In this document: one piece after another, positions 1-64,000 of the stretch
Numbering within the stretch: the first letter of the stretch is position 1
Layout of the letters: each line of letters begins with the position of its first letter
Source of the DNA: Candidatus Falkowbacteria bacterium
GTDB taxonomy: Bacteria; Patescibacteriota; Patescibacteriia; UBA11705
Direction: 5' to 3'
DNA: 64,000 nucleotides
Assembly: GCA_003518055.1 (NCBI GenBank)
Contig: DOZJ01000005.1
Location: 1,319 to 65,318, forward strand
The notes under the pieces: generated by a model
Databases searched by the model: none
What the model was told of the DNA's origin: nothing
The model's input: the letters and a program-made list of their open reading frames with translations, nothing else
Made by a program: the position numbers and the translations under genes

Positions 1-3000
1 GGCCAAAAGGGTCATAATATGTATATGAATCCGCGTAATCATTGCTGCCAAAATATTGGCGCTCACGAACAACCCTCGGATTAGCCGCATCATCATAACT
101 GTATTCCGTCGACGCCAAATACATGAATGTCTGCTCCGCCGAACTCCGCGACAGCGACAAAATTCGCCCGAGACCATCGTACTCGGCGTAAGTAATCGTA
201 CCGGCCGGATCACCGATAAATGTTGCTTGACCGAAAAAGTAATCATAGCGGAAACGATTTGAATGACCCATCCCATCCAAAATCTCAAACGGCATCAAAT
301 TGTATTCATCATAACTAATGGTCGTCACCGCCCCCGCCGGATCAGTTTCCGTCATCACCATTCCAACTTCGTTATACGTCCTAACTGTACTCGCTGTATT
401 TACTGTACTCGCTTGCCCACCGAAGTCTTGACGTAGGTGGGCTGTTACCTCTTCTCTCGTCACATTGCCGCTACTCACCTGTCCAAACAACAAATTATCA
501 TAATAATATTGCACTCTGCCTTCGAGTTCATTTTTATAATTATACCGCGCGCTTTCAGCCGTTAAACCAACAACATATCCTCCATCTGACGCGTATTGAT
601 AAATTTCATGATAACGATCATCGCCTATGTCTTGGACAACATACGTGCTGCCAAACGCAACTTCGCCGAAATTATCCCGCCGGCTTAAATTCAGCGTATC
701 TTTGTCATACTCCAATCTCTCAGCCGTGGTTCTCGCCGTCACTCCGCCGTCATAAGTATCAGTTAAACTCGTCTGAATCCGCACAAATTTTTGGCCGTTG
801 GGCAAATCACCCTGCTGCCAATCAACTCTCGATCCGGTCGTCAAACCACCGGCCGCGTTTCTACTTTCTGTGCGGTAAACACGATTGGCCAGATCAATAT
901 CATCTTCATCTTCGCCTGAAGCTGTTTGCGCGCCATTACCCTGATGAAAATAACTACTGACTTGATTGCCAACATTGTCAATCGCGGTTATTTTGGCAAA
1001 ACCGGCAAATTGCCGCTCCCTCGGTTCAGCCGTGTAATAACTTCCGCCTTCATATTGATAATTAACCGTTATTTTCTCGCCAAATCCCGGATCTCGCTCG
1101 ATCCGCGTCACCACCTGCAAACTCAAAGGCAGCTCCGGATTCAACCGCTGCCCACCATCGGCCTCCGATGTCGGTGTCGCTGAATATTCAATTGCAATAA
1201 TTTCACCGGTAGCGGTTCTGACCCCGATCAAAGCGTTATGCGCTGAAGTATTCAAATACACATGATCACGCGCCCGGTCACTGCCCTCGGCTCGAATCAA
1301 ATCCACTCGACCATCGCCGTTGATGTCAGCACTTTGCAGGGCCGTGTCGCCGTCAGAATACTGTTCAACAATCGGAACCGTCATCTGCGGCGCGTATTCC
1401 CATGATTTTGTCGCCGGATTTAATAGAAAAACTTTTCTCTCACCGGCATAAGCCTCAATGATATCGTCAAATCCGTCGCCGTTGACATCCGCGATCTGCA
1501 TGCCGAGATCAACATTGGTCGCCGCGGAAATAAAACCAACCGGCAGATTATACTCCGTTGTCTGGACAAATCCCCGGCCAGTGTTGAGATAAAACTCGCG
1601 CTGAATCTGCGTATGCACCCCCGGAATACCCTCGGCATGGACCAAATCCGGCAGACTGTCGCCGTTTATATCCATAAATCTGACGCCTCGATCCAGCGAA
1701 TCGCCGTTGCCGTTCAATGCAATCAGAAGACTCCATCCAGCCGCCAATTCAAACCCCGTGCCGTCAGCTTTGTTAATAAAAACCTGATTTATGTTCGGAT
1801 CGCGTCTTATAATATCCTGAAATCCATCGCCATTAATATCCACCACCCTGAGCAGCTTATCAGCACCGTTAAAACTGGGCGGTATCGGTAATATATAATT
1901 CACATCCAGCGTCCAATTTTGACCATCAAAAATATAAACTTGGCGCTCAGCACCAAAAACCCGAACCAAATCTTGTTTGGTATCACCATTGACATCAATC
2001 AAATGAACACCCAAACCGGATTGTGAATTGGCGCTGACAAAACCCACCGGTGCGTGATAACCAGTACCGGCTGTCCAGCCGCCATGACCGTCATTAAGAT
2101 AAAATTCACGAATTACGCCGCTCGCGTCACCGTCATTTCCCTGCAGGCGCATGACATCAGTCAAACCGTCTCCGTTCAAATCAAGCAGCCTCACACCCTG
2201 ATCGCTTGCGTATGGGCTGTTATTAGCCACAAACGCCGCCGGGAACTGCCAAGCTTCAGCCTCCACAAAACCGGTTGACTCCGCCGCGTAGGTGAATTGC
2301 GTTTCCGGCAACGTCACCGCCCCACCGCGGCTATCGTAGTGGATTTCCGTCATCCCGACCAGATTGGTCCGCGCGCCGGCTTCATAATTCAAACCGTATC
2401 GCTTCATCACCTGATTTTGGAATTTAGTGTCCACGGTCAAAAGCCTTCGGCCATGAGTCACGCTAAAACCCGAACTATAACTGACTGTCGCGTCTGGCCG
2501 CTGTTCATACGCAAAATTGATAGTATAGATTCCCTCGTTATTTTCATCACCGCCGTAAACGATCCGGCTCAAATAAACATTATTATTTTCTTTATCGTAA
2601 AAATATTGAATTGAATTTGTATTTAAATCTGTCATTTCCGTTATATACCACGCAAAAATTTCCGCCTGATTATCCGGATTGGATAGCCGCGCTGTTTCCT
2701 GATTACCAAGATAATATGTCAGCCCGGTTTTGGTTTTAATCGTCCAACCGCTCGCGTCATAAAGATAAACCAACTTAGCGCCGGTCTCGATTTTTCCGCC
2801 GTAGACACCAAAACCTTGATCATCAACTTCGAGCGCCATCAGCTCACCCGACAAAGACGAGGTGAAAACCGACTGATTATATAATTGATCCACGCCAAAC
2901 TTATTTAATCGCTGTATGGACAGCGTCGACATCTGCCAGCCGGCGCCAAGTATGCCATCAGCCTGATTTTGACTGTTGTATTGAAAAGACATTTCCGGCG

Positions 3001-3490
3001 TCAACCCCAATCTGCCTGCCGGAACTATAATCGGAAAAGAATAATTCAATGCGCCGGTCTGCTGGTCGGCGTTCACCGAATAATCCGCACCCACACTTTT
3101 TGTGTTGTCATTGTAAACCGCTACCTCCGGCATCGACACCGATTTATTTGTCCCGCCGCCACCACCGGCATCAGTTTCCACCGCGTCATTGGCACCAAGA
3201 TCATTCTCGACCGCGCTATTATCAGCCGGCAAATCCTCTTTGCCCCCGGCCTGATCATCAGCCTCCGTCAGCCCCTCCGGCCGCGCCGTTTCAGTCGCGA
3301 ATGGCGGACTGATCTCCGCCGGCACCGTGTCTGTTTCCGCTATCCCAACATTTTTTTCTGTCGCCGCCTCAACCGCCACCGTTTCACCACCATCAACCTC
3401 CGCCGCCGCCACCACCTGCCCCGGTAGCGGTCCCACGATCATCACCGTCAACAAAATCGCTATTACCACTCTAAACATTTTAATTTTCAT
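1..3490 (-). CDS. Large secreted FG-GAP (integrin-alpha/VCBS-like beta-propeller) repeat protein; 3' part of gene lies beyond window start
   Basis: ATG at 3490 gives MKIKMFRVVIAILLTVMIVGPLPG signal peptide. No stop in this minus frame down to position 1. Repeated D-x-N-G-D-G motifs, e.g. ADINGDGRVDLI from the revcomp of 1286-1330, in frame with the 3490 start. Confidence 0.7.
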   Translation of the reverse strand, partial: MKIKMFRVVIAILLTVMIVGPLPGQVVAAAEVDGGETVAVEAATEKNVGIAETDTVPAEISPPFATETARPEGLTEADDQAGGKEDLPADNSAVENDLGANDAVETDAGGGGGTNKSVSMPEVAVYNDNTKSVGADYSVNADQQTGALNYSFPIIVPAGRLGLTPEMSFQYNSQNQADGILGAGWQMSTLSIQRLNKFGVDQLYNQSVFTSSLSGELMALEVDDQGFGVYGGKIETGAKLVYLYDASGWTIKTKTGLTYYLGNQETARLSNPDNQAEIFAWYITEMTDLNTNSIQYFYDKENNNVYLSRIVYGGDENNEGIYTINFAYEQRPDATVSYSSGFSVTHGRRLLTVDTKFQNQVMKRYGLNYEAGARTNLVGMTEIHYDSRGGAVTLPETQFTYAAESTGFVEAEAWQFPAAFVANNSPYASDQGVRLLDLNGDGLTDVMRLQGNDGDASGVIREFYLNDGHGGWTAGTGYHAPVGFVSANSQSGLGVHLIDVNGDTKQDLVRVFGAERQVYIFDGQNWTLDVNYILPIPPSFNGADKLLRVVDINGDGFQDIIRRDPNINQVFINKADGTGFELAAGWSLLIALNGNGDSLDRGVRFMDINGDSLPDLVHAEGIPGVHTQIQREFYLNTGRGFVQTTEYNLPVGFISAATNVDLGMQIADVNGDGFDDIIEAYAGERKVFLLNPATKSWEYAPQMTVPIVEQYSDGDTALQSADINGDGRVDLIRAEGSDRARDHVYLNTSAHNALIGVRTATGEIIAIEYSATPTSEADGGQRLNPELPLSLQVVTRIERDPGFGEKITVNYQYEGGSYYTAEPRERQFAGFAKITAIDNVGNQVSSYFHQGNGAQTASGEDEDDIDLANRVYRTESRNAAGGLTTGSRVDWQQGDLPNGQKFVRIQTSLTDTYDGGVTARTTAERLEYDKDTLNLSRRDNFGEVAFGSTYVVQDIGDDRYHEIYQYASDGGYVVGLTAESARYNYKNELEGRVQYYYDNLLFGQVSSGNVTREEVTAHLRQDFGGQASTVNTASTVRTYNEVGMVMTETDPAGAVTTISYDEYNLMPFEILDGMGHSNRFRYDYFFGQATFIGDPAGTITYAEYDGLGRILSLSRSSAEQTFMYLASTEYSYDDAANPRVVRERQYFGSNDYADSYTYYDPFG

Positions 3491-3550
3491 AATATTTAAC
3501 AGTTTAATAATTTATTTATTAAGCCATACTTTTGTAGTTAAAGTTACACC

Positions 3551-3648
3551 CTCTTTACTCTTCGCTCTTTACTCTTCGCTTTTTACTCTTCGCTCTTTAC
3601 TCTTCGCTTTTTACTCTTCGCTCTTTACTCTTTACTCTTTACTTCCTC
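3551..3648. repeat. About 7 tandem copies of a 14-bp unit (CTCTTTACTCTTCG alternating with CTTTTTACTCTTCG)
   Basis: Read directly in the intergenic region upstream of the FG-GAP gene. The plus-strand ORF 3327..3713 is just a translation of this repeat. Confidence 0.85.
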
Positions 3649-4070
3649 CGTTACAGTTACCCCGCCATACTTCAATAGTTATAGTTGTTTTGTCAAACTT
3701 TTATAAAAACTAACTTGTGACCGCCAAAATTTTGTAGTTCCAGTTACCCCGCCAAACTTTTGTAGTTCCTGTTAAACAAAAATGAGCCCGCAATTCGGCT
3801 CAAATCATCACCCAAAATCCTTTTGGCTGTTTGTACAAATATTGATTGAATGTTTTATCAACACCACTCATATTGTCATGGGTAATTTCTCTAGTATTAT
3901 AACAGATCATCATAGCAAATCCAGTCTAAAATGTCAACCACAGCCGACAGAACCATCATTTAAACCCCCATTTTAAGGCAAAAAGCCTGTTGTAAACCAC
4001 TGACAAAACTTATGGTGAATAAAATTCAGTTATGCAAATAAAAAAGATTACCATTATTAGTAATCTCTAA

Positions 4071-4520
4071 TTACAACTCAATCGCGGGTGATTGCTGCCA
4101 CTGAGCGTTGAACTGATCAGCCAAACCATCCACGACCGTTCTGTCATCAATCGTCCAGCACTGATCACCATCCCTCACCACCACCACGTCATCGAGAATC
4201 ACGATTTCAGAAAATGCCGCCCCAACATGATTAAACGCTGCCTGATCAAGCAATTGCTTGCGGAATTCGTAATCAAACAGATCACTACCACTCAACAGGC
4301 TGGTATCAACTTCATCGCTGTCGCTGAGACACAGAATATTCATCTTTTGCACTTTCAGGGCCAGCTGCGCCCGATACTCCAGCTTCGATTTCCGTGAATC
4401 ATCATCATCGTGTTTCTTATCAACCGAAATCCTTGTCATGTCCACAACATTGAAAAATCGTTGGATCCGATCACGAGAAAGGATATGTTCTCGCGCCTGT
4501 TTCAGATTAAGCATCGGCAT
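4071..4520 (-). CDS. Hypothetical acidic protein (149 aa)
   Basis: Complete ORF with no recognisable motifs. Flanked by roughly 45-bp direct repeats. Confidence 0.5.
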   Translation of the reverse strand: MPMLNLKQAREHILSRDRIQRFFNVVDMTRISVDKKHDDDDSRKSKLEYRAQLALKVQKMNILCLSDSDEVDTSLLSGSDLFDYEFRKQLLDQAAFNHVGAAFSEIVILDDVVVVRDGDQCWTIDDRTVVDGLADQFNAQWQQSPAIEL

Positions 4521-4861
4521 CTTCCGTTGCCCGCATTGAATGCAGGCTATTCGTACCAGTTATCTGACGGACACCGTACCCATGGACACCTTGTCTGTCG
4601 CACCGGCCATGAAACGTTTCGATAGCCACCTCACTCCTCTCGGAAATCACCGAGAATATAAGCCTCCTTTATTTCATGAACAAATTATCATAACACACAA
4701 TTTTTTATTTGTCAATTGTATATCCCACCCCACCATCAAAACTACTATTTTAAGGCAAAAAAACCTGTTGAGCGTCTTCAACAAAATCATCGTAGCGGCC
4801 TTTTAATTTTCCTTGTTTATTCTTATCTTATATTTAATCAAAATTCCTGCTATCATAAATT

Positions 4862-5275
4862 ATGAATTATAAACTTAAATCAAATATGAAAATTGTTATT
4901 TGCGCCAGCAGTAAATTTATCGATGAAATTAATTTTTGGAAACAAAAACTTGTAAATGATGGTCACGTTGTAATTAAATATCCTGAAAAAATTGAAGGTG
5001 ATTTTCTCACCGGATATCAAAAAGAGTTCACGGATCATTATAAAAGAATCACTGAATGTGACGCGCTTTTCATCCTCAATATTAAAAAAAATAATATAGA
5101 AGGATATATCGGGCCTGGAGTTTATGCGGAAATTGCCTTTGCCGTCGGTCTCAAACGGTCTCAAAACAAACAAATTAAAATTATTTGCGTTAATCCCACC
5201 CCCAACAACCTACCACATTCTGAAGAACTAAAATTCTGGGAGAGCCTCGGCTGGATTGAAATTAAACCGCGATAA
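4862..5275 (+). CDS. Nucleoside 2-deoxyribosyltransferase-like (LOG/SLOG-type Rossmann fold) protein
   Basis: Pattern MKIVICASS ... CDALFILN ... GYIGPGVYAEIAFAVGL resembles the NDT/PF05014-like family, with a conserved Glu in AEIA. AT-rich. Intrinsic terminator follows at 5283-5312. Confidence 0.5.
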   Translation: MNYKLKSNMKIVICASSKFIDEINFWKQKLVNDGHVVIKYPEKIEGDFLTGYQKEFTDHYKRITECDALFILNIKKNNIEGYIGPGVYAEIAFAVGLKRSQNKQIKIICVNPTPNNLPHSEELKFWESLGWIEIKPR

Positions 5276-5282
5276 AAAATAT

Positions 5283-5312
5283 AAAATCGCTGAATTCAGC
5301 GATTTTTTTATG
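5283..5312 (+). terminator. Rho-independent terminator (AAAATCGCTGAA/TTCAGCGATTTT palindrome plus T-run)
   Basis: Perfect inverted repeat followed by TTTTTTT immediately after the stop of 4862..5275. Confidence 0.7.
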
Positions 5313-5551
5313 GCCACAAATTTTCTACAAATGCTCTTAACAACTCATAAGATCTATTCATCATTTCAAAATCATCCACACGTCCCCACCAATGATTTGA
5401 ATTGTGATGAATATGACATCTACTGTAATCTTCATCTATATACCATTTTCTCAACACAAATTTTTCTGGGTTTTGATAATTTGAACAAATTTATTTATAA
5501 TCAAGACAAAAATATTACACTTAAATAAACTATTCACATATTAAGCAAAGT

Positions 5552-5590
5552 TGACAACACCCCTCTATTTGCTAAGATATAATTCGAAAA
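5552..5590 (+). promoter_or_regulatory. Sigma70-like promoter (TTGACA - 16 nt - TAAGAT/TATAAT region) upstream of the small ORF 5628..5777
   Basis: TTGACAacacccctctatttgcTAAGATATAAT read directly, about 40 nt upstream of a GGAGG RBS. Confidence 0.4.
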
Positions 5591-5627
5591 GACCTTTTGA
5601 ACCAACTCGTCACAATGGAGGTGTCAG

Positions 5628-5777
5628 ATGAATCTGGATCCTACCGGACGCAACCTAATACCCGGCTGTTATTGTTCAATCAATCCAAATAATGACCACA
5701 AAAACTGTATAAAGGCTAAAATAGATATGTACAAAAAATCACCAAAATCATCCTCTGGCCATTTCGCAAACTCATAA
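5628..5777 (+). CDS. Small Cys-containing peptide ORF (49 aa: MNLDPTGRNLIPGCYCSINPNNDHKNCIKAKIDMYKKSPKSSSGHFANS)
   Basis: GGAGG at 5617-5621 with a 6-nt spacer to the ATG at 5628. Promoter-like hexamers upstream and a stem-loop plus T-run downstream. Below the 60-aa cutoff of the ORF track. Sits next to the rSAM/SPASM and methyltransferase genes. Confidence 0.4.
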   Translation: MNLDPTGRNLIPGCYCSINPNNDHKNCIKAKIDMYKKSPKSSSGHFANS

Positions 5778-5784
5778 ATTCAAT

Positions 5785-5822
5785 TAAACGCTGGTAATAC
5801 CTAGCGTTTTTTATTTTTGAGC
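5785..5822. terminator. Bidirectional stem-loop terminator between the convergent small ORF and the methyltransferase gene
   Basis: AACGCTGGtaatacCTAGCGTT followed by TTTTTATTTTT on the plus strand; A-rich on the other side. Confidence 0.5.
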
Positions 5823-6275
5823 AGAAGCTTCTAACACCCTATGCCAATGATTATGACCTTCCTCATCATCAAAAACATCAAAAACTCTAAAAACAATGTT
5901 ACGAAACCCCTCTTTATGCAATAATTTTGACAATAAATCACCAGTAAACTTTGAAGAACTATTCAAATCAGACAAATCAAAAGTCTGAATAAAAAACCAT
6001 CCGTCTTTTTTTAAATTTTCAAACGCAGTCTTTACAAATTCAGTCTGATTTTTTATCTTATGTATCACAAAATTTGAATATACCAAATCAAAGGGTCTCT
6101 TTTTAGATAAATAAAATTTTTCTAAATTCACTCCCATTTTCAAATCAACCCCTTCGACCTCCCATCCCATTTTTTTTAAACCATTTACATCTACTAATTC
6201 CCCCGCCCCTAAATCAAGAGCCCTCTTTGGGATTGAATAATTATCAAGAACAAACATCTTTAATCTTTTATTCAT
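5811..6275 (-). CDS. Small class I SAM-dependent methyltransferase
   Basis: Motif I LDLGAGEL(VD). The ORF-track ORF 5811..6335 begins at a TTG overlapping the rSAM 3' end; the first ATG in frame is at 6275 (MNKRLKMFVLDNY...). Confidence 0.6.
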   Translation of the reverse strand: MNKRLKMFVLDNYSIPKRALDLGAGELVDVNGLKKMGWEVEGVDLKMGVNLEKFYLSKKRPFDLVYSNFVIHKIKNQTEFVKTAFENLKKDGWFFIQTFDLSDLNSSSKFTGDLLSKLLHKEGFRNIVFRVFDVFDDEEGHNHWHRVLEASAQK

Positions 6276-6283
6276 ATAAACTG

Positions 6284-6317
6284 AATTAAAATTATAAAAA
6301 ACCGTAAAATTACGGTT
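6284..6317 (-). terminator. Stem-loop (AAACCGTA-ATTT-TACGGTTT) plus U-run directly after the rSAM stop codon
   Basis: 8-bp perfect stem overlapping the stop at 6317-6319, followed in minus sense by TTTTATAATTTT. Confidence 0.5.
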
Positions 6318-7402
6318 TACTTGTTTAAGAAACAATGAGGGTCTTCAGCCAAATAATCACCATTTTGGATATGTGCTCGAGCTCGACATCCACCACACTG
6401 ATACTTCAAGCCACATGAACCGCATTTCCCAGATAAATTCATCCCCAACATCTCTTTAACAATTCTATTTTTTTTGTATTCCTCAATCATTTCATCTATA
6501 GTCATTGAAAAAGTATTCATCATAGGAATATTCAATAAAGCACATGGGGTCATGGTTCCATCAGAATTAACATTAAAAGTGATTGCTGCCGCTCCACACC
6601 CATCAAAAACCAACTCGTCCTCTCTTCCCAGATCAGAAACACCTCGTAAAATACATTTTAGGGGGTCATTAGTTGTTACATTTACATCTGGAAAAATATT
6701 CTTCAACCTATAAACTTCTTCTAAAAAATCTTTCTTTTGTTCCCAAGTCATCCACAGATCAATACGATCAATTGCTCTGCCTGCAGGATGTATCGCTGAG
6801 AAACTTACTCTTTTACATCCCAAATCGACCGCAAACCTAACCATACTTTCCATTTCATCAATCTGATTTGGTCTTATTGTTGATCTCATAGATGGAACAA
6901 TAGCGTCATCATTAGCCCCCGCAGCTAGTCTCAAAGCTTTCACCGCGGAATCAAAGGCTCCTGTACTACATCTAAATGCGTCGTGCTTTTCCTGATCCAA
7001 ATCATCAAGACTGATAGATAATACGAATCTGGAAAAAGATAATTTTTTGATCAAATTGATGTGTCTCTCTCTTAAAAAAGTTCCATTCGTGGTTAATGTA
7101 ACATACTCGCCACCATTACCTCTTACTGCTGTCAAAACATCATCAAACTCAGAATGCAACAAAGGTTCTCCTCCAGACAGTACAATCTCTTTATAATTTG
7201 GACTGAACATTCGAGCAAACTCAATTATTTTTAGAATTTGTTCTAAAGGCATATCTCGTTTTAACTGGTGAGAAGCCCTACAATGCTTACAGTTCATATT
7301 ACATCTACCAGTAATTTCCACCTGGATTTGTCCAAACTCAATTTCATAAATAGCATCTTCAGTTTCTACCTCCAACCTGGGTTTTGCACTTTTACATTCC
7401 AT
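6317..7402 (-). CDS. Radical SAM / SPASM-domain peptide-modifying-type enzyme
   Basis: CNMNCKHC (CxxxCxxC) and the GGEPLL motif. C-terminal Cys-rich SPASM region (C...GKCGSCGLKYQCGGCRARAH). Two in-frame ATGs at 7414 and 7402; the latter has a GGAGGG RBS 4-5 nt upstream. Confidence 0.85.
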   Translation of the reverse strand: MECKSAKPRLEVETEDAIYEIEFGQIQVEITGRCNMNCKHCRASHQLKRDMPLEQILKIIEFARMFSPNYKEIVLSGGEPLLHSEFDDVLTAVRGNGGEYVTLTTNGTFLRERHINLIKKLSFSRFVLSISLDDLDQEKHDAFRCSTGAFDSAVKALRLAAGANDDAIVPSMRSTIRPNQIDEMESMVRFAVDLGCKRVSFSAIHPAGRAIDRIDLWMTWEQKKDFLEEVYRLKNIFPDVNVTTNDPLKCILRGVSDLGREDELVFDGCGAAAITFNVNSDGTMTPCALLNIPMMNTFSMTIDEMIEEYKKNRIVKEMLGMNLSGKCGSCGLKYQCGGCRARAHIQNGDYLAEDPHCFLNK

Positions 7403-7437
7403 TGGTCCCTCCATTTTAAAAGGGGAAAATCACTGAT

Positions 7438-7461
7438 TCTCCCCGTCTGATTGTGACCACG
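7438..7461 (-). promoter_or_regulatory. Two short hairpins between the precursor-like peptide ORF and the rSAM gene (possible attenuator or processing structure)
   Basis: In mRNA sense, TTGTGAC-tgacagacgtg-GTCACAA overlaps the peptide stop codon. It is followed by GGGGAG-aatcagtga-TTCCCC and then TTTTAAAA. Confidence 0.35.
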
Positions 7462-7465
7462 TCTG

Positions 7466-7531
7466 TCAGTCACAAATGCTGCAGCTTCCCTTGCCGATTC
7501 TGACCTTGATACGCTTCTTCTTGGGAGACAT
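7466..7531 (-). CDS. 21-aa Cys-containing peptide (MSPKKKRIKVRIGKGSCSICD); candidate RiPP precursor for the adjacent rSAM/SPASM enzyme
   Basis: AAGGAGG 7 nt upstream of the ATG at 7531; stop TGA at 7466-7468. Same strand and 64 nt upstream of the rSAM start. Confidence 0.45.
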   Translation of the reverse strand: MSPKKKRIKVRIGKGSCSICD

Positions 7532-7836
7532 CTTACATCCTCCTTACCTGCCTAATTCAATAGTTACAATTTTGATTGTGGCGCTAATATAGCACCTTCG
7601 TCAAGCTGTAACTTTGAATTTAGGACTTTGGGCTGAATTTAAAGAGCATCTAATTAAAGGATATCAGAACAATCGTATCTGTCAAGCGCTCGTTAAGGTA
7701 TGCCCCATATTCTGTATTGGGCTTGTTGCTTTGTTTATTCAAATATAACAATTTAAGACAAATTTGACAAAATAACATACTCTATATAACATACTCTACA
7801 ACAATCAGTTCCTTGAAAAACGAAGGATGGGCACCC

Positions 7837-8934
7837 ATGAATATTGTAACCACCTTGCCGATCACACCGAGACGCGACCCTCCACTTGGGTTATTCCTCC
7901 AGCCTTTTATTTGCGACCTGATCAGTCATTCAAATTTATCATTACAATATATTCAAAGCTTCAATCTAATGGGACGAAAAACCAACATGGATACTGAAAC
8001 CTTTCTGGCAAAAATGAAATATATGGGGATTATCCCGCCTCAAATTTGGTTTGACACCGCTTCAGACAATATTGAAATACTATCAGCCTTGATCAACCAT
8101 TTTATTGCCGAAGATAAAATTATCATAGAAAAAACAGCTGTGGTGAGCTGTTCGTGTGGCCGGGTGGAAACACTGGCTACACCAGACAACATTAAAGCGA
8201 TCAAACAATCAAAATCAAAAGGAAAATTAATTTTTGAACAACACAATGAATTATATTGCAAAATTTGCTGCTCATTGCTTAAAATCAGACTGGATTATGT
8301 CCTGCTGTTTCACACCGGTTTTTATAAACCCGATTATGAAATTAAAATTTCTCCCTCAAATTTTAAAGCCGAATTTAATCAGTTATGGTGCTACTTCAAT
8401 AATAAAAAAATTCTTATTTCACGATCATCGCTGCCGCACCCTTTAATCCCGACCATTGCCGGAGAATTTCGAATCGACGTTGACTTCCTCTGGCAAAATA
8501 TTATTAATATTTTTCATCTCCAGCACAATACCGTAAACATTATTGTCACCAGCCACAAATTAATGCAAAAAATGGTTTTTGCTTTAATTTTCGCCAGAGA
8601 ATTTGGCACGCCGCCGCCTTCAAATGTTATTCTGCTTCCGTATATTCATTTAACCGAGCACCACTCGGAAGTCTATGACTACATGAAACTCGCCCCCTGT
8701 CTTTTACGCGCCTTTCTTCTGTTGGGCTGGAGTCGACAGAAAAAAATATCACTTGAATTCAAACAGCTGAGCCGGTTGAAAATTCCCGACCCGGAATCAC
8801 CGACCAGGAGAAATTCTTCTCTCGGCAACATACCCCGAAATTTCAATCCGTCAGCGCTTTTCAAGCTTTGCGCCAAACACTCAGATAAATACTCCGATGA
8901 AGAATTGCAGATATTATCGCTCCTAAAACCTTAG
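7837..8934 (+). CDS. Hypothetical protein (about 365 aa)
   Basis: The ORF-track ORF 7813..8934 starts at TTG; the ATG at 7837 has an AAGGA RBS. Stem-loop terminator overlaps the stop. Confidence 0.55.
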   Translation: MNIVTTLPITPRRDPPLGLFLQPFICDLISHSNLSLQYIQSFNLMGRKTNMDTETFLAKMKYMGIIPPQIWFDTASDNIEILSALINHFIAEDKIIIEKTAVVSCSCGRVETLATPDNIKAIKQSKSKGKLIFEQHNELYCKICCSLLKIRLDYVLLFHTGFYKPDYEIKISPSNFKAEFNQLWCYFNNKKILISRSSLPHPLIPTIAGEFRIDVDFLWQNIINIFHLQHNTVNIIVTSHKLMQKMVFALIFAREFGTPPPSNVILLPYIHLTEHHSEVYDYMKLAPCLLRAFLLLGWSRQKKISLEFKQLSRLKIPDPESPTRRNSSLGNIPRNFNPSALFKLCAKHSDKYSDEELQILSLLKP

Positions 8935-8940
8935 GAGTTT
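8911..8940 (+). terminator. Rho-independent terminator (CTCCTAA-aacc-TTAGGAG plus TTTTTT)
   Basis: Read directly; overlaps the stop of the 7837..8934 gene. Confidence 0.55.
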
Positions 8941-8988
8941 TTTAATTGACAAATATACCAATTATTCATATTATAAAATCAAACGACA

Positions 8989-10773
8989 TTGATTATGACA
9001 ACCAATCATTCAACAATTTTCAAGCGCATTGGCTCCCAAACACAAAACAAAAACATTCTGCTTTATTGTCCCGGCCTGCCTGAATCAAAAAAAGTTTTAA
9101 ACAAATTAAGGATATTTTGTTCAGAGGCTGATTTGGAGCTGCAGATTATGTGCTACCCCGGAACACCCGGAAACAAAGGTCAATTTTTGCAATTCAATCC
9201 GGCCAAAACAATAGATAATTATATTTGCCAAATAAAACACAAAAAAAATCGCGCTGTTTTTGTCCTTGGCGACAGTTTTGGCGCCTCAGTTGCTCTCAAC
9301 ACATCATTGGCTGACAAAATCATCGCCATTTCTCCGGTTATAAACTGGAAATCTCTCTATCAAAAAAATTCCCCGGAAGAAAATTACGCCACTTTTCTCG
9401 CCTATTTAATCACTGTCGGCTACAATATAAATCACAAAAACTGGACAAAACTCAAATCCGACAATCTATTAAACAGCATAAATCAAACCACCCCGACGCT
9501 GATAATGGCCAGCAAAAACGACCCGACTGTGAAAATCGAGCCTCTGTTATCGCTCAAACAACAAAATCACGATACGCGTCTATGCGCTGAAAAGAAACAT
9601 CTATCATTCAGGACATTAAATCAAAAACAAATTATCGCATTAAAAAAATTTTTGTTAACTGATAAAATTCAAAAAAGGACATCTAAAAATAATAAAATTA
9701 TACATCAACTTATCGCCGGACACCACAAAGACTCCATCATTTCATTTGGGTCCCAAGCCGCCGACAACTCGGTGCCGGAATCAGACCTCGATTTATTGAT
9801 CATATCAGATAAACCCGTTATCCAAAATCAACAGAACAGAACAATAGAATTAAAATACTGTAACCAAGATATATTTAAAAAATATTCCCGAGAAACCCTT
9901 AGAGGGGCGGTTAAATTGATCACCTCAAATATTATCCGAAGTAATAACGAAGATACTGTATCAATTTCAAGTCTGAAATCCTACCTGCTAAAACGCCACA
10001 AACCAACCATTCTATTGGCTTTATTGCTGGAACAATATCGCTTCGGCCAAAAAAAATATCCTCAGGGCAGTCCGATTGAGGCCAAGTTCGCCCCGGGTGG
10101 ACGCAGACATCTGGGATTCATGACCGTCGCCAACAACATTATCAACAATCGACCATGTTCAAATTTCTGGGAATCGCTTCATGACCTGCTGACGAAAAAT
10201 ATTATCAACTATCAAGACATATCGAACATAAACATTTTTTTCTATTATCTGCAGACCGCGCCTCGAAGAAGAAACAAAATTATTATAAAAAAACACATAA
10301 CCGCGAACACAAAAATTGTGGCCAAATTTTTTCATAGTTATTTCGCGCCCCGAATAATGCAAGATTTTAGCATAAAAATCAAAATTACAGAAAAACGAAT
10401 ATCAGCGGATACTACACGTCATGAAATTAAAGATATGTTTGACGCCTTATTCACCAGATCAATCAAACACCAAGTAAATCTCTGGCGGCAATATCAAAAT
10501 AACACCAACCATCTCGTGAAGCATATTATTTTTTATTATCTGGCCTGCAATCAACATTTATCCCTGCCAATAGCAAAAAATATTATCAATCTATATATCG
10601 ACTCCCCAATTGATTCAAACATTATTCGTAATATTGTCCAAAACAGCAGCCTCAATTGCCAACCAGAAATAATTGCATCAATAAAACAATCACCTGACAT
10701 CAAGATCCAAAAATATCTTAGAGAATTTAAACGCAATCGTTATATTTTTTCACAAAAAATAATCAGAGGTTAA
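8989..10773 (+). CDS. Fusion protein: N-terminal alpha/beta-hydrolase (GDSFG nucleophile elbow), a minimal Pol-beta-type nucleotidyltransferase domain, and a helical C-terminal region
   Basis: VFVLGDSFGASVA (GxSxG) in the N-terminal domain. In the middle domain ISFGSQAADNSVPESDLDLLIISD matches hG[GS]-x10-DhDh. Very AT-rich, N/K/I-rich composition. Confidence 0.6.
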   Translation: MIMTTNHSTIFKRIGSQTQNKNILLYCPGLPESKKVLNKLRIFCSEADLELQIMCYPGTPGNKGQFLQFNPAKTIDNYICQIKHKKNRAVFVLGDSFGASVALNTSLADKIIAISPVINWKSLYQKNSPEENYATFLAYLITVGYNINHKNWTKLKSDNLLNSINQTTPTLIMASKNDPTVKIEPLLSLKQQNHDTRLCAEKKHLSFRTLNQKQIIALKKFLLTDKIQKRTSKNNKIIHQLIAGHHKDSIISFGSQAADNSVPESDLDLLIISDKPVIQNQQNRTIELKYCNQDIFKKYSRETLRGAVKLITSNIIRSNNEDTVSISSLKSYLLKRHKPTILLALLLEQYRFGQKKYPQGSPIEAKFAPGGRRHLGFMTVANNIINNRPCSNFWESLHDLLTKNIINYQDISNINIFFYYLQTAPRRRNKIIIKKHITANTKIVAKFFHSYFAPRIMQDFSIKIKITEKRISADTTRHEIKDMFDALFTRSIKHQVNLWRQYQNNTNHLVKHIIFYYLACNQHLSLPIAKNIINLYIDSPIDSNIIRNIVQNSSLNCQPEIIASIKQSPDIKIQKYLREFKRNRYIFSQKIIRG

Positions 10774-10900
10774 AGTGATCCGATCGTAATTTCAAATAAT
10801 ATTTTGATCTTGCCTTGTTGAACATGTGCTTCTCTCATACCCCACCCATTCCTTGTGAAATAATAATTCAATCTAATCATACCAAATAAAGTTCGTCAAT

Positions 10901-11482
10901 ATGTCAAAAATAAATTTCTACTACAATCGCGCTGATGATGTTAAAAATTGGACACGACACCACGAACAACACATCCCGACCTTGTCAAAAAGTCTCCAAT
11001 TCCTGCTAGAACAAAATATAGTGACGTTACAAAAAACCTGGAATTTTTTGGGAAGTAACATAATCCAAGCCCTTGAAAAAACTCTTGAAAAGCCCAACAC
11101 CACCACAAAATATACGTCCGCGCTCACAACCTACCACTCATGCCCCTACGACCCTGCCCACAACTGGTTCATGGTTTCTATCAAGGCCAGCCTGCCATCC
11201 CAAATCACCAATATCGCGCACGAATTACTGCATCTCCAATTTATCCATCACTACGGAGATTATTGCCACAAAATGAAAATAAATGAAAAACAATTTCATA
11301 TATTAAAGGAATCGCTCACCGTAATATTAAACACCTCTCGCTTTCAAAAAATTATCCCCGCGCTTGACAAAGGTTATTCGGAACATCAAAAAATAAGACA
11401 AAAAGTTTTTGGGGCATACAAACCAACAATGAAATTCCAAAAATTTCTCGATCATACAATCAAAATTATAAAAACCAATTAG
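10901..11482 (+). CDS. Hypothetical protein with an HExxH motif (IAHELLHLQFIHH); possible metal-dependent hydrolase
   Basis: Complete ORF; the HELLH motif was read directly. Terminator-like hairpin follows. Confidence 0.5.
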   Translation: MSKINFYYNRADDVKNWTRHHEQHIPTLSKSLQFLLEQNIVTLQKTWNFLGSNIIQALEKTLEKPNTTTKYTSALTTYHSCPYDPAHNWFMVSIKASLPSQITNIAHELLHLQFIHHYGDYCHKMKINEKQFHILKESLTVILNTSRFQKIIPALDKGYSEHQKIRQKVFGAYKPTMKFQKFLDHTIKIIKTN

Positions 11483-11487
11483 AATAA

Positions 11488-11516
11488 ACAAACAGGGACA
11501 ATCAGCCCCTGTTTTT
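11488..11516 (+). terminator. Stem-loop (ACAGGG...CCCTGT) plus T-run
   Basis: acagggacaatcagcccctgttttttatt read directly after the 10901..11482 stop. Confidence 0.5.
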
Positions 11517-11860
11517 TATTACCTCACTTAACATTTCAATTACACCGGCAAGATTGGCCATGACCTCTCTGTTGGTAAATCTGATGACCCGCAAGCCGAG
11601 ACTTTCCAAATAATTCGTCCATTCCTGATCGTAAAATATATTTTCCGGCAGAAAATGATGCCCGCCGTCGACTTCGATCACCAGCTTCGCGGCCGGGCAA
11701 TAGAAATCAACGATGTAACACCCAAAACCTTTTGTCGATAAAATTGCAACTTGTTGATTTGTTTTCTTCTAATTCTCAACCACAATTTTTTCTCCGGCAA
11801 AGTCATCCCTTTCTGAAGTTCACGCGCGAACGGTTTGAGTTTCTGATTATAATAATTCAT
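11502..11860 (-). pseudogene. DUF559 (Vsr-like endonuclease-domain) gene disrupted by a frameshift; paralog of 12948..13295
   Basis: The N-terminal 60 aa (MNYYNQKLKPFARELQKGMTLPEKKLWLRIRRKQINKLQFYRQKVLG) align to the intact paralog. The homologous C-terminus (YIVDFYCPAAKLVIEVDGGHHFLPEN...LGLRVIRFTNREV) continues in a different frame from about 11700 down to a TGA at 11502. Confidence 0.55.
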
Positions 11861-12210
11861 GATAGTTAATGTCTAATCCCCCTTGGGTTCCCCCTTGAAA
11901 CATCAAGGGGGATGTGTGCTTCATCGCAAAGCCAAAACAACCCCGCCGCGAAGCTACCAACCTTCCCCCTTAATTATTAAGGGGGACTGAGGGGGATTTC
12001 TTCTAGCCGCCAATCCCCATTTTCATCAAATTTTACCCTATTTTCCCCTTAATATTATACAAGATTGTTATCCACAGTCCCTCTTGCTTTCTTATATCCA
12101 CCGACTATTGCTTGACTTTTTTCCCTTTATATGATAAGCTGTAGGTGTAAAGGTAAGGCGTGAATCAGCACACACACACCCGCCAACGGCGGGAGAAACC
12201 GGAGGACCTC

Positions 12211-12852
12211 ATGACCACGCGCCACTCGTTCCTTTCCATTTTCGTTACTCTCGCTCTCCTGCTCTTCGCCTTCGGCTGTGAAGCCGGCGGCGGCGACACC
12301 AACCCGAACCCGGACATCCAGTCCGGCAGCGACACCGGCAATCCGCCGGACGACACCGGCTCTCCGCCCGACGACTCCGGCAACAAGCCCGACTCGCCGG
12401 ACCCGACCGACGTGCCGGATCCGCCGACCTGCGAGGGCGATCTCGTCGAGCTCGAACGCGATGGCGTGACCGAGTGCGTCTCGGCCGACTTCGCCGAGGC
12501 GGTCGAGGCTCTCGATGGTCTCGAGCTGACGCAGACTCAGCCGAACACCAACCCGGAAACCATCACGTTGGAATTCTATCATGTCACTGACTTTGACGAG
12601 GCTGTAATCCAGTGTGAGGGCTTTTCCCGATTCTTCATCCAGGGACTGGCTGGTGCAGTAGATGTGGCTTGTATAGACGAAAGCTTGGCATTGTCCATGT
12701 GTGAGGTGGACACTACCTTCTGTTTCGGCGGGACTCTCACCGGCCAAATCACCTACAGCAAGTCAGCCCAACCAGAAGTGGTGCTGCAAACCGACTTCTG
12801 TGGTGATCTCGGATGCGACAATTTCGTCTACGAATCTGATGTCAACGAGTAG
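12211..12852 (+). CDS. Lipoprotein with a low-complexity Pro/Asp/Gly linker and a Cys-rich C-terminal domain; its 5' half is about 65% GC
   Basis: GGAGG 5 nt upstream of the ATG at 12211. MTTRHSFLSIFVTLALLLFAFGC is a lipobox-type signal peptide. GC content far above neighbouring genes. The antisense ORFs 12127..12747 and 12165..12386 are artefacts of the GC-rich composition. Confidence 0.7.
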   Translation: MTTRHSFLSIFVTLALLLFAFGCEAGGGDTNPNPDIQSGSDTGNPPDDTGSPPDDSGNKPDSPDPTDVPDPPTCEGDLVELERDGVTECVSADFAEAVEALDGLELTQTQPNTNPETITLEFYHVTDFDEAVIQCEGFSRFFIQGLAGAVDVACIDESLALSMCEVDTTFCFGGTLTGQITYSKSAQPEVVLQTDFCGDLGCDNFVYESDVNE

Positions 12853-12862
12853 CGAACTTTTT

Positions 12863-12896
12863 CTTCTGCCGCGATCAAACCATCGCGGTTTTTTTG
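12863..12896 (+). terminator. Rho-independent terminator (CCGCGAT-caaacc-ATCGCGG plus TTTTTTT)
   Basis: Read directly after the lipoprotein stop. Confidence 0.65.
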
Positions 12897-12947
12897 TCGT
12901 GCGAATAATCTAAATATTCAAAAAAGCAGCATAGAGCCGCTTTTTTG

Positions 12948-13295
12948 TTATAAATATTTCATTATTTCCAATACAACCCCTTCGATATTAGTCAATACAT
13001 CACGATTGGTAAACCTTATTACCCGCAGCCCCAGTGTTTCCAAATAGGCTGTGCGCTCCTCGTCATAAAACTGATTCTCCGGTTCAAAGTGCTGGCTGCC
13101 GTCAACTTCGATTACTAAACTAGCCGCGGGACAATAAAAATCTACGATATAGTTACCTAAAATTTTTTGGCGATAAAAGTGGAAACCATTCAGCTGTTTG
13201 CGTCTAATTTTTGACCACAACAGTCTCTCGGTACCGGTCATTTCACGCCGCAGTTCCCGCGCGCGATATTTTAACTCTATATTATATTCTTTCAT
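12948..13295 (-). CDS. DUF559 endonuclease-domain protein (Vsr/very-short-patch-repair-like fold)
   Basis: 115-aa ORF with the typical DUF559 pattern (ARELRREMTGTERLLWSKIRRKQLNGFHFYRQKILGNYIVDFYCP...VIEVDGSQH). Confidence 0.75.
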   Translation of the reverse strand: MKEYNIELKYRARELRREMTGTERLLWSKIRRKQLNGFHFYRQKILGNYIVDFYCPAASLVIEVDGSQHFEPENQFYDEERTAYLETLGLRVIRFTNRDVLTNIEGVVLEIMKYL

Positions 13296-13420
13296 ATGCG
13301 CGGGGCAAATCCCCCTATATCCCCCTTTGAAAAAGGGGGAATGAACGAGGGATCACACCCAACGTCACTAAGTTCCCAATCTTCCCTCCTTAGAATAAGG
13401 AGGGACCGAGGGAGGATTTC

Positions 13421-16400
13421 TCACGGCTTCAACAATATCCTCCCATCAAAATATGTCCACGGATCAATGCCAGATACGCTATTTGTAGAACATGCATCAA
13501 AACCCCTTTCACCAACGTCATAACACCCCGCAAACCCATTTCCAAAACCTCGACAACCATCAACGGTCGATGACGGATCAGCATTACACCACCCCCAATT
13601 ATCTTTGACTTGGACGCGCGGGACAAACTGACAGGCCTGCTCGGCGGCGTTCCAGCAGTCGCTGTCGCGCTCACCGGCACAGAGATTGGCCGTCGCGTTG
13701 CCGCCGCCTTTCAAGTTCGGATCAGTCGGACCTTCACACGTCAACACAGTTTCATATTTGAAGAACTCCTGCTCAACGCAAGCGGTCGGGGAATCGCCAA
13801 ATCGCAGCTGAACCGAGTTTGGGTCGGGTATGGCGTTGCAGGTCAAATTGCCGTAGCAGTCATTGGCGCTCAAACAAGCATAGCCCTCAATTTTTTCACC
13901 CGCCAGCGTCTGACAGAGCCCCAACGCGATTGGCGACTCTTTCAATTGACACAGCGGCTTATGATTTTTGTAATGCCCCTCCGGAGCCGGCAGAGCCCCC
14001 TCGCCATCTCTCCAATCCACCGTCACTTTGCGAATCGGCATCTGATCATCATCAGCCCATGCGAAAAACTGCATCAAGGTTGTTGACTCGCCGCCAAAAA
14101 GCACGAGGTCATCAGACGCCCGGCCATTGATCGATACGGTCTTCGGTACAGCCAAATAAATCGGTTTGCCAGTCACCGGATCGCTTTCGATTTTTTCCGG
14201 CGCAGGCAGCACCACTCCGGCCACCACCGGCGGGAAACTCACCAAATCAGCTGATCTGTCGCGCTCATATCTGCTTTCTTTATCATAAATATAATTATCA
14301 TCCACCCGCCAGCCGGAGTAAACCGCCGCGAATATATCTTCCAGTTTGGAATAGGTTATGGGACTGGTTGCGCTTGTGGTTGAATACCCATAAAAACCAT
14401 CTTGAACATGCGAACACTGGCCATTCGGACAACCCCAAATCGTACCGCCATTTACTTCCCCGCCCATATCCGAGAACGGACTGCCTCCCTGACGATTGGA
14501 TTCACCCGCTGCCACTAAAATCGGCGCGTGTGATTCCACATCCTCCGCAGAGCCAAAAGCGCTTCCCATCGGAGAATTTACCGAGTTAAACACAATACTG
14601 AATGCCCCATGTGGAGCTGTAAGTAGATTTAATTTTTCTCCGGTCCAATCAGGGTTCAAAGAATAATGATACAACCGATTCGTCCTCGCTTTGTTATCCA
14701 AATTCCCGGCGACATTTTCAGCCACCGACACCACCTCGGCGCAATATTCGTTCAACAAGAAATGTACTCTTAATGTCTGATAACCATAATTAGAACTCTC
14801 ATCACAGAGCCCCACCCAAACCCCTTTGTAGATACCATTCTCATCGAACACCACTCTAATACCAAAATAATTGTCATCTGTCCCTTGGTTGCAATATCCA
14901 CCCAAAGTCCTGCCGACCGGAGCATTTCCGGCGCCGGAAACGCACCAGCCATTCAAATCCGCATCTTCACCATCAACCTGACAACCCCAACCGCTATTAA
15001 AGTTACACACTGTTTGTTCGTTGTCTTCTGTACAACTTCTATTTGAACAATAATATTTATTCCCAACCGGGACACAGACACCTCCACCCTGCCCCTGACA
15101 AACGTGGTCCCCGTCATCGGTTGTGACACATTCTTTTTCCGTAAACCCTCCCGGATTCAAATTTGCCGGAGCGACATAAAATCCATGTGTCGGATGATAT
15201 GACATACTTCCGGTTGTCTGCGAGGTGGTTAATTGAGTTCCTGTAAGAATATTATAAGTTCCTCCAGCATATGGGAAGTATCCCTTGCCGGCAAACATAT
15301 AATTTTTTTCACTCACGCCTTTTTCAACCTCAGTTCCCGGCCCCCAGTTAAAGCTGGTGCTCGGAGTCTGCTCCCAGACCGCTTGCCAATATGTCCATCC
15401 GCTGACGCCATAATCAGCATCGAGTGGCTGTCCGCTGGCCAAACATTTAGTTCCGTTGCAAGTGGCCAAACCTTGCCATTGTGACGACAGCTGCCTAGGA
15501 ATAATTAAAGATTCCGGAACAAAAGAACTGATCGTGTCATACAACGCTGGTGGAACAAACTTATTTTTATTTTCAAAACCATCACCGGGATCGCTCTCAC
15601 CATTCCAATCCGCTACCGACTCACACCAATCACCTGCCTGACCACCGGTACATTCAATCGCAATCCCCGCGACCTGACTCTCATGTATTACCGGGATATC
15701 AGCTGCCGGCTCTCTGAAGTACTCCATATACTCATCATACCCGGAATACCCGGTTGTAAAAGTCATCTCATCAGACGTCACCATGTATGTAACAGTATTA
15801 GCATCCGGCTCGGCCACGCCTAAATTTCCAAGACCGGCCGCATTTATGCAGTACAACCGCCCGACATCTTCGCCACCTTGAGTAAATAATTCATAGCCGG
15901 CATCTTTAAATTGATTATACATATCCTGCAGACCATTCATCGTATCGAGAGGATACCAAGTCAAACAGGCTTTTTCCGATTGCGAGCCGTTTATCGAGAC
16001 CGTATTATCGAATTCCATACAATATCCCTGCCAGCCTTTGTATTGCGTTTGGTCAACATCTTTTCTCATGCACATTCCCATATCCTGACTACCATCAACA
16101 ACACAATCCAGCGAGCTGCAAAAAGTCGCAGTTTTAATGTTAACGCCATCCGGCCCGGCCGCCGAACATTCACACTCCTTACTCTGATCATCCTGACAAA
16201 AACCATCCAGATAGCTTGACACGGAAATATCAAAATATTTTTCCACCGCCCGATTTCCATAGGTGACTTTTTTGTAATTACACGCACAGTCTTCGTCGTC
16301 ATTATAAAGAGTTTGTTTTACCCCGTTTTTATCATAATAGAAAGACGTACACGCCGTCGCGTTTTCAAACACTCCCTTAGCCGCATCAGCCGTTTTGGTT

Positions 16401-19400
16401 AGGCTCGGAAATGGAGAATTAACCTGAGGATAAGCGCGGCAATCAGCTGTCGGTGAAACCCAGTCATCATCCTCAAAATTATTCACCAACGGCTCAACGC
16501 ACTCACCGCCGGCGCAGAGGTCACCATCGTCACCACAATCCGTGTCCACGACACAGTCAAAAGGCACCCCTCCCGCTTCCGGTCGATATTTATGCACCAA
16601 CCGATAATCCTTGTCATCGGATTCTCTAGCCACATCAAACGAATCATAATACTGAATCGGATACTTGTCCGCCACCGAATAACCGCTGTAATCAAAAGCA
16701 TTCCAGCCTTTATCCCGAGACTGATATCCTGACCGCATGATATTATTATTAGCCAACAACGACTCGCTCGTTCCGCTGACAAAGTTGCTGCACTCGCCGG
16801 CCGTCTCACCCTCACCGACCTGGTCACAGAGCCCTAAATCCTGACAAACAAACACCTCTCGATTTTGTACCGGATCAAACGTGTACTGACCGCTCTTACA
16901 GTCATACCACTCAGCGCACTCCCGATCTCGATCCACCTTGATTATTCGATTGGTGTTGTTGAACAACGGACTTTTCTTGAGCGTATAACAAGCGACAAAT
17001 TCTTCATCAGCGCAACCATTAGCTCGAGCTGCTTCGTGCTCCGCGGTTAATGGATACCCGTTGGCAATCGTCTTTTCCGTCGCCCAAGCCGCCAGCGCGC
17101 ACATAAACTGCTCATTAAATGACTTACTCGAGACAAAACATTCTTGATTCAAATATGCCTGACATTCCGGATTGACTAAACCGTGGCAGACCGTCGCGTC
17201 ATCATAAAAGAGATCGAGTAATGCCTGAACATTCGGCAGGCCAGCCTGCGGATTCTTCAATTTACCGCCATCATCATTACTGGCTTTATACGTCATCCCG
17301 GCACTGGAACTGACCGAAATATTACCTGATTCATCTTTAATCGATGTATCAAGGAACAACAAACAGCCCTCTTTCTCGCTGACACCGGAGCAGCCTGATA
17401 ATTTTTCATCATTGATATAATAATACGCCTCGCCCACCGCTGATCCGCCTGACACATCCATCGGATCAATAAACGCGGTGCAGCCGCTGGCTTTCGGTTT
17501 GCACTCACCCACCCAGCCGGTAACTTGTTTTATAATTCCATCAGCGTCTCGATAAGGGATAGAATAATCAGGATCGTTTGAATGGATCAAATGTTTAACG
17601 CCGTCATTATAATAATCTTTCGTCGCTCGAATACCGCCAAAAAACATCCCTTCTCTTTCAATTGTCACTCCACATGGTTGATCGGTTCCTGTCTTATACC
17701 AGCCTTCAATTTTTGATCCGTCAGGGTTGCCAACCACCTTGTACTCACAAGTCCGATCGCCGGGATCTTTGAAATAATACGTCTGGCCGCCCTCATCCTC
17801 ATAAGATTGACATCGGCTGTCACCACCGCGGCAGAGGAATTTATCCAGCTGATTCGGATCAATCACATAATAAGCAGTATCCCATTCTGGATCGCCGTTC
17901 ACGCTGGCCACATTATAATTTTGATCCAACTTTGGCCGGCCAAGCATCATACAGCCAAGCGTATTTTCCTGACACGTCTTTTTTTCATCAAACACTACAA
18001 ACATCACATTATCCGCCGGTATCGTATATTGATCTCCATTTTTATAACACTTTCCCTCTTGATAAACATGCCCCAAAGCTTGACAGTATCCCTTGGTCGC
18101 CACATCATATTGGCACTGTTTTAACATCGTATCGTCAACATAATGAAATGGAAGATCCAAGTTATCCAATCCTGACCAAGTCCCCAAATCAATGCCAAAC
18201 GTATTGGCCAAGGCCACCAAGCGGACCCTTCCTAAAAATGTTAAATTTGTTTTATCAAAAGTATTAAGAAAATCTTGAAAATTAGTAGACGAAGTTAAAT
18301 TCCCCGATAAATCATAAAACCGAATAGCCAAATCATCAGCGCACGAGTCATATTCAGTTTGAGTGATACCGCTTGACGCCGCACATACCCCCAACGGACA
18401 TAATGCCGGCGCTAAATTCTGTTGACATTGATCGTCCGGGTCCAAAATTTCAGCCCCCACCGCCTCAGCGCACACATCAATTTCCGTCGCGTTAAACGCC
18501 AGCTCAAAAGGCGTTGTCGAATTTTGGGTGTCAATCACCGCTTCACAACCAACCGCCTCAAACCGACATAAACTACGAAATCCTTTCAAGTACTCAAGTG
18601 TTTCAGTACCGGTGGCGTATTCTCGACAACCAATTTGCGCCTGCGGCAGATATTGACCGGCCATCGTCTGGTCGCAAACTGCCGGCGTGCTCCAAGAATT
18701 TTTAATTAAATATTTGACATCATTCAGTCGCTTAATATTAATCGAATCAAAATATACCGTTGCCCCAGAGGTTCGAATAAACAAAGACTGAACTACATTT
18801 TCCAAACGCATTAAATCAGAAGTATAATGATAAAACTCAACCCCTCCCGCCGCCGCTTGATTGATATTCACATTTGATGTTGAATGCGTAAAACCTTCTT
18901 GACCGAATATTAATTCAACCGAGGCTGTTGCTTGATCTGCTTTGGCCCAAAAATCAATAATAAATTCTTCGTCGGCCGCCAAACTATTTGGCAAATCCAA
19001 AGTTACTCCATTATTTGCACCCTGATTAACTTGCAATGATTTCCCACCATTTATCATCGAGGCGGTGGAAAAAGTCACAGCACCATTAGCCGTCCAATTA
19101 TACGTTTCACCATCAAACGAATCGGAGAATATCACCTCTTGGTCATTGGCATTGTCACCACGGAATTCACGGCAGCCAGACGCATCATCGGAACATTTTC
19201 GACTCAAATCCGGCTCCACCATAAACACACACTCGCCGGCTACAACCGCGCCGCCCCGATCAGTGCACTGCGTGGCGGCCGTAGCGCCCTCATATTTAAT
19301 AGTCTTACGGTATGGAAAACAATTATCAGAGCACAAAACCAAATTATCCATTATTTCATAGAATACCGAACCGCCCTCACTGATAAATTCACGGCATTCA

Positions 19401-22400
19401 GGGGACGTCACAGGATTATAATTAGCCGCATTGCAAACCGTTTGATTCTGAGCCATATTAGTCACCTTTGGTGATCCTCCATTCATCTGGAACCGATAAA
19501 CTTGCAATTGATATCCGGATGTATCGTCACCAATCCAAGTAACATATGAACCGCAACTGCTGTCGTTAGCCGGATCAGCGGTTTTGTAGCACATTCGAAT
19601 TGATTTGAAAAATTCTTCCGATTCGCCGCCTCGATCCAGTTCATCCAAATTCGTAAACCCCTCACACCCGGCATCATTGGCTGAACATGACTCAGCTGAA
19701 TCAGCAATAAAATACACCGGATATTCCGCCTCAGCCAGACTGCTCTCCGCCTGCGAAAAAACTTCGTAACCGGCGCATTGAGCCGGACAAACGTCATCAT
19801 AACTGGCCACTCCGGTCACCGCCGGGCCTCCGGCCGTTGGAATATATTCTTGACAACCGACCTCCTCAGCCGAACATTGCGTGGCAAACTTGCCGCAAGC
19901 CGCATTGTCATTTGTCGTATTTATATCAACCGTTTTTATCGGCGTGTACCATTTCGTAAATTGAGTCGCTATCGCCTCGCCGGAAACGCCACTCTCATCA
20001 AAAGAATTTTCAGCGTCATAACACGCGTAATGATCGGGCGCCACCTTGAGATAATCATATGCCACTCGGCCATAATCATAATAATACGGAGCGTCATTCG
20101 GCCCTTCTGATTCGGCAATTAAAATATTATCAACCACTGCTTGTCCGGTCGCTCTAATTTTTACCCCCAGATATCCGACACCGGGCGCCACTCGAACAAT
20201 GACCAGAGTCTCTTTTCGCGTGCCGCTGACATTCTGCTCCTGATAATAAATATAGGAGTCATTCAACATATCCAAACCCGACGTGGTAGCGGTTTTCGTC
20301 ACCTCCACCTCACCACCCACGGACTCGGCGGCAAAATCAAACTTTTTAAATGTCGGCACCACCGCCACATTATCTGTCGCTCTCGTGGTGATCGAATAGG
20401 TGAAATATCTAACATATTTTTTGGGCGCGATCATTATACTGCGGCTGAGCGCCAATTCACCCCCACTCATACGAGCTCCCGGACCGTCAATGCCATCACC
20501 AATCGCCACCTCATGAACCGCTTGACCATTATTCCAGCCGGCAAAAATATCAGCTGTGCCGTCATCCGGATTCCCTGTATAGTATGAAAAACCGCCATTT
20601 GCCACCAAATTGGCTCGATATGAATTATCCATGTGAATAACTCGAGTGCAGCCCTCATCTCCGGCCGCGCAGGTTTCCGACTCAATATTTTGGTTCAAAT
20701 AAACCATTGCTGATCCGGGCTTATAATAACTACTGGGATATTCTTTGCTAAAATCCCGATCCGCGCCGTCAGCCGATACCAGCCAGCTGCTATATCCCAA
20801 ACACCCGACATCATCAGCCGAGCAGGAAGCGTAATCCACCGTATTCAATAAATAATTAAACCGTTTGCCGTCATCTCTCGTCACCGTCGAACAAGAATCA
20901 TAATAACCGGGGCATTGCTCTCCCCCGAATTGCCAGACATTCTTTTCCGCCGCGCAATAAGCATAGTGATCGCAGGAGCCGTCCTCATTTTCATCCACAC
21001 AACTTTTGAGATCTGCGCAGTATTCCTCTCGATCCTCCGCGCCACTCGTGATCAAAAGCGGCCCGTAACCGATCGCATCGCATCTTGTCTTGGGATATTT
21101 GAGAACCCAATTCGGATCAACCAAACCGGTATAATCAAAGTCAGCACTCACACAAGACGGATCTGTGCTATTAAAACAATCCATGAGAAAATTCAAAGTT
21201 ACGCGATCATCACCATTAGGATTTCTCTCGCCGACAATTTTAGCCGCCAACTCCCAGCCAATCGGAATAATCCGCGCTTTGCGTAATTTTATCAAGTTGG
21301 AATAACAATAGGCGTTCTCATAACAATCCGGATTTAAATTCCGATTATCAATGTGACTGATAAATGGCAGATTACCCTTCAAAAACCCCTCGTCAACCGC
21401 CTCACGCACCGACATTGACCGGCCATAGCCGGCGCTCCTGACCGCGTCGGCAAAATCATCAGACATCACGCAATGATTAATTTGTCTCTGAATACTCGAA
21501 TCACAAATTGTAAACTCACTCAATAAATCCACTTCTTTTTCCGAAACTGAAAATCTGACTTCCTGTATTTTGGAAATCGCCCGTTCCGCTCCGGCCACAT
21601 AATCATAAACACCTTGAGCCGGATTGTATGAACTGGACCTTGAGACATACCCTTCGCTGATTCTTTTAAACAATGCCTCCACAAACCGTTGTGACACGAA
21701 TGAATTCAACAAAGTTGTACCAATCGCTTCTGGAATTGATTCAATCGTTGCCAGCGCCTGCGTAATTTCTTCCGACTGCGCCTTCTCGGCTCGTTTTACA
21801 TTTTCTTCCACCACCGTTTTTGTGGTCCCCGGTGGATTCTGAATCGTGTTGCCCAAGACATCAGTTTTCGGCTTAAGCGATCCTTCGCCTTCTCGCCGCT
21901 GTTCTTTTTGCGCCTCAACCTGCTCCTGATGCTCGGTTTCTAGCAAATCATAAGTCCAAATATATGTTCCAACCTGACTCTGCTGCGGTTCAAATCCCTT
22001 GACCACCTGATCAATCGTCAGAAACGATGCTACTTCCGGATTATCAACATATCGATCCTGCAGCTCATCGGCAAAACCTTCCCAATTATCTTTGACCTGA
22101 TTCCAAGAACAGCGCTGATTTTGCGCCCGGCGGTCAAACGGATCCCTCATTTCTCCGGCTTCAATCGACCGGATAATTCGCAATTTCAATTCAACATTTG
22201 GTTCGCAGATATCAAAATATTCCGACCACGGTCCGGACATACTGAGGTCAGCCAAAACATCGGTCAAAACCGCCTCCTCCACTTTATCAACATAAGCGGT
22301 CCAAGTATCAGTTTCCCACACCGGCGTTTGACCAAAGCTGCCGGTTTCCAAATATTCGATTGACCGCTGAGATAAATCCTGAGTTAGACTGATGGCTAAA

Positions 22401-22711
22401 TTCTTGAGCGACAAAGCCGCGCTTTTGACAAAAACTTTATAGATTCTTTCTTCCAGCGTATCCTCAATTTTATCCGTCGTCCGCGCCACCGCGTCTTTTG
22501 ACTGGCCGACAAACTCAGCTGTCGTGTTGCCCGGATCGCTCACCACTGCCTGAGCTGACACCAACCGAGTCCACCCCAAAAACAGACCTATCATCAGCAT
22601 GATAATTCCCAACCATTTAATCTTTTGATATTTGTCACGACTCTGAGTCTGATACATATTTTGTAGATAGTTTATTTCTGTTTTTATGGTGTTTTTTCCA
22701 CGTCTGTCCAA
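13421..22711 (-). CDS. Giant (3096 aa) Cys-rich secreted or membrane-anchored surface protein
   Basis: Uninterrupted 9.3-kb ORF. N-terminal hydrophobic anchor (WLGIIMLMIGLFLGWTRLVSAQA). Very high Cys, Gly, Asp and Asn content throughout. Confidence 0.8.
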   Translation of the reverse strand: MDRRGKNTIKTEINYLQNMYQTQSRDKYQKIKWLGIIMLMIGLFLGWTRLVSAQAVVSDPGNTTAEFVGQSKDAVARTTDKIEDTLEERIYKVFVKSAALSLKNLAISLTQDLSQRSIEYLETGSFGQTPVWETDTWTAYVDKVEEAVLTDVLADLSMSGPWSEYFDICEPNVELKLRIIRSIEAGEMRDPFDRRAQNQRCSWNQVKDNWEGFADELQDRYVDNPEVASFLTIDQVVKGFEPQQSQVGTYIWTYDLLETEHQEQVEAQKEQRREGEGSLKPKTDVLGNTIQNPPGTTKTVVEENVKRAEKAQSEEITQALATIESIPEAIGTTLLNSFVSQRFVEALFKRISEGYVSRSSSYNPAQGVYDYVAGAERAISKIQEVRFSVSEKEVDLLSEFTICDSSIQRQINHCVMSDDFADAVRSAGYGRSMSVREAVDEGFLKGNLPFISHIDNRNLNPDCYENAYCYSNLIKLRKARIIPIGWELAAKIVGERNPNGDDRVTLNFLMDCFNSTDPSCVSADFDYTGLVDPNWVLKYPKTRCDAIGYGPLLITSGAEDREEYCADLKSCVDENEDGSCDHYAYCAAEKNVWQFGGEQCPGYYDSCSTVTRDDGKRFNYLLNTVDYASCSADDVGCLGYSSWLVSADGADRDFSKEYPSSYYKPGSAMVYLNQNIESETCAAGDEGCTRVIHMDNSYRANLVANGGFSYYTGNPDDGTADIFAGWNNGQAVHEVAIGDGIDGPGARMSGGELALSRSIMIAPKKYVRYFTYSITTRATDNVAVVPTFKKFDFAAESVGGEVEVTKTATTSGLDMLNDSYIYYQEQNVSGTRKETLVIVRVAPGVGYLGVKIRATGQAVVDNILIAESEGPNDAPYYYDYGRVAYDYLKVAPDHYACYDAENSFDESGVSGEAIATQFTKWYTPIKTVDINTTNDNAACGKFATQCSAEEVGCQEYIPTAGGPAVTGVASYDDVCPAQCAGYEVFSQAESSLAEAEYPVYFIADSAESCSANDAGCEGFTNLDELDRGGESEEFFKSIRMCYKTADPANDSSCGSYVTWIGDDTSGYQLQVYRFQMNGGSPKVTNMAQNQTVCNAANYNPVTSPECREFISEGGSVFYEIMDNLVLCSDNCFPYRKTIKYEGATAATQCTDRGGAVVAGECVFMVEPDLSRKCSDDASGCREFRGDNANDQEVIFSDSFDGETYNWTANGAVTFSTASMINGGKSLQVNQGANNGVTLDLPNSLAADEEFIIDFWAKADQATASVELIFGQEGFTHSTSNVNINQAAAGGVEFYHYTSDLMRLENVVQSLFIRTSGATVYFDSINIKRLNDVKYLIKNSWSTPAVCDQTMAGQYLPQAQIGCREYATGTETLEYLKGFRSLCRFEAVGCEAVIDTQNSTTPFELAFNATEIDVCAEAVGAEILDPDDQCQQNLAPALCPLGVCAASSGITQTEYDSCADDLAIRFYDLSGNLTSSTNFQDFLNTFDKTNLTFLGRVRLVALANTFGIDLGTWSGLDNLDLPFHYVDDTMLKQCQYDVATKGYCQALGHVYQEGKCYKNGDQYTIPADNVMFVVFDEKKTCQENTLGCMMLGRPKLDQNYNVASVNGDPEWDTAYYVIDPNQLDKFLCRGGDSRCQSYEDEGGQTYYFKDPGDRTCEYKVVGNPDGSKIEGWYKTGTDQPCGVTIEREGMFFGGIRATKDYYNDGVKHLIHSNDPDYSIPYRDADGIIKQVTGWVGECKPKASGCTAFIDPMDVSGGSAVGEAYYYINDEKLSGCSGVSEKEGCLLFLDTSIKDESGNISVSSSAGMTYKASNDDGGKLKNPQAGLPNVQALLDLFYDDATVCHGLVNPECQAYLNQECFVSSKSFNEQFMCALAAWATEKTIANGYPLTAEHEAARANGCADEEFVACYTLKKSPLFNNTNRIIKVDRDRECAEWYDCKSGQYTFDPVQNREVFVCQDLGLCDQVGEGETAGECSNFVSGTSESLLANNNIMRSGYQSRDKGWNAFDYSGYSVADKYPIQYYDSFDVARESDDKDYRLVHKYRPEAGGVPFDCVVDTDCGDDGDLCAGGECVEPLVNNFEDDDWVSPTADCRAYPQVNSPFPSLTKTADAAKGVFENATACTSFYYDKNGVKQTLYNDDEDCACNYKKVTYGNRAVEKYFDISVSSYLDGFCQDDQSKECECSAAGPDGVNIKTATFCSSLDCVVDGSQDMGMCMRKDVDQTQYKGWQGYCMEFDNTVSINGSQSEKACLTWYPLDTMNGLQDMYNQFKDAGYELFTQGGEDVGRLYCINAAGLGNLGVAEPDANTVTYMVTSDEMTFTTGYSGYDEYMEYFREPAADIPVIHESQVAGIAIECTGGQAGDWCESVADWNGESDPGDGFENKNKFVPPALYDTISSFVPESLIIPRQLSSQWQGLATCNGTKCLASGQPLDADYGVSGWTYWQAVWEQTPSTSFNWGPGTEVEKGVSEKNYMFAGKGYFPYAGGTYNILTGTQLTTSQTTGSMSYHPTHGFYVAPANLNPGGFTEKECVTTDDGDHVCQGQGGGVCVPVGNKYYCSNRSCTEDNEQTVCNFNSGWGCQVDGEDADLNGWCVSGAGNAPVGRTLGGYCNQGTDDNYFGIRVVFDENGIYKGVWVGLCDESSNYGYQTLRVHFLLNEYCAEVVSVAENVAGNLDNKARTNRLYHYSLNPDWTGEKLNLLTAPHGAFSIVFNSVNSPMGSAFGSAEDVESHAPILVAAGESNRQGGSPFSDMGGEVNGGTIWGCPNGQCSHVQDGFYGYSTTSATSPITYSKLEDIFAAVYSGWRVDDNYIYDKESRYERDRSADLVSFPPVVAGVVLPAPEKIESDPVTGKPIYLAVPKTVSINGRASDDLVLFGGESTTLMQFFAWADDDQMPIRKVTVDWRDGEGALPAPEGHYKNHKPLCQLKESPIALGLCQTLAGEKIEGYACLSANDCYGNLTCNAIPDPNSVQLRFGDSPTACVEQEFFKYETVLTCEGPTDPNLKGGGNATANLCAGERDSDCWNAAEQACQFVPRVQVKDNWGWCNADPSSTVDGCRGFGNGFAGCYDVGERGFDACSTNSVSGIDPWTYFDGRILLKP

Positions 22712-23496
22712 GCGTCTTCAAACATTTGGCGCAATTCTTCGTCACTTACTTTACTAAGAGTTTCCTCGTCCACTCCATTTTGTCTTAAAATTTGTTTTAA
22801 TTCATCAATCGTATAGCTGGCCGGTGACTCTTTTTCCGGCCCGGTCGTTGTCGGCGCCTGATCCTCCGCCGCCATCTGCTTATACATGGTTACCAACTCA
22901 TCATCGTTAACCGCCGCCAAATCATCAGCCGTAAACAAACCTGAAGCGAGCAAAATACTCCGAATCTCCGCTGCCGTTGGCACTCCGCCAACCGCCGTTG
23001 ATTCGGTTTCCGTTTCATTTTCCGCCGCCGGTTTCTCAATCGCGCACTCCTTGCCTTCCGGACAGTTTGGATCCGTGCCCATGTCAATCTCAGCCTTATC
23101 GGTCAGCGTATCGCTGTCGCTATCAGCCAGATAAGGACTGGTTTTCCATTTATTTAATTCATCATAATCATTCAACCCATCCTGATCAGTGTCTTTTTGT
23201 TTATCTTCAGCTACTCGCTGCTCCTCGGATTTAAACAATTCCTCAACCGACTGTTTATTCTCATCCGAATTATCTTGGTTTGAAATTGGGACCAAGAAAA
23301 ACGATTTGGCGTTAGCCCCCATCACAATCACAATCATAATAAAAAGCAAAACCAAAAGCCCGGCCAGCCCCTTTTGTCTTTTTGACAAATCAGCAAAGCC
23401 TTTCGGCGCGGTCGGCGAATGATGATTACCCAAAAATTCCTCTTGATTATCATCAAAAGAGGACCCGTCAACTGCTTGTGGACGATCTTCCATCAT
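22684..23496 (-). CDS. Membrane-anchored protein with thrombospondin-type-3-like Ca-binding repeats
   Basis: TM helix LAGLLVLLFIMIVIVMGA. Repeats DTDQDGLNDYDE and DSDSDTLTDKAE. Overlaps the start of the giant gene by 28 bp, suggesting translational coupling. Confidence 0.65.
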   Translation of the reverse strand: MMEDRPQAVDGSSFDDNQEEFLGNHHSPTAPKGFADLSKRQKGLAGLLVLLFIMIVIVMGANAKSFFLVPISNQDNSDENKQSVEELFKSEEQRVAEDKQKDTDQDGLNDYDELNKWKTSPYLADSDSDTLTDKAEIDMGTDPNCPEGKECAIEKPAAENETETESTAVGGVPTAAEIRSILLASGLFTADDLAAVNDDELVTMYKQMAAEDQAPTTTGPEKESPASYTIDELKQILRQNGVDEETLSKVSDEELRQMFEDAWTDVEKTP

Positions 23497-23630
23497 GGAG
23501 GTAAATTAGTTCAGATTTATTATACCACAAATTACGCTCCGGCCGAAGATAATTATTCACATATTCTAAATAAAAAAACCGGCCGATTTTAAGCCGTATA
23601 TTAATACCAAAATTCATCAAAAATCACCTC

Positions 23631-23810
23631 TTTCTTTTGCTGCGAGGCGTATGCAATAACGCTGCGGCAGCCTCCACCCGGTTTCAAGATTTAGCTCAAC
23701 GCCGTGGCAGCCCCCACCCGGTTTCTAAACTTAACTAAACGCAGTAACGCCCTGCCTACCGGCAGGCAGGCGCGGCAGCCCCATCAGCTGTCAAACGAAG
23801 CAACCTCCAG
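23631..23810. repeat. Copy A of a roughly 150-bp structured intergenic repeat (internal units GGCAGCCTCCACCCGGTTTCAAGATTTAGCTCAACGC plus a GC hairpin)
   Basis: About 85-90% identical over roughly 80 nt to 39190-39270. Both copies lie immediately 3' of a minus-strand gene stop. Confidence 0.75.
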
Positions 23811-23827
23811 ATGAAAAAAAACAGTAA

Positions 23828-25921
23828 TTAAAGCGTTGTTTGTCCACCTTTATCAAAATTACCCGAGCCCAAAACAACTGTTTGTACTTTCTCTATTTTA
23901 CCTATACTGCCATCAATTTGCACAAAATCACCTAATTTCAAAACGCTTTTCGATAATGAATATCCAACTATAACTGGAATATTTTTTTCACGAGCCACGA
24001 TTGCCAAATGCGATAATAAACCTCCATTTTCTGACACAATCCCAGAAATTTTATCAAAATATTTTGTTAAAGCAGGTGATAATATTTCGGTATACAAAAT
24101 AATCTTTTTATTCTCTGTTTTTCCTGAATCGAGATATGAACGATTTTGTAAAACACCCGTTGCCACACCCGCAGAAACACCAGAGATATCCACCCTCTTT
24201 TGAATAAATGATGAAGTAATTGAGTTTGGCAGACAATATTCATTGTGTTGGGTATAAATATTTTTTCTTTTTTTGCAAACTATTTCATCGATCAGACTGC
24301 CAAGAATTTCATCGATATTTGCAAAATAAATATTCTGTACATCGTTAAACTCTTGAGCTTTTGCATAATTTAATAATAAAGTCCTTATCGCGGTTATGTT
24401 CTTGATAGTTAACCATCGGCCCAATTCTCTTAACCGATTATAAATTATAGCTTCCTTAATTTTGTCTTGGAGTATCTTCTTTTTGAAAGCGGACATCTTT
24501 CCCCACCATTGCGATACCTTGTCGCTTGTTTGGCTTACTATTTTTTCAGTCGCTGAGAAGTTTGACTCATCGGAAATCTCCAAAGAATTACCTTTTAAAT
24601 TCTGCATTAACACTACTGGATAATGACCCCAGTCAACAAACAGACTACTTTCATTAAAAATGTCCGGTAACTTTATCGGTTCTTTTTTAAGGAGGTAATT
24701 TAGTTTTTTTATCGCCAAACCGGATAAAAGGTTTGTTTCAAAAATCAATTTATAATCCGTTAAAAAATTTCTCAACGCTACTTGAAAATCATATTCTTGA
24801 TTGGACGTCTCAATTTTTATTTTTAAATTAAAAAATATTTGCTCATAGCCATTGGTTTGAATTTTATTCAGAAAAAAAAGATTTTTTATCGTTGGGATAA
24901 TTTTTGAATAGCTGCTGAATTTTGGAAAAAACGTTCTATTTTGTAAATAGCTAAAAGCTGGAAGCAAACTTTGAATTTCCCGTTCTTTATCCACAAAAAG
25001 CTCATTTCCTATAATGTGTAAAAATTCCGTATCCTTAAAATTAACGCCGTACTTACTATAAACTTCATTTACCGGTCCATCATGGGAATAAACACGTTTC
25101 AAAAGACAACGGGTGAACTCTGTCGGTCTTGGTGCGATTTCTGAAACTTCTGTTTTTTCAAAAAAATACTTTTCACTGTCCGACAATTGTTTTTCTAAAA
25201 AATTTACTTGCTCATATTGCTGACTGGTGATAGTGGTAATGGGCCTTGTTTGTAACAGATAAAATTGATTATCTTTGATACACCATTCAATATCTTGCGG
25301 AAATTTAGTTTTATTTTCAATATCCTTAAATTTTTCAACTATTTGGTTCATTAAAAATTGTTTGGGTAATTTGACGTCTTTTTCATTCCTGTAAAAATTA
25401 ATTTTTTCTGGTTTTATTTCTCCGCTTACTATTTTTTCTCCTTCGCAAAACCCGTATTCAATCATCATTTCTCTGCTGCCATTTGGATTTCTCGTAAAAG
25501 TAACACCGGAAATATCAGGGACGATATATTCCTGAACAATTATTGAGAATTTATCAAGTTCACCGTGCAGATAATCATTCGCCTGCTTTAAGACCTCGTC
25601 TATTCCTCCAATCAATTCGTCACTGGATAGATTAAGCTTGGTTTTAAATTGTCCTGCAAATGATTTGTTTTTGCTATCTTCAATCAAAGCGCTTGATCTC
25701 ACTGTATATTTTTTACATTGTAAAATACTGATCGCTTCTTTAGCTATTTCTTTTTTCAGAATATCGCTTGAGCTTAATTCACTAAAAACATACGAAGGTA
25801 TTCCGACAAATTTTGGGACATTAAAACCCCAATCTACGAGCTTCTTTAGATTGAGCGTTTTATTGCCTAAGAATTGTTTATTTTGATCAATTTCTTGCAG
25901 TTGAATAATATTATTTGTCAT
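23828..25921 (-). CDS. PEP-utilizing enzyme family protein (PPDK/PEP-synthase-type N-terminal nucleotide-binding domain plus C-terminal phosphohistidine mobile domain)
   Basis: C-terminal GGLLSHLAIVAREKNIPVIVG matches the PEP-utilizers signature. N-terminal RSSALIEDSKNKSFAGQF matches the PPDK_N/PEP-synthase ATP-binding region. Very AT-rich. Confidence 0.65.
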   Translation of the reverse strand: MTNNIIQLQEIDQNKQFLGNKTLNLKKLVDWGFNVPKFVGIPSYVFSELSSSDILKKEIAKEAISILQCKKYTVRSSALIEDSKNKSFAGQFKTKLNLSSDELIGGIDEVLKQANDYLHGELDKFSIIVQEYIVPDISGVTFTRNPNGSREMMIEYGFCEGEKIVSGEIKPEKINFYRNEKDVKLPKQFLMNQIVEKFKDIENKTKFPQDIEWCIKDNQFYLLQTRPITTITSQQYEQVNFLEKQLSDSEKYFFEKTEVSEIAPRPTEFTRCLLKRVYSHDGPVNEVYSKYGVNFKDTEFLHIIGNELFVDKEREIQSLLPAFSYLQNRTFFPKFSSYSKIIPTIKNLFFLNKIQTNGYEQIFFNLKIKIETSNQEYDFQVALRNFLTDYKLIFETNLLSGLAIKKLNYLLKKEPIKLPDIFNESSLFVDWGHYPVVLMQNLKGNSLEISDESNFSATEKIVSQTSDKVSQWWGKMSAFKKKILQDKIKEAIIYNRLRELGRWLTIKNITAIRTLLLNYAKAQEFNDVQNIYFANIDEILGSLIDEIVCKKRKNIYTQHNEYCLPNSITSSFIQKRVDISGVSAGVATGVLQNRSYLDSGKTENKKIILYTEILSPALTKYFDKISGIVSENGGLLSHLAIVAREKNIPVIVGYSLSKSVLKLGDFVQIDGSIGKIEKVQTVVLGSGNFDKGGQTTL

Positions 25922-27551
25922 ACTCCCAAGGTGTGTTATATCTGCCTAAAAATTGGTGCCCTCTCCGCTCCAATTCGACTCCCGTAATTTTAGCATCAAA
26001 ACAATTGACGTATCCGTCGCAAACTGTAATGACTTTACTATTTGCTGGAACTTGGCTAAATGTTTTTTCAAGATTGATAGTTGGAGTATACATTATCGGG
26101 ATATTCACACTTCCAGCAATATGCGATCTATATGGCTCTCTCGTATCAACAAGGACCACACCTTCTGCTACTTTCTTTTTAAGCTCATCCGTACTAAATA
26201 GAATTTGATATTTTGAATCTGTATATTTTTCCCCGAATTTGATTTCTCCAACCCATTTGCCGCCAAATTCAACCCAGCCGTTAGCGCCACCTTCCAAATA
26301 AGACGACACAATTTTTTTGGTTCTCAAAAATTCGGCCACTTCTTCACCTCGTATCCCGGACCAACAAATTACATAAACAAACTTATCTTTTGGTAATTCA
26401 ATCCAACGGCCTGCTTTTATGTCGGCAAACCGCATATGTAAACTTCCGGGGAAATAACCATTTTCGTATTCAATATCTTCTCTGGCGTCTAAAACAATAT
26501 AATCGTTTTGCTGGTTGTCTGTGATATTTTTAAAATCCTGATTTGTAACAAGCATGCTTGCACTTTCATTTTTGGCAAAAAAATCATATTCTTGGGCAAT
26601 TTTACTTTCATCAACGGAAACATTTTGATTATCAATTAACCCTTGAGCCAAAATTTTAACTTCCGATTTTTCCACTCTTACCGGTATCTCGCTTTGTAAC
26701 GCTAAAGTCATCAAAACACCATATCTCGTGAATGTTCCGTCCTCATATAAAGTTAATTCGATTGATGATTTTTTTTCATCAATCCGAACCAATTTATCCA
26801 ACGTTATTTTAGAGGTTTTTAAATACCAACCTTTGAAAGTGTCAAAGCCAACAGTTTTTTTAGACCTTTCATAGGCTTGTTCTAAATTTCCATTGGCAAT
26901 ATTTCCGTAGTATTCGCTTATAAACTTAGCCGAACTATCATTTAAATTTATATTGGAGATAAATTTTTTAGCAGAGGTGTCAATATTTTTGTTATTCTCA
27001 GCACCAATATGTAATTGGTCATTTTCATCATCATTAACCCCGCTGCCGCCAAGTTTTCCTGGACCATTTGGGTTATATCCATTTTTTACTTCCTCTCCGT
27101 CCAAATATCCATCACCATCCGTATCCGGATTATTTAGATCAGTGCCAAAGTTTTTTTCTTCTAAATCAGTTAATCCATCATTATCTGAATCATAATTGAT
27201 ATTTTGACTTGCGGCGTATAGTTGACTTTCTTCAAGCCATTTTTGATATTCGATTTTTTGCTTGTAGATTGCGTAAAAATAAGACGAAACAATAGATATT
27301 ACTATAATAGCGAGAATAGTCAGACTTAAAATTGTTTTTTTATATTTAAAAGCATAATATCTTGTCTTAAAAAATTGGAACAACGTTCCAAAAATGGCAG
27401 TAAAAAATATTGCAACCATTGAAAAAAATTGAGCTACTTGAGTTCCAATATTGAAAATAAAATCAGGTGGAATTACGGCCTGGGCGGGTTGAGGGTAAAA
27501 ATAATACCCAAGAAGTAAAAACGCTGATACTTTTAAAATTTTTTTATTCAT
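25911..27551 (-). CDS. Secreted or membrane protein with TSP3-like Ca-binding repeats and two C-terminal rhodanese-homology domains
   Basis: Signal peptide MNKKILKVSAFLLLGYYFYPQPAQA, taken from the ATG at 27551; the longest ORF begins at 27647. DSDNDGLTDLEE...DTDGDGYLDGEE repeats. The first rhodanese domain has the catalytic loop VICWSGIRGEE; a second rhodanese-like domain follows. Overlaps the previous gene by 11 bp. Confidence 0.6.
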   Translation of the reverse strand: MNKKILKVSAFLLLGYYFYPQPAQAVIPPDFIFNIGTQVAQFFSMVAIFFTAIFGTLFQFFKTRYYAFKYKKTILSLTILAIIVISIVSSYFYAIYKQKIEYQKWLEESQLYAASQNINYDSDNDGLTDLEEKNFGTDLNNPDTDGDGYLDGEEVKNGYNPNGPGKLGGSGVNDDENDQLHIGAENNKNIDTSAKKFISNINLNDSSAKFISEYYGNIANGNLEQAYERSKKTVGFDTFKGWYLKTSKITLDKLVRIDEKKSSIELTLYEDGTFTRYGVLMTLALQSEIPVRVEKSEVKILAQGLIDNQNVSVDESKIAQEYDFFAKNESASMLVTNQDFKNITDNQQNDYIVLDAREDIEYENGYFPGSLHMRFADIKAGRWIELPKDKFVYVICWSGIRGEEVAEFLRTKKIVSSYLEGGANGWVEFGGKWVGEIKFGEKYTDSKYQILFSTDELKKKVAEGVVLVDTREPYRSHIAGSVNIPIMYTPTINLEKTFSQVPANSKVITVCDGYVNCFDAKITGVELERRGHQFLGRYNTPWEYDK

Positions 27552-27739
27552 GCTGTGATTATTGTAGTTTGTTTTTTTTATTTCCAAGCGTCGCCATTTG
27601 GTGATATCAACACCACGCAAAAAACACCTCATTAAATGGAAAACCAATCTGAAAATTTATTTAAACTGCTTGAACGCCTGTCCAACATTAAGGCCGCACC
27701 TCAGGTATGGGATACAAACCACCACGACCAAACCAACGG

Positions 27740-28579
27740 TTAAATCATTTCTTTCATGCCCTGACTGATGACACCCGCCAGCCGCGCCCAATCCTCGACC
27801 GCCAATTCCTGCGCTCTCACAGTCGACTTCAACCCGGCCGCCAGTAAAAATTGTTCAACTTCATTTGCAGACAGTCGAAAACCCGCGGCTAAATTATTTT
27901 TCAGTTGTTTTCTTTTGGCGGAAAAACCGATCCGAACAGTTTGGAAAAATATTTTCTCATCAATCTCAAATCGCGGCCCGGTCACGTCAAAAACCAAAAT
28001 CGCGCTATCCACCCTCGGCACCGGATAAAAACTTTTCGCCGGCACCAAACCCACAATTTTCGGCTCAGCAAAAAACTGCGCCGACACACCGAGCAGACTC
28101 ATTTTTCCCGCCCGAGCAGTCACGCGCTCCGCCACTTCTTTTTGCACCAGCAGCACCATTTTACGCGGTCGAAATTCCGTTTCCAAAAACTGCCGCAAAA
28201 AATGAGCGGTAATATTATAGGGGATATTGGCCACGATTTTATATTCTTTGGTCTCAAAATTATCAACAATCCGTGACGGCGCCACTTTCAAAATACTATC
28301 GTTGATCAGAATTAAATTCTCCGTCTGTCTAAATTCTTTTTTCAAAACATACATCATTTGCCGGTCAAGCTCCACCGCCACGACCAGCTTTGCCTTTGCC
28401 ACCAGTTGCTCGGTCAAAACTCCAAGTCCGGGGCCGACTTCAAGCACCTCATCTTGATCAGTCAAATCCGCCGCCTCGACAATCTGGCGCAGCGCTGTCC
28501 GATCAACCAAAAAATTCTGCCCGGCATCGTGATTGGGTTTAACATTATATTTTGTTATAAGTTTTCGCGGATCAAGCAT
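27740..28579 (-). CDS. rsmA: 16S rRNA (adenine1518/1519-N6)-dimethyltransferase RsmA/KsgA
   Basis: GQNFLVDRTALRQIVEAADLTDQDEVLEVGPGLGVLTEQL and overall KsgA architecture. Confidence 0.9.
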   Translation of the reverse strand: MLDPRKLITKYNVKPNHDAGQNFLVDRTALRQIVEAADLTDQDEVLEVGPGLGVLTEQLVAKAKLVVAVELDRQMMYVLKKEFRQTENLILINDSILKVAPSRIVDNFETKEYKIVANIPYNITAHFLRQFLETEFRPRKMVLLVQKEVAERVTARAGKMSLLGVSAQFFAEPKIVGLVPAKSFYPVPRVDSAILVFDVTGPRFEIDEKIFFQTVRIGFSAKRKQLKNNLAAGFRLSANEVEQFLLAAGLKSTVRAQELAVEDWARLAGVISQGMKEMI

Positions 28580-28697
28580 AAGGAGATTTGAACGATTAAT
28601 AAATTGGTGAGTAAATAAAAAGTAAAACAGTAAATCGAAAATTGATATTACGCCATTCAGGATTGTACTCCCTGTTTTTAAATTAGCTTTTCGAATT

Positions 28698-29396
28698 TCA
28701 AATTTGAAACTTTGAATTTAGCGCCGTGAACAACTCAGGCTCCAAATCCTCAGGCACAAAATAAAACACATCTTTGCCATTTTCTTTGACGGCGCCAACC
28801 TTAACCAGCTTTTCCCCTCTTGGAATTACAGGGTGCCGACCTCCCTGCATATTTTTAAAATAATATTTAGCGATTTTTTCCAGCAATTCAGGACTTAAAA
28901 TCCCTTTAAAAGACCGCCATTTAGAATTATGATGGACATTGCCCCAAAACAGCACCCTGATTTCAAATTCATGATTGCGTTTTTTATAATCCGCCTCAGA
29001 CATTCCCTCCGGTTTAACTGTTGATTGATAACTCTTGGTTGTATTATAATTTCCGCGCTTGATATCCTCTTCATACTCCTCCTTAGTTACCACTGAAAGA
29101 CCATTGCCCCTGTTTATTACCAACCTATCCTGAACATAAGGATCTGTCCCCTCCGGCCATCTAATCAAATTTGTCCCGTGCTTTAAATACGTCCATCCCT
29201 CAGGAATATTTTTCTCCCAATCAATATCAACGGCCTCAAAAATTACGGCCCGGCCGGGATCATCTTTTTTGGCGGTAAAACCCGCCACCTTCATCACTTT
29301 TCCGGCTCGAATAACCAAACTTCCCATCTTCAATTCCTCTGTTGGCGGTTGAACTTGGTTTTTCACCGGCATTGTCGGAAAATTTTCCATCGACAT
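28698..29396 (-). CDS. Hypothetical protein (232 aa)
   Basis: Complete ORF with no recognisable motif. Confidence 0.5.
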   Translation of the reverse strand: MSMENFPTMPVKNQVQPPTEELKMGSLVIRAGKVMKVAGFTAKKDDPGRAVIFEAVDIDWEKNIPEGWTYLKHGTNLIRWPEGTDPYVQDRLVINRGNGLSVVTKEEYEEDIKRGNYNTTKSYQSTVKPEGMSEADYKKRNHEFEIRVLFWGNVHHNSKWRSFKGILSPELLEKIAKYYFKNMQGGRHPVIPRGEKLVKVGAVKENGKDVFYFVPEDLEPELFTALNSKFQI

Positions 29397-29401
29397 AAAA
29401 A

Positions 29402-30493
29402 TTAATTAAGCCTGCTAATAATCGCCTCCGCCGCTTCACCCGTAGCCAAATTCGGCTGGCAGTAATCATCAATCACCACCGGATGATATTCAATTTCGGT
29501 CACGCCCTCTTTATTCATGTGAATCATCAGCCCCAACCCCTCACGCGTATCCTGACTCCACATTTGGTCAAAGACAAAATTGCCCAAACTGTAAAATATA
29601 TATTTTTCTTTGTAAAGTTCCATTTTCTGCACCACGTGAGGATGATGGCCGAGCACCAAATCCGCGCCCGCGTCAATTGCCGCGCGAGCAAATGTCCGCT
29701 GATGCTCTGACGGATCATTCACGTACTCAACGCCGTCATGCATCGAAACAATAATTAAATCCGCGCCCTGCTCTTTGGCTTCATTTATATCTTGAATCAA
29801 TTGCTCCATATCCATAATGGCCATGCCCGCGTTTTTCCCGGTCGCCCGATACTCCACCGGTCCATAACCATACGCCAAAAAAGCCATCTTAATCCCCTTT
29901 ACTTCTTTGATCAGCGGATTAACCATCTCATCCAGCTTTTTCCCCGCCCCAACATACTCAAGCTCATTGGCCTTTAAATATTCAAATGTTTTCGCCCAGC
30001 CCTCTTGACCGAAATTACCAATGTGATTATTCGGCAGACTCAAAATATCAAATCCGGCGATCTTCAACGCCTCAGCCGACCGCGGGTCGGCGCGAAAGGA
30101 AAAAGATCCTGTCGGCACCGGCTCGCCGGCGATTATCGGACTCTCGAGATTACCAATCGCCACATCCGCCGACTGCACCAGTTTACGCGTCGGTTCAAGA
30201 CAATACATAAAATCATTTTTTTGAATCATCTTCTGTTCCACCGTCCGGCTCATCATAATATCGCCAACCACGAAAAGTGTCAATTCTTCTTGCTCTTTTT
30301 TGTGAAACAAAGCGATTTGCTCTCGCTGCCACTTTTGCCAATCAGCAAAATCCACGTATTCAAGTTTCTCTTCCGGCCGCACTTTTTCAAACGAAACCGC
30401 CTTATTTGGCAGCCAAAAAATCAACGCCAAAACTCCAGCCGCCACCAAAACCGCCAACGCTGAGATCAAACTGATTGTCGTGATTTTATTCAT
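29402..30493 (-). CDS. CapA/PgsA-family metallophosphatase (poly-gamma-glutamate/capsule-synthesis-type), membrane anchored
   Basis: N-terminal TM helix. FVVGDIMMSR, GNLESP, NNHIGNFG and GADLVLGHHPHVVQ are metallophosphatase/CapA signatures. Confidence 0.75.
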   Translation of the reverse strand: MNKITTISLISALAVLVAAGVLALIFWLPNKAVSFEKVRPEEKLEYVDFADWQKWQREQIALFHKKEQEELTLFVVGDIMMSRTVEQKMIQKNDFMYCLEPTRKLVQSADVAIGNLESPIIAGEPVPTGSFSFRADPRSAEALKIAGFDILSLPNNHIGNFGQEGWAKTFEYLKANELEYVGAGKKLDEMVNPLIKEVKGIKMAFLAYGYGPVEYRATGKNAGMAIMDMEQLIQDINEAKEQGADLIIVSMHDGVEYVNDPSEHQRTFARAAIDAGADLVLGHHPHVVQKMELYKEKYIFYSLGNFVFDQMWSQDTREGLGLMIHMNKEGVTEIEYHPVVIDDYCQPNLATGEAAEAIISRLN

Positions 30494-30560
30494 TGATTTT
30501 TTAATTCCGCATTACTTGTACGTAATAATTTCAAACCGTCACACAGCTAATACTTCAAAT

Positions 30561-31658
30561 TTACTTTTTCACCTGACTTCTCAAATACGCTTCGATAAAC
30601 GCCATCAAATCACCATCAAGCACTGATTCAACCTTGTCCGTTTCCTCACCCGTTCGATGATCCTTGACCATTTTATATGGATGCAAAACATACGATCGCG
30701 TTTGATTACCCCAAGCCGCCTCCGTGTATTCACCTCGCAATTTTTGCCTTTCTTCTTCCACCTCGGCTTCATAATACTGCTGCAACTTTGACTGCAGATG
30801 GCGAAGCGCTTTTTCTTTATTTTGAATTTGCGACCGTTCATTTTGACATGAAACCACTATACCGGTCGGCAGATGCGTAATTCTAATCGCTGAATCCGTC
30901 GTATTCACACTCTGACCGCCATGGCCGCCGGCCCGAAACGTGTCGATTCGCAATTCGTCCGGTTTAATTTCCACCGTCACCTCATCGTCCAGCCAAGGCA
31001 AAACCTCCACCATGGCAAATGATGTATGGCGCATCTTTTCCGCGTCAAATGGCGATATTCGCACCAGCCGATGCACCCCGGCCTCGGCTTTGAGATAACC
31101 GTAAGCGTACCTGCCCTCCACGTCAAACTGCACACTCTTGATCCCCGCTTCCTGACCAGATGAAATGCTAATTATTTCCGTCTTCCAACCCTGCTTTTCC
31201 GCCAACCGTAAATACATTCGCAAAAGCATCTCCGCCCAATCCTGCGCATCAGTGCCGCCGGTACCGGCATGAATAGTCACGATCGCGGATTTTGTATCGT
31301 ATTTTCCGGCCAAAAACAACTCCAGCTCCATCTGTGAAAACATCTTTTCCAACTTTTCAATTTGAACTTCAAAATCCTCGCGCAAATTAACCGCCTCATC
31401 AGCTGAATCAAGCGCCAGCATTTCCTGTAAGTCTTCAATTTCTTTTTTAAATTTCTGCCACTTCTGAATCTCTTGTTTCAAGGCGCTGGCCGCAGAGCCG
31501 ATTCGCCGCGCTTTTTCTTGATCAGCCCAAAACCCCGGCAGGCTCATTTCTGCTTCAAGCGCATCCATTTTTTCCTGTTTTTTCTGAATATCAACCACCG
31601 CCCATGCTCTGATGAGTCTTTCATTCAAATTATCCAATTTTTGCTGCAAATCATTCAT
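30561..31658 (-). CDS. prfB: Peptide chain release factor 2
   Basis: GGQ motif (GGHGGQSVNTTDSAIR) and the SPF tripeptide (RISPFD). The ORF is continuous from the N-terminus, so there is no programmed +1 frameshift. Confidence 0.9.
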   Translation of the reverse strand: MNDLQQKLDNLNERLIRAWAVVDIQKKQEKMDALEAEMSLPGFWADQEKARRIGSAASALKQEIQKWQKFKKEIEDLQEMLALDSADEAVNLREDFEVQIEKLEKMFSQMELELFLAGKYDTKSAIVTIHAGTGGTDAQDWAEMLLRMYLRLAEKQGWKTEIISISSGQEAGIKSVQFDVEGRYAYGYLKAEAGVHRLVRISPFDAEKMRHTSFAMVEVLPWLDDEVTVEIKPDELRIDTFRAGGHGGQSVNTTDSAIRITHLPTGIVVSCQNERSQIQNKEKALRHLQSKLQQYYEAEVEEERQKLRGEYTEAAWGNQTRSYVLHPYKMVKDHRTGEETDKVESVLDGDLMAFIEAYLRSQVKK

Positions 31659-31888
31659 AAAAATATAGCCCTAACTTACAATTTACCCCCTAGCGTTACC
31701 ATCATTAGTGAAAACGACTTAACCAAACCGTTTTCACTCACGTTGCCACATTATTGCCATTATACTAAAATCAAAATAAAAAATAAAGGTTTCCCTTTAT
31801 TTTAGCTAAAATTGACTAAGACAATTGACCTTTTACCACAAAATGCTACGATGATTGAATCCCACAACCACCACCCCAAGAAAGGAGC

Positions 31889-32203
31889 ATGAATATGGAA
31901 AAAATTTTTGGCATTAACTATGCTTTTCTTCTTATCATTTTGGGATCTTTGCTGGTCGCCTTTAGCTTCATGGCCCGATTCGTTTCCTGGTTTCATGACA
32001 ACTCACCGTTTCATATCGCCATGGGAATCATCGCTTTAAGTGCCGGAGTAGTTTTATTCCTCGCCCCCAACAACCCTGTATCATCTTCGATGATGTTCAT
32101 TAAATTTATTGTTGGTTCTCTGTCTAGTATGAGCGGTCTGTATCTTATTGGTTTTTATTCCTACGCCATGCATCAAAAACGCCATCGTTCTTGCAACTGC
32201 TAA
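31889..32203 (+). CDS. Small hydrophobic membrane protein (104 aa)
   Basis: AAAGGAG RBS before the ATG. Three predicted TM segments. Promoter-like TTGACC-16-TACGAT sequence upstream. Confidence 0.5.
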   Translation: MNMEKIFGINYAFLLIILGSLLVAFSFMARFVSWFHDNSPFHIAMGIIALSAGVVLFLAPNNPVSSSMMFIKFIVGSLSSMSGLYLIGFYSYAMHQKRHRSCNC

Positions 32204-32324
32204 CTCAGCAGTTTTTTTATTATCACGCCAAAAATATATTTTTGTAAAAATGTCCCCCATAAACGACTCGCCATTTTCAAACACTTTTTGTAAAAGTCAC
32301 GTTTATCAACTGGATTATTCACAT

Positions 32325-33515
32325 TCAACTCTCCCGCTTCTCCAATTTCACCTTAACGACTTTCACCTCACCGTCATGCCACACCTTGAGTTCAATTTCG
32401 TCATCGACGCCATACTTCTGAATTTCCGTCGCCAGCGTCACTTTATCCAACTTTACGCCGTTAATTTCTAAAATTATATCATTGGCTTCCAACCCGGCCT
32501 TATCCGCCGGCGATCCCGGCGCCACCGCTAAATCCGCGTCTGTTCGGCCGGCGACAATCAACGCGCCATAATCAACCGAGATTTCGTTGGCTTTGGCCAG
32601 CTCCGACGTGACATTTTGATACCGAACCCCGAGCCACGGCCGGACAATCTCGCCAAATTCCTTGACACTATTGACCACTTGTTTGGCCACATTGATTGGA
32701 ATGGCAAAACCGATTGATTCACCCTCGCGGTTAACAGCGGTATTTATCCCCACCACCTCCCCGCTCAGATTTATCAGCGGCCCGCCGGAATTACCCGGAT
32801 TGATCGCGGCGTCAGTTTGCAGCGCTTCATCAATTATATCCGCCTGAAAATTTGATCCGGCCACCACCCGCCTGTCGATCCCGCTGATGATGCCTTTTGT
32901 CACCGTATTTTGATATTCACCTAGAGTATAACCGATAGCAATCACGGTTTGACCGAGCTCAAGCGCGTCCGAATCACCCAAATTGACCACCGGCAGATCC
33001 ACCGCTTCAATCTTGATTATCGCCAAATCATTATTAAAATCTCGAGCCAAAATTTTGGCCTCAAATTCTCGTCCATCCGCCATAACCACCGAATACTCCG
33101 CCGCTTCATCCGACACCACATGTTTATTAGTTAAAATTAAACCATCAGCACTAACAATAAATCCCGTACCGCCGCCGACTCGTTGCGACTCGCCCGACTC
33201 GGGGTTCAATTGTGGTCCGAACGGATTAAAAGGATCAATCAGCCCTTCGGTCAACTCTTTACTGACAATAATACTGACCACTGACGGCGAAACCTTGGCG
33301 ACCGCCGAGATGGTGGCCGACTCTTCCTCCACCGAGACCACTGTTTTATTTTCAATCATCGCTCTTTCATAATCGGAAAAAAACTTACCGGCCAGCGGCA
33401 AACTTTTGATGGCCGGAGTCAAAAATAACCCGCCCAACACGCCGGCCGAGCCGCCGACGATTAAACTGACGATCACCGTGACAATCAAAAATTCTCGAGT
33501 AAATTTTTCTGCCAT
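32325..33515 (-). CDS. htrA: HtrA/DegP-family serine protease with C-terminal PDZ domain
   Basis: GTGFIVSADGLILTNKHVV and GNSGGPLINLSGEVVGINTAV catalytic motifs. N-terminal TM anchor. Confidence 0.9.
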   Translation of the reverse strand: MAEKFTREFLIVTVIVSLIVGGSAGVLGGLFLTPAIKSLPLAGKFFSDYERAMIENKTVVSVEEESATISAVAKVSPSVVSIIVSKELTEGLIDPFNPFGPQLNPESGESQRVGGGTGFIVSADGLILTNKHVVSDEAAEYSVVMADGREFEAKILARDFNNDLAIIKIEAVDLPVVNLGDSDALELGQTVIAIGYTLGEYQNTVTKGIISGIDRRVVAGSNFQADIIDEALQTDAAINPGNSGGPLINLSGEVVGINTAVNREGESIGFAIPINVAKQVVNSVKEFGEIVRPWLGVRYQNVTSELAKANEISVDYGALIVAGRTDADLAVAPGSPADKAGLEANDIILEINGVKLDKVTLATEIQKYGVDDEIELKVWHDGEVKVVKVKLEKRES

Positions 33516-33640
33516 ATATGTTTATTTTTAATTTATTTATAATAATCAATTTTAAATTTTGGTGTTTCTCCAAAAATCAATTTACCAAATTTTATTACAT
33601 TGTAAAATATCACCGCGCGAGTCTTTTAGTCTTTTTATTT

Positions 33641-33958
33641 CTAAATTTCACCTCCATATTGCCTCAAATCAATCCTGTTGTTTACCACTTTGACTCCCTC
33701 CAGCTCCAATAAAGCGATTTTATGCTTTTGGCTGTGCCGAAACCCGCCGATCGAACCATCAGCACGAACCACTCGATGACACGGAATTTTAACGAAAGAC
33801 TGAGACAAAAAATCCGCCTGATTTTTATTCAACGCGTTGCCCACGGCTCTAGCCGCTGCCGGGCGGCCAATTTTTTCCGCGATCCGGCTATAGGTTAATA
33901 CGCGGCCGGCCGGAATTTCTTTCACCATATCCAAAACTTGTTTTTGAAAATCCGACAT
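33641..33958 (-). CDS. ogt: Methylated-DNA--protein-cysteine methyltransferase (DNA-binding/active-site domain)
   Basis: IPCHRVV active-site motif. Confidence 0.85.
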   Translation of the reverse strand: MSDFQKQVLDMVKEIPAGRVLTYSRIAEKIGRPAAARAVGNALNKNQADFLSQSFVKIPCHRVVRADGSIGGFRHSQKHKIALLELEGVKVVNNRIDLRQYGGEI

Positions 33959-34020
33959 AGCTTATTTCTTTATAAAAAAACCAATCTATCGCTGACTGGT
34001 TTTATCAAAATGTCTAATGT

Positions 34021-34806
34021 CTAAGGTTGACCGGCCATAAACGATGACCGAACCGCCCCAAGTTCACTGAATCGATCACTCATTTCTCTATTGGCCGCGT
34101 ACTGAGCTGATTCAAAAGAATAAATCATTCCTCGCTCCTGATTTTCGCCGATTTTAATCCACTGCGCCCGCTCCGGTTCCGCCGCGATATATTCCTGCCA
34201 CTCAGACTCGGTCCACACTTTGAGCGTAAACAAATCAGGCTGGGCTGAAAAGCCGAAAACATATGTCGCGAGAGGAAACGCACCGTCATGATTTGAATTC
34301 AACCGGTTGGCCACAGTATAACCAGCCCAAGATTCCGGAAAAGAGAAAGAAAAAGCATATTGATTATTAATATATGAAATTTGCGAATCAACCACGTTAT
34401 TATCCGGAGCTTGATCCAGCGTCACCGGCTCATTGGATTCAGTTGTCCGAGTTTTACACTCACCAGCCAGACAAACCAGTTGCTTGCTCAGTACCTGATC
34501 AAAGCCGCACACCGCCCCATCCGGTCGGCCGAAACAATCTTCATCAAACTCCTCGATTCCCGCTGCTGGTGGTGGAACTATTTGACCTGATTTCCATTGA
34601 TCCAAGTCTACCATCAACTGAGCGATTTGCGCCTGCTGAGTCTCAACTATTGGTTTGTGATACCAAAAATAAGCAGCCGCGCCGAAAATTATCAATACTA
34701 TTGTTTCAATTACCGCCGCTAACATATAAAACCGGCTCAATTTTTGGTTGAAGTCTTCTTTCCGTTGATCATCTAAGGATAAATTTGCCTCTGGAATCTC
34801 ATTCAT
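34021..34806 (-). CDS. Hypothetical membrane-anchored protein (261 aa)
   Basis: Single N-terminal TM helix followed by a domain with no recognisable motifs. Confidence 0.5.
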   Translation of the reverse strand: MNEIPEANLSLDDQRKEDFNQKLSRFYMLAAVIETIVLIIFGAAAYFWYHKPIVETQQAQIAQLMVDLDQWKSGQIVPPPAAGIEEFDEDCFGRPDGAVCGFDQVLSKQLVCLAGECKTRTTESNEPVTLDQAPDNNVVDSQISYINNQYAFSFSFPESWAGYTVANRLNSNHDGAFPLATYVFGFSAQPDLFTLKVWTESEWQEYIAAEPERAQWIKIGENQERGMIYSFESAQYAANREMSDRFSELGAVRSSFMAGQP

Positions 34807-34814
34807 ATTTTAGT

Positions 34815-35144
34815 TTATTTCAATAAATTTTTAATCAAATCCGAATCGATTTGCGTCGTGGTGCCGCTCTTCATACCATCAAGCTCCTGAAATAGCTTGT
34901 CATAAGTTTCATAGCTCTTTTTCAAAAACGGCGGCAAAAATACCAACATCAAAATAATCGGCAGGGCGATCAAAACCAGTTTCAATATATTGATTATTTT
35001 AAGCCACAGAATATACTTCCTGATTTTTTCCGCGCTCTCGTATGTTTTTTTAGCGTAATCCAAATTCCGCTCCAAAAGCATTTCCAATCGCTTGTGATCA
35101 TTGCCTTCCATAACGCCCCCCCCATAAAATTCACACATCAGCAC
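34815..35144 (-). CDS. Small membrane protein (up to 109 aa; an internal ATG at 35111 gives MEGNDHKRL...)
   Basis: ORF with one TM helix. The start codon is uncertain. Confidence 0.4.
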   Translation of the reverse strand: MLMCEFYGGGVMEGNDHKRLEMLLERNLDYAKKTYESAEKIRKYILWLKIINILKLVLIALPIILMLVFLPPFLKKSYETYDKLFQELDGMKSGTTTQIDSDLIKNLLK

Positions 35145-35186
35145 CCCAAAATATGGGGGGTGAGAATCTCATGATTAATTTTTAAG

Positions 35187-35882
35187 TCACCTTAACTTAC
35201 AGATACCAAACCAGTCTTTCACCTCTTCCCTTATTATTTCAAGATCTTTCAATAAAAATCTTTTTTCTTGTATAAAATTTTGATCCACCAATTCCGGCGC
35301 CGGCTTGAACCGTTGAATATAAAAAGCGTCCGCACCCTTTACTTGTCTGGCCATTTTCACCACGTCTTCGGGCGTATGCAGTCCGGGCAAAACCGTTGAC
35401 CGAAACTCGTGGGGTAATTTACTATCCATTATTATTTTAACACTTTGCCTCAGTTTATCCAAATCCACCTTGACCCCAACCACGCGTTCATATTTGGCCC
35501 ACGGAGCTTTGATGTCCATAGCCACATAATCAATCAACCGCCTGTTGATTAACTTTTGAATGATACTCGGCCTAAACCCATTTGTATCCAATTTAATCTT
35601 GTAGCCCAAATCTTTTACCGCCGCGCAGAACTCGGCCAAATCTTTTTGCAGCGTTGGCTCACCGCCGGTTATGCACACCGCGTCAAGCAATTTTTTTCTC
35701 GCCCGCAAAAAATCTAAAACGTCTTTGTCCGTTCGCAGATTCGGTTCAAATTTTTCCGGTAATACCAGCCCCGGATTATGGCAAAAATGACAGCGGAAAT
35801 TGCACCCAAGCGTAAAAATCGTGGCCGCCACCTGCCCCGGATAATCCAACAACGTCATTTTTTGCAACCCGCCTATAAGCAT
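35187..35882 (-). CDS. nrdG: Anaerobic ribonucleoside-triphosphate reductase activating protein (radical SAM)
   Basis: CNFRCHFCHN matches the NrdG-type CxxxCxxC cluster. Length and context match NrdG. Confidence 0.85.
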   Translation of the reverse strand: MLIGGLQKMTLLDYPGQVAATIFTLGCNFRCHFCHNPGLVLPEKFEPNLRTDKDVLDFLRARKKLLDAVCITGGEPTLQKDLAEFCAAVKDLGYKIKLDTNGFRPSIIQKLINRRLIDYVAMDIKAPWAKYERVVGVKVDLDKLRQSVKIIMDSKLPHEFRSTVLPGLHTPEDVVKMARQVKGADAFYIQRFKPAPELVDQNFIQEKRFLLKDLEIIREEVKDWFGICKLR

Positions 35883-35885
35883 AGA

Positions 35886-35960
35886 TATACAGCGTTTAGG
35901 GTTTAGCGTTTAGGGTATAGTGATTTTTACTAAACGCTATACGCTATCCCCTCATCAAGA
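35886..35960. repeat. Direct and inverted repeat cluster (GCGTTTAGGGTTTAGCGTTTAGGGTAT ... TAAACGCTATACGCTAT) between the glycyl-radical small ORF and nrdG
   Basis: Read directly. Could form a hairpin in the nrdD-nrdG transcript. Confidence 0.6.
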
Positions 35961-36019
35961 CACAAATCCCCCGACCTTCAGCCGAGGGATATTTTTATGT
36001 CAATAAAATTATCTGTTTC

Positions 36020-36175
36020 TTAACTTTCCTTTCCCACAGACAACATCCGATCATATTCCTTGCGATCGCCGAACTCAGCCTGTTTCCCTTTGTTCCAGCG
36101 GTGAATCGGACTCAAATAGCCGACTACTCGGGAATAAATCTCGCATTTTTGTCGTTGAAGTTTTTCTGCGGGCAT
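36020..36175 (-). CDS. Stand-alone 51-aa ORF encoding the class III RNR glycyl-radical motif (MPAEKLQRQKCEIYSRVVGYLSPIHRWNKGKQAEFGDRKEYDRMLSVGKES)
   Basis: SRVVGYLSPIHRWNKGKQAEF closely matches the canonical NrdD C-terminal RV(C/V)GYLG...WN(A/K)GKQ(E/A)E glycyl-radical signature. ATG at 36175, TAA at 36020-36022. Lies between the nrdD stop (36293) and nrdG. Confidence 0.6.
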   Translation of the reverse strand: MPAEKLQRQKCEIYSRVVGYLSPIHRWNKGKQAEFGDRKEYDRMLSVGKES

Positions 36176-36292
36176 AACTTTTTGTTTTTATTTCCCCCGA
36201 CCGACAACCCATACTTGTTGAGCGGGATTATGATTAAGCACTATTATTTTATAACTTTTTTTTCCACTTGAAAACCACCTGATTTATCCACA

Positions 36293-38350
36293 CTAAACCG
36301 TCTTATTCAGAATTTCATCCGCGTGTTCAGCGTAGCCCATTTCCTCATCACATTTGGGACAATATTCATGTTCCCCTGACAAATAACCATGGAGCGGACA
36401 GACGCTGAACGTCGGTGTGATGGTAAAATACGGCAACCGAAAATTTTCCGCGATTTTGCGCACCAACCCTTTGGTACTCTCGGCTGATGGCATTTTTTCG
36501 CCCAAAAACCCATGAAGCACCGTTCCGCCTGTATATCTCGTCTGTAGGTCATCCTGCAGCTTCAAGGCTTCGAATATATCATCGGTGTACCCGACCGGCA
36601 GTTGTGATGAATTGGTATAATAAGGATCCGCGCCCGCTTCCTGAACCGCCTTTTCATTGGCCACGATAATATCCGGAAACTGCTTTTTATCGAGCCGCGC
36701 AAACCGATACGCCGTACCCTCGGCCGGAGTGGCCTCGAGGTTAAACAGTTGATTTGATTCATTCTGATAATCCATCAGACGCTCGCGCATAAAATCGAGA
36801 GTCTGTCTGGCAAACTTATGCCCCTCAACCGTTGTGATATCCTGTCCGAGCAAATTCAGCGCCGCTTCATTCATCCCATTTAAGCCAATGGTGTTGAAAT
36901 GATTTTTCCAGTATTCATTGAACCGCAATTTAATATTATCCAGATAATGTTTGGAATAAGGATAAAGCCCATTGTCTGTAAACTCTTCCAGCACTTTACG
37001 TTTAATGTCCAGACTTTGCCGCGCCAAATCCATTAAATCCGAAATTTTTTCAAAATATTCCTCTTTATCTTTGGCCAAAAACGCCGCTCGGGGCAGATTC
37101 AAAGTCACCACGCCGATTGAACCGGTTAATGGATTGGCCCCGAACAAACCGCCGCCGCGCTTCCTGAGTTCTCGATTATCAAGCCTGAGGCGGCAGCACA
37201 TACTGCGCGCGTCGTCAGGACTCATATCGCTGTTGATAAAATTGGAAAAATAAGGAATGCCGTATTTGGCCGTCATCTCCATGATTTTATCGATGATCAA
37301 ATTATCCCAGTCCCAATCAGCAGTCACATTATAGGTCGGAATCGGCCAGCTAAGCACGCGGCCGCTCTTGTCACCCTCAATCATGACTTCAATGAACGCT
37401 TGATTAAACATGTCCATTTCCTTTTGAAACTCGCCATATTTTTCCTTCATCGGCTGTCCGCCGATAATCACTGACTCGCCTGCCAAACTCTTGGGCACAA
37501 ATAAATCCATGGTAACGTTAGTGAACGGCGTTTGGAAACCGACTCGGGTCGGCACATTAATGTTATACAAAAACATCTGAATCTGCTGTTTCGTCTGTTC
37601 ATAATCCAACCCGTCATAGCGGATAAACGGCGCCGCCAGCGTATCAAAACTCGATACCGCCTGAGCCCCGGCCGCCTCACCTTGAAGCGTATAAAAGAAA
37701 TTAACCAGCTGACTGAGGGCCGTTGAAAAATGCTTTGGTGGTTTGCTCTGAACCTTGCCGCGAACCCCGCCAAATCCCCGCATCAGTAAATCCTTGAAAT
37801 CCCAGCCGCAGCAATAAGGCGCCAAGAGCTGCAAATCATGAATATGAAAGTCGCCGTTAACATGCGCCTCTTTGATATTTGGCGGATAAATCTTGTTGAG
37901 CCAATAATGAGAGCTGATGGTTGACGCCACATAATTATTCAATCCTTGCAGCGAATAATCCATGTTGGAATTTTCCTTGACTCGCCAATCGTTTAACTTC
38001 AAATAATCATCCATGAGCTGATCCGAATTAATCATGGCGTCAAGGTCTCTCATTTTCGCGTGCTGATCACGATAAATAATATACGCTTTAGCTGCTTTGA
38101 TATGATGATCTTCAATCAAAACGTTTTCAACCATATCTTGAATTTCCTCAACCGCCGGAATGGTGCGCTCATGAAATTTTTCATTCAAATTGTTCATCAC
38201 CTTCTCGGTCAAAAGGTCAGCCTCTTCCTGTCCACCCGATTTGGTGGCTTGAAGCGCCTTGAAAACCGCAGTTTGAATTTTCGCTTGATCAAAATCAACA
38301 ATCCGGCCGTCACGCTTGCGAATTTGGATAATCTTGTTGCCTGCGTACAT
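36293..38350 (-). CDS. nrdD: Anaerobic (class III) ribonucleoside-triphosphate reductase NrdD; ends after the Zn-ribbon without the canonical glycyl-radical tail
   Basis: N-terminal ATP-cone (KIIQIRKRDGRIVDFDQAKIQTAV), large NRDD core and C-terminal CPLH...CPKC Zn-ribbon. The protein ends ...CPKCDEEMGYAEHADEILNKTV. Confidence 0.9.
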   Translation of the reverse strand: MYAGNKIIQIRKRDGRIVDFDQAKIQTAVFKALQATKSGGQEEADLLTEKVMNNLNEKFHERTIPAVEEIQDMVENVLIEDHHIKAAKAYIIYRDQHAKMRDLDAMINSDQLMDDYLKLNDWRVKENSNMDYSLQGLNNYVASTISSHYWLNKIYPPNIKEAHVNGDFHIHDLQLLAPYCCGWDFKDLLMRGFGGVRGKVQSKPPKHFSTALSQLVNFFYTLQGEAAGAQAVSSFDTLAAPFIRYDGLDYEQTKQQIQMFLYNINVPTRVGFQTPFTNVTMDLFVPKSLAGESVIIGGQPMKEKYGEFQKEMDMFNQAFIEVMIEGDKSGRVLSWPIPTYNVTADWDWDNLIIDKIMEMTAKYGIPYFSNFINSDMSPDDARSMCCRLRLDNRELRKRGGGLFGANPLTGSIGVVTLNLPRAAFLAKDKEEYFEKISDLMDLARQSLDIKRKVLEEFTDNGLYPYSKHYLDNIKLRFNEYWKNHFNTIGLNGMNEAALNLLGQDITTVEGHKFARQTLDFMRERLMDYQNESNQLFNLEATPAEGTAYRFARLDKKQFPDIIVANEKAVQEAGADPYYTNSSQLPVGYTDDIFEALKLQDDLQTRYTGGTVLHGFLGEKMPSAESTKGLVRKIAENFRLPYFTITPTFSVCPLHGYLSGEHEYCPKCDEEMGYAEHADEILNKTV

Positions 38351-38488
38351 AATATATTTATATAAATTTAATTACTATTTTATCTTTTTACAAAAATTTC
38401 TCGACCCACCCGCAAAACTTCCGCCGTTACAGTTACTAAGTCATACTTTTGTAAAAGCTTTGCCCTTTTTATTAAACGTTTGTAAAAC

Positions 38489-38959
38489 TTATTTCTTCTT
38501 CGTCAATTTTTTTATCTCCGCTTCAAATTCCTCAGCATCGGCAAATGATTTGTAAACCGACGCGAACCGGATATACGCCACCTTATCAACCTGCTTTAAA
38601 TTATCCATCACAATCTCGCCGATTTCTTGGCTCGAAATAATCGAGCCTTCTTTTTTATTTTTGATAAAGACTTGAATATCCCTTTCAATATTATTCACCA
38701 GTCTTTTAACCTTATCGACATCAACATCTCTTTTCTCAAGCGCCCGCTTTAGTCCCTTCTCCATTTTTTCCCGCGCGTAGGCCTCGCGGCTCCCATCGCG
38801 TTTAATCACCGTGACATCAAGCAATTCCACTTCTTCATAAGTGGAAAATCGAAAGTTACACTTGCTGCACTCCCGCCGCCGCCGAATCGCCAAACCATCA
38901 GCCGCCACGCGAGAATCAAGCACCTTGGTGTCTTCGTTGTAACAGACCGGACACTTCAT
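38489..38959 (-). CDS. nrdR: Transcriptional repressor NrdR
   Basis: MKCPVCYNEDTKVLDSR...RRRECSKC Zn-ribbon plus ATP-cone. Confidence 0.9.
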   Translation of the reverse strand: MKCPVCYNEDTKVLDSRVAADGLAIRRRRECSKCNFRFSTYEEVELLDVTVIKRDGSREAYAREKMEKGLKRALEKRDVDVDKVKRLVNNIERDIQVFIKNKKEGSIISSQEIGEIVMDNLKQVDKVAYIRFASVYKSFADAEEFEAEIKKLTKKK

Positions 38960-39055
38960 AATAAGAGCTTTTTATTCAGAAAAAAATTAACCACCTAACA
39001 GGTTAGCGTTGAAACGGACATTTCCCCACAACCACATATGGTAGTTACTAGGTTA

Positions 39056-39084
39056 ATTATACCACCATATCTTGCGACCGCCAA
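39056..39084 (-). promoter_or_regulatory. Sigma70-like promoter (TTGGCG - 17 nt - TATAAT in minus sense) upstream of nrdR
   Basis: Revcomp of 39056-39084 reads TTGGCGgtcgcaagatatggtggTATAAT, about 95 nt upstream of the nrdR ATG. Confidence 0.45.
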
Positions 39085-39189
39085 ACATTATCACCGCAAC
39101 CGGATATTCACCTGAAACTAAAAAAAAATGAGGCGTCGGGAAATATTCCGGCCGCCTTTCAGCCCACTTATCCACACACCAAAATCCAT

Positions 39190-39345
39190 TTCTTTGCTGC
39201 GAGGAGTATGCAATAACGACGCGGCAGCCTCCAACCGGTTTCAAGATTTAGCTCAACGCAGTAACGCCGCCCGCCCGCCTTTGGCGGGTGGCAGCCTCCA
39301 CCCGATTTCAAGATTTACCCCAACCCTCAACCATCCGTCAGCCAA
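39190..39345. repeat. Copy B of the roughly 150-bp structured intergenic repeat (see 23631..23810)
   Basis: TTGCTGCGAGGAGTATGCAATAACGACGCGGCAGCCTCCAACCGGTTTCAAGATTTAGCTCAACGC... is near-identical to copy A. Immediately 3' of the HAD hydrolase gene stop. Confidence 0.75.
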
Positions 39346-39376
39346 AAAAAAACAAGAGGCTTATTAACCTCTTTAT

Positions 39377-40264
39377 TCAACCAAGTAGTGTTTTGTTTCT
39401 GGTTCTGCCATTGCTCATATCAAAAATCATTTCCACCTTGAACTTTTGGACCAAACCGGGCTCAGACAGCTGACGCTCGCCATCGATCAACGGCACATTT
39501 TCCGCCACGATACGATAAGCCCGATGAGTATCTCCGGGGAAACAACTCATCCATTCGAGAATTACATCTTTGCGCTCAACCACAAACCAAGTTTTAGCCG
39601 CAACTTCATATGGCTGATTCAACACCGAATCCATCAATTCACTTGAAGGATTGACACAAATTGCTCGTCCAACTTCCGGCATAAACAACATTGGCATGTC
39701 GCTGAGAGTATCGCCGCAAGCCCAAATATTCCTTCTCGGTATATTAGGAAACCGGCTCAACAAGCGGTGAATCACCTTTACTTTTTCTTCACGATCTAGA
39801 ACTAAACGTTCACCCGTATACACTCCATTTTGCTGATACATTTCAGTCCCGTAGGCCTCATGAATATTCCATGACTTGGCAAAAGCCTTGACCGCGTTGT
39901 CAGGTGAAGCGCTGATACAACACACCAGCCAACCCTCATCAAGCTTCTGCTGCACCAAAGCTCTTGGAAACCGATAAACATTATTCCGCGTTCGCTTCAG
40001 CACACCAGCCACAATAACATCAAAAGCCCCTACCGGCACACCGGCCAAATTGGCTTCAAATATTTCCACCGCCTTCATCAAATACGAATCAAATCCGCCA
40101 TCCCGAGCTTCCCATTTTTCTCTATGCACCTCTATTTCTTTAGACGCTGCCTGCGACAGCAAACCAACCCGGGCCATTTCATGTACGAGGTCCAAAAATA
40201 CAGAATTGCGTTTCCATGTGCCATCAAGATCTGTCAATAGAATCCCTGAATAGTCTTGCTCCAT
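39377..40264 (-). CDS. HAD-superfamily hydrolase (DxDGT motif)
   Basis: LLTDLDGTW (motif I) and GDTLSDMPM (motif IV-like). Confidence 0.65.
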   Translation of the reverse strand: MEQDYSGILLTDLDGTWKRNSVFLDLVHEMARVGLLSQAASKEIEVHREKWEARDGGFDSYLMKAVEIFEANLAGVPVGAFDVIVAGVLKRTRNNVYRFPRALVQQKLDEGWLVCCISASPDNAVKAFAKSWNIHEAYGTEMYQQNGVYTGERLVLDREEKVKVIHRLLSRFPNIPRRNIWACGDTLSDMPMLFMPEVGRAICVNPSSELMDSVLNQPYEVAAKTWFVVERKDVILEWMSCFPGDTHRAYRIVAENVPLIDGERQLSEPGLVQKFKVEMIFDMSNGRTRNKTLLG

Positions 40265-40360
40265 GTCCGCCTCCTCCGGGGGTAAACATCTTGCTTAGAT
40301 TATCATCAAATTATCACCCAGTCAAGACAAAAAAAACAGAGTCTTTAACCCTGTTTCAAA

Positions 40361-40846
40361 TTACTCCTTGGACGGTTCGATCTGCGGGTTTGACCAATCC
40401 TCAAACGGCACAATTCTCCCGCCGCGAATAGCGTAATACATTGTTCTCATTGCTTCCGTGTCCAATTTGGCTTTTTTCTCGACAATTACTCCTGAAATCA
40501 TCAAAACGTAACGATCTGAGTCTCTCAAATCAACATCCAATTCCGCCTGCATCATCAAAGATCCATCAGCACTTAGCTGTCGATAAATTCCCAGCCTCCG
40601 CTCATATCTGGCTGTAAACTCACACCTGAAAGACAACCCGGCACAATGCGCCTGGAGCCACAAGGGGATGTTCACATCAAAATCAGTCAATGGCACATGA
40701 AATCCATCTCCGGCCTCACTCTTCAGAATCCTAAAACCATCAACTCTAATATCCCGTCTATTCCTCAACCGCTCTTTATCTTCCGGAACAATTTTTTCAC
40801 TCTCAACAATAGATGGGTGCAGCAGCAACCATAGACTCATGTCCAC
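40361..40846 (-). CDS. Hypothetical protein (161 aa)
   Basis: Complete ORF with no recognisable motif. Confidence 0.45.
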   Translation of the reverse strand: MDMSLWLLLHPSIVESEKIVPEDKERLRNRRDIRVDGFRILKSEAGDGFHVPLTDFDVNIPLWLQAHCAGLSFRCEFTARYERRLGIYRQLSADGSLMMQAELDVDLRDSDRYVLMISGVIVEKKAKLDTEAMRTMYYAIRGGRIVPFEDWSNPQIEPSKE

Positions 40847-40946
40847 CTCCTCGTCTCTCGGTTCTGATTCTGCTTCCGCCAGAGTTTATTTAACCCTGAT
40901 CAGAGCTCAGATACCGGAGAAATGGTGATCTACACATTAAAGAACT

Positions 40947-41537
40947 TTAATGACGCAGCGATCCAACCACAAATCGCACTCGGTCCGCGACTGACACAGG
41001 CGGCACTTCAATCAACCGATATCCAAGTGATTCATAAACCGCTACGATATAATCATAAACTCTGACCGCGTCTTCAAATGTCTCTTGCCTCACCTCATCA
41101 TTATTAAAAATATCTCGCCAAGGCGGCAGGCAAAAAACTTCAGCCGCGTATCGATAATCAGCGCAGGCCTGCAAACAACTTTCATCCGGAGATAAACCGT
41201 CTTTTAGATAGTAAGCAATTTCATCCGGCAAACCGCGATCCATGAAGCACATTTGATCCTTCGGCGCCGCCAAAAAATCATCTACTCTTCTTCTGACAAT
41301 AATCCGCTGAAATGCCAGCCGGTTTTTCCACGGCAAATCTGCGCTGTCATCTCGAATCATCGCTTCGATTATCTGTCTTGTCCCTTCTTCCACCACCGAT
41401 ATACCAAGCTGGCTCAGACCACGAATCAACGTGGTCTTCCCTGCCCCTGAACAACCGGTAACAAGATACAATTTCGATTTTGTGATCTTCAAACCGAACC
41501 TCCCTCTTGGGATTAAACCTCTAATAATATTTATCAA
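40947..41537 (-). CDS. P-loop NTPase, small kinase-like (Walker A GCSGAGKTT)
   Basis: LYLVTGCSGAGKTTLIRGL Walker A near the N-terminus. About 190 aa, like small nucleotide or polynucleotide kinases and AAA_28/33 families. Confidence 0.6.
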   Translation of the reverse strand: MINIIRGLIPRGRFGLKITKSKLYLVTGCSGAGKTTLIRGLSQLGISVVEEGTRQIIEAMIRDDSADLPWKNRLAFQRIIVRRRVDDFLAAPKDQMCFMDRGLPDEIAYYLKDGLSPDESCLQACADYRYAAEVFCLPPWRDIFNNDEVRQETFEDAVRVYDYIVAVYESLGYRLIEVPPVSVADRVRFVVGSLRH

Positions 41538-41669
41538 ATACTGCTGCTTTTGTCAATGTTACAAAAAACCAGCGGCTCAAACCGCTGATCTTTAACTTTA
41601 TTTGCCACACATTAGTGGTTATGGTTATAACCAACCCACCCGTCACACTTCTGTAGTTCTGGTTATACC

Positions 41670-42914
41670 CTACATCATTTTCTTTCTAATAAACGCGGGA
41701 ATATCTAATTCATCATCATTGGCGGTGTCATCAACCACCCTTCGTGGAGTTTCAACCCGCGCATCTTCCTGTGCTTGATGGTAAGCGGCTGCCGAATTCA
41801 TCGGCTTGGTCATAAAATTACTCACTGTCCGGCTGGCCGCATCCGGTTCTACTACCGCTTCTTTTTCTTCTTTTACTGGCACCGACTTGGCCTGAAAATA
41901 ATTTATCGGCTCATGCTTTACCTTCAAAATATTTTCCTTAGCCACTTTCTCGTCAAACCCGGTTGCCACCACCGTAATTTTTATTTCATCCTTTAATTTT
42001 TCATTATGAACCGCGCCAAAAATAATCTTGGCGTCCGCGTCAACCGATTCGGTAATCACCTTGGCCGCTTCACTGACTTCATACATGGTCAGACTTTCAC
42101 CGCCGGCGATGGTAAAGAGAATTCCCTTTGCACCCTCGACTGAAATCTCGAGCAGCGGACTCGACACGGCTGCCTTGGCCGCCTCAATCGCCCGATTATC
42201 ACCGCTCGCAATCCCCATACCCATGAGGGCCGAGCCGCTCGAACGCATAATTGCCCGGACATCGGCAAAGTCCACATTGATCAAGCCCGGCAAAGTAATT
42301 AATTCAGAAATTCCCTGAACCCCTTGACGCAAAACTTCATCAACCACTTTAAACGCGTCAATCAGCGGCGTTTTCTTATCAATCAGCTGCCAAATTCGAT
42401 CATTCGGAATAGTAATTAAAGTATCAACTTTTTGACTCAAATTCTCCAGACTTTCCTCCGCGATTCTGCGTCTTGGACCACCCTCAAACGAAAACGGCTT
42501 AGTCACAACCGCGATCGTAAGAATGCCCATTTCCTTGGCTATCTCCGCCACCACCGGTGACGCGCCCGAACCGGTTCCCCCACCAAGCCCGCAGGTAATA
42601 AATAATAAATCTGTTCCTTTTAACAATTCTCGAATTTCATTCTGAGATTCCTCCGCCGACTTGCGTCCGAGAGCCGGATCCATGCCGGCGCCGAGACCTC
42701 TAGTAGTGGTTCGTCCAATATGGACTTTATGACTGGCCGGATTATGCTGCAACGCCTGCAAATCCGTATTAATGGCAACAAACTCCACCCCTTTAACATC
42801 CGCTTCAATCATTCTAGTTACAGCTGACCCACCGCCGCCGCCGACTCCGACAACTTTAATTTTGGCAACAGTTTCAATTTCTGGTTTAATTTCTGGCATA
42901 AGACAATAAATCAA
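41670..42914 (-). CDS. ftsZ: Cell division GTPase FtsZ
   Basis: VVGVGGGGGSAV and GLGGGTGSGASPVVAEIAKE tubulin signature. AGGAGG 9 nt upstream of the TTG at 42914; an in-frame ATG lies at 42899. Confidence 0.95.
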   Translation of the reverse strand: MIYCLMPEIKPEIETVAKIKVVGVGGGGGSAVTRMIEADVKGVEFVAINTDLQALQHNPASHKVHIGRTTTRGLGAGMDPALGRKSAEESQNEIRELLKGTDLLFITCGLGGGTGSGASPVVAEIAKEMGILTIAVVTKPFSFEGGPRRRIAEESLENLSQKVDTLITIPNDRIWQLIDKKTPLIDAFKVVDEVLRQGVQGISELITLPGLINVDFADVRAIMRSSGSALMGMGIASGDNRAIEAAKAAVSSPLLEISVEGAKGILFTIAGGESLTMYEVSEAAKVITESVDADAKIIFGAVHNEKLKDEIKITVVATGFDEKVAKENILKVKHEPINYFQAKSVPVKEEKEAVVEPDAASRTVSNFMTKPMNSAAAYHQAQEDARVETPRRVVDDTANDDELDIPAFIRKKMM

Positions 42915-43130
42915 TAATTAAACCTCCTGTTCCCCCCTGTTTAATTATATTAAACACACTTTAATTTTATTATTTTCATATCAATAATATCTATCTTCCG
43001 AAATCACGTTTACATCCGTCTCCGAATCTTTTGCTACCACGCGTTCATCAATTCCGTCGTTCCCAGCCAAACTTTTGTAAAACCCAACCAACCCGCCAAG
43101 CGTCTGTAGTTATAGTTATTTCCGTTATAG

Positions 43131-44408
43131 TTACGACAGCAGCGACTTAAACCACTTTTTCGCGCCCTCAACCACATCTTTGGCTGATTGTAATTTACCG
43201 CCGAGGTTAAATTTGCTTCGACCCTTCTGATCAAGCATCTGGTAGCCCCAAAGCACCAATCCGAGAGAATTAACAAACACGACATCATTAACTTTATCAA
43301 TCGCGGTATTGAAATTTTGCACCACACCTACAGCCGCCGGTAGCATGGTTTTTTTCTTGGCGATTTCCAAAATTCCCGCCAATTTAGCGCCTCCGCCAAT
43401 CAACACGATTCCGGCCGGCAGCAAACCACTGCGATTGATTTTTTGCAATTCAACGTCAACTTTTTCAAAAATTTCTTCCACTCTGGCGTTGATGATTTCC
43501 GTTATATACTGTTTGGAAAAAACTTGATCATCACCGCCCAAATCGCGCAAATTAATCTCTTCGCCTTTATCAATCTTATCATATGTTGCTCGGCCGTATT
43601 CCAACTTGACTCGCTCTGCCACCTCCACCGCCGATTGAAGGCCAATGGCCAAATCAGCTGTTATATGGTCGGCTCCGATCGGCAAAATCGCCGTATGAAT
43701 CACATCACCCTCTTCAAACACCAAAATATTGGTCGTTGAAGCCCCGATATCAACCAGCGCCACCCCGAGCTCCTTCTGTCGGACATTCAAAACCACCTCA
43801 GACGCCGCCAGTGAGGATAAAACAATATCATTAATATCCAAACCGGTGCGGTAAACGCATTTGGTCAAATTTTTAATATGAGAACTTAATCCCCGGACAA
43901 CTTGAGTCGTCACTTCCAGCCTAAGTCCTGTCATGCCGACCGGATCCTTTACACCGCTTTGATTATCAACCGTGAATGTTTTTGGAATCACATGGAGTAC
44001 ATCATAATTAACCGGCGCCGCAACTGATTTGGCCGCGTCAATTACCCGTTCGATATCTTCCTCCTGAATCTCTCCGCTGGTTCGCGGAATGGCAATCACA
44101 CCGTTGCTTTCTTGTGAATTGATATGCACGCCGCCAATGCTGATCCAAACATTCTCAATGGGAAGACCCACCATTCTTTCCGCTTTTTCAAGCGCCGTTG
44201 AAATACTGGAAACCGTATCTTCAATACTGACCACCGATCCCTTGCTCACTCCCTGAGACGGGACCTCAACCACTCCAATAATATTCAGCTGCTGAGTCTC
44301 CTGATTTCGGGAAAATTGTCCGATCACGATCCTGATTTGGGACGATCCGATGTCCAAACCGGCAATCAATTCTTCTGGCATAGATTTAGAAACTAGTTTC
44401 ATATTCAA
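43131..44408 (-). CDS. ftsA: Cell division protein FtsA (actin-like ATPase)
   Basis: 425 aa. GLDIGSSQIRIVIG N-terminal motif, ftsA-ftsZ gene order, SHS2/actin fold pattern. Confidence 0.9.
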   Translation of the reverse strand: MNMKLVSKSMPEELIAGLDIGSSQIRIVIGQFSRNQETQQLNIIGVVEVPSQGVSKGSVVSIEDTVSSISTALEKAERMVGLPIENVWISIGGVHINSQESNGVIAIPRTSGEIQEEDIERVIDAAKSVAAPVNYDVLHVIPKTFTVDNQSGVKDPVGMTGLRLEVTTQVVRGLSSHIKNLTKCVYRTGLDINDIVLSSLAASEVVLNVRQKELGVALVDIGASTTNILVFEEGDVIHTAILPIGADHITADLAIGLQSAVEVAERVKLEYGRATYDKIDKGEEINLRDLGGDDQVFSKQYITEIINARVEEIFEKVDVELQKINRSGLLPAGIVLIGGGAKLAGILEIAKKKTMLPAAVGVVQNFNTAIDKVNDVVFVNSLGLVLWGYQMLDQKGRSKFNLGGKLQSAKDVVEGAKKWFKSLLS

Positions 44409-44484
44409 TTATATAGAAGTTCAAAGTTTTTATAAACAATTTTGAACACAAAATTAACTCAGTTTAAATTTTTATCAAAATTCA

Positions 44485-44841
44485 TTATAAAAACCTTGAC
44501 CCGAAAATAAACAACCCAATGATTATCGCTGAAATAACCGTTATCAGCACCACCGAAGACATGATATTTTTTATATCATGAACATACAGATGGACTCTAG
44601 GCTGCAACATATCCACAAGCCGTTCAAAAACTGTATTCAGCATTTCCAAAACCAGAACAAATAATATGAGCAAAATTATCACCACCCACTCCCACGGTTT
44701 GAGCTGAAAATACACCCCGGCCAGAATCACTATAAGCGCAGCTAGAACCTGAATCCGAAAATTTTGTTCCATGACAAAAACCGTTTTTAACCCTTTTAGC
44801 GCAAACCGAAAACTTCGTTGTAAGCGATTCAATTTCACCAT
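44485..44841 (-). CDS. dgkA: Diacylglycerol kinase / undecaprenol kinase family (DgkA)
   Basis: 118 aa with three TM helices. E..N...E...D pattern (VLEMLNTVFERLVD...HDIKNIMSSVV) typical of prokaryotic DgkA. Located after ybeY. Confidence 0.7.
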   Translation of the reverse strand: MVKLNRLQRSFRFALKGLKTVFVMEQNFRIQVLAALIVILAGVYFQLKPWEWVVIILLILFVLVLEMLNTVFERLVDMLQPRVHLYVHDIKNIMSSVVLITVISAIIIGLFIFGSRFL

Positions 44842-44845
44842 ATTA

Positions 44846-45274
44846 TTAATTATACGTCTTGGTTAAAATCCCCAACTCAAGAGCTTCCATTTCGAACGCC
44901 TCAGCCTTCTTAACATGATCAAATCCGAGTAAATGCAGTATACCATGAATCGCCAAAATCAGTATTTCCTTCCGCTCTGAAATCCCTTTTTCTTTTGCTT
45001 GACGCCTCGCTTGAGCACCATCAATAAAAATATCTCCCAAATAAATCATCCCCGCCTCTAACTCGCCGTCGGTAAACGACAAAACATCCGTAACGTTATC
45101 TTTTGCCCTGTACTTCCGATTCAAATCTCTAATTTTTTTATCACCGACAAAAACTATTGTCAGCTCATGTTTTTTCTTGAGTTTCAATAATTTAGCTGCG
45201 TTAACCACCGCCGCCTCAATCAGGCGTCTGGGCACCCGCGCCTTTGTCCGATTATCAATATTTACCTTAATCAT
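44846..45274 (-). CDS. ybeY: rRNA maturation endoribonuclease YbeY
   Basis: HGILHLLGFDH zinc-binding motif. Confidence 0.9.
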   Translation of the reverse strand: MIKVNIDNRTKARVPRRLIEAAVVNAAKLLKLKKKHELTIVFVGDKKIRDLNRKYRAKDNVTDVLSFTDGELEAGMIYLGDIFIDGAQARRQAKEKGISERKEILILAIHGILHLLGFDHVKKAEAFEMEALELGILTKTYN

Positions 45275-45277
45275 ATC

Positions 45278-46225
45278 TTATTCCTGACCGGTAAACACAA
45301 AGCTTTGCACCAAAAGTTCAAACAAATGCGGATAGCTGGCCTTTTCCTTCAAACCAATATCATAATCAATCACATAAACATATTCACCTCGAGCGAAATA
45401 AACCGTAAACTCATCCGGACTACGAACCCCCTTTAGTCCTGACTTATTTTCAAATTCCACCACTTCATCTTGTTTCTCGATATCGATCTGGGAGGTATAC
45501 CACTCAATCAAGGACAAATTCAAAGAATTTTCCAGCACCAGTACATTGATATTTTCCGTCAGCGGCGAAGAAAAAATTATCTCCGAGTTGTCCGGTTTAA
45601 GCGATCGGGCAAACCACCCCTTGGGATAAAACAAGTCATAATCAAATGTCGGATTCACATATGTAAAAACCAACCCTGAAAATTCCAATTTAGCTGGATC
45701 TATACCAGATGGATTGTATAAATTCCCCAATTCAACGCCATCCACAAAGCTATCAGAATCCGAGTCTGGCCTTTGATAATCCGTCTCCAGTAAAAATTCC
45801 TCAGCATCGGTCAAACCGTCGTTATCACCATCAACATCAATCATATCACTCAATTTTGTCGGTTTAATTGTTGCCGGGTCAAATTCAATTTCCGGCTCGA
45901 TCTCGATCTTGGGTTCAACCACCTCAGGGATTTCCTCCGGCTTTTTTTCCGTCTCAATGACCTTCACGATTACTTCCGGTTCAGGAGCAGGCTTAAAATA
46001 AATCAAATACCCGATATAAGACAATAATGCGACCGTAAGAATCAAAAACACAATCACCACCATCGGCAGAGCGCGGCTTTTTTTCCTGATCACTTTGGTT
46101 TTAGTCACGATTTTTTCCCGAATGATCTCCTTTGGTTGGTCGGGATTTATCCCATGATACTCTTCGGGCATGACATAAACCTTGTCATAATCAGCGGTAA
46201 TTTTTTTTTCTTTTTCTTCGGCCAT
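45278..46225 (-). CDS. Membrane-anchored protein with TSP3-like Ca-binding repeats (315 aa)
   Basis: TM helix LPMVVIVFLILTVALLSYIGYLIYF and repeats DVDGDNDGLTDAEE...DSDSDSFVDGVE. Paralog of 22684..23496 and 46264..46869. Confidence 0.6.
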   Translation of the reverse strand: MAEEKEKKITADYDKVYVMPEEYHGINPDQPKEIIREKIVTKTKVIRKKSRALPMVVIVFLILTVALLSYIGYLIYFKPAPEPEVIVKVIETEKKPEEIPEVVEPKIEIEPEIEFDPATIKPTKLSDMIDVDGDNDGLTDAEEFLLETDYQRPDSDSDSFVDGVELGNLYNPSGIDPAKLEFSGLVFTYVNPTFDYDLFYPKGWFARSLKPDNSEIIFSSPLTENINVLVLENSLNLSLIEWYTSQIDIEKQDEVVEFENKSGLKGVRSPDEFTVYFARGEYVYVIDYDIGLKEKASYPHLFELLVQSFVFTGQE

Positions 46226-46263
46226 AATTAAATATAATCTATAGACTAAATTACAATTTACAC

Positions 46264-46869
46264 CTACAAATTCAACAGTTTTCCCGGACCGTTCGGATCA
46301 TAACCATTATTAACCTCATCTCCATCAATGTAGGTATCATTATCAGAATCACGATTCAATGGATTGGTTCGATAAACCCGCGTTTCCTGAAAATCAGTTA
46401 AACCGTCATTATCAGTATCAACCTTATCAGCGGCCGTACCAAGCTGAGCTTCTTCAGCATCCGTCAAACCATCGCCATCCAAATCTGAGACTATCGGAGT
46501 CAGAGGGATTTCATTTGTAACCGACTCAGGATTGTCCTGCGGTTCTTCAATGACTTCAACCGGCGCGTCACGTTCCTCAAGAATCAAATCGCTATCGTTA
46601 TCATCTTCAATCTTTTCCCCATCAAAAAACCATAACCCAGCCATAACCGCGGCCGCGATGACCACCAAAACCACGACAAAAAGCAAAACAATCTTCATCA
46701 CGCTCCCACCGGATTTCGCCGCCATCGGCGCGCCCACAGGGACTTCGCTCTGCGGAATGGAATTCACCGGCTGAGTCGTTGGTTTCATTGGGATTGACTC
46801 AGTTGTTTGCGGCGGTGTTTGACCGTCGGCTTTATTCATCCCGTCTTGAAATTTTGGATCGTCAAACAT
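46264..46869 (-). CDS. Membrane-anchored protein with TSP3-like Ca-binding repeats (201 aa)
   Basis: TM helix plus DLDGDGLTDAEE...DTDNDGLTDFQE...DSDNDTYIDGDE repeats. Shares the C-terminal NGYDPNGPGKL motif with 25911..27551. Confidence 0.6.
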   Translation of the reverse strand: MFDDPKFQDGMNKADGQTPPQTTESIPMKPTTQPVNSIPQSEVPVGAPMAAKSGGSVMKIVLLFVVVLVVIAAAVMAGLWFFDGEKIEDDNDSDLILEERDAPVEVIEEPQDNPESVTNEIPLTPIVSDLDGDGLTDAEEAQLGTAADKVDTDNDGLTDFQETRVYRTNPLNRDSDNDTYIDGDEVNNGYDPNGPGKLLNL

Positions 46870-46874
46870 ACTAT

Positions 46875-49800
46875 TTATTCGATTACAAAATTAAATCCTG
46901 GTTTATTATTGATAGTATAATAATTGTATGACTCGGCTTCTGTCCTGAAAGTAATCCTAGCCTCATTAAAACCCTGGTATAAGTAAGAATATGCATAGTT
47001 AAACAACGACACTGGTGATGTCCCTATCGGGAAAACCATCTCTATTTGTAATGTATCAGGATCATAACAATTATTCACGTCCGCGCCTTGAGAACAGACC
47101 GAACATTTAGCCTGTCCCTGATAATCGAAACATTGGTGCTCTGCTAACAAACATTTTTTACCATTACTGCCACAAGAAACACCAACAAAAGTTGCATTTG
47201 TGCTTGGTTCATATCGAGCCATTTGATTGATTGGATCAAGTGCTAACTGTTTACCCAGAATATTACCTAATTCCGCTTGCCAACTCGGCCAAACGGAATA
47301 TGATTCTCCCCGGCGATAAGTGCCTCCTTCCAATCGCGGCAAATCTATTTTTTGCGTGTAATAATCGGTTAAATACTGACGAAGCCCAACAATATTATTA
47401 ATTCTCTGAATATCCCGTCTAATCGCAAACTGTACGTCGGAACTGGACACATTAATATTAAATCCCATATTTTCAACCAGCTGGGAAAACATATTTATTG
47501 TCCGGCTATTAGCGCCCAAGTTGTAGCCCAAAACATATATATAATTGGAAACGCTAGCGCTCGAACCGCTGCCGATCAAATTCCCGGCAGAGACATAAAC
47601 GGTATTACCGTCTTTTACGCCGTAATAACAATCATCAGTATCATAGCGTGCATCATGACTGCAAAAAACCTTGACCTCACTGACTGATTGCCCGGCTTGC
47701 GGCACTTGCTGGCGATACCATTCAGCCGCCGACAAATTAGCCGGATTTTCATAAATGCGCAATGAAATCACATCATCGGAAAAATCATTGGTATTCACTG
47801 AATTTATAATCTCATCGGAACGGATCAACAAATACTGCCGCTGCAAACCATTCTCCTCCGCGCCGATTTGAGATGTCACCACCCGAAGAAGCGGCAGATC
47901 ATCCATCCGATTATTTATTTGTTCCCGATCGCGGCAATATCGCAACAAAATATTCCGGCCATCGCTACCGTCATCCCAACTCCATGGATTTTCACAAATA
48001 AAGGCTGAAACCAAACCCGAACCGGTTCTTTCTGATTTAACCTCGCCAAAATATTGATCAAATGTAATTTCCGCCGTCATCTCAATATCACTGTCACCGT
48101 TTTTATTCTTCGCCATAGCTACATCCTCATTCGAATCAACCACATCGGTAATACTCACAATATCTCTATCTTCAATCTCCCAAGCTCCCCAGCTCCAAGC
48201 ATAATGCCCGGAAATCGGCTGGATTTCAGTATTGCCTGATTTGGCCAAATGACGAATATTCCAAATTTCATCCCTCTGAGTCACATTCTTGACCGCCGGT
48301 TCAATCCCAACCGAATCAAAATGACAATAATCCGATCCGACATTAAATCTGAACTCCTGATCAGGAATAATCATGCTGCAATTATTTTTTACATTCTTCA
48401 ACACCACTTCATAATCCGTCACCCTCAAAGCGCCTTTAGTGGCAATATAAATCTGAGTCACCAAATTCTTTCCAATTTGAACCTTTTGCGCCACAACCGC
48501 GTAATTATTCTGATTTTCCACGCACCATTCAGCCGCCTGAGCCTTTAACCCAAAAAATTCTCCAGTCCAATCACGCAGCCGCCCCAACCAACTCAAACTG
48601 CCGCCGCATTGATCCGCCCGATAGCGCAATTCCACAAATTTATTGATTTTTCCACCCCCCTTGTGTAATTCCGTCATCAAATAATCATATCTAACTGTTA
48701 TCACCGCGTTGGGGCAGGTCAACGTACCATCCGGACTGATCAACGTCGCTCGCGGCGGATTATTCGGATCACATTCAGGAGGTGTTGGACCGCCCAAACC
48801 TGAATATATATATGTTAATAAACTTTCATCGTTAATACTTTGTCCTTGCTCTGTAGAATTTTCAAGGTACGACACGTTGTTGGTCAACGTCCCCCTGATT
48901 TTAGCTGTTTGCTGATTCTGTCCGGCTGGAAGATGACCCAAAACCGTCGCCATACTATATGGCGCGCCATAATTAGTCACCGTCACACCAGCCTCTGTTT
49001 GTTCACAAATTCTATCTTCACCCGGCTCGACAATTCCATTGCCGCAAAAAGACGCGTTGGCATCATTAGATCCGCCATTCAGACATCCACTCGTGCACCC
49101 GGCCGCCGGTCGGCAGGTACAATTACCCTCATCCAATCTGCCGGCACAATTTTCGCCGGTGGAATTATTAGTACAAGTATATTCACACTCTTCAGTATAA
49201 CCATTAAAGGATTCAGTCAACCCATTGCCGCAGCAACTCACAGTGTCTTGTAATTCCGTACATGTATCAAAAGGTTTTATTAAACATTTATTTGAACATG
49301 TGACCGATTCAAATGCCGGACAAACACAATAATCAGTTCCCGGCTGACACAAAACCGTCACCACTTCTCCTTGTGAATTTTTTTGCACACTGCCATCAGC
49401 ATTTCTTACCGGCATAACGCATTCATTAGTCACCGGTTCGCACTCTTCACCGGAATCCACCAGACCGTTGCCGCACACCGGACCAACATACCCTGAGCTT
49501 CCTTTATATAAACAATTATTATCTAATCCAAATAGTGTATTAAGCTTCGAACTGCCAAAATCATCATCTTCACCCAATTCTTTTGCTCCATTGCCACAGA
49601 CAAATCCCGCTGACTGAGCACCCTCATTAAAACATTCACGGCTGCAGCCATCACCGCTATTACCGTTGCCGTCATCACAATCTTCGGTCGGATCAACCGT
49701 CCGATTACCGCAGCAAGCACTCGAGTTGCCGCCGAAACACAGCGGACTGCCGAGACGTAAACATTTATTCGAACAAAAGGCCTCACCGTCACATTCTTCA

Positions 49801-52800
49801 CCGGCTTCAATCACATCATTACCGCACACCGCTCTAAAAGTCACCGACCCTTGATTCAAACAATTTTCCGTACACGCCACCGCTCTTTGCGGTGAATATG
49901 TGGTTTCATACATGGCAATCAATTTGTCCGCGGCCGCCGCACTGGCTGAGACACTGGCCAAATCTACTCTTCTTGTATAATAAACCGCCTCACCCGTCAT
50001 CTCCTCCCAATCCCAAGTATAATGTTTTGCGCTCAATCTCTGACCGTTAGCGCTGCATGTATCCGGAGCAGAAAATGGCGTGGCGCTGAAGACAGCCTGC
50101 TCACCCGCCATCGTAGATAAATAACTGCTCGGACTAACATCCACCCGTTCCGGCCGGCAAAAACCGCCATCCTCACGAGTTTTAAATACAAAACTGAAAG
50201 AATCAAACGTTGATGGACTGGTAATCGTCTGATCAGTCAAAACACAATTAGTACAATTATCCGGAAAACTGCAGCTACAACCGGCATCTCCATAATCACA
50301 CTCTTGCCTCTCAGACAGGCTGCAAGTCTCCGGACAAACCAAATCTTTTTCTTGCGGACACTCAGCCGTGGTGGTATTTAAATCAACACAAGTGCAGGCT
50401 GGCGAACTCGCTGTACATTGATTGGTTGTCCCTGAACAATAAGTTAAAATCTGACACTCGCCCTTGACCGCATCAGCTTCAAAACAAGCTTCCTCCGGCG
50501 CCAATTGAAAGCGTCCAACATCTTGGCACGTACACCCGGCCGAGCTGCCGGTACAAGCCTGAGTAATGTTTTCCGCGCAGGCTCTTTGCGGCTGACAATC
50601 ACACGCGGATTGATTTTCAGTACAATATTTTGTTGTATCCTCCTGACACACCTTTGGTTCAATACATGTGCAGGTCAAAGAATCAGTGGTACATTTTTTA
50701 TTTATATCTTCTAAACAATATGACGCACAAGTTGAACTTTCACACTCTCTTGGCTGGCCGCATTGACAAGCCGTGGACAAAATATTCGGTTTATTTTTAT
50801 TATCATTAAAATATTCATTACACACTTCGAGTGGCGTCACCCCAAGGCTGCCGACAAACGTCACCTTTCCTGCTTTTGTGCACTCATCAACTTCGCATTG
50901 TTCCTGCAACTGGGCTGAACCAAGATAAGTGTCAATATCACCGTCGCCGCAGCAGCCGGTCCCGCCATTAGTACACCGTGAAAAACCAACCAATCGGCAA
51001 TCATTGGAACAATATGGATTGTTGCTCAAAGCACACACGCAATTCGCCGTACCGGATACGCAAACCGCGTTGGACTGGCTATTCAAACAAATCGCTTCGC
51101 ATTGTTCACCGGCATCGGTTTCAATCACGCCGTTCCCACAGGTTCCCACATTTGCCCGGGTATTAAAATTCAAACCGGTCAATGTTTTATCACTGATACT
51201 CGTCAATTGGCCGCTGATAACCAAGCGATAATACTTGGCCGGGCTAAGCACCGGTGTCGGACTGATCCTGAGACGATTACAGACCTCGCCATAATTCGTC
51301 AAAGTTGAGACTCCGGTCGTCGAATCGCAATCAATTTCTCCGGCTTGATAATCAGCCAGCATATTCACCTTTGAAGCCACGGATATGCAGTCGGCATTAT
51401 CACATTCGTACAGACCAACCGCTGCTGTATTGTCACGCAATGCTTCATAGGGAAAATATGTATTAAACAAAGCTCCAAGTTCGGCATTCACACACGCCGC
51501 GCCGCAATTAGGCCAAAAATCCACTACCCTCGGCTCAGCCAAAGTTACAGCCAAATCTGCCTCATCTTGCAGCGGCTGGCTGGAAACCATACCATTAGTT
51601 TGGACCACCCCCGGATCGCCCGGCGGCGTTTCCACCACCACCGCCTCTGGATTGGCGGCAAAATAGGCCACATCACTCCTAGATCCGGCCACAAACAATC
51701 GGCTGATTCGATCGCCGTATCTCGTTACCAGCCAATTCCAAGTCTCATTTGAGACATCAATGATACCGCAATTACTGGCTTGACCGGAAACCGCGAACTT
51801 CTGGCTCTCAGTCACATCAGTCAAAACTCCCTCTCCGGGATTAACCACCACCGAATCTATCGCACAGTCAGCCTCAGCAGTTTTGAATTTCCAGGTATAA
51901 TCATTCAATAATTCTTGAACCTCATCGCCGACGGCCGAAACATTTCTGATCCCGGCTTTTACCATCACGGCATACCATGTATTCGGCGCCACATCATAAT
52001 TTACTAAATTTATTTGAGTTACCCTGGTGTTGTCATAATTGGAAACCAACGCCTCATCAAGTAATGTTCGCCCGCTTCCGTCCGTACCCTGAGCCACGAA
52101 ATCATATTCCTCCACCGCGCAGTTGCTGTCGTCACACAAATCAAGATTACATTCACTCCCCGCCGTCAAGCAGCTCCGAACTTCCACTCGATTGGCGTCA
52201 ACCAAAGATTCAGTATCCATTTCCATGTTAAACGTAAAACTGATCAACCCGTTCGGACAAGCATTCTGACCGTTGGCTTTCGGTGACGGCGATTCATCAA
52301 AAATCCCCAAACTACATTCTCGGTTAATGACTCGAGGAACGCGGGGAATATTACCGGTGCTGAAATACCAGCCAAATTCGCAATTCGTCGCTTGAGCCTG
52401 ACAAAATTGAGCCTCGGTACAATATGAATTTTGACAACATACCTCGCCCGCGCCACAACTACTGGTCGTGCATCGGCCAACGCTAAAAGTTACCGGGGTG
52501 CTATTAACCCCAGCGGCCTCCACCACCATATCGCCGCTTCTGGCATCAGGCGGAACCGTCACACCGGAAATTTCTGTATTACTCCACTCTGCAGATTGCA
52601 AATTAAATCCCTCGACAATCGCCGGCACACCTTCGGCCGCTGACGCAAACTTTATTCTACCCTTCTGCTCTCCAAAGCCGACGCCTTGAATTGTGATTGT
52701 TGTTCCCGGCGGTCCGTTATCAGGCGTCACCGAACAAATTCCGGGGGTAACCGTCAAACTATCATCCACGGAATAAGGCACTGTGGCACTCCCCGCATTA

Positions 52801-54902
52801 TTAACAATTTCCAAAGTATATGAAGCAGTCGCCAGTTCCGGTATTGTTATTTGGATGCTGTCATTTGACCAATTATTAACACAAGTGGTCAATGCCGGTG
52901 TCCGCGTATTATCTCTTATAAAATTAACCGTTCCTCCCACGCCAAAATTATTGCCTCGAATGGTTATAATTTGACCGGGAGCCGCGGCTGTGGGCGTTAT
53001 CGATTCAATTGTTATCTGGCTCTCGCTTTCGCTAACACTAAAATCTACCGGATTGCTATAAAATTCATCTCGGCCCACTTGTACTGTCTTTCTGCCAGCG
53101 CCGATAAACGGCACCTGAACATCACTGATCACGTCATCAAGCCAATTTCCGGCCGATATTTCATCTCCGTTAAAATATACACCACCATCAGAACCAAAAT
53201 TTCTGCCGGTTAAAATTAATTGATTACCGGGCAAACCGAATCGCTCCTGAGTGGCCGCATTCCGGACTGAACACAGTCCGATCATATTCGAACCGTTCGC
53301 CACAATTTCCAAATCCCGATTCCATCCGGGAGCATTTGGATCTGCTGTATTGTACCAACTACCTTGATTATTAAAAATTTGTACTGGACCGGTGGTTGTG
53401 TCCGGCACCGTAACTACCACTTGTCGCTCATCCCAGCTGTCACGGCCGCAAAGCGGCGCAGCCTCAACACCATTAATCAAAACTCTGGCCTCCTGAGCAA
53501 ACACGCCAAAATTCCGGCCAAACAAAGTGATAAAACCGTTGATCGGCGAACTGGCCGGAGAAATATTGGTTATCAATGGATATGGCCAGTTCGAGCATGT
53601 AGTTGAACATTGCTCCACCCCATTAATTTCCGTACAATCATCCGGTACACAATTATAAACACAATCGTCACCAGTGCATTCATTGCAATCATCCACCTCG
53701 CACTCCGGTAATGTGCAATCAAAATCCCCATCAGCATCAAAACAATTATCAGACGCAACCAAATATCGACCGGTAGCCGAAGCCTGATTGCCACTAACAT
53801 CACCAACGGATACCTCTCCGGTGTGCCAGCCCAAATCAAAACCAGAAGTAACCGAACTTAATATTGAATTATATGTCAGTGGAGAGGCATCCTCAAAAAT
53901 AATCTCCTGACACAGACTATCTTGGGCCGTTTGTTTTGTCGGACAAAATTCCACCGCCGCCAATCCACTGGCATCAGCCGCGTCAACCGTAAAATCTTCT
54001 TGGAACCCCAATCGCACCTGTCTTGGACTTGGAGTCAATGACACCGTCGGACTGGTGGTATCGCAGCTGTTTGACGTAGAAAAATCAACTTGCTGACAAT
54101 ATCCCTGTAGTCGATTCGGGCAGGCGACCAAATTGCCATTTTGATCTTGCAATTCCAAAACTTTAATTCGGTAATTTTTATCTGGCTGCAAACAGCTGGT
54201 CGCGGCACACCCCTCAGGACAAGTATCATTAGTGGCAAAAATCACTTTTCGATCGGTTACCGTATAGTCTCCTTCCACCGGCACCTCAGTTTCAGTTTCA
54301 CCCTCAGTCACAATTTCAAACAATTTAATATTTGTCTTGGCATTTTGGTATTCACCTTCGGGCAACGCTGTCCGTCCACTCGGAAAGGTTATCTGGACTA
54401 CCGAATTTACCGGCCGATTGGCTCCCCTCGGCGACATCCCGACGCTAAATCCAACCGTTCCTCCGTTACCGCCATCGCCCCCGGTGCCTCCGGTCCCATC
54501 TTCCGTGCTATTAGTCGCCCCGGTTGCGTCGCCAAGACGGTTAATGACAAAACTGGTAATGGAAAAAGCGGAAATTATAATCGCCAACCCGATCATGCCG
54601 TTAATTATCCACTTTTTTGCCTTTTCCACCGCAGTTTCAGCCCCGCCGCTCGTCATATACAAAAACCCGCCGTACAAAACTATCGCCAAAGCCACCACGC
54701 CAAGAAATCCCAAAAATATTCGCAGCACTCTGGCAATGATTATTCTTGGATCTTCATTACCTAAACCGGTCTGGCCGCCGACTTCCTCCAATCCAGTGTC
54801 CAATGGTGCTTGTGCCTGAACCAATTCGGTCAAAAACAAAAAACCTCCGGCTATCACCAGTATCAGGATCAACAATCCGACGATTTTGTTTTTATTTCTC
54901 AT
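46875..54902 (-). CDS. Giant (2675 aa) secreted Cys-rich surface protein with IPT/TIG-like domains and CGNG-x-GEECD Cys-rich repeats
   Basis: Uninterrupted 8-kb ORF. The N-terminal module (signal peptide AQA, then two hydrophobic helices) is shared with 54936..57053. IPT/TIG-like segments (e.g. ITIESITPTAAAPGQIITIRGNNFG). Repeats CGNGVIETDAGEQCE, CGNDVIEAGEECD and CGNGLVDSGEECE resemble myxococcal Cys-rich repeats. Confidence 0.8.
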   Translation of the reverse strand: MRNKNKIVGLLILILVIAGGFLFLTELVQAQAPLDTGLEEVGGQTGLGNEDPRIIIARVLRIFLGFLGVVALAIVLYGGFLYMTSGGAETAVEKAKKWIINGMIGLAIIISAFSITSFVINRLGDATGATNSTEDGTGGTGGDGGNGGTVGFSVGMSPRGANRPVNSVVQITFPSGRTALPEGEYQNAKTNIKLFEIVTEGETETEVPVEGDYTVTDRKVIFATNDTCPEGCAATSCLQPDKNYRIKVLELQDQNGNLVACPNRLQGYCQQVDFSTSNSCDTTSPTVSLTPSPRQVRLGFQEDFTVDAADASGLAAVEFCPTKQTAQDSLCQEIIFEDASPLTYNSILSSVTSGFDLGWHTGEVSVGDVSGNQASATGRYLVASDNCFDADGDFDCTLPECEVDDCNECTGDDCVYNCVPDDCTEINGVEQCSTTCSNWPYPLITNISPASSPINGFITLFGRNFGVFAQEARVLINGVEAAPLCGRDSWDERQVVVTVPDTTTGPVQIFNNQGSWYNTADPNAPGWNRDLEIVANGSNMIGLCSVRNAATQERFGLPGNQLILTGRNFGSDGGVYFNGDEISAGNWLDDVISDVQVPFIGAGRKTVQVGRDEFYSNPVDFSVSESESQITIESITPTAAAPGQIITIRGNNFGVGGTVNFIRDNTRTPALTTCVNNWSNDSIQITIPELATASYTLEIVNNAGSATVPYSVDDSLTVTPGICSVTPDNGPPGTTITIQGVGFGEQKGRIKFASAAEGVPAIVEGFNLQSAEWSNTEISGVTVPPDARSGDMVVEAAGVNSTPVTFSVGRCTTSSCGAGEVCCQNSYCTEAQFCQAQATNCEFGWYFSTGNIPRVPRVINRECSLGIFDESPSPKANGQNACPNGLISFTFNMEMDTESLVDANRVEVRSCLTAGSECNLDLCDDSNCAVEEYDFVAQGTDGSGRTLLDEALVSNYDNTRVTQINLVNYDVAPNTWYAVMVKAGIRNVSAVGDEVQELLNDYTWKFKTAEADCAIDSVVVNPGEGVLTDVTESQKFAVSGQASNCGIIDVSNETWNWLVTRYGDRISRLFVAGSRSDVAYFAANPEAVVVETPPGDPGVVQTNGMVSSQPLQDEADLAVTLAEPRVVDFWPNCGAACVNAELGALFNTYFPYEALRDNTAAVGLYECDNADCISVASKVNMLADYQAGEIDCDSTTGVSTLTNYGEVCNRLRISPTPVLSPAKYYRLVISGQLTSISDKTLTGLNFNTRANVGTCGNGVIETDAGEQCEAICLNSQSNAVCVSGTANCVCALSNNPYCSNDCRLVGFSRCTNGGTGCCGDGDIDTYLGSAQLQEQCEVDECTKAGKVTFVGSLGVTPLEVCNEYFNDNKNKPNILSTACQCGQPRECESSTCASYCLEDINKKCTTDSLTCTCIEPKVCQEDTTKYCTENQSACDCQPQRACAENITQACTGSSAGCTCQDVGRFQLAPEEACFEADAVKGECQILTYCSGTTNQCTASSPACTCVDLNTTTAECPQEKDLVCPETCSLSERQECDYGDAGCSCSFPDNCTNCVLTDQTITSPSTFDSFSFVFKTREDGGFCRPERVDVSPSSYLSTMAGEQAVFSATPFSAPDTCSANGQRLSAKHYTWDWEEMTGEAVYYTRRVDLASVSASAAAADKLIAMYETTYSPQRAVACTENCLNQGSVTFRAVCGNDVIEAGEECDGEAFCSNKCLRLGSPLCFGGNSSACCGNRTVDPTEDCDDGNGNSGDGCSRECFNEGAQSAGFVCGNGAKELGEDDDFGSSKLNTLFGLDNNCLYKGSSGYVGPVCGNGLVDSGEECEPVTNECVMPVRNADGSVQKNSQGEVVTVLCQPGTDYCVCPAFESVTCSNKCLIKPFDTCTELQDTVSCCGNGLTESFNGYTEECEYTCTNNSTGENCAGRLDEGNCTCRPAAGCTSGCLNGGSNDANASFCGNGIVEPGEDRICEQTEAGVTVTNYGAPYSMATVLGHLPAGQNQQTAKIRGTLTNNVSYLENSTEQGQSINDESLLTYIYSGLGGPTPPECDPNNPPRATLISPDGTLTCPNAVITVRYDYLMTELHKGGGKINKFVELRYRADQCGGSLSWLGRLRDWTGEFFGLKAQAAEWCVENQNNYAVVAQKVQIGKNLVTQIYIATKGALRVTDYEVVLKNVKNNCSMIIPDQEFRFNVGSDYCHFDSVGIEPAVKNVTQRDEIWNIRHLAKSGNTEIQPISGHYAWSWGAWEIEDRDIVSITDVVDSNEDVAMAKNKNGDSDIEMTAEITFDQYFGEVKSERTGSGLVSAFICENPWSWDDGSDGRNILLRYCRDREQINNRMDDLPLLRVVTSQIGAEENGLQRQYLLIRSDEIINSVNTNDFSDDVISLRIYENPANLSAAEWYRQQVPQAGQSVSEVKVFCSHDARYDTDDCYYGVKDGNTVYVSAGNLIGSGSSASVSNYIYVLGYNLGANSRTINMFSQLVENMGFNINVSSSDVQFAIRRDIQRINNIVGLRQYLTDYYTQKIDLPRLEGGTYRRGESYSVWPSWQAELGNILGKQLALDPINQMARYEPSTNATFVGVSCGSNGKKCLLAEHQCFDYQGQAKCSVCSQGADVNNCYDPDTLQIEMVFPIGTSPVSLFNYAYSYLYQGFNEARITFRTEAESYNYYTINNKPGFNFVIE

Positions 54903-54935
54903 TCGCTATCTTTTTCTATTTATTTCAATTTTCTT

Positions 54936-57053
54936 TTAATATGGACACATCGCTCCCGGCTGCACCTGCATACCGCCCTCACCGGAATCATCCACCGTCC
55001 CGCAGCAAGCCCGTCCGGGAGTTTGCGGATCGCAGGCTGGTCCTTTACACGGATTAAAGCAGTTTCCCTGCATATCTTGAACCCCGGACATAATTTTCGG
55101 AAAAAAGAAAGGGATATCTAATGGATTTTGAGCCAGTGTAAACGGACCGTGATTGATCATTGTTCTTCGATCATCAGTGGTACAAAAACGTGACCCATCC
55201 GGAGATACGCCCTGATTACAAAATAAACTGCCGGTATACCAACCATTCCACGAATCCGAAACGATTATCATATTATTATTAGTCGTTGTTGTCGGATCCA
55301 TCGCCTCATTAAAGGTGGCCGACACTAAACTGTCCGGCTGGACTCCGTCACTTTTATCCTCGCCGTTTTGCGGCGTTAGGGCGGTTATTTGTGGCGGAAT
55401 CAAATCCACCTGAGACGACGTCAAAAAAGACCAATCAAAACTATCAATCGCTTGGGTCTCAGTCTGGCCATTGCCCCGCCCGATTCGTCCATTGGTATCA
55501 AGGCCGTTTAGAGCCGCGTCCACAATACCTCCAACTGGAAATCTGATTGCTGTTGGTCCGGCCGGCCCATCCGGATCGGCCGAGTTATAATTAATCAAAT
55601 TGCTCTTAGGCACCGATCTAACCAAAGTTCTAATTTCACTGTCCGCCGGCAGACAAGTCACGATATCGCCACAAGAATTGAATAGATCTGCCCCAGTGCC
55701 ACAATTTCCGTTTGATTTAAAAATTATCGATCGATATTGATTGACCGCTCCGATCACATCGCCAGTTATCGCTGCGCCGGCCGTATCATTGGTCACCAGA
55801 AACTCCGCGTTAGCATAATCAGTCACGTTAGTTGAAGTCATCCGCGAAAAAATCGGTGGAATCACCGCCTCACTAAAATCCACTCTGATCCGGCTGTTAC
55901 GCCATTGTGTAACCGCGTTCGCCGCGCCCAAATCATACTCGATTGGTTGACCGTTGGCATCCAACGTTACCGGATATACATTAGTAATAAAAGGCGGAGT
56001 TATATCAATCGTTGTATTCGTCGTAAAATACCACGGGTAAGATGAAACTGTTTGTCCGTTAAACACTCCGGTATTGGTTTGAAATTTTCTAATATTATTT
56101 GTTAACAAGGTGAAATATGTTACGTCTTCCGCCACAGTACCCAAATGATCGGTTGGGCTATTGCCATACGGATTTATCACGATGGTTTTAAAATCCGGAG
56201 TCATATAAACTTCACCGGTGACAAATTCAAAACCGCTCGGTGAAGGTTCATTCCCCCGCCACAAATTACACACTGGCCGGTTATTCCGTTGCGTCGGATC
56301 ATAACTGGGCGGCGCTATCGACCCTGCCGGATATTCGGTCTGACAAGCCTCATATATTTTAACCGCTTCTGTATTCAAGTCTCCAGCACAAACACAATTA
56401 TTGTCCGGCGTTACCGTCGTACACGCACTGCCATTTATATCAGTACAAACAAAAGCACTGTTATCTATAATAACACTACCGGGAACAATCGCTTCTTTGA
56501 AGGTAACCATTATTACCGTATTTCTAGGTACGGTCGCCCCAATTCCGGGGAAATGATCTTGAATCACCAGCCCGAGAATCCCCGAGCCGAGTCCGGGAGT
56601 AGTATATTCCCGCTGAATCCCATCACCTGTCCCACCGCCCAAAATATCCTGCAATCGACTGATAATATAACTCGTAATCGCGAACGCTGACATCATAATC
56701 GCCAGACCGATCGTCGCGTTGATCATTACTTTCTTGGCTTTGCCGGTCTTGACTTCTTCTCCACCGCTAGTCATGTAAAGATACCCGGCATAAATCATGA
56801 GCACCAAAAAAATCGACCCCACAAAACCAAAAAATATTCGAATCACCCTCGCGATTATAATTCTCGGATCTTCGTTCCCCAATCCGGTCGCTTCTCCCAC
56901 CTGTTCCGTCCCCTCGATAACACCCGGTGCCTGAGCCAAAACTGTCGAGACGCCGGTATAAAAAATCGCAATCAAAACCAACGCCAAAAAAACTCCGGCA
57001 TAGACGAGCTTTTTCTTCCGCTTAACCATTAAAAATTTAGACCGCCGATCCAT
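54936..57053 (-). CDS. Secreted protein (705 aa) sharing the N-terminal anchor module of the 2675-aa giant
   Basis: Residues about 40-130 (TGLGNEDPRIIIARVIRIFFGFVGS...YLYMTSGGEEVKTGKAKKVMINATIGLAIMMSAFAITSYIISRL) are near-colinear with the giant N-terminus. Confidence 0.7.
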   Translation of the reverse strand: MDRRSKFLMVKRKKKLVYAGVFLALVLIAIFYTGVSTVLAQAPGVIEGTEQVGEATGLGNEDPRIIIARVIRIFFGFVGSIFLVLMIYAGYLYMTSGGEEVKTGKAKKVMINATIGLAIMMSAFAITSYIISRLQDILGGGTGDGIQREYTTPGLGSGILGLVIQDHFPGIGATVPRNTVIMVTFKEAIVPGSVIIDNSAFVCTDINGSACTTVTPDNNCVCAGDLNTEAVKIYEACQTEYPAGSIAPPSYDPTQRNNRPVCNLWRGNEPSPSGFEFVTGEVYMTPDFKTIVINPYGNSPTDHLGTVAEDVTYFTLLTNNIRKFQTNTGVFNGQTVSSYPWYFTTNTTIDITPPFITNVYPVTLDANGQPIEYDLGAANAVTQWRNSRIRVDFSEAVIPPIFSRMTSTNVTDYANAEFLVTNDTAGAAITGDVIGAVNQYRSIIFKSNGNCGTGADLFNSCGDIVTCLPADSEIRTLVRSVPKSNLINYNSADPDGPAGPTAIRFPVGGIVDAALNGLDTNGRIGRGNGQTETQAIDSFDWSFLTSSQVDLIPPQITALTPQNGEDKSDGVQPDSLVSATFNEAMDPTTTTNNNMIIVSDSWNGWYTGSLFCNQGVSPDGSRFCTTDDRRTMINHGPFTLAQNPLDIPFFFPKIMSGVQDMQGNCFNPCKGPACDPQTPGRACCGTVDDSGEGGMQVQPGAMCPY

Positions 57054-57065
57054 AGAGCGCGATAT

Positions 57066-57518
57066 TCATTGAATCATTTTCTTCACCATTGACTGCACCT
57101 TTTGACCATCAGCCTGACCGGCGAGCGCCTTCATCACTCGTCCCATCACCTGCCCGAAATTTGCCTTGTCACTTTCAGACAATGTAGCCAATATTTCTTT
57201 GACCCGGACCTCAATCTGTTCATCGGACAACTGCGCCGGCACATATTGGTCCAAAACTGAAATTTCAAATTCATCGATTTGTTTTAAATCTTCTCGTCCG
57301 CCTTGAATGTAATTGGCTATTGCTTCTCGTCTTTTTTTGATCTCCGTCCGAATCACCGTTATCAATTCCGTTTCATCCAAAAGGCGTCCAAGCTCTATCT
57401 CCTTGTTTTTGGCACCGGCGCGAAGCCCCCGAATCACGTTCAATTTTTTTGTATTTTTATCTTTTAAAGCTTGAATAAAATCAGCTTCAATTCTCTCTTG
57501 AAGTTCCATATATTTCAA
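57066..57518 (-). CDS. GatB/YqeY domain protein
   Basis: 150-aa ORF with YqeY-like pattern (ELQERIEADFIQALKDK...IRGLRAG...). Confidence 0.75.
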   Translation of the reverse strand: MKYMELQERIEADFIQALKDKNTKKLNVIRGLRAGAKNKEIELGRLLDETELITVIRTEIKKRREAIANYIQGGREDLKQIDEFEISVLDQYVPAQLSDEQIEVRVKEILATLSESDKANFGQVMGRVMKALAGQADGQKVQSMVKKMIQ

Positions 57519-57686
57519 TTAAATTATAACATTTTTTTTCTCAAGTCACAAATCTTCATGTTAATGATTTACACACAGCGGCCGTAAAACATTTTTCTTG
57601 AACCTCACGGCACAAAGACAACCACCAGCCCAACAGCTACTGATTTTCACCAATAAAAAAATCACCCTGTTCGGGTGATCTTTTAT

Positions 57687-57929
57687 TTATCGCTTAAACT
57701 TTTTCTTTTCATCCTCTTTCAACCGGCCGGACTTTTTCAAATATTCCAATCTTTCTTTCATTTTCATCGAATACAAACGAGACTCCTTGGTCATATTTCG
57801 ACTTTTGTCTTTGCTGTGATAGCGGATTTTCTTGAATTGCAAAATTTTGCCGCTCTGAATCAACCGTTTATTGAAGCGTCTGACAAAAGACTCAAAAGTT
57901 TCGCCTTTTTTTCGTTTCACTTCTACCAT
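57687..57929 (-). CDS. rpsU: 30S ribosomal protein S21
   Basis: 80-aa basic protein. ETFESFVRRFNKRLIQSGKI matches the S21 N-terminal signature. Confidence 0.8.
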   Translation of the reverse strand: MVEVKRKKGETFESFVRRFNKRLIQSGKILQFKKIRYHSKDKSRNMTKESRLYSMKMKERLEYLKKSGRLKEDEKKKFKR

Positions 57930-58067
57930 ACGTTATTTCCACACCCTTTCTATATAAATTTTTATAAAATAAATATTTCTTTCACTCATTACCGACCTCC
58001 AATCGCTGACCAAACCATCCTCAAACGCGCCGTTACTTGTTTTTCCCTGACGCGGTATATTCAACCA

Positions 58068-59384
58068 TTATCTTTTATACAAGATTTTCCGAATCTCGGC
58101 AATTACCTTCTTGATATTAACCACTTCCTGAATCCCACTTTCCACGTCGCGCATCAAAATAGTCCCATCCAAAGCTTCTTTCTGCCCTAGGATTAATACT
58201 ATTTTGGCGCCTATTTTTGTCGCCGTGTCGAGCTGGCTCTTCAAACTATCTTTGGAAAAATTAGCCACCACCCGAAAATCTTCACGGCGCAATTCATCCA
58301 CAAATTGCATCGCTCGTCTTTTGGCCTGTTCACTCAATTGCGCCAAATACACATGGGGACTCTTGGCTTTGGGCACCTCGATTTTTCGATTTTTAATTTC
58401 TGAAATTACTTTCTCCACAATGAGCGACATGGTACAGGCCGGCATTTCCGGTCCGCTCAGCATTTCCGACAAATGATTGATGCGTCCGCCTTGAGCCAAC
58501 AATACCTTTTCACCGTCTTCGGATCGATTATATATCGAATAAACCGTACCACCAAAATATCCAAAATCAGGAACCATGGAATTATCCATTTCATATTCAA
58601 CCTTCACCTCGTCCAAAGCTTCCAAAAACCTGAATAAATGGCTATGTTCATCCTCGGACAAATAATCCACAATCTGCGGCGCGTCTTCAATCTGCTTGGC
58701 GCACTTTTGATTGGCGCAGGCCAAAAATTTAAATGGGTCTCTGGTTGCCTGGCTACGGCACTCGGTACAGATAGCAGAACGACGGCTTTTAATATACCCT
58801 GTCAATGCTTTAGCATATTCTACTCGGCCCGTCAACCCTCCCAAACTATTGACCTTCACATACGGCGTCAATCCCATTGCTACCAAAGTTTGGTAAATCA
58901 TAACTACCAACTCCGCATCAGCCGCCGGAGAACTCACACCATACACCTGATATCCCATTTGATACATCTGCCTATGCTTGCTTTCATAATGCTCGCCTTG
59001 AGTCATGATTGATCCCCCGTACCACAATTTCACCGGCATAGACTGATTATGCAGACTGTGTTCAATAAAAGATCGCATTACCGCCGGCGTAAAATCCGCC
59101 CGAATCGCCACCTTTTCATTTTTATCAACAAAAGTAATTATATCCTTTCGCACAAAATCGCTATTCCGTCCGATAGTGTGGGCATACAAATCAAACCGCT
59201 CCAATATCGGTGTATCAATCCATTGAAAACTAAAATCAGTCGCGGCCTGAGTCAAACCGTCAACCAAGATCCGCCAATATTTATTATCCGAGGGCAAAAC
59301 ATCTTTCATCCCCTTCACCAGCGGCGGAGTTTTGATTTTTTTTATTTGCTCCATCGGCTCGTCCATTTTTTTTCTTCTAGGCAT
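58068..59384 (-). CDS. hisS: Histidine--tRNA ligase
   Basis: Class II aaRS core with HisS-specific motifs (GMKDVLP...W; AIRADFTP; GGRIN) and a C-terminal anticodon-binding domain. Confidence 0.9.
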   Translation of the reverse strand: MPRRKKMDEPMEQIKKIKTPPLVKGMKDVLPSDNKYWRILVDGLTQAATDFSFQWIDTPILERFDLYAHTIGRNSDFVRKDIITFVDKNEKVAIRADFTPAVMRSFIEHSLHNQSMPVKLWYGGSIMTQGEHYESKHRQMYQMGYQVYGVSSPAADAELVVMIYQTLVAMGLTPYVKVNSLGGLTGRVEYAKALTGYIKSRRSAICTECRSQATRDPFKFLACANQKCAKQIEDAPQIVDYLSEDEHSHLFRFLEALDEVKVEYEMDNSMVPDFGYFGGTVYSIYNRSEDGEKVLLAQGGRINHLSEMLSGPEMPACTMSLIVEKVISEIKNRKIEVPKAKSPHVYLAQLSEQAKRRAMQFVDELRREDFRVVANFSKDSLKSQLDTATKIGAKIVLILGQKEALDGTILMRDVESGIQEVVNIKKVIAEIRKILYKR

Positions 59385-59411
59385 AAAAATTGTATCTTAT
59401 TTTATTTCAAA

Positions 59412-60104
59412 TTAATTACTGTTGAATTGAACATAATCGACTTGGTCAAATACCTTGGCACGATCAAGCGGCCACCCTCGAAGCCATACTTTACCGACGA
59501 TAAAGCCTCGACTGACCGGACCAAATAACCGCGAATCCAAACTATGCTCTCGATTATCTCCCATCACATAATATTCATCTGCTTCAAGCTGCCATCGTTT
59601 ATCGCCACGAGTCTGAACCGTCTGATCTAAATAATTAAATTCATCCAACAAATATTTCTTTTCCCCGACATCAGTATAGATAAAGACAAAACCATCCTTT
59701 ACTTCCACTGTTTCACCCGGCAAACCGATCACTCGTTTGATAAAAAACTGGGTTGGATCTTTTGGATATTTAAACACCACGATATCCCCCCGCTCAGGAT
59801 TGGAAAAACGGTATGACAATTCATCAATAATCAAATACTCATGATCATAAAAACTCGGCTCCATCGACGCCCCTTGGACATAAAACGGCTGAATCAAAAA
59901 ATATCTGACCGGAATGATTATCGCGAGAGCTACCGCCACCACTTTGATCAAATCCCAAAAAAAATACCAGACACGCTTGCCGAATGATAAATCATCGTGT
60001 TGCTGGCTAAAAGTGTATTTGTCTATATTTTTACTAAGCATTGACTCAATTATACCTGATAAAAAGTAAAAAATCAAGCCCCTGAACCTTCCCGAGTATA
60101 ACAC
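59412..60104 (-). CDS. lepB: Signal peptidase I
   Basis: GASMEPS (catalytic Ser box) and YVMGDNREHSLDSR (box D/E). Confidence 0.85.
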   Translation of the reverse strand: MLYSGRFRGLIFYFLSGIIESMLSKNIDKYTFSQQHDDLSFGKRVWYFFWDLIKVVAVALAIIIPVRYFLIQPFYVQGASMEPSFYDHEYLIIDELSYRFSNPERGDIVVFKYPKDPTQFFIKRVIGLPGETVEVKDGFVFIYTDVGEKKYLLDEFNYLDQTVQTRGDKRWQLEADEYYVMGDNREHSLDSRLFGPVSRGFIVGKVWLRGWPLDRAKVFDQVDYVQFNSN

Positions 60105-60184
60105 AAAATGTTATTTCCGCCAAATCCCATACCGCTTGCTTATTTCCGCTTCTCCCACTATAATGGTCTTAATGAAACTAAGCC

Positions 60185-61684
60185 TTGAATCCTCTTAGTT
60201 TTCTTTTGGTTTTTATGCTGCAAAAATACAAGAAAAATCTTGATGACCACAATATTAATCTGCTTGACTACACCGACAACCAAAGCCCCAAAGGCCGGCC
60301 GTTTTTCAAAGTCAGCAAATTTATTGTTTACATGTTGACCACCCTCGTCATTATATTCTTCATTTTTACCTATCAAATTCTCTTTACCAACAGCAGCTTC
60401 GTGGACTCCCTCGGCGGTTCAGGCGGATTTTTCAAACAATTGACATCCATTGCCAAAAGCTCTGACCAACTCCAAGGTTACGAAGATGATCGGATCAATA
60501 TTTTACTCCTTGGTATTGGCGGCGAAGGTCATGATGGACCGAATTTAACCGACACTATCATGATTGCCAGCCTCAAACCATCAACCAAATCAGTTGGATT
60601 CATTTCCATACCGCGAGACCTGCTGGTTGATATTCCCGGCCAAGGGCTGTGGAAAATAAACAACGCCAATCATTTTGGTGAAAAGGAAAAAACCGGACAC
60701 GGACCAGAACTGACCAGCCAAGTAGTCTCAAATATCACCGGTATTCCCATTCACTATTATATCCGCGTTGATTTTGACGGGTTTGCCCAAATTATCGACG
60801 ATCTGGGCGGGGTCAAAGTTTACGTTGATCGCAGTTTTGTCGACTATCAATATCCGGCGGCCAATTACAAATATCAAGTCGTGTCTTTTGATCAGGGCTG
60901 GCAAACCATGGACGGCGACGCGGCCCTCAAATTCGCCCGGTCAAGACACGGCAACAACGGTGAAGGCTCTGATTTCTCCCGATCCAACCGCCAGCAAAAA
61001 ATCATTGCCGCCGCCAAAGATCGCGCCTTTTCCTTTCGCACCCTTTTCAACCCAAGCAAAATCAACAAAATGCTGAAAACACTCGACACCCACATTGCGA
61101 CCAACATGTCCATTTCCGAAATTATCGAACTGTATAAATTATCAAAAAATCTCAACACCGATAACCCGATAAACCTTATTCTCGACGACGGCCCCAATGG
61201 TTATTTATTTTCTTCCATGGTGAACAATTCTTATGTTCTGCAACCTAGAGGCGGCAGCTATACCGCTATCAGTTCAGCCGTCAAGCATATTTTTGATCAA
61301 ACCACCATCGAGTCGCCCAAAATGCAGACCGCTTCCATTGAAATCCGCAATGGTACAACGATCAATGGCCTAGCCTTCGAAACTTCACAAACATTAAAAA
61401 ACCTCGGCTACAAAATCATCAAAATCGGCAACGCGCCAACGCAAAACTATCCCGAGACGCAAATATACCAACTCCAAGCCGATGCCAATCAAGAATCATT
61501 AGATAACCTGAAATCAACTTTTAACGCGGTTCTTGTTGATTCGGTTCCCGAGTGGATCCGCGAAGACGCTGAACTCACCACCGAATTTTACATTATTCTC
61601 GGAGACCCCGATCACATTGAAACCGCGCTGCCTGAGACCGCGCCGCAACCTTTAATCACCGACTCATCCGCTGACAACCAATAA
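60185..61684 (+). CDS. LytR-CpsA-Psr (LCP) family cell-envelope phosphotransferase with LytR_C domain
   Basis: N-terminal TM helix. [24 protein letters not shown]...ISIPRD is the LCP signature. Confidence 0.85.
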
Positions 61685-61685
61685 T

Positions 61686-63065
61686 ATGACCTCATCAAAA
61701 CTTCCCAACGTCGTCCTGCTCGGCCGCACCAACGTCGGCAAATCAACGCTATTCAACACCCTGACAGAAACTCAGACCGCGATTGTCACCCGCACCGCCG
61801 GAACCACCAGAAACCCCAACCAAGGTGTTTGTTTTTGGCACAAAAAAATGTTTAATTTGATCGACACCGCCGGTCTCGATGTGTCTTCTGATGAGGCGAT
61901 CGATAAAAAAGCGATTAACCAAGCCAAAAAACATGCCGCCTCAGCCGACCTGAATCTGCTCTTGGTCGATGCCAAATCAGGCCTATTGCCTCAGGACAAA
62001 GCTTACGCGCTGATGCTAAAAAAACTGGGCAAACCGGTGATTTTGGTCATCAACAAAGTGGACAGCCGCAAACAACTCAATTCACTCGGTGAATTCGAAA
62101 AATTAGGTTTCAAAAATATCGAATTGGTCTCCGCCGCCTCCGGCGCCGGCACCGGTGATTTCTTGGACTCAGTCGTCGAGCATTTGGGTGACAAAGCACC
62201 CGCCGCCGAATTACCGGTTGAAGCCAAAACAGTCAACGTCGCCATCGTGGGTAAACCCAACGTCGGCAAATCAAGCTTGCTCAATCGCTTGGCCGCCAAA
62301 GAAATTTCCATTACCAGCCAAGTAGCCAACACCACCCGCGACACCAAAGAATATTTTCTCGAGTTAACCCATCACGACGAACCGCTCACGCTCAAATTTA
62401 TCGACACCGCCGGTCTGCGCCGCGAGGCCAAAATAAAAAACGAAATTGACATTCTCAGCCGAGACCGATCCATGGATGCCATCAAACACGCGAACATTGT
62501 TTTACTTATTATTGACGCCACCGAAGATATTACCGCTCAAGACAAAAACATCACCAAAGAAATCATCGAAAGCAGCAAAAGTTTGATCTTTGTCGTCAAT
62601 AAATGGGATTTGGTAACCGAAAAAGATACCAGCAGCGACAAAGAATTCATCGAATACATTCACCGCGCCTTCCCCTATCTGACGTGGGCTCCGGTTGTCT
62701 TTCTCTCCGCCAAAACCGGCTTCAAGCTGGATCGGCTGGTCAAATTAATTTTAGAGGTGAATGATAAACAAAATTTAGTCATTAGAGACAGAGAACTCGA
62801 AAAATTTTTAAAGTATATCATCAAGAAACAAGCGCCGCGCAAAAAAAAGGGTCTGAGACCGCCGTATCTTCATGAAATCAAACAAATCAAAACCAATCCG
62901 CAAACTTTTGAAATCAAAGCCGACCAGCCGGAAAACATTCATTTTTCCTATATCCGCTTTATCAAAAATAAACTGCGGGAAAACTTTGATTTAGCCGGGG
63001 TGGGGCTAAAAGTTTTTTCCAGCTATTACCGGCGAGTCAAATCACACCAAACAAAAAAATACTAA
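61686..63065 (+). CDS. der: Ribosome-biogenesis GTPase Der (EngA), with two GTPase domains and a KH-like domain
   Basis: Two G-domains ([12 protein letters not shown]...DTAGL and [12 protein letters not shown]...DTAGL) plus a C-terminal KH-like region. Confidence 0.9.
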
Positions 63066-63086
63066 CAACCCTAATTTTTTGGTCTT

Positions 63087-63653
63087 TTGCTTTTAACTTT
63101 TCATATGAAACTTATCATCGGCCTCGGCAATCCCGGCTTAGACTATCAAAAAACCCGTCACAACGTCGGTTTCATGGCTCTCGACCATTTGTGGGCCGAC
63201 CACAAAGATGATTTTCATTTAACCGCGTGGACCAACCACAAAAAATTTTCCGCCGAGATCTCTGAAGGCATCGTCAATCAAGAAAAAATCATCCTCATCA
63301 AACCGAATACCTTCATGAACGAATCAGGTCGAGCAGCATCAGCTATCAGTCACTACTATCAAGTCGCCCCCTTGGATATAATTGTTGTTCACGATGACGT
63401 TGATTTGATTTTTGGGTCATACAAAATCCAAAAAAACATCTCCAGCGCCGGCCATAATGGCATCAAATCGATTATTCAACATCTAAAAACCGAACAATTT
63501 CATCGCGTCCGAATCGGGATAGCCAAAACTGACAAAGAGAAACAAGGCGACACCGCTAAATTTGTCCTTAATCAATTTTCCTTGTTTGAACGACTCAAAC
63601 TGAACAAACTCCTGACTCAAATCACTGAAGAAATCATTACTCTCATCAAATAA
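63087..63653 (+). CDS. pth: Peptidyl-tRNA hydrolase
   Basis: MKLIIGLGNPGLDYQKTRHNVGFMALD is the canonical Pth N-terminus. Confidence 0.9.
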   Translation: MLLTFHMKLIIGLGNPGLDYQKTRHNVGFMALDHLWADHKDDFHLTAWTNHKKFSAEISEGIVNQEKIILIKPNTFMNESGRAASAISHYYQVAPLDIIVVHDDVDLIFGSYKIQKNISSAGHNGIKSIIQHLKTEQFHRVRIGIAKTDKEKQGDTAKFVLNQFSLFERLKLNKLLTQITEEIITLIK

Positions 63654-63690
63654 AAACACGAGACCTTGGTCTCGTGTTTTTATTCAAAAA
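63654..63690. terminator. Bidirectional rho-independent terminator (ACACGAGACC-ttgg-GGTCTCGTGT flanked by A-run and T-run)
   Basis: 10-bp perfect stem read directly. T-runs follow on both strands. Confidence 0.8.
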
Positions 63691-63699
63691 ACCTCTCTC

Positions 63700-63880
63700 G
63701 AGGTTTCACCAAAAATTCTCATCAATGCTCATCAGCGCAAATTGCTTAAGACCAGCTCAAGCAACTTAACTTCTGGGGCAGGAAGCTAGCACAGGAGGGG
63801 GGTACTGGCTTCACCCCGCTGATAAGCATTGATCAAAGTTCTTTCATTCTCACCTTAACAAATTCTGTGATCATGTCAAG
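63700..63880 (-). ncRNA. Candidate small structured RNA between convergent terminators (identity unresolved; compare with SRP and 6S models)
   Basis: Minus sense has a TTGACA-like box near 63873-63878. Long-range pairing AUCAGCG...CGCUGAU encloses internal hairpins (GGGGU...ACCCC; UUGCUUGAG...CUUAAGCAA). Ends with AACCUC-gaga-GAGGUU plus U-run at about 63695-63715. No protein-coding potential seen. Confidence 0.25.
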
Positions 63881-63905
63881 CCCAAAGAGAACACTTTTTG
63901 TGTTC

Positions 63906-63931
63906 AATTAAAAAAGGAGCCCATTTGCTCC
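63906..63931 (-). terminator. Rho-independent terminator on the minus strand (GGAGC-aaatgg-GCTCC plus TTTTTT)
   Basis: Read directly. Follows a minus-strand ORF that enters the window from beyond 64000. Confidence 0.6.
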
Positions 63932-63940
63932 TTCATATCA

Positions 63941-64000
63941 GTAACAATCAACCACAAAGTCAAACAATAAAGTCCCCCTGAATGCTGAATCATCACCACA
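63941..64000 (-). CDS. 3' end of an unidentified minus-strand gene (partial; ...CGDDSAFRGTLLFDFVVDCY*)
   Basis: Open frame running to the window edge with TGA at 63941-63943, followed by a terminator hairpin. Too short to identify. Confidence 0.25.

Follow-up and report, generated by a model that had tools for sequence, protein, structure and literature searches.

Gene content of the AT-rich stretch

The window analysed here, a 64,000-nucleotide stretch of DNA from the genome of a Candidatus Falkowbacteria bacterium, a member of the candidate phyla radiation (CPR), encoded a short Cys-containing peptide, a radical-SAM/SPASM enzyme (rSAM) and a methyltransferase (MTase). All three genes lie on the minus strand and inside one 7-kb AT-rich stretch, with the following features.

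7539..7545, minus strand: Shine-Dalgarno site AAGGAGG, read from the sequence, 7 nt before the peptide ATG
7466..7531, minus strand: precursor-like peptide gene, 21 aa, MSPKKKRIKVRIGKGSCSICD, from the ORF listing and conservation upstream of the rSAM gene
7418..7444, minus strand: hairpin GGGGAGAAT-cagtg-ATTTTCCCC followed by TTTT, from the sequence and RNA folding
6317..7402, minus strand: radical-SAM/SPASM enzyme, 361 aa, PF04055 (E 2.8e-25)
6299..6318, minus strand: terminator-like hairpin AAACCGTAATTTTACGGTTT with a T-run, between the rSAM and MTase genes, from a terminator scan
5811..6275, minus strand: small class I SAM methyltransferase, 154 aa, Methyltransf_23 (E 2.7e-14)

All ORF coordinates of the initial annotation agreed with the ORF listing, as did the gene order that it had described on this strand (Cys peptide, radical-SAM/SPASM enzyme, hairpin, class I methyltransferase), and the terminator that it had placed between the rSAM and MTase genes was recovered as the terminator-like hairpin at 6299-6318. 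The other hairpin (7418..7444), which separates the stop codon of the peptide from the start of the rSAM gene, may act as a leaky terminator or an attenuator; it was not listed by the terminator consensus scan, as its loop and tail did not conform to the rule applied there. GC content was 0.362 for positions 4521-11500 compared to 0.445 for the remainder of the window, and GC3 was 0.29 for the rSAM and 0.26 for the MTase gene compared to about 0.5 for housekeeping genes, which bears out the proposed AT-rich islet. The further proposal of an acquired cassette is plausible, since the foreign composition and a patchy cross-phylum distribution would fit an origin elsewhere; no integration scars were found.

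The neighbouring genes that had been counted to the cassette, i.e. the divergent 365-aa, hydrolase-nucleotidyltransferase and HExxH genes and a 137-aa gene, were found in none of about 90 related loci and do not belong to it. For the label "nucleoside-deoxyribosyltransferase-like" (4862..5275), neither Pfam nor NCBIfam gave a supporting match, even with the threshold relaxed to E<=5. For the 594-aa fusion the nucleotidyltransferase domain was recovered (E 3e-5), but the alpha/beta-hydrolase half rested on a weak hint (Hydrolase_4, E 0.06); the HExxH protein carried its motif but matched no family. Beyond the MTase nothing else was conserved nearby, and the conserved neighbourhood contained no protease, exporter or RRE, which is unusual for a secreted RiPP and was counted against a RiPP reading.

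Conservation of the peptide and its linkage to the enzyme

The peptide consists of a polybasic, amphipathic N-terminal part and a C-terminus of the form C-x-x-C-D, with the consensus KKR[IV][KR]VRIGKGSC-x-[IR]-C-[DE] among its relatives. Across 28 loci the same eight residues, VRIGKGSC, were encoded by 26 distinct DNA sequences, and variability at codon positions 1/2/3 was 0.058/0.004/0.496. Because third codon positions vary by 50% and second positions by 0.4%, this comparison shows the peptide ORF to be translated and under purifying selection, as far as a coding-like codon pattern and a Shine-Dalgarno site can show this, and the ORF, conserved next to the enzyme, is far beyond chance. In most bacterial relatives an equivalent AAAGGAGG precedes the peptide, and nearly all bacterial relatives had a GC-rich hairpin of differing sequence, often with a U-run, after the peptide stop. 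DPANN archaeal loci keep the peptide without hairpin and without Shine-Dalgarno site.

In the locus comparison the VRIGKGS stretch and the following Cys were near-invariant, while the two residues between this Cys and the tail varied (CSICD, CCRCE, CAICN, CRTCDTNG) and a remote branch ended in CTTSGSYK. We read this pattern, a fixed VRIGKGS and Cys with a variable tail, as following RiPP logic. Precursor length ranged from 19 to 45 aa across the family, with C-terminal extensions after the Asp in several variants. The peptide matched no Pfam or NCBIfam model, in keeping with the original remark that it fits no known precursor family.

Carriers of the pair belonged to CPR phyla, DPANN archaea, Planctomycetota and others, mainly to CPR and DPANN, and within lineages the cassette was patchy rather than universal. 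In 43 of 44 usable genome loci the peptide gene directly preceded the rSAM gene on the same strand; the peptide was missing in L041 and L042, the two loci with a truncated or stop-carrying rSAM gene. A metagenome search with the peptide DNA pattern yielded 45 loci, and in all those that extended 400 nt or more downstream (39/39) the rSAM gene followed at a distance of 21-207 nt. As judged from these loci, the linkage of the peptide to the rSAM is shown to be obligate. The peptide is thus kept with the enzyme in relatives (43/44 genome and 39/39 metagenome loci), and together with the codon pattern and the Shine-Dalgarno site this describes a translated small peptide gene coupled to an enzyme, as in RiPP precursor-maturase systems generally.

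The radical-SAM/SPASM enzyme and the methyltransferase

The rSAM carries the radical SAM cluster motif CX3CX2C (C34/C38/C41), invariant in 48 sequences. Further conserved Cys residues (250, 269, 287, 327, 330, 336, 339 and 357) are found in its C-terminal half with SPASM spacing: C269-X12-G282-X4-C287, C327-X2-C330-X5-C336-X2-C339 and C357, each of them, as well as C250, being conserved in at least 47 of the 48 sequences. Compared to the canonical motif (CX9-15GX4C ... CX2CX5CX3C ... C, seven Cys for two auxiliary clusters) one spacing is X2 instead of X3. The enzyme did not match the Pfam SPASM model at E<=0.01, and it aligned over its full length to NCBIfam SPASM families; we assign it to the SPASM enzymes with predicted cluster binding.

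The enzyme reached no NCBIfam family cutoff. Best matches were NirJ2 (TIGR04055, 154 bits) and AhbD (TIGR04545, 133 bits), about 30% of their cutoff of 500, with the peptide-associated models GeoRSP, ScmF, ACGX and PapB ranking close behind. As a check on whether the rSAM groups with a non-RiPP SPASM enzyme, these scores were ambiguous. The PapB model (NF047865) gave 83 bits against a cutoff of 340, and 70-102 bits on remote-branch members; that the closest models describe non-peptide tetrapyrrole enzymes and that PapB reaches 83 bits were likewise counted against a RiPP reading. No tetrapyrrole, haem or d1 biosynthesis genes were found among the conserved neighbours. PqqE (TIGR02109, 70.9 bits versus 381) and MftC (TIGR03962, 70.5 versus 265) scored lower, and the partners PqqA/PqqD and MftA/MftB were absent from the conserved neighbourhood. 

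An AF2 model of the rSAM (pLDDT 91) matched the folds of SkfB, CteB, SuiB, anSME, PqqE and ChlB. The best full-length fold matches were peptide-modifying SPASM enzymes (SuiB, TM 0.76), and sequence matches in the PDB were to SkfB (1e-14) and CteB (3e-11). An identity as anSME, for which a family-level sequence match and a C/S-x-P/A-x-R motif in a sulfatase were taken as criteria, was rejected: anSME was outside the 25 best NCBIfam matches and matched at fold level only, and the CxPxR motif of anSME-type substrates is absent from the peptide.

We found no RRE or PqqD-like domain in the rSAM (no PqqD-like Pfam match) or among its conserved neighbours. With the CX3CX2C motif beginning at residue 34, the enzyme has nothing but a hairpin of about 20 residues ahead of it. 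An RRE is not strictly defining, as there are RiPP enzymes without one. The N-terminal beta-hairpin (residues about 10-29) is acidic with a net charge of -3.8, and across 48 pairs hairpin charge was negatively correlated with the charge of the peptide leader (Spearman -0.51, p 2e-4), a value uncorrected for shared ancestry. At a Bdellovibrio locus of the remote branch, an MbnM-like MATE exporter adjoins the rSAM.

The MTase scored 53.7 bits against Methyltransf_23 (cutoff 27), and the invariant residues D21-L-G-A-G and G42-V-D44 as well as the fold of its AF2 model (pLDDT 97) place it among class I SAM-dependent methyltransferases. Fold matches were generic, to small-molecule-type class I enzymes. 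Its family is tight, with about 135 clusters all of about 154 aa, and a C-terminal motif D-x4-H-x-HWH is conserved. It was present in about 60% of the peptide-rSAM loci and adjoined the rSAM in 26 genome and 27 metagenome loci, on either side of the pair.

Possible function and relation to known systems

Comparative genomics strongly backed the original view that a Cys peptide directly 5' of a SPASM radical-SAM enzyme forms a precursor-plus-maturase pair, with a methyltransferase. The suggested undescribed RiPP class is also probable: the peptide falls into no family of Pfam or NCBIfam, the enzyme reaches none of the NCBIfam cutoffs, and in the literature we found no paper describing a system of this peptide, rSAM and methyltransferase. 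We consider it likely that the three genes constitute an undescribed RiPP-type precursor-maturase system, claimed by none of the family models used, and the peptide is probably the substrate of the rSAM. If so, the tiny Cys-peptides encoded ahead of the rSAM in many ultra-small symbiotic bacteria and archaea would form a family of enzyme-modified peptides.

The peptide, with a strong ribosome-binding site of its own, would be produced in excess, and the hairpin past its stop codon would let only part of transcription continue into the enzyme genes. The rSAM would take the peptide as substrate without an RRE domain, the conserved, basic alternating K-R-I-K-V-R-I-G-K pairing as a beta-strand with the likewise conserved acidic N-terminal hairpin L-E-V-E-T-E...Y-E-I-E-F; we offer this mode of leader recognition tentatively. 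Radical chemistry would then modify the C-terminal C-x-x-C-[D/E]. The likeliest reaction, modelled on PapB and QhpD substrates, might be an intramolecular thioether joining the invariant Cys to the residue at +4 (C-X3-D/E), and we offer this Cys thioether chemistry more tentatively still. The residue at +4 was D in 25, E in 6, G in 4, N in 3, S in 2 and C in 2 cases; since it is not always acidic and the remote branch has Ser in place of the second Cys, one C-X3-D/E thioether cannot hold for the whole family. The MTase might be an optional tailoring enzyme, methylating the remaining thiol or a carboxylate.

An unlikely alternative is a peptide-derived cofactor or small-molecule pathway like those of PQQ or mycofactocin, in which the peptide would still be the rSAM substrate, and the product would arise from the last residues C-x-x-C-D, be excised by housekeeping proteases and be used inside the cell. 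Near-identity of the peptide across phyla and domains is typical of PqqA/MftA and atypical of antimicrobial RiPPs, a core at the extreme C-terminus is where PqqA and MftA have their reactive residues, no exporter or immunity gene is conserved, and CPR and DPANN carriers have minimal biosynthetic capacity. However, a dedicated peptidase and a PqqD/MftB-like partner are missing, the PqqE and MftC models stay far under their cutoffs, and several peptide variants extend C-terminally beyond the Asp. The cassette is furthermore patchy within lineages and compositionally foreign here, as would be expected of an accessory trait rather than of a core cofactor.

It is very improbable that the rSAM acts on a non-peptide substrate and the small ORF is a cis-regulatory leader or arrest peptide with the hairpin as attenuator. 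A strong Shine-Dalgarno site, a small ORF and a terminator-like hairpin directly after it make the classic attenuator layout, and NirJ2 and AhbD are the best-scoring models. Yet these reach about 30% of their cutoffs with no tetrapyrrole genes nearby, and CPR bacteria generally lack haem synthesis. Amino acids kept under free synonymous change across phyla are unexpected for attenuation leaders, DPANN loci retain the peptide without hairpin or Shine-Dalgarno site, and the invariant Cys fits SPASM peptide substrates. Slightly less probable again is a metal- or sulfur-handling partner, a half zinc-ribbon-like CxxC knuckle serving as cluster, sulfur or electron donor: the predicted beta-strand with its adjoining CxxC knuckle looks like the first half of a zinc-ribbon protein and the linkage to the rSAM is strictly one-to-one, but two Cys would not suffice to hold a cluster on their own, the second is replaced by Ser in the remote branch, the hairpin suggests an excess of peptide over enzyme that fits a substrate and not a subunit, and we know of no precedent among SPASM enzymes.

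The proposed precursor-maturase system can be compared to several known ones. AhbD, NirJ and NirJ2 resemble the rSAM in length (about 330-360 aa), in lacking an RRE and in providing the best-scoring curated models (133-154 bits versus cutoffs of 500), but differ by the haem or d1 gene context, which is absent here, and by the obligate linkage to a peptide gene here. The sbo-alb operon (subtilosin) shares the order of precursor gene, stem-loop and SPASM maturase gene, a layout that gives an excess of precursor transcript. The AlbA model, however, gave 73 bits versus a cutoff of 850. AlbA itself contains an RRE, and it is accompanied in its operon by genes for immunity, export and a protease; none of these features occurs here.

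PQQ (PqqA/PqqE/PqqD) and mycofactocin (MftA/MftC/MftB) likewise have a very short (about 20-30 aa), highly conserved precursor with reactive residues at the extreme C-terminus, a SPASM maturase and no exporter. They differ in model scores (PqqE and MftC about 71 bits on the rSAM), in their PqqD/MftB RRE partner, peptidase and downstream oxidoreductases, lacking here, and in their reactive residues, which are Glu/Tyr or Val/Tyr, compared to the Cys and Asp proposed here.

QhpD is a SPASM enzyme that links Cys to Asp and to Glu through thioethers in the subunit QhpC, and offers a possible model with which the D/E swap at the acceptor position would fit. Its substrate is an amine dehydrogenase subunit, for which there are no genes here; the quino_hemo_SAM model was outside the 25 best matches of the window rSAM and gave 61-62 bits (cutoff 453) on remote-branch members.

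PapA/PapB (freyrasin) and the SCIFF system CteA/CteB also have a short Cys precursor directly upstream of a SPASM radical-SAM enzyme, and CteB ranks among the top matches of the rSAM by fold and by sequence. In CX3D motifs PapB joins Cys to the C-beta of Asp, and CteB joins Cys to a Thr at i+4; both form ranthipeptides, defined by a thioether from the Cys sulfur to a non-alpha carbon, and the C-X3-D/E spacing at the peptide C-terminus is shared, the thioether itself being predicted here. Unlike in these systems, the enzyme described here has no N-terminal RRE and stays below the PapB cutoff (83 versus 340 bits), the precursor is 19-45 aa long with a single motif where the others have several repeats or six Cys, the peptide hardly varies between phyla, its carriers are mainly CPR and DPANN, and the locus encodes a dedicated 154-aa methyltransferase.

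Conservation of the peptide and its enzyme

All ORFs placed by the initial annotation were recovered at the same positions. The cassette, encoded on the minus strand, consists of a cysteine peptide, a radical-SAM/SPASM enzyme (rSAM) and a methyltransferase (MTase).

Features of the cassette in the window
7466-7531, minus: peptide ORF, 21 aa, MSPKKKRIKVRIGKGSCSICD
7 nt before the peptide ATG, minus: Shine-Dalgarno site AAGGAGG, from sequence reading
7444-7418, minus: hairpin GGGGAGAAT-cagtg-ATTTTCCCC followed by TTTT, from sequence and RNA fold
6317-7402, minus: rSAM, 361 aa (Pfam Radical_SAM, E 2.8e-25)
6299-6318, minus: second hairpin, terminator-like
5811-6275, minus: MTase, 154 aa, class I (Methyltransf_23, E 2.7e-14)

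The codon usage of the peptide gene is sharply unlike that of its operon partners (GC3 0.68 compared with 0.26-0.29 in rSAM and MTase).

When one genome per species was scanned, about 47 loci proved to have an rSAM family member at 34% identity or more. The first three foreign loci that we read each showed a small ORF ending in ...RI[KR]VRIGKGSCSICD just 5' of rSAM. The peptide was found in 43 of the 44 loci with an intact rSAM gene and sufficient upstream DNA, and it was absent from both loci in which rSAM is truncated or interrupted. Mostly 19-30 aa long, it follows the consensus KK[RK][IV][KR]VRIGKGS-C-x-[IR]-C-[DE]-stop, where the first Cys never varies and Cys also occupies position +3, with Ser in its place in the remote branch (family members at 34-39% identity to the window rSAM). 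The tails differ among loci (CSICD, CCRCE, CAICN, CGICS, CRTCDTNG, CTCCCQY), those of the remote branch being CTTSGSYK or CSTCGDYK. The eight codons of VRIGKGSC occurred as 26 distinct DNA sequences among 28 loci, with variability reaching 0.496 at third codon positions compared with 0.058 at first and 0.004 at second positions, a pattern that in a sequence comparison of this kind is the mark of translation under purifying selection. Most bacterial loci also carry AAAGGAGG at proper spacing as a ribosome-binding site.

As a reciprocal test, metagenome contigs were scanned for the back-translated peptide pattern, which gave 45 matches. Wherever at least 400 nt of downstream DNA were available, rSAM followed at a distance of 21-207 nt on the same strand (39 of 39 matches); four matches with shorter downstream DNA show the first residues of rSAM, and in the remaining two the contig stops 17 and 47 nt past the peptide. 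The co-occurrence in genomes and in this reciprocal test therefore indicates an obligate pair, and a chance ORF as the origin of the peptide is excluded. Conservation of the ORF with the enzyme in relatives, on which the initial annotation had made its precursor reading depend, thus holds for genome and metagenome loci alike. Pfam and NCBIfam searches with the peptide gave no match at E<=10. It had escaped annotation in the one annotated copy inspected, which has no gene call at its position; common gene callers leave out ORFs below about 30 codons.

The radical-SAM enzyme and the methyltransferase

The rSAM carries its CX3CX2C cluster motif at C34/C38/C41 and eight further conserved Cys with SPASM spacing (C250; C269-X12-G-X4-C287; C327-X2-C330-X5-C336-X2-C339; C357). 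No NCBIfam family attained its cutoff, in agreement with the initial annotation, which could not assign the enzyme to a named family. Top scores were those of NirJ2 (154 bits, cutoff 500), AhbD (133), TIGR04053 (131) and GeoRSP (120), followed by ScmF (90), ACGX (86), PapB (83), PqqE (71) and MftC (70.5 bits); the remote-branch enzymes likewise stayed below every NCBIfam cutoff. The AlphaFold model (pLDDT 91) matched best, over its full length, the solved structures of SkfB, CteB, SuiB (TM 0.76), anSME, PqqE and ChlB, all of them peptide- or protein-modifying SPASM enzymes. The best sequence matches in the PDB were SkfB (1e-14) and CteB (3e-11).

In the model no RRE is seen, the radical-SAM core being preceded by a short predicted beta-hairpin only. 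This hairpin (L-E-V-E-T-E-D-x-I-Y-E-I-E-F) is conserved with a net charge of -3.8, and the conserved part of the peptide mirrors it with alternating basic and hydrophobic residues. Hairpin and leader charge were negatively correlated over 48 distinct pairs (Spearman -0.51, p 2e-4, uncorrected for shared ancestry). We therefore propose the pairing of hairpin and leader only as a hypothesis to be tested.

The MTase adjoins the pair on either side in 26 genome and 27 metagenome loci and forms a tight family of its own (~135 clusters, all ~154 aa). It is absent from DPANN loci and some others, and in three loci a different MTase of 248 aa lies near the pair. Its model (pLDDT 97) shows the fold of small class I methyltransferases, with uncharacterised structural-genomics methyltransferases, BioC, JHAMT and TehB as nearest structures, which are generic fold matches; a PDB sequence search gave no match. 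The conserved motif D136-x4-H141-x-H143-W144-H145 may mark the active site. The enzyme would provide an optional tailoring step on the product.

Genomic neighbourhood and probable lateral spread

In an all-against-all clustering of neighbour ORFs from 47 loci only rSAM and MTase were conserved. All other clusters were ORFs antisense within the rSAM gene or sporadic genes, and no conserved protease, exporter, immunity gene or RRE/PqqD-like protein was found among them. The window contains several further features around the cassette.

Features flanking the cassette in the window
3537-3662: 14-nt tandem unit CTCTTTACTCTTCG, ~7-9 copies, low-GC intergenic DNA or ORF end
5473-5501 (11/12 match) and 5551-5578, plus: promoter-like sites between MTase and the 137-aa gene
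5628-5777, plus: 49-aa ORF with three Cys, GGAGGT 6 nt before its ATG, no family match
5786-5809, plus: terminator-like hairpin with T-run, 3' of the 49-aa ORF
7837-11482, plus: divergent three-gene block in the same AT-rich stretch, encoding proteins of 365 aa (no family), 594 aa and 193 aa (HELLH motif)
11502-11860, minus: DUF559 (endonuclease-like) gene split into two ORFs, edge of the AT-rich stretch
12160-12852, plus: 230-aa protein with lipobox-like LLFAFGC, in a GC-rich patch (0.58-0.62) adjoining the AT-rich stretch
12948-13295, minus: second DUF559 gene, intact, edge of the AT-rich stretch
23828-27647, minus: second AT-rich patch with two genes (697 aa, 578 aa), GC 0.32-0.34, GC3 0.28-0.29

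The initial annotation had counted the divergent genes as accessories of the cassette. We discarded this role for them and for the 137-aa gene, as tblastn searches with the 137-aa, 365/373-aa, 594-aa and 193-aa proteins gave a match in none of about 90 related loci. Of the functional labels, 'nucleoside-deoxyribosyltransferase-like' for the 137-aa protein was without HMM support. The hydrolase-nucleotidyltransferase fusion of 594 aa kept its nucleotidyltransferase domain (E 3e-5), with only a faint hint of the hydrolase (E 0.06), and the 193-aa HExxH protein has a HELLH motif but no family match. In public gene calls the 594-aa protein is a 541-aa product; it has a GDSFG motif. The block, unlinked to the cassette in other loci, may form a mobile or defence-like module of its own. 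A known anti-phage defence system was rejected as an explanation, PADLOC matches being weak and partial only (viperin core for rSAM, mad2 for MTase, PDC-S09 for the nucleotidyltransferase).

The 49-aa ORF, described earlier as separately bounded, does lie in a unit of its own (5473-5810, plus) reaching from the promoter-like sites to the terminator-like hairpin; this unit is absent from related loci. The split DUF559 gene is probably a frameshifted pseudogene. In the 230-aa protein 21-nt tandem repeats encode a Pro/Asp-rich segment, and the mosaic composition around its gene suggests a variable region. Genes around the second AT-rich patch have a GC of ~0.46. In the remote branch, a Bdellovibrio locus (L047, 1442-2755) has a MATE exporter beside rSAM that most resembles the methanobactin exporter MbnM (176 bits, cutoff 285), and two Rickettsiales loci, L043 (3252-3695) and L044 (4658-5161), have a small ORF 3' of rSAM, which in L043 encodes a GNAT acetyltransferase.

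More than 100 close rSAM homologues (58-72% identical, ~359 aa) were found in the database, mostly in Patescibacteria. Bacterial carriers include Paceibacterota, Moranbacteria, Saccharibacteria (with Nanosyncoccus and gut and oral MAGs among them), Doudna-, Falkow- and Campbellbacteria, and further WS2, Riflebacteria, Planctomycetota and one gammaproteobacterial MAG. Animal- and human-associated Saccharibacteria are represented by loci L027, L029, L030 and L032. The remote branch comprises Rickettsiales, Bdellovibrio and some Saccharibacteria. Five bins labelled Woesearchaeota or Nanoarchaeota (loci L012, L016, L017, L034, L039) carry the peptide and an rSAM at 62-70% identity. Their archaeal labels come from automated binning; the archaeal-style intergenic regions support these labels without proving them.

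The AT-richness noticed initially was borne out by a GC of 0.362 over 4521-11500 compared with 0.445 for the remaining window, and GC3 is 0.29 in rSAM and 0.26 in MTase compared with ~0.5 in housekeeping genes of the window. Exact look-ups of other proteins from the window place it in a Candidatus Falkowbacteria genome (Patescibacteria / candidate phyla radiation, CPR), to which the cassette is foreign in composition. The window rSAM shares 69-72% identity with the enzymes of Moranbacteria, Paceibacterota and Woesearchaeota-labelled bins but only 54% with that of another Falkowbacteria genome. Foreign composition and higher identity to these groups than to another Falkowbacteria genome therefore make lateral spread of the cassette likely, and the five archaeal-labelled loci suggest that it moved between domains and that its expression signals were adapted afterwards. 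The term 'acquired cassette' is plausible in view of composition and the patchy distribution across phyla. Island boundaries were not found: the window has no tRNA gene, and neither an integrase nor direct or inverted repeats that convincingly flank the cassette came to light. The peptide DNA pattern had 0 matches in viral_contigs, and a phage-borne origin has no support.

Possible chemistry and significance

The peptide is probably the substrate of the rSAM. As the most economical guess, the reaction could join the invariant Cys to the +4 residue by a thioether (C-X3-D/E), a possibility that we rate below an even chance. Asp and Glu interchange at this position between lineages; Cys-Asp/Glu thioethers are the products of PapB and QhpD, and the linkage made by CteB joins residues i and i+4. 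N, S, G or C also occur at +4 in some variants, and this variation, together with the Ser at the second Cys in the remote branch, argues against one universal reaction. As a leader protease or exporter is not conserved, the product may be the whole cationic peptide or a piece freed by general proteases.

From Paceibacteria to Woesearchaeota the peptide hardly varies, which speaks for a conserved target or for a role like that of a cofactor and not for an arms-race antibiotic. Such conservation would suit a PQQ- or mycofactocin-like cofactor pathway, which we nonetheless consider unlikely. Several peptide variants have extra residues beyond Asp, which speaks against chemistry needing a free C-terminal Asp, and an MftC-like C-terminal decarboxylation as universal step was down-weighted for this reason.

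A GC-rich hairpin, often with a U-run, begins a few bases past the peptide stop in almost all bacterial loci, its sequence differing between loci and its structure preserved, and a second Shine-Dalgarno site lies 5' of the rSAM gene. These signals would also be compatible with an rSAM acting on a non-peptide substrate and an ORF serving as regulatory leader, a reading we find very improbable. The five DPANN loci lack the post-peptide hairpin and the Shine-Dalgarno site, which fits a true archaeal context, yet they keep the peptide, and this argues against a mere bacterial attenuator. It is hardly credible that the peptide, with one invariant Cys and a second one replaced by Ser in the remote branch, is a metal- or sulfur-handling partner of the rSAM.

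Returning to the peptide as substrate, we tentatively suggest, as a broader reading that is rather doubtful in its entirety, a new RiPP class or peptide-derived cofactor specific to host-dependent microbes (CPR and DPANN, with remote branches in Rickettsiales and Bdellovibrio). Its minimal cassette of two to three genes would move between bacteria and archaea, the acidic N-terminal beta-hairpin would replace the RRE in leader recognition, and the cationic product, itself nearly invariant, would have a universally conserved target in host or producer and would belong to an episymbiotic lifestyle.

A large part of microbial diversity belongs to CPR and DPANN, whose genomes are tiny and which are believed to produce very few specialised metabolites. 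The precursor-maturase cassette described here is conserved, common to both domains and matches none of the curated models used. It is experimentally tractable, with three small genes and carriers that include animal- and human-associated Saccharibacteria, some relatives of which can be co-cultured. Whatever the chemistry, a SPASM enzyme without an RRE, which may bind the leader through an acidic hairpin of its own, and a core of five residues would be instructive.

The peptide motif occurred in no searchable paper of the open-access literature, and none of the open-access work on radical-SAM peptides of CPR, DPANN or Saccharibacteria describes the system. With no Pfam or NCBIfam model for the peptide, no curated model for the rSAM and no paper found, the system is probably undescribed, as the initial annotation had supposed. 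Pairings of a SPASM radical-SAM enzyme and a Cys peptide are known as a kind; the peptide-rSAM family itself is not. To judge by sequence, its unusual traits would be the very short near-invariant precursor, the five-residue core, the lack of RRE, protease and exporter, and the dedicated mini-methyltransferase; its distribution, with ultra-small, host-dependent bacteria and archaea at its centre, is also unusual. The order of precursor, hairpin and maturase would yield precursor in excess over enzyme. RiPP operons such as sbo-alb share this layout, with precursor, hairpin and maturase following one another.

Follow-up and report, generated by a model that had tools for sequence, protein, structure and literature searches.

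In a Candidatus Falkowbacteria bacterium, a gene for a radical SAM enzyme with a SPASM domain (rSAM) is preceded by an ORF of only 21 codons, and two inverted repeats lie around and between the two genes. This raises the question of whether the ORF encodes a peptide that is modified by the enzyme, and whether the RNA structures set the ratio of the two messages. The window, i.e. the whole stretch of DNA that was analysed, comprises 64,000 nt (Patescibacteriota; UBA11705; assembly GCA_003518055.1, contig DOZJ01000005.1, positions 1,319-65,318 of the forward strand); the contig is carried by groundwater samples (ERZ909580 / SRR2177986). On its minus strand, the order is peptide ORF, hairpin 1, hairpin 2, GGAGGG and the rSAM start codon ATG 7402 (Table 1). 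As detailed below, we consider it likely that the ORF encodes a ribosomal precursor, probably corresponding to nearly the whole functional peptide, that belongs to a peptide/rSAM-SPASM/methyltransferase cassette with leaky-terminator logic and with chemistry at an SCxIC[D] motif.

Table 1. Features of the peptide-rSAM-methyltransferase locus, in positions of the window.
Feature	Position	Strand	Description and basis
Candidate extended -10 element	7586..7594	minus	TGCTATATT; motif scan; 63 nt before ATG 7531; putative function
Shine-Dalgarno (SD) AAGGAGG of the peptide ORF	7545-7539	minus	sequence; 7 nt before ATG 7531
Peptide gene	7531 (ATG) to 7466 (TGA)	minus	translation MSPKKKRIKVRIGKGSCSICD, then stop; 21 aa; Cys17 and Cys20
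Hairpin 1	7451..7475	minus	perfect 7-bp stem TTGTGAC (7475-7469)/GTCACAA (7457-7451); 11-nt loop
Hairpin 2 and U4 tract	7418..7444	minus	GGGGAGAAU-CAGUG-AUUUUCCCC (7444-7422), U4 (7421-7418); folding
Shine-Dalgarno GGAGGG of the rSAM gene	7407..7412	minus	sequence
rSAM/SPASM enzyme, predicted peptide maturase	6317..7402	minus	361 aa; Pfam Radical_SAM at residues 32-194, E = 2.8e-25
Canonical terminator after rSAM	6291..6318	minus	AAACCGUAAUUUUACGGUUU and U-run; TATAAT (6296-6291) follows at once, before the start codon of the methyltransferase gene
Class I SAM-dependent methyltransferase, third cassette member	5811..6275	minus	154 aa; Pfam Methyltransf_23

Judged by its pattern of substitutions, the 21-codon ORF is a real gene under purifying selection at the protein level and, because of its conservation, it is far more than a chance feature. 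The ORF is located just upstream of an orthologous rSAM/SPASM gene at 35 of the 36 genome loci of the main clade and at all 60 testable metagenome loci, with distances of 13-206 nt between the two genes. Thus, the coupling of a precursor-like ORF to the rSAM gene, as claimed in the original prediction, is supported, and the ORF is present where relatives retain the enzyme rather than being absent or out of frame. Among 31 distinct DNA sequences of the peptide core, the entropies at codon positions 1, 2 and 3 are 0.49, 0.37 and 1.42, i.e. the third position is ~3-fold more variable, and pairwise comparisons yield 2650 synonymous vs 1146 non-synonymous codon differences. Moreover, Arg is encoded by CGN as well as AGR codons, Ser by AGY as well as TCN codons, and all three stop codons are used.

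The conserved part of the peptide is a C-terminal module of 17 residues, K-[KP]-R-[VI]-[KR]-V-R-I-G-K-G-S-C-x-I-C-[D/E/N/S], in which the Gly and both Cys residues are invariant. It is preceded by a Lys/Arg-rich stretch of variable length, and the window peptide consists of MSPK followed by the module (residues 5-21). The terminal residue is D in 48 of 69 distinct peptides, E in 5, and N or S in 11; C17-S-I-C-D21 of the window peptide fits a Cx3D/E motif, and some family members have C-terminal extensions. Family members range from 19 to about 45 aa; the earlier description of the peptide as unusually small is fair if it is qualified by this range and by the size of the conserved part. The AAGGAGG, ATG 7531 and the 21-residue ORF with Cys17 and Cys20 were all confirmed on the minus strand, and 19 of 25 bacterial relatives have AGGAGG with an equal spacing (-13/-14) to the start of their peptide. 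In a motif scan, TGnTAnnnT-type motifs similar to the candidate -10 element were also present at loci L010, L024, L026 and L047, where they precede the peptide start codon by 61-71 nt. The peptide is the predicted precursor and substrate of the adjacent rSAM enzyme, and we infer its translation from these signals and from the coding pattern.

The family has largely escaped annotation. Gene callers missed the 21-aa ORF on the identical contig and, for the most part, family ORFs of 19-45 codons in general; the longer forms are represented by only about 40 clusters in a collection of 5.8 billion proteins, none of them informatively named. Searches of the peptides against NCBIfam (even at E-values up to 10) and Pfam models gave no match. 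Similarly, we found no description of the peptide-rSAM family in the full-text literature searched, no name for it in the libraries searched, and no relatives in the viral contigs searched.

The rSAM protein has, according to its sequence and its predicted structure, the fold and the cysteine set of peptide-modifying SPASM enzymes. Its start codon is ATG 7402 rather than ATG 7414 as in the mechanical ORF list, as the former is conserved in relatives (GGAGG, 7-8 nt, ATG GAA TGY); the alignment of relatives shows conservation of the GGAGG-type SD together with its spacing. The protein contains CNMNCKHC (CxxxCxxC) at residues 34-41, with invariant cysteines, and a SPASM set of C269-x12-G-x4-C287, C327xxC330x5C336xxC339 and C357 that is invariant in 68 sequences, and its relatives form at least 120 clusters at 58-73% identity. 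The stretch before the radical SAM core is only about 30 residues long, and AF2 shows three short beta-strands there, with the N-terminal strands at residues 10-31; by Pfam domain placement, the enzyme has no RRE (PqqD-like) domain. The AF2 model (pLDDT 93.4) has CteB, SkfB, SuiB, anSME and PqqE as its top PDB folds, and all of these enzymes modify peptides or proteins. In NCBIfam, the protein falls below the cutoff of every model. The heme d1/heme b enzymes (NirJ, NirJ2, AhbC, AhbD) were considered as candidates and rejected: NirJ2, the best-scoring model, gives 154 bits vs a cutoff of 500, and AhbD 133.5 vs 500. No heme-pathway genes were found in the neighbourhoods examined.

The third member of the unit is a dedicated methyltransferase of 154 aa, and the unit of peptide, rSAM and methyltransferase is sporadic within Patescibacteria. 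The methyltransferase gene is linked to the peptide-rSAM pair at 21 of 36 genome loci and 55 of 80 metagenome loci. Its position varies, i.e. it is found downstream of rSAM, upstream of the peptide gene or on the opposite strand, and the linkage survives these rearrangements. The family is small and tight, with 135 matches of about 154 aa each and with D136, H141 and H145 invariant. The fold matches generic class I Rossmann methyltransferases only and thus does not indicate which atom of the substrate is methylated. Between the rSAM and methyltransferase genes, a stem with a long U-run and a TATAAT-like box is present in about 10 of 11 relatives. Two further proteins encoded in the window do not belong to the cassette at other loci: a 365-aa protein (7837-8934) without a Pfam, NCBIfam, PADLOC or PDB match, and a 592-aa protein with a nucleotidyltransferase domain only and weak PADLOC PDC-S09 matches. 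In the neighbourhoods examined, no protease or exporter was linked to the cassette, and neither a PqqD nor an MftB neighbour was detected in roughly 50 clustered loci or in Pfam-annotated loci.

The two hairpins fare differently. The 7-bp stem over the stop codon is present as originally claimed, with its loop opening with the peptide stop TGA (7468-7466). However, it is not conserved: stems of 6 bp or more across the end of the ORF are found in 8.9% of 79 related contexts vs 6.6% of shuffles, an analogous stem is clearly seen only in L007, and the window contains a perfect 7-bp inverted repeat with a loop of 3-15 nt every 516 nt or so. Thus, hairpin 1 is probably incidental, at chance level.

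By contrast, hairpin 2 is conserved as a structure, although not as a sequence. A strong hairpin was identified by folding at the same place in 28 of 36 loci and, in an enlarged set of 80 contexts, in 85% of contexts vs 20% of shuffles. When same-strand spacers taken at these loci serve as controls, the frequencies are 83% vs 44% (p = 7.5e-5); the hairpin is, therefore, enriched in the peptide-rSAM spacer and yet not unique to it, as 44% of the control spacers carry strong hairpins. From locus to locus, the stems vary in sequence but not in position or strength. The distance from the hairpin end to the rSAM ATG is 12-40 nt, with a single outlier at 157 nt (L006). Their 5' arms are typically GAGGGG-like and their 3' arms CCCCUC-like, resembling SD and anti-SD sequences. 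An alignment of 16 spacers (MAFFT and RNAalifold) yielded no consensus structure, as it failed to align the hairpins with one another owing to their differences in length and sequence. Our tests are energy-based comparisons with shuffles and control spacers; in a structure-guided alignment of hairpins selected by folding, pair counts are circular. Rfam gave no match, neither for the whole window at gathering thresholds nor for 7300-7800 at E-values up to 1.

In the window, the stem GGGGAG...TTCCCC of the original prediction is 9-10 bp long rather than 6 bp if G-U and A-U pairs are counted, and its folding energy is about -12.8 kcal/mol. Our proposal places this conserved stem-loop about 14 nt after the peptide stop codon. 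It ends 9 nt before GGAGGG and 19 nt before ATG 7402, so that the predicted distance of 20 nt holds to the start codon and not to the ribosome-binding site. Folding of the region around 7436-7470, as had been advised, returned both hairpins together in the MFE as well as the centroid structure and without pairing to the rSAM SD, while the 166-nt region as a whole folds no better than shuffles (z = -0.39). The 8-nt tail after the stem is UUUUAAAA (7421-7414), i.e. only four U followed by AAAA, and a consensus terminator scan did not call hairpin 2 because of this tail. Across the family, a T-run of at least four follows 8 of 28 stems by strict count, whereas about half of the hairpins have a good U-run in our own reading, which counts U drawn into the stem base; in, e.g., L007, L012, L020, L025 and L033, the U-run directly follows a GC-rich stem. 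The terminators downstream of rSAM, by contrast, are canonical.

Since hairpin 2 ends about 24 nt before the rSAM start, too close for a promoter in between, rSAM must be transcribed by read-through of the hairpin; among the bacterial loci, an extended -10 element between the two genes is present only in L006 with its 206-nt spacer. These features fit hairpin 2 as a putative leaky terminator or a stabiliser of the mRNA 3'-end, and the conserved hairpin probably keeps the peptide message above the enzyme message, with termination efficiency and message ratio deduced from sequence. Of the "partial terminator or attenuator" that had been suggested, the conserved stem-loop and the read-through layout are retained, while a two-hairpin attenuator is not, as hairpin 1 is at chance level and the hairpins do not compete. 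Loci labelled as DPANN archaea have kept peptide and rSAM with short spacers, without the hairpin and mostly without SDs; the hairpin is, therefore, not essential to the system. The lack of a hairpin at these loci fits a terminator and a non-terminator role alike.

The C-terminal type of the peptide co-varies with the enzyme clade, as expected of a substrate. CxIC[D] peptides accompany enzymes at 60-73% identity, CCRCE peptides, a variant that occurs in cultivated Saccharibacteria, those at 52-56%, CRTCD-plus-extension peptides mostly those at 55-61%, and ...SGSYK peptides those at 34-40%. The last of these, a distant sister clade (...C-S-T-S-G-S-Y-K), is linked to ThrRS-like genes. Separately, we considered the idea that the peptides are inhibitors of aminoacyl-tRNA synthetases (aaRS), in which the residue (I, R or T) two positions beyond the first Cys would match a neighbouring Ile-, Arg- or Thr-tRNA synthetase acting as an immunity copy. 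This idea was rejected for the main clade. In L069, CSICD lies beside ArgRS, and in L012, CARCD lies beside a class I aaRS; four loci with long flanks contain no aaRS gene; and any aaRS is present within 3 kb at 7 of about 40 loci, with a chance estimate of roughly 19% in these gene-dense genomes of ~1 Mb.

How do other explanations account for these observations? That ORF and hairpins are chance intergenic features might be argued from the abundance of 7-bp inverted repeats, the shuffle-like folding of the region and the uncalled ORF, but the comparative data refute this explanation, with conservation and coding-type substitutions at ~95 independent loci and with hairpin 2 enriched over both shuffles and control spacers; we assign it a negligible probability. 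Alternatively, the ORF could be a regulatory leader peptide, such as a trp/his-type attenuator or an arrest peptide, that controls rSAM while the peptide itself is functionless. The layout in the window, with a short ORF, a stop-overlapping hairpin and a stem with a U-tract, does resemble an attenuator, and in the microcin C system termination is reported to be triggered when ribosomes bind the small ORF (PMC6495379). However, the 17 residues are kept as amino acids while their codons change freely between synonyms, whereas attenuator leaders conserve runs of regulatory codons, of which the ORF has none; the stop hairpin occurs at chance frequency and coexists with hairpin 2 instead of being an alternative to it; the peptide is retained at loci without any hairpin; and the enzyme beside it is, by structure, one of the SPASM enzymes that modify peptides. 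A regulatory leader is, therefore, very improbable.

A role for the peptide as a non-substrate partner of the enzyme, i.e. as an accessory subunit, a donor of a metal or Fe-S ligand through its CxxC, or a scaffold, deserves more weight, although we still regard it as unlikely. In its favor, the CxxC and the Gly-rich turn are invariant, protease, exporter and RRE/PqqD-like partner are lacking, and the nearest curated models of the enzyme use non-peptide substrates. The catalytic leader peptide reported for 3-thiaglutamate biosynthesis is a precedent for a scaffold (bioRxiv 10.1101/338681). On the other hand, no cysteine is missing from the SPASM domain itself, peptides are the substrates of the enzymes with the most similar structures, a 17-residue module is very small for a structural subunit, and co-variation of peptide type and enzyme clade argues for a substrate. 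A further alternative leaves the precursor function of the peptide untouched and concerns only hairpin 2, which could be an element of RNA stability or processing, or of translation, rather than a terminator; as a translational element, it would tune the access of ribosomes to the rSAM SD through its C-rich 3' arm (UUCCCC) or its G-rich, SD-like 5' arm (GGGGAG). Many family hairpins lack a U-run, so that another role is as likely for many members, the arms across the family resemble SD and anti-SD sequences, and in the window the four-U tail went uncalled in the terminator scan. The U-runs directly after GC-rich stems in about half of the hairpins and the lack of an alternative pairing with the rSAM SD in both folds speak against this possibility, which we consider a minority one, to be taken more seriously than a non-substrate peptide.

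In the mechanism that we propose for a modified precursor, transcription would start about 50-60 nt upstream of the peptide gene and the strong SD would allow efficient translation of the peptide. Hairpin 2, with its weak U4 in the window, would end or stabilise most transcripts after the peptide gene, while a fraction would continue into rSAM, a gene with an SD of its own and no room for a separate promoter. The canonical terminator would close the unit after rSAM, and the methyltransferase gene would be transcribed from its own -10 box. As an outcome, the peptide message would exceed the enzyme message. rSAM would then act on the C-terminal SCxIC[D], most plausibly to form a Cys-derived crosslink, e.g. 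a thioether, and the methyltransferase would subsequently add a methyl group. The chemistry is the weakest step in this scheme. A Cys-derived crosslink is our leading guess for the chemistry, and Cys17-Asp21 has the CX3D spacing; the variable last residue (D/E/N/S) and the C-terminal extensions weaken a strict Cys-Asp thioether model.

More tentatively still, we can imagine the product as a modified mini-peptide of a type not described before. Its entire functional unit would be a cationic module of 17 residues ending in S-C-x-I-C-D, on which a SPASM enzyme lacking an RRE and a dedicated methyltransferase act without a linked protease or exporter. Such a molecule would have a conserved target and might be cofactor-like, metal- or thiol-active, or involved in host interaction within an episymbiotic lifestyle, rather than being a hypervariable bacteriocin; we hold this to be a possibility well short of an even chance. 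If this reading is correct, the near-identical core across distantly labelled symbionts (CPR, DPANN-labelled bins) together with the sporadic, island-like distribution would point to a conserved molecular target, the chemistry could be new, and the ThrRS-like linkage of the ...C-S-T-S-G-S-Y-K clade would hint at aminoacyl-tRNA synthetase biology.

Patescibacteria (CPR) have tiny genomes in which surveys have reported few biosynthetic gene clusters, and one survey found none in its Patescibacteria MAGs (PMC11613949). A recurrent and compact three-gene cassette in this group offers a well-defined, testable peptide-enzyme pair (21 aa and 361 aa, with a methyltransferase of 154 aa) that lends itself to reconstitution in a heterologous host. 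It also provides an intercistronic hairpin that is conserved in structure and not in sequence and that can be contrasted with the canonical terminator of the same operon, a contrast useful for studying termination in uncultivated bacteria. The motif VRIGKGSCxICD followed by a stop codon lets annotators recover genes that were missed. If the product acts in the interaction between symbiont and host, it would be among the very few molecular handles on CPR biology.

In comparison with known systems, we read the cassette as a new member of the rSAM-RiPP systems that matches no curated family. The system for PQQ likewise has a precursor of ~20-25 aa encoded directly upstream of a SPASM rSAM and with a highly conserved core, PqqE is a structural neighbour of the enzyme described here, and a hairpin after pqqA gives an excess of pqqA transcript. 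However, the PqqE model scores 70.9 bits vs 381, PqqB/C/D partners are lacking at every locus, and the window peptide has Gly and two Cys as conserved residues instead of a Glu/Tyr pair. Similarly, the mycofactocin precursor is short, carries its key residues at the extreme C-terminus and is modified by a SPASM rSAM. The differences are that the MftC model scores 70.5 bits vs 265, that neither the MftB chaperone nor the MftE peptidase is present, and that the window peptide ends in Cys-x-x-Cys-Asp rather than Gly-Val-Tyr.

Ranthipeptide and sactipeptide systems (PapB, CteB/SCIFF, SkfB, AlbA) share with the cassette a Cys-containing precursor beside a SPASM/twitch rSAM, with CteB and SkfB among the best PDB folds. 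PapB makes Cys-Asp thioethers at CX3D spacing in Cx3D repeats. By contrast, the peptide described here has two Cys in a single motif and is not of the six-Cys SCIFF type, its acceptor position is D in most members and E, N or S in others, and the PapB model (NF047865) scores 83 bits vs 340. For the sactipeptide enzymes, the scores are 74.8 vs 625 (StsB) and 72.6 vs 850 (AlbA), and the rSAM lacks an N-terminal RRE. The anSME enzymes are similar in size (~360-370 aa), likewise have a SPASM domain and no RRE, act on a Cys in a short motif, and give a TM-score of 0.68 when both proteins are aligned from end to end. The substrate of anSME is a full-length sulfatase with a C/S-x-P/A-x-R motif, whereas this motif is absent from the peptide and no sulfatase gene is linked. 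The CPR SPASM loci in the graspetide paper, which were also considered, are ATP-grasp systems and represent a different cassette.

For the organization of the genes, microcin C offers a parallel. Its precursor MccA, of 7 aa, is the substrate of an adenylyltransferase and not of a radical SAM enzyme. Moreover, termination in that system has been shown by experiment to be ribosome-controlled; here, termination is putative, and hairpin 1 as the only candidate sensor is not conserved. In both systems, the precursor ORF is very short and has a strong SD, and a hairpin lies before the enzyme gene. In E. coli, owing to the terminator hairpin between mccA and mccB, the precursor mRNA is abundant and monocistronic, and the enzyme genes are expressed by read-through (PMC6495379). 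Thus, precursor, hairpin and enzyme in this order, as the original prediction had supposed, constitute a known arrangement that has been shown experimentally for mccA-mccB.

The small ORF upstream of the gene for the radical SAM/SPASM enzyme (rSAM) is a real gene and bears the marks of translation and purifying selection. Among the related loci fetched (77 from species-representative genomes and 80 from metagenomes), a small ORF that ends in VRIGKGSC[S/A/C]IC[D] and shares the strand of rSAM precedes it by 13-206 nt in 35 of the 36 genome loci of the main clade; the one exception has an rSAM match that begins only at residue 71. The peptide also precedes rSAM in all 60 testable metagenome loci, and two metagenome loci first missed by the regular expression proved to be variants ending in VRKGRNNCRTCDSNGPHD and ARIDKGSCAICD. 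The original prediction of a precursor-like ORF holds up, with the ORF retained by relatives that retain the rSAM gene rather than lost from them. The marks of translation and selection are codon-position bias (entropy of 0.49, 0.37 and 1.42 at positions 1, 2 and 3 of the last 12 codons in 31 distinct DNA versions), an excess of synonymous over non-synonymous pairwise codon differences in the same codons (2650 vs 1146), the invariance of Gly13, Cys17 and Cys20 across these versions, and an AGGAGG at constant distance from the ATG in 19 of 25 bacterial loci. In the same DNA versions, both CGN and AGR codons specify Arg, both AGY and TCN codons specify Ser, and each of the three stop codons occurs.

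The conserved part of the peptide is a module of 17 residues, K-[KP]-R-[VI]-[KR]-V-R-I-G-K-G-S-C-x-I-C-[D], preceded by a Lys/Arg-rich stretch of variable length (4.8 K+R and 0.55 D+E on average in the ten residues before the module), and the peptides of the family are between 19 and about 45 aa long. The 21-aa peptide of the window, encoded by a single gene copy, consists of MSPK and this module. An identical copy of the window is present on a 70-kb groundwater-metagenome contig, where the small ORF is uncalled. Just 5' of the peptide SD, a short motif (TAGGCAAG or TAGGCAGG, then AAAGGAGG) recurs in the window's own locus (7546-7556) and in the otherwise divergent loci L004, L006, L008, L034 and L035, and is possibly a conserved 5'-UTR element.

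Features of the locus and of the surrounding window
Feature	Position	Strand	Basis or remark
Candidate extended -10 motif TGCTATATT	7594-7586	minus	motif scan
Peptide SD AAGGAGG	7545-7539	minus	sequence
SD-to-ATG spacer of peptide		minus	7 nt
Peptide ORF, ATG...TGA	7531-7466	minus	product MSPKKKRIKVRIGKGSCSICD
Hairpin 1, 5' arm TTGTGAC	7475-7469	minus	
Hairpin 1, 3' arm GTCACAA	7457-7451	minus	
Hairpin 2, GGGGAGAAU-CAGUG-AUUUUCCCC	7444-7422	minus	
UUUUAAAA tract 3' of hairpin 2	7421-7414	minus	
rSAM SD GGAGGG	7412-7407	minus	
rSAM start ATG	7402	minus	
rSAM, 361 aa	7402-6317	minus	CNMNCKHC; Pfam Radical_SAM from residue 32; complete SPASM cysteine set
Terminator hairpin overlapping rSAM stop codon	6318-6299	minus	terminator scan; T-run after
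TATAAT box	6296-6291	minus	15 nt before methyltransferase ATG
Methyltransferase	5811-6275	minus	
365-aa protein	7837-8934	plus	low-GC island; no detectable family
592-aa protein	8995-10773	plus	low-GC island; nucleotidyltransferase domain, weak PADLOC PDC-S09 matches
Giant ORF, 3096 aa	13421-22711	minus	
Giant ORF, 2675 aa	46875-54902	minus	

rSAM scores far below the cutoff of every NCBIfam model; the best is NirJ2 (154 bits vs 500), followed by AhbD, TIGR04053, GeoRSP, PapB (83 vs 340), PqqE and MftC. An AlphaFold model with 68 homologues as input (pLDDT 93.4) has CteB, SkfB, SuiB, anSME and PqqE as its best PDB matches, which are SPASM/twitch enzymes modifying peptides or proteins; CteB, SkfB and SuiB have an N-terminal RRE domain, whereas rSAM has none. 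At least 120 cluster representatives of rSAM relatives at 58-73% identity were collected, labelled mostly Patescibacteria/CPR where a taxon is given and bearing generic database names only. The C-terminal type of the peptide tracks the rSAM clade: CxIC[D] occurs with enzymes 60-73% identical to that of the window, CRTCD plus extension with mostly 55-61%, CCRCE (Saccharibacteria) with 52-56%, and C[S/T]TSGSYK with 34-40% identity. Such tracking would be expected of an enzyme-substrate pair; the peptide might instead act as a scaffold or accessory.

The distant clade at 34-40% identity (L039-L052, L068 and L028; bins Rickettsiales, Bdellovibrionales, Parcubacteria and Woesearchaeota) has upstream peptides ending in GKN[S/T]C[S/T]TSGSYK, with the variants CSTCGDYK, CNTSTGGWK and CSTCSGGHK. 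A gene for a ThrRS-like class II aaRS adjoins the locus in 9 of 13 cases and in L028, in varying order and orientation (examples L043:1458-3269, L048:4329-6143 and L039:4138-5559), a frequency far above the chance expectation for one specific aaRS. These ThrRS-like proteins have 369-604 aa, and some are without editing or anticodon domains.

The original description of the locus is accurate, with small adjustments to hairpin 2, the stem-loop between peptide and rSAM, only. This hairpin, described as a short stem 20 nt before the GGAGGG, is present but has a stem of 9-10 bp counting A-U and G-U pairs and ends 9 nt 5' of the GGAGGG and 19 nt 5' of the ATG. Hairpin 1, the stem over the peptide stop codon, is a perfect 7-bp inverted repeat with an 11-nt loop that opens with the stop codon. 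In silico folding of the 166-nt peptide-rSAM region recovers both stem-loops in the MFE as well as the centroid fold, and the overall stability of the region is not above that of dinucleotide shuffles (z = -0.39).

Hairpin 2 is a family feature. A single strong stem-loop of 9-17 pairs and -12.5 to -29 kcal/mol is present in 28 of the 36 genome loci. These stem-loops start 5-38 nt past the stop and, apart from one outlier, their 3' ends are 12-40 nt away from the rSAM ATG. Across 80 distinct contexts, a hairpin of at least -12 kcal/mol strength lies within 60 nt of the stop in 85%, compared with 20% of shuffles (median energies -20.5 vs -8.1), and when 39 further same-strand spacers of these loci serve as the comparison, the shares are 83% vs 44% and the medians -20 vs -7.9 (Mann-Whitney p = 7.5e-5). 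The stem sequences vary between loci, with 5' arms tending to be GAGGGG-like and 3' arms CCCCUC-like; therefore, the conserved property is position and stability. Automatic alignment of the spacers did not bring the stems into register. In the window, the U-tract is U4 followed by A4, and the terminator scan made no call; T-runs of at least four follow 8 of the 28 family hairpins by strict count, or about half when a reading by eye also counts U residues taken up into the stem base. By contrast, hairpin 1 is not conserved: a stem of at least 6 bp pairing the ORF end with the next 28 nt occurs in 8.9% of 79 distinct related contexts vs 6.6% of shuffles, a clear analogue is found only in L007, and the window has, on average, one perfect 7-bp inverted repeat with a short loop every 516 nt or so.

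Five bacterial loci, that of the window among them, have an extended -10 motif 61-71 nt 5' of the peptide ATG, and among bacterial loci only L006, with a 206-nt spacer, has one between peptide and rSAM. Because the interval from the end of hairpin 2 to the rSAM start is short (median about 24 nt) and holds the rSAM SD, and because the -10 motifs lie upstream of the peptide, we infer that the spacer has no room for a promoter and that rSAM must be transcribed through hairpin 2. In about 10 of 11 loci, rSAM is followed by a textbook terminator (stem and U5-7) and directly by a TATAAT-type box before the methyltransferase ATG, which argues that the methyltransferase gene is its own transcription unit with a very short leader. 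The U-tracts of hairpin 2 are often weak; these organisms thus place canonical terminators at the operon end and something weaker between peptide and rSAM. The simplest reading is that hairpin 2 is a putative leaky terminator and/or 3'-end stabiliser that would give rise to excess peptide message. Thus, of the terminator or attenuator originally proposed, the intercistronic hairpin stands, but a two-hairpin attenuation switch is unsupported because both hairpins coexist in the predicted fold and hairpin 1 occurs at chance level. A 9-bp hairpin (5786-5809) lies directly past the methyltransferase stop. It has a U-tract only when read on the plus strand and so resembles a terminator of plus-strand transcripts that run towards the cassette.

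When the neighbouring ORFs were clustered all against all, a single recurrent main-clade partner emerged, a 154-aa class I methyltransferase with a generic Rossmann methyltransferase fold, linked in 21 of 36 genome loci and in 55 of 80 metagenome loci, many of the latter on short contigs. It is located downstream of rSAM, upstream of the peptide (L015, L016, L023, L025, L037) or on the opposite strand (L017). The family is small and tight (135 matches, each about 154 aa, 47-62% identity, generic names only), with Asp136, His141 and His145 invariant and His143-Trp144 near-invariant; the conserved His/Trp residues make up a C-terminal GHKHWH-like motif, possibly a metal- or substrate-binding site. 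No recurrent protease, exporter, immunity or RRE/PqqD-like gene was found in the neighbourhoods examined.

The genes flanking the cassette of peptide, rSAM and methyltransferase change from locus to locus, its distribution across bin labels is sporadic, and in the window it lies in an 8-kb stretch (about 4000-12000) of 37% GC, compared with 45-51% on either side. Together, these observations suggest that the cassette is horizontally mobile. None of the other genes of the low-GC island, which also holds small unknown ORFs, accompany the cassette at other loci, and no relatives were found on viral contigs. In loci labelled DPANN archaea (L009, L013, L014, L031, L036, L103, L115, L117, L147 and L154; Woesearchaeota or Nanoarchaeota where a bin label is given), the peptide is retained together with an rSAM that shares 66-70% identity with the CPR versions, but the spacers are short and AT-rich, the intercistronic hairpin is missing, and most of the loci have no SD; either the genes have crossed between domains or the contigs are mis-binned. 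A GNAT gene lies near the locus in L013 and L036, accompanied in L013 by an amidohydrolase gene, and neither has the cassette methyltransferase within the stretch examined. The presence of peptide and rSAM without the hairpin in these loci argues that hairpin 2 is a bacterial-style expression device and not part of the chemistry.

Otherwise, the gene content of the window (FtsZ, FtsA, release factor, NrdD, HisRS) is that of an ordinary bacterial chromosome, and searches for tRNAs and Rfam families across the 64 kb found none. GC skew is very strong and uniform across 1-64000, with most 2-kb bins at about -0.2 to -0.3 and all of them between -0.12 and -0.31, and beyond about 13 kb hardly any long ORF lies on the plus strand. 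The two giant ORFs and their neighbours with bacterial TSP3 repeats (22684-23496 and 25911-27647) probably encode large surface proteins of a kind common in CPR genomes.

Because the peptide has an invariant Gly and two invariant Cys, the folds closest to the rSAM model include thioether-forming enzymes, and Cys17 and Asp21 of the window peptide have the CX3D spacing that PapB uses, our leading guess is a Cys-derived crosslink made by rSAM, together with methylation by the partner methyltransferase. Two observations weigh against a strict Cys-Asp crosslink: 11 of the 69 distinct peptides have N or S as their last residue, and a few members carry C-terminal extensions. The peptides match no Pfam or NCBIfam model, longer forms make up only about 40 clusters, all unnamed or "hypothetical", in a collection of 5.8 billion proteins, and no description of the peptide-rSAM family was found in the full-text literature searched. 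The CPR SPASM loci of a graspetide survey belong to another cassette, being ATP-grasp systems. New chemistry or a non-antibiotic role is a real possibility. In bacteria that are poorly understood, the locus provides a mini-gene and cassette that are clean, testable and newly annotated; its architecture of short precursor, SPASM enzyme and intercistronic hairpin is of a familiar kind. A similar excess of precursor message is known from lantibiotic and pqqA operons. Microcin C has the same layout, with an established intercistronic hairpin between the precursor and enzyme genes, mccA and mccB (PMC6495379).

Follow-up and report, generated by a model that had tools for sequence, protein, structure and literature searches.

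The region from 11.5 to 13.4 kb of the window, as we call the whole 64,000-nt stretch of Candidatus Falkowbacteria bacterium analysed here (GCA_003518055.1, contig DOZJ01000005.1, positions 1,319-65,318, forward strand), would correspond to slightly over one copy of a recombining cassette. This cassette would consist of a lineage-specific gene for a predicted exported lipoprotein, the 5' half of which appears to be intrinsically C3/G3-rich, of a convergent DUF559 gene and, directly upstream of the latter, of a divergent doublet of triplex motifs of the BoxC/PIT/TM type. The lipoprotein gene would be the resident, and the module made up of DUF559 plus triplex motifs would be the added, repeated and recombinogenic part. 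Taken as a whole, this account is in our judgement probable, and it is accompanied by an observation of wider reach, namely that triplex-motif units adjoin DUF559 genes in a recurrent geometry across many phyla.

Anatomy of the locus

The two DUF559 modules, at 11480-12030 and 12925-13440, both lie on the minus strand and share 78% column identity across ~500 nt of an alignment that takes in the DUF559 ORF as well as its leader, in agreement with the sequence-only reading, which had described them as diverged direct repeats; the cassette period is ~1446 bp. The right module contains an intact gene (12948..13295, minus strand; HCC23456.1) for a 115-aa, YcjD-type protein of the Vsr-fold endonuclease-like kind, which matches PF04480 with an E value of 5.7e-38 (129.6 bits, the gathering score being 20.6; positions 3-107 of the 109-position model) and PDB entry 3HRL with 8.6e-23. 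Its match to the NCBIfam YcjD equivalog model PRK09767 (E 1.6e-23) reaches 83 bits, under the cut-off of 218, and the protein is thus a homologue and not an equivalog. A D-F...E-V-D-G..H stretch, which may hold the active-site residues of this predicted nuclease, can be read in the sequence. The left copy (11502..11860, minus strand) is a pseudogene in two pieces, 11678-11860 and 11502-11681, each of which matches PF04480 and which tblastn returns as two overlapping HSPs in different frames. The frameshift that had been suspected in this copy can be traced to a single-base deletion between 11721 and 11720, as judged against an intact 119-aa, ~90%-identical orthologue in locus L107, and the break is identical in all independent assemblies. 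The two window copies are host-like in composition, not GC-rich, and 57-72% identical in amino acids; they appear to be old duplicates with no sign of recent transposition.

Between the modules lies the predicted lipoprotein gene (12211..12852, plus strand; 213 aa, HCC23455.1), delimited by its ORF, its GC3 profile and an alignment of homologues. Its start is probably ATG 12211 and not GTG 12160, as had been taken before, and the gene does possess its own SD (GGAGG, 12201-12205) and terminator (12868-12889, then a T-run), both of which had been proposed from the sequence. The whole intrinsic-terminator-like element (hairpin plus T-run, 12868..12897, plus strand; terminator scan) is also found 3' of paralogues in L016. 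A second hairpin, with A/T runs on either side (12919..12947, unstranded; inverted-repeat detection), stands directly 3' of the right DUF559 stop codon and is kept in L016 at 375-400, and a terminator-like hairpin with T-runs on either side (11487..11517, unstranded; inverted-repeat detection, with a terminator-scan match at 11514-11490 on the minus strand) separates a plus-strand 193-aa gene from the left, minus-strand DUF559 gene and is kept 3' of the orthologous DUF559 gene in L107. Upstream of the lipoprotein gene and including its SD, a conserved AT-rich block (12046..12210, plus strand) is 85-97% identical to L016, L017 and L021; a promoter scan of this block gave no consensus promoter. 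In all lipoprotein homologues a hydrophobic N-terminus runs into an invariant Cys (LLLFAFG|C), with positions -3 to -1 (A-F-G) being non-canonical, and remote members have IAAC, LVAC or LMGC at this site. The gene also contains a 21-nt tandem repeat in three copies (12330-12392).

What sets this gene apart is its composition. GC content is 0.63-0.71 across 12200-12600, and the first ~115 codons (12211 to ~12555) are C3/G3-rich, their GC3 being 0.85-0.90 where the window averages 0.45. The GC/GC3 profile gives GC3 values of 0.77-0.93 in the first ~110 codons and of 0.47-0.70 thereafter, and the earlier description of a GC-rich 5' part with strong GC3 bias and a drop towards the 3' end is confirmed. 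All of the top seven GC3 values among 1534 60-codon windows fall within this gene, the other genes of the window having a mean of 0.449 (sd 0.096, maximum 0.77).

Lipoprotein relatives, mosaicism and the direction of change

When 5.8 billion and 1.8 billion proteins were searched, only four close and 13 profile-level relatives of the lipoprotein came up, a small environmental family. The GC3-rich pattern is kept in all four close homologues, including one from another Candidatus Falkowbacteria genome, whose background is 36% GC, and in four remote members with flanks of 33-44% GC; every family member examined, in backgrounds of 33-47% GC, carries the anomaly. GC3-richness is a conserved trait of this lipoprotein family.

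The relatives also reveal how fluid the cassette is. Loci L016, L017 and L107 are arrays of lipoprotein paralogues with DUF559 and its leader between them. The upstream block together with the 5' half of the lipoprotein gene (12069 to ~12520) is 85-100% identical to paralogues, and the 3' half 45-75%, which upholds the earlier suggestion of a chimeric lipoprotein gene; the DUF559 genes are likewise chimeric between loci, i.e. both genes are mosaic. In locus L105, the lipoprotein gene is convergent to a homologous giant-protein C-terminus, as in the window, with no DUF559 module between. The lipoprotein gene may be seen as the resident: its synteny with the giant surface-protein gene next to it is retained in L105 without DUF559, and the GC3 trait recurs in all members examined. 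Homologous exchange between DUF559 modules would duplicate, delete and shuffle cassettes, and a second type of exchange would involve the 5' blocks conserved among lipoprotein paralogues; together they would generate the tandem arrays of relatives and leave, in the window, one full cassette and a decaying extra copy of DUF559. The proposal that the repeats are tied to rearrangement survives in a modified version: the tandem arrays and chimeric DUF559 genes speak for it, but it is the DUF559 module, not the lipoprotein gene, that is the variable, inserted part.

Could the lipoprotein and DUF559 genes nevertheless form one mobile cassette or composite element, in which the lipoprotein is cargo that moves with DUF559 and the triplex units from genome to genome? 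A lipoprotein gene followed by a reverse DUF559 gene occurs in the window, twice in L016, in L017-L020 and in the remote homologue L103, the tandem arrays would suit such an element, and the contigs carrying these loci are short and broken at these very repeats. Yet L105 has the same synteny and a lipoprotein gene devoid of DUF559, other genes stand between the two partners in L014 and L107, DUF559 genes have unrelated neighbours in the 80-locus survey described below, and the flanking repeats of the window are direct, one of the copies being a pseudogene, with no transposase, recombinase, target-site duplication or cleavage site identified at the locus. A composite element is for these reasons unlikely; the conserved pairing, seen in five loci including L103, could reflect a functional link that lies outside the recombining-cassette account.

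Slightly less probable still is the idea put forward in the sequence-only reading, namely that recent horizontal transfer from a high-GC donor, speculatively an actinobacterial host, brought in the lipoprotein gene or its 5' half, which recombination then inserted at the DUF559 repeats, the GC3 profile being unameliorated donor composition. In favour of this idea, the codon usage is very unlike that of the host (C in 0.80 of Y-ending two-fold codons against ~0.20; at four-fold sites, C 0.54 and A 0.00 against C 0.19 and A 0.15), the composition shifts abruptly within the gene, direct repeats flank it, and the remote member L106 has flanking DNA of 59% GC, ambiguous in that it amounts to ~150 nt only. 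The same GC3 profile is, however, common to homologues at 61-76% identity and to the remote members, all in genomes of 33-47% GC, and at such identities synonymous sites would be expected to have reached equilibrium with the host, which renders recent transfer improbable. No homologue in a clearly high-GC context was found among the relatives, the other contigs read having low-GC flanks, and an exact scan of metagenome contigs with the most conserved GC-rich 35-mer led back to the same lipoprotein family only. The DUF559 genes of the same cassette are host-like, and DUF559 genes in general occur in all kinds of context, in more than 15 phyla and next to unrelated neighbours, with no tie to GC-rich cargo. 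Both observations that the sequence-only reading had named as telling against acquisition, the one on GC-rich relatives and the one on scattered DUF559 genes, have thus been made. Neither an integrase nor a transposase, as hallmarks of a genomic island, is present, and the gene is not absent from relatives. Insertion of the lipoprotein gene by way of the DUF559 repeats is equally hard to reconcile with L105, where the gene keeps its giant-protein neighbour without them. A strong 'foreign' codon signature can hence be a stable family trait, which calls for caution when horizontal transfer is deduced from composition.

Triplex-motif units and their association with DUF559

The leaders had been described as containing two G/C hairpins each and a shared GAGGGGGATTTCTTC / GAGGGAGGATTTCTC block. 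Hairpins and block are indeed present, but the hairpins are not plain ones: they belong to three-part units with a mirrored third run, and the shared block is the third purine run of these units. In class II, or purine-motif, elements, pyrimidine, purine and purine blocks follow one another along the same strand, the stems being 6-15 nt and the loops 1-6 nt long, as defined by Holder et al. (2015, PMC4666352); block 3 mirrors block 2, so that the triads are G*G-C and A*A-T or T*A-T. The following units were delimited by sequence reading and by detection of hairpins and third runs. Unit A' (11875..11912, minus strand) is composed of Y1 TCCCCCTTGA, loop TGTT, R2 TCAAGGGGGA, linker ACCCA and R3 AGGGGGATT, and its R3 ends 14 nt from the ATG of the left DUF559 gene. 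Unit B' (11964..11999, plus strand; Y1 TCCCCCTTAAT, loop T, R2 ATTAAGGGGGA, linker CTG, R3 AGGGGGATTT) is divergent from A' and oriented towards the lipoprotein gene, and its complement pairs with R3 of A' in the single-strand DNA fold. In the right leader, unit A (13308..13340, minus strand; Y1 TCCCCCTTT, loop TTC, R2 AAAGGGGGA, linker TAT, R3 AGGGGGATT) ends 12 nt from the ATG of the intact DUF559 gene, and unit B (13383..13418, plus strand; Y1 TCCCTCCTTA, loop GAA, R2 TAAGGAGGGA, linker CCG, R3 AGGGAGGATT) ends 2 nt ahead of the stop codon (13421-13423) of a 3096-aa gene. The window thereby has two divergent intergenic doublets, 11875-11999 and 13308-13418.

Exactly four perfect pyrimidine-arm/purine-arm hairpins exist in the 64-kb window, all of them inside the two leaders and all four followed by a perfect mirrored third purine run, as opposed to 0.15 hairpins and 0 third runs expected from simulated sequences; no further triplex units occur elsewhere in the window, and dispersal within the genome is thus unseen here. 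With stems of 9-11 nt, and with loops of 1-4 nt (first) and 3-5 nt (second), the units fall inside the class II definition, and single-strand DNA folds of the leaders, which consider Watson-Crick pairing only, have z-scores of -3.7 to -5.8. Their cores, CCCCC/GGGGG and CCCTCC/GGAGGG, do not match the TMECO consensus CCCTCNCCC N3-6 GGGNGAGGG N3 GGGNGAGGG, and by sequence the units are best assigned to the BoxC/PIT/TM class and not to TMECO in the strict sense.

Is this arrangement peculiar to one locus? A sample of 80 DUF559 loci from more than 15 phyla suggests otherwise. At 77 of the 80, a unit with a third run is found at most 300 nt from DUF559; units pointing at the gene occur upstream in 59, downstream in 62 and on both sides in 47, and hairpin density adjoining DUF559 is ~6 per kb per locus, against 0.07-0.16 elsewhere. 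The units abut the ORF (median distances are 17 nt to the ATG and 9 nt past the stop codon), commonly sit at both of its ends in inverted orientation, and have a modal linker of 3 nt. When asymmetric cores were collected without preselection, the third run was a perfect mirror in 102 of 121, compared with 38 perfect direct copies, and more than 20 distinct core variants covary. The broad association, its geometry and the covarying mirror symmetry are plain from these counts. The DUF559 proteins also group by the class of their flanking units (0 of 2000 permutations matched the observed difference), a grouping that is confounded by phylogeny. Orphan hairpins number 43 in the 80 loci, several of them as doublets. 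The window is an atypical case of the general geometry, with units upstream only, as a divergent doublet, and a plain terminator hairpin in place of the usual downstream inverted unit. In E. coli K-12, 23 TMECO units coexist with one DUF559 gene, ycjD, and TMECO no. 9 lies 168 nt downstream of it. No report of a partnership between DUF559 and triplex repeats was found in the searchable literature.

An interpretation at the RNA level would be that the leaders are structured 5' UTRs that control translation or transcription of DUF559, with the G-run acting as a Shine-Dalgarno sequence or in alternative pairing. The proximal unit does lie 12-14 nt before the ATG in the window, close to the median elsewhere, its sequence is kept between both window copies, long linkers form small hairpins with many compensatory variants, indicating a selected single-stranded fold, and the architecture weakly resembles Rfam Whalefall-1 (unit B, 18.8 bits against a gathering score of 37). 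Against this, units also occur inverted just past the stop codon, as orphan singlets or doublets and in tandem arrays; the third run, because it is a mirror of the purine arm and not a direct copy, is unable to take that arm's place in pairing with the pyrimidine arm; in the window, 15-17 nt separate the last G of R3 from the ATG, more than an SD would allow; and no Rfam family matches the leaders or units at gathering score. The 2015 survey adds that RNA reportedly does not form purine-motif triplexes, and that PIT elements showed neither promoter nor terminator activity and no effect in the in vivo assays used (Hoyne, Maher et al., summarised in PMC4666352). Control at the RNA level is accordingly about as doubtful as recent horizontal transfer, and the DNA units are better read as BoxC/PIT/TM-type motifs that may fold into triplexes in vivo.

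Vsr-type enzymes restore C:G at T:G mismatches, and the coincidence of the GC3-rich region with the region homogenised among paralogues (12216 to ~12520), in a recombinogenic locus, could invoke GC-biased gene conversion in a hot spot or T:G to C:G repair by the Vsr-like DUF559 protein as a local source of the bias, the least probable of the readings considered here given that the equally homogenised upstream block (12069-12210) is AT-rich, that the mosaic DUF559 genes are not GC-rich and that the L105 lipoprotein gene has a GC3 of 0.76 in a 33% GC background with no adjacent DUF559.

Comparison with known systems

BoxC/PIT/TM repeats, familiar from E. coli since the 1990s, occur abundantly in many bacteria; PIT stands for the potential intrastrand triplex elements of Hoyne and Maher (2000). 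To our knowledge, these repeats have no known protein partner, origin or spreading mechanism. The units described here share with them the three-block layout on one strand, the 3-nt second loop, the mirrored second purine run, the intergenic position, the frequent inverted doublets of two unit types and the occurrence at rearranged loci. The TMECO layout comprises a C-rich stem, N3-6, a G-rich stem, N3 (TTA or CCG) and a mirrored G-rich stem, and a triplex was formed in vitro (Holder et al. 2015, PMC4666352); the window linkers TAT and CCG are close to those of E. coli types A (TTA) and B (CCG). The same article reports genomic instability at triplex-motif sites and inverted doublets of type A plus type B, no clear protection in in vivo DMS footprinting and, explicitly, no associated gene or mobility function (PMC4666352). 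The window differs in its cores, which are not CCCTCNCCC, in its host, a CPR bacterium, and in that its units, like those at 77/80 loci, flank DUF559, where the published work found no gene.

What, then, might DUF559 do at these repeats? By analogy with the systems below, it may act on the triplex motifs, either as a cognate nuclease or as a homing-type gene placed inside a motif doublet, and its activity may drive the rearrangements. Going further, and with less than even confidence, we suggest that YcjD-type DUF559 proteins could be the missing cognate nucleases of BoxC/PIT repeats: in a widespread family, mobile or recombinogenic, that targets purine-motif triplex DNA, 'unit, DUF559 ORF, inverted unit' would be the autonomous element, from which the non-autonomous orphan repeats found in E. 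coli, in cyanobacteria, in CPR bacteria and in numerous other phyla would derive. We know of no mobile element for which a folded purine-motif triplex serves as a structure-specific target.

With Mycoplasma vsp/vlp loci, which are arrays of variable surface-lipoprotein genes with a conserved 5' and a variable 3' region, the lipoprotein cassettes differ in having no visible invertase or promoter-switch element and in the DUF559/triplex modules that separate the paralogues. The likeness, one of gene layout, lies in the tandem paralogues, with their near-identical upstream region, signal peptide and linker, their divergent mature C-terminal parts and their in-frame tandem repeats of variable copy number.

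DUF559 belongs to the same fold family, PF04480, as E. coli Vsr, Caulobacter VsrA, E. coli YcjD and the protein of PDB entry 3HRL, which are equally small, stand-alone proteins with no linked methyltransferase gene. In contrast to Vsr, neither a T:G mismatch context nor a cytosine methyltransferase is evident here, and the place of a methylase as conserved partner is taken by a DNA repeat. Free-standing Vsr-like 'EDxHD' homing endonuclease genes such as I-Bth0305I exist, and, as would suit a homing gene occupying a repeat doublet, the small nuclease ORF nearly fills the gap between the halves of a symmetric site, the units abutting its start and stop codons. DUF559 departs from them in having no intron or intein context, in a site that is a dispersed repeat and not a unique gene target, and in that cleavage of an empty doublet is hypothetical. 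VsrA, itself a DUF559 protein of the 'Vsr-like' kind, is a subject of PMC12907096.

The closest parallel in mechanism, though not in family membership, would be that of REP elements and RAYTs (REP-associated tyrosine transposases), reportedly linked in the work of Nunvar et al. in 2010 and Bertels and Rainey in 2011. DUF559 has a PD-(D/E)XK (Vsr-like) fold and is not an HUH tyrosine transposase, and its repeats are three-part triplex-type units, not simple palindromes, on which its action is inferred only. Both systems combine a short, structured intergenic repeat, for a long time without a partner, with a small, single-copy gene flanked by inverted repeats, and they may also share the orphan singlets and doublets elsewhere in the genome. 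That one small nuclease family is associated with BoxC/PIT/TM repeats, consistently and in a specific geometry, in more than 15 phyla offers these repeats a concrete, testable partner candidate, and with E. coli ycjD among its members the family should be easy to approach by genetics. Should the association prove functional, a nuclease able to read a non-B DNA structure would be added to those known, and one source of local genome rearrangement would be explained, among others for the surface-lipoprotein cassettes that are shuffled in CPR bacteria; linking DUF559 to these repeats is the same step that joined REP elements to RAYTs.

DUF559 modules and the layout of their leaders

The two modules align with each other over ~500 nt of the minus strand at 78% identity, ORF and leader both being covered, and no further DUF559 copy occurs within the 64 kb. 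The right DUF559 ORF, 12948-13295(-) (NCBI HCC23456.1), carries the whole domain (PF04480 match, 5.7e-38) and resembles PDB 3HRL (8.6e-23) and the YcjD model PRK09767 (1.6e-23, under the equivalog cut-off); a PADLOC search returned only weak matches for DUF559, to DpdF and to a type II methyl-directed restriction enzyme model (E 1e-7 to 1e-5). The left copy lies in two pieces, each matching DUF559, and its break, judged against an intact ~90%-identical orthologue on contig L107, consists of one base missing between 11721 and 11720. The arrangement described by the sequence-only reading (two modules, a split left copy and a GC-rich lipoprotein gene, HCC23455.1, between them) is accurate, and the reading also assumed the right kind of organism, a CPR bacterium, as both proteins are filed at NCBI under Candidatus Falkowbacteria bacterium. 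The source of the window is a groundwater metagenome contig of 305 kb; since the same arrangement was recovered in seven independently assembled contigs from several samples, an assembly chimera is unlikely.

The hairpins reported in the leaders are present, but they are not plain hairpins: in each, a 5' arm made up of pyrimidines alone pairs with a 3' arm of purines alone, and a linker of 3-5 nt leads on to a second run of purines; by this layout the leaders are BoxC/PIT-type triplex-motif doublets. The left leader bears units at 11875-11912 (-) and 11964-11999 (+), the right leader at 13308-13340 (-) and 13383-13418 (+; unit B). Each leader is a divergent doublet whose distal unit is directed away from the DUF559 gene, and the third run of the proximal unit (AGGGGGATT) stops 12-14 nt short of the DUF559 ATG. 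Unit B shows the symmetry: after the arm GGAGGG comes GGGAGG, which mirrors the arm and is neither its repeat nor its complement. The 64-kb window has no other pyrimidine/purine hairpins, and the third run is perfect in each of the four; sequences of 64 kb simulated with a Markov model gave 0.15 such hairpins, and 0 with a third run.

How general is the mirror? When all hairpins with an asymmetric purine core in 80 DUF559 loci (sampled as described below) were scored, with no preselection for a third run and with T allowed for A, the neighbouring run was a perfect mirror in 102 of 121 cases and a perfect direct copy in 38, where it usually belongs to the following unit of a tandem array; the mirror score was better than the direct-copy score in 72 cases and worse in 7. 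More than 20 distinct cores covary with the mirrored run (e.g. GAGGGG/GGGGAG, GGAGGGG/GGGGTGG, GGGGAGAGG/GGTGAGGGG and GAAGGGG/GGGGTAG). The linker measures 3 nt in 107 units, and long linkers are small hairpins with many compensatory variants, such as TGCCCGAAGGGC, TGTCCGAAGGAC and TGGCAGACGAAGTCTGCC. An intramolecular purine-motif triple helix demands exactly this layout: a pyrimidine arm paired in Watson-Crick fashion with a purine strand, and next to them a run of G, A and T that mirrors the purine strand and is antiparallel to it, giving G*G-C, A*A-T and T*A-T triads. Were the run there as a second protein site or for an alternative hairpin, it would have to be a direct repeat.

An attenuator, in which the third run would serve as an alternative pairing partner, was rejected because that run is mirrored rather than directly repeated. 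The run was also discarded as a Shine-Dalgarno site, since its last G is separated from the ATG by 15-17 nt here and by anything from 3 to 144 nt at other loci, and the units as a promoter, the sole promoter-like matches in a scan placing the -10 box within the ORF. For PIT elements, the literature reports neither promoter nor terminator activity (PMC4666352).

Triplex units beside DUF559 genes across phyla

The association reaches far beyond the window. Eighty DUF559 loci, one genome per species, were sampled from Desulfobacterota, Chloroflexota, Zixibacteria, WOR-3, Nitrospirota, Nitrospinota, Bacteroidota, Ignavibacteriota, Planctomycetota, Spirochaetota, Gamma- and Alphaproteobacteria, Firmicutes, Cyanobacteria, Melainabacteria, Calditrichota, several CPR groups and others, and in nearly all of them a three-part unit adjoins the DUF559 gene; 77 of the 80 have a unit with a third run no more than 300 nt away. 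Hairpin density, per kb and locus, is ~6 over the last 100 nt ahead of the start codon and 4.7 over the first 250 nt past the stop, against 0.07-0.16 away from the gene, and of 255 hairpins no fewer than 212 are found at a distance of 500 nt or less from a DUF559 gene. Orientation is equally regular: an upstream unit with its third run facing the gene is found in 59 loci, an inverted downstream unit in 62 and both in 47. Units sit close against the ORF, with median gaps of 17 nt before the start codon and 9 nt past the stop, and with many gaps of 0-3 nt.

Do gene and flanks travel together? Protein identity within the same class of flanking unit is 0.552 as compared with 0.489, a difference reached in 0 of 2000 label permutations, and the nearest-neighbour DUF559 has the same unit class in 53 of 77 loci, phylogeny being a confounder of both figures. 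Because the GGAGGGG class spans many phyla, a DUF559 gene and its flanking units appear to be passed on together, whether by inheritance or by transfer, with phylogeny again as the confounder.

Directly upstream of DUF559, some loci (L034, 2740-3000; L026, L078, L082) carry tandem arrays of units, the longest of seven or more, with a period of ~38-48 nt, and the leader of L016 has extra inserted units relative to that of the window. A second architecture (CCCCTCC, loop, GGAGGGG, T, a small covarying hairpin with a GAAG-type loop, GGGGTGG) occurs in the DUF559 flanks of L071, L072, L076, L078, L080, L082, L084, L088, L092-L095 and L097; with its two stems it recalls the layout of Rfam Whalefall-1 (RF01762, listed as an sRNA), with no match at the gathering score. 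At that score, the window and 36 related loci gave no match to any Rfam family. Loose thresholds brought up only a weak resemblance to Whalefall-1, of 18.8 bits where the gathering score is 37, and the units were not filed in that family. Whalefall-1 may be a narrow variant of this triplex DNA repeat class.

The lipoprotein gene, its neighbours and its composition

The lipoprotein most likely starts at ATG 12211, five bases past GGAGG, and its ORF is followed by a terminator-like hairpin at 12868-12889. The family is small: only four homologues were found among 5.8 billion proteins (61-76% identity, one of them from another Falkowbacteria genome), a profile search of 1.8 billion representatives added a handful of remote members, and a metagenome scan with a GC-rich 35-mer retrieved three contigs, all carrying this family. 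Pfam, NCBIfam and PADLOC gave no match to the protein, and its AlphaFold2 model is unusable (mean pLDDT 43.7). A 21-nt in-frame tandem repeat, present three times at 12330-12392, encodes DTGNPPD/DTGSPPD/DSGNKPD; its copy number differs among paralogues, that of L017 being one unit short.

Which of the partners is the variable one? On L105, a 43-kb contig with the locus among housekeeping genes, the lipoprotein and its terminator are followed by the convergent end (...PKVQVKDNWGWCN...GCYD...DAC) of a homologue of the window's 3096-aa protein, with no DUF559 gene or triplex unit between the two genes. By this synteny, the lipoprotein is the resident, and the module of DUF559 and doublet (12948-13420) is what was inserted or deleted. 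The 3096-aa ORF itself (13421-22711, -) has no Pfam entry in the gene table of the source contig. Its Cys-rich C-terminus (...VQVKDNWGWCN...GCYD...DAC) is conserved and, in L105, convergent to the lipoprotein homologue, which suggests that the two form a conserved gene pair.

Related loci show arrays. L016 has the order lipoprotein (P0002-like), DUF559, leader, lipoprotein (P0001), DUF559, leader; in L017 the leader and upstream block are repeated after its DUF559; and L107 reads lipoprotein P0004, a 125-aa gene, a radical-SAM gene, the intact orthologue of the window's left pseudogene, leader, P0001. The window thus carries one cassette plus an extra, decaying DUF559. At larger divergence, L103 (870-1187) has a remote lipoprotein homologue, P0006, downstream of which lie triplex-like hairpins and a DUF559 on the reverse strand (tblastn E 1e-17), so that the adjacency recurs.

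Both gene types are, by their patterns of identity, mosaic. The upstream block and lipoprotein 5' half (12069 to ~12520) are 85-100% identical to L017 and L021, as against 45-75% for the 3' half, which bears out the earlier hint of a chimeric gene; identity between lipoprotein paralogues is patchwork, agreement at synonymous codons is far closer over the first ~110 codons than beyond them, and DUF559 genes change their closest relative mid-gene.

The lipoprotein gene's GC3 is 0.77-0.93 over about the first 110 codons and 0.47-0.70 thereafter, and it holds the top seven values among 1534 60-codon windows of the window's genes (other genes: mean 0.449, sd 0.096, maximum 0.77). The fraction of C in Y-ending two-fold codons is 0.80 versus ~0.20 in host genes, and A-ending four-fold codons are absent. 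All four close homologues share the gradient, in backgrounds of 36-47% GC, and four remote members are likewise GC3-rich (gene 0.56-0.78, N-terminal parts 0.8-0.97) between flanks of 33-44% GC, with the exception of L106, whose flank, 150 nt of it, has 59% GC.

What enriched the 5' half? A transfer as old as the family itself is one conceivable source. GC-biased conversion fits in that the GC3-rich part coincides with the region homogenised among paralogues; however, the homogenised upstream block is AT-rich, the DUF559 genes are host-like in composition and the L105 lipoprotein is GC3-rich without an adjacent DUF559, so that conversion and a Vsr-driven bias are weakened. Recent transfer from a high-GC donor, as first proposed, fails by the refuting conditions that came with the proposal. 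The trait is kept in low-GC relatives, the gene is syntenic in L105, and between homologues whose proteins are only 61-76% identical, synonymous sites should have had time to reach equilibrium. Translational selection was dismissed, two housekeeping genes (HtrA-like protease, NrdD) using host-typical T-ending codons, as was structured mRNA (fold z-score +0.45). The antisense ORF at 12127-12747, in the codon-aligned frame, where stops are sense TTA, CTA and TCA, is a by-product of GC3; its length is not kept in L016.

The locus adjoins a low-GC island (0.29-0.39) at 4800-11500, with a methyltransferase (5811-6335, -), a radical-SAM gene (6317-7414, -), a 594-aa protein with a nucleotidyltransferase domain (8989-10773, +) and 373-aa and 193-aa proteins for which no family match was found. 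A radical-SAM gene also adjoins the lipoprotein/DUF559 array in L014 and L107. Further out lie a toxin-like large gene at 1-3490 (-) (SpvB, TcdB_toxin_midN, RHS-repeat and PT-TG domains in precomputed gene calls of the source contig), a second low-GC block (0.32-0.35) at 23828-27647, encoding a 697-aa PPDK_N plus PEP-utilizer protein and a 578-aa rhodanese plus TSP3-repeat protein, and a second giant ORF (2675 aa; 46875-54902, -).

BoxC/PIT repeats, ycjD and RAYT genes

Holder et al. (2015; PMC4666352) describe TMECO, a motif also known as BoxC or as the PIT elements of Hoyne and Maher, as a C-rich stem, N3-6, a G-rich stem, N3 and a mirrored G-rich stem, with TTA (type A) or CCG (type B) as N3, which forms a stable triplex in vitro. 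According to the same paper, the 23 copies of E. coli K-12 are all intergenic, often stand in inverted doublets of type A and type B, and mark loci rearranged between strains; they neighbour no functional gene class, and mobility functions are 'never found' (PMC4666352). The window's linkers, TAT and CCG, parallel this pairing of types.

In E. coli K-12 itself (stretch NC_000913.3 1351204-1351760), TMECO no. 9 of Holder et al. lies 168 nt downstream of the DUF559 gene ycjD, a duplicated fragment of the ycjD 3' end lying between them; with 23 motifs in 4.6 Mb, simple arithmetic puts the chance of a TMECO within 300 nt of one gene at ~0.003. Other E. coli phylogroups have the eefRABCD operon at the ycjD site (PMC12817139). 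No published link of BoxC/PIT/TMECO repeats with DUF559 or ycjD was found in the searchable literature, from which subscription journals could differ. The tight, oriented and phylum-spanning association described here is the notable result, for it makes DUF559 a testable candidate partner protein for an old orphan repeat class.

RAYT genes are flanked by REP repeats in inverted orientation, and the geometry of units and DUF559 genes matches theirs. A homing-type gene amid a convergent repeat doublet would give the same geometry; we infer either a REP/RAYT-like relation, in which DUF559 would be to the triplex units what RAYT is to REP, or a homing-like one.
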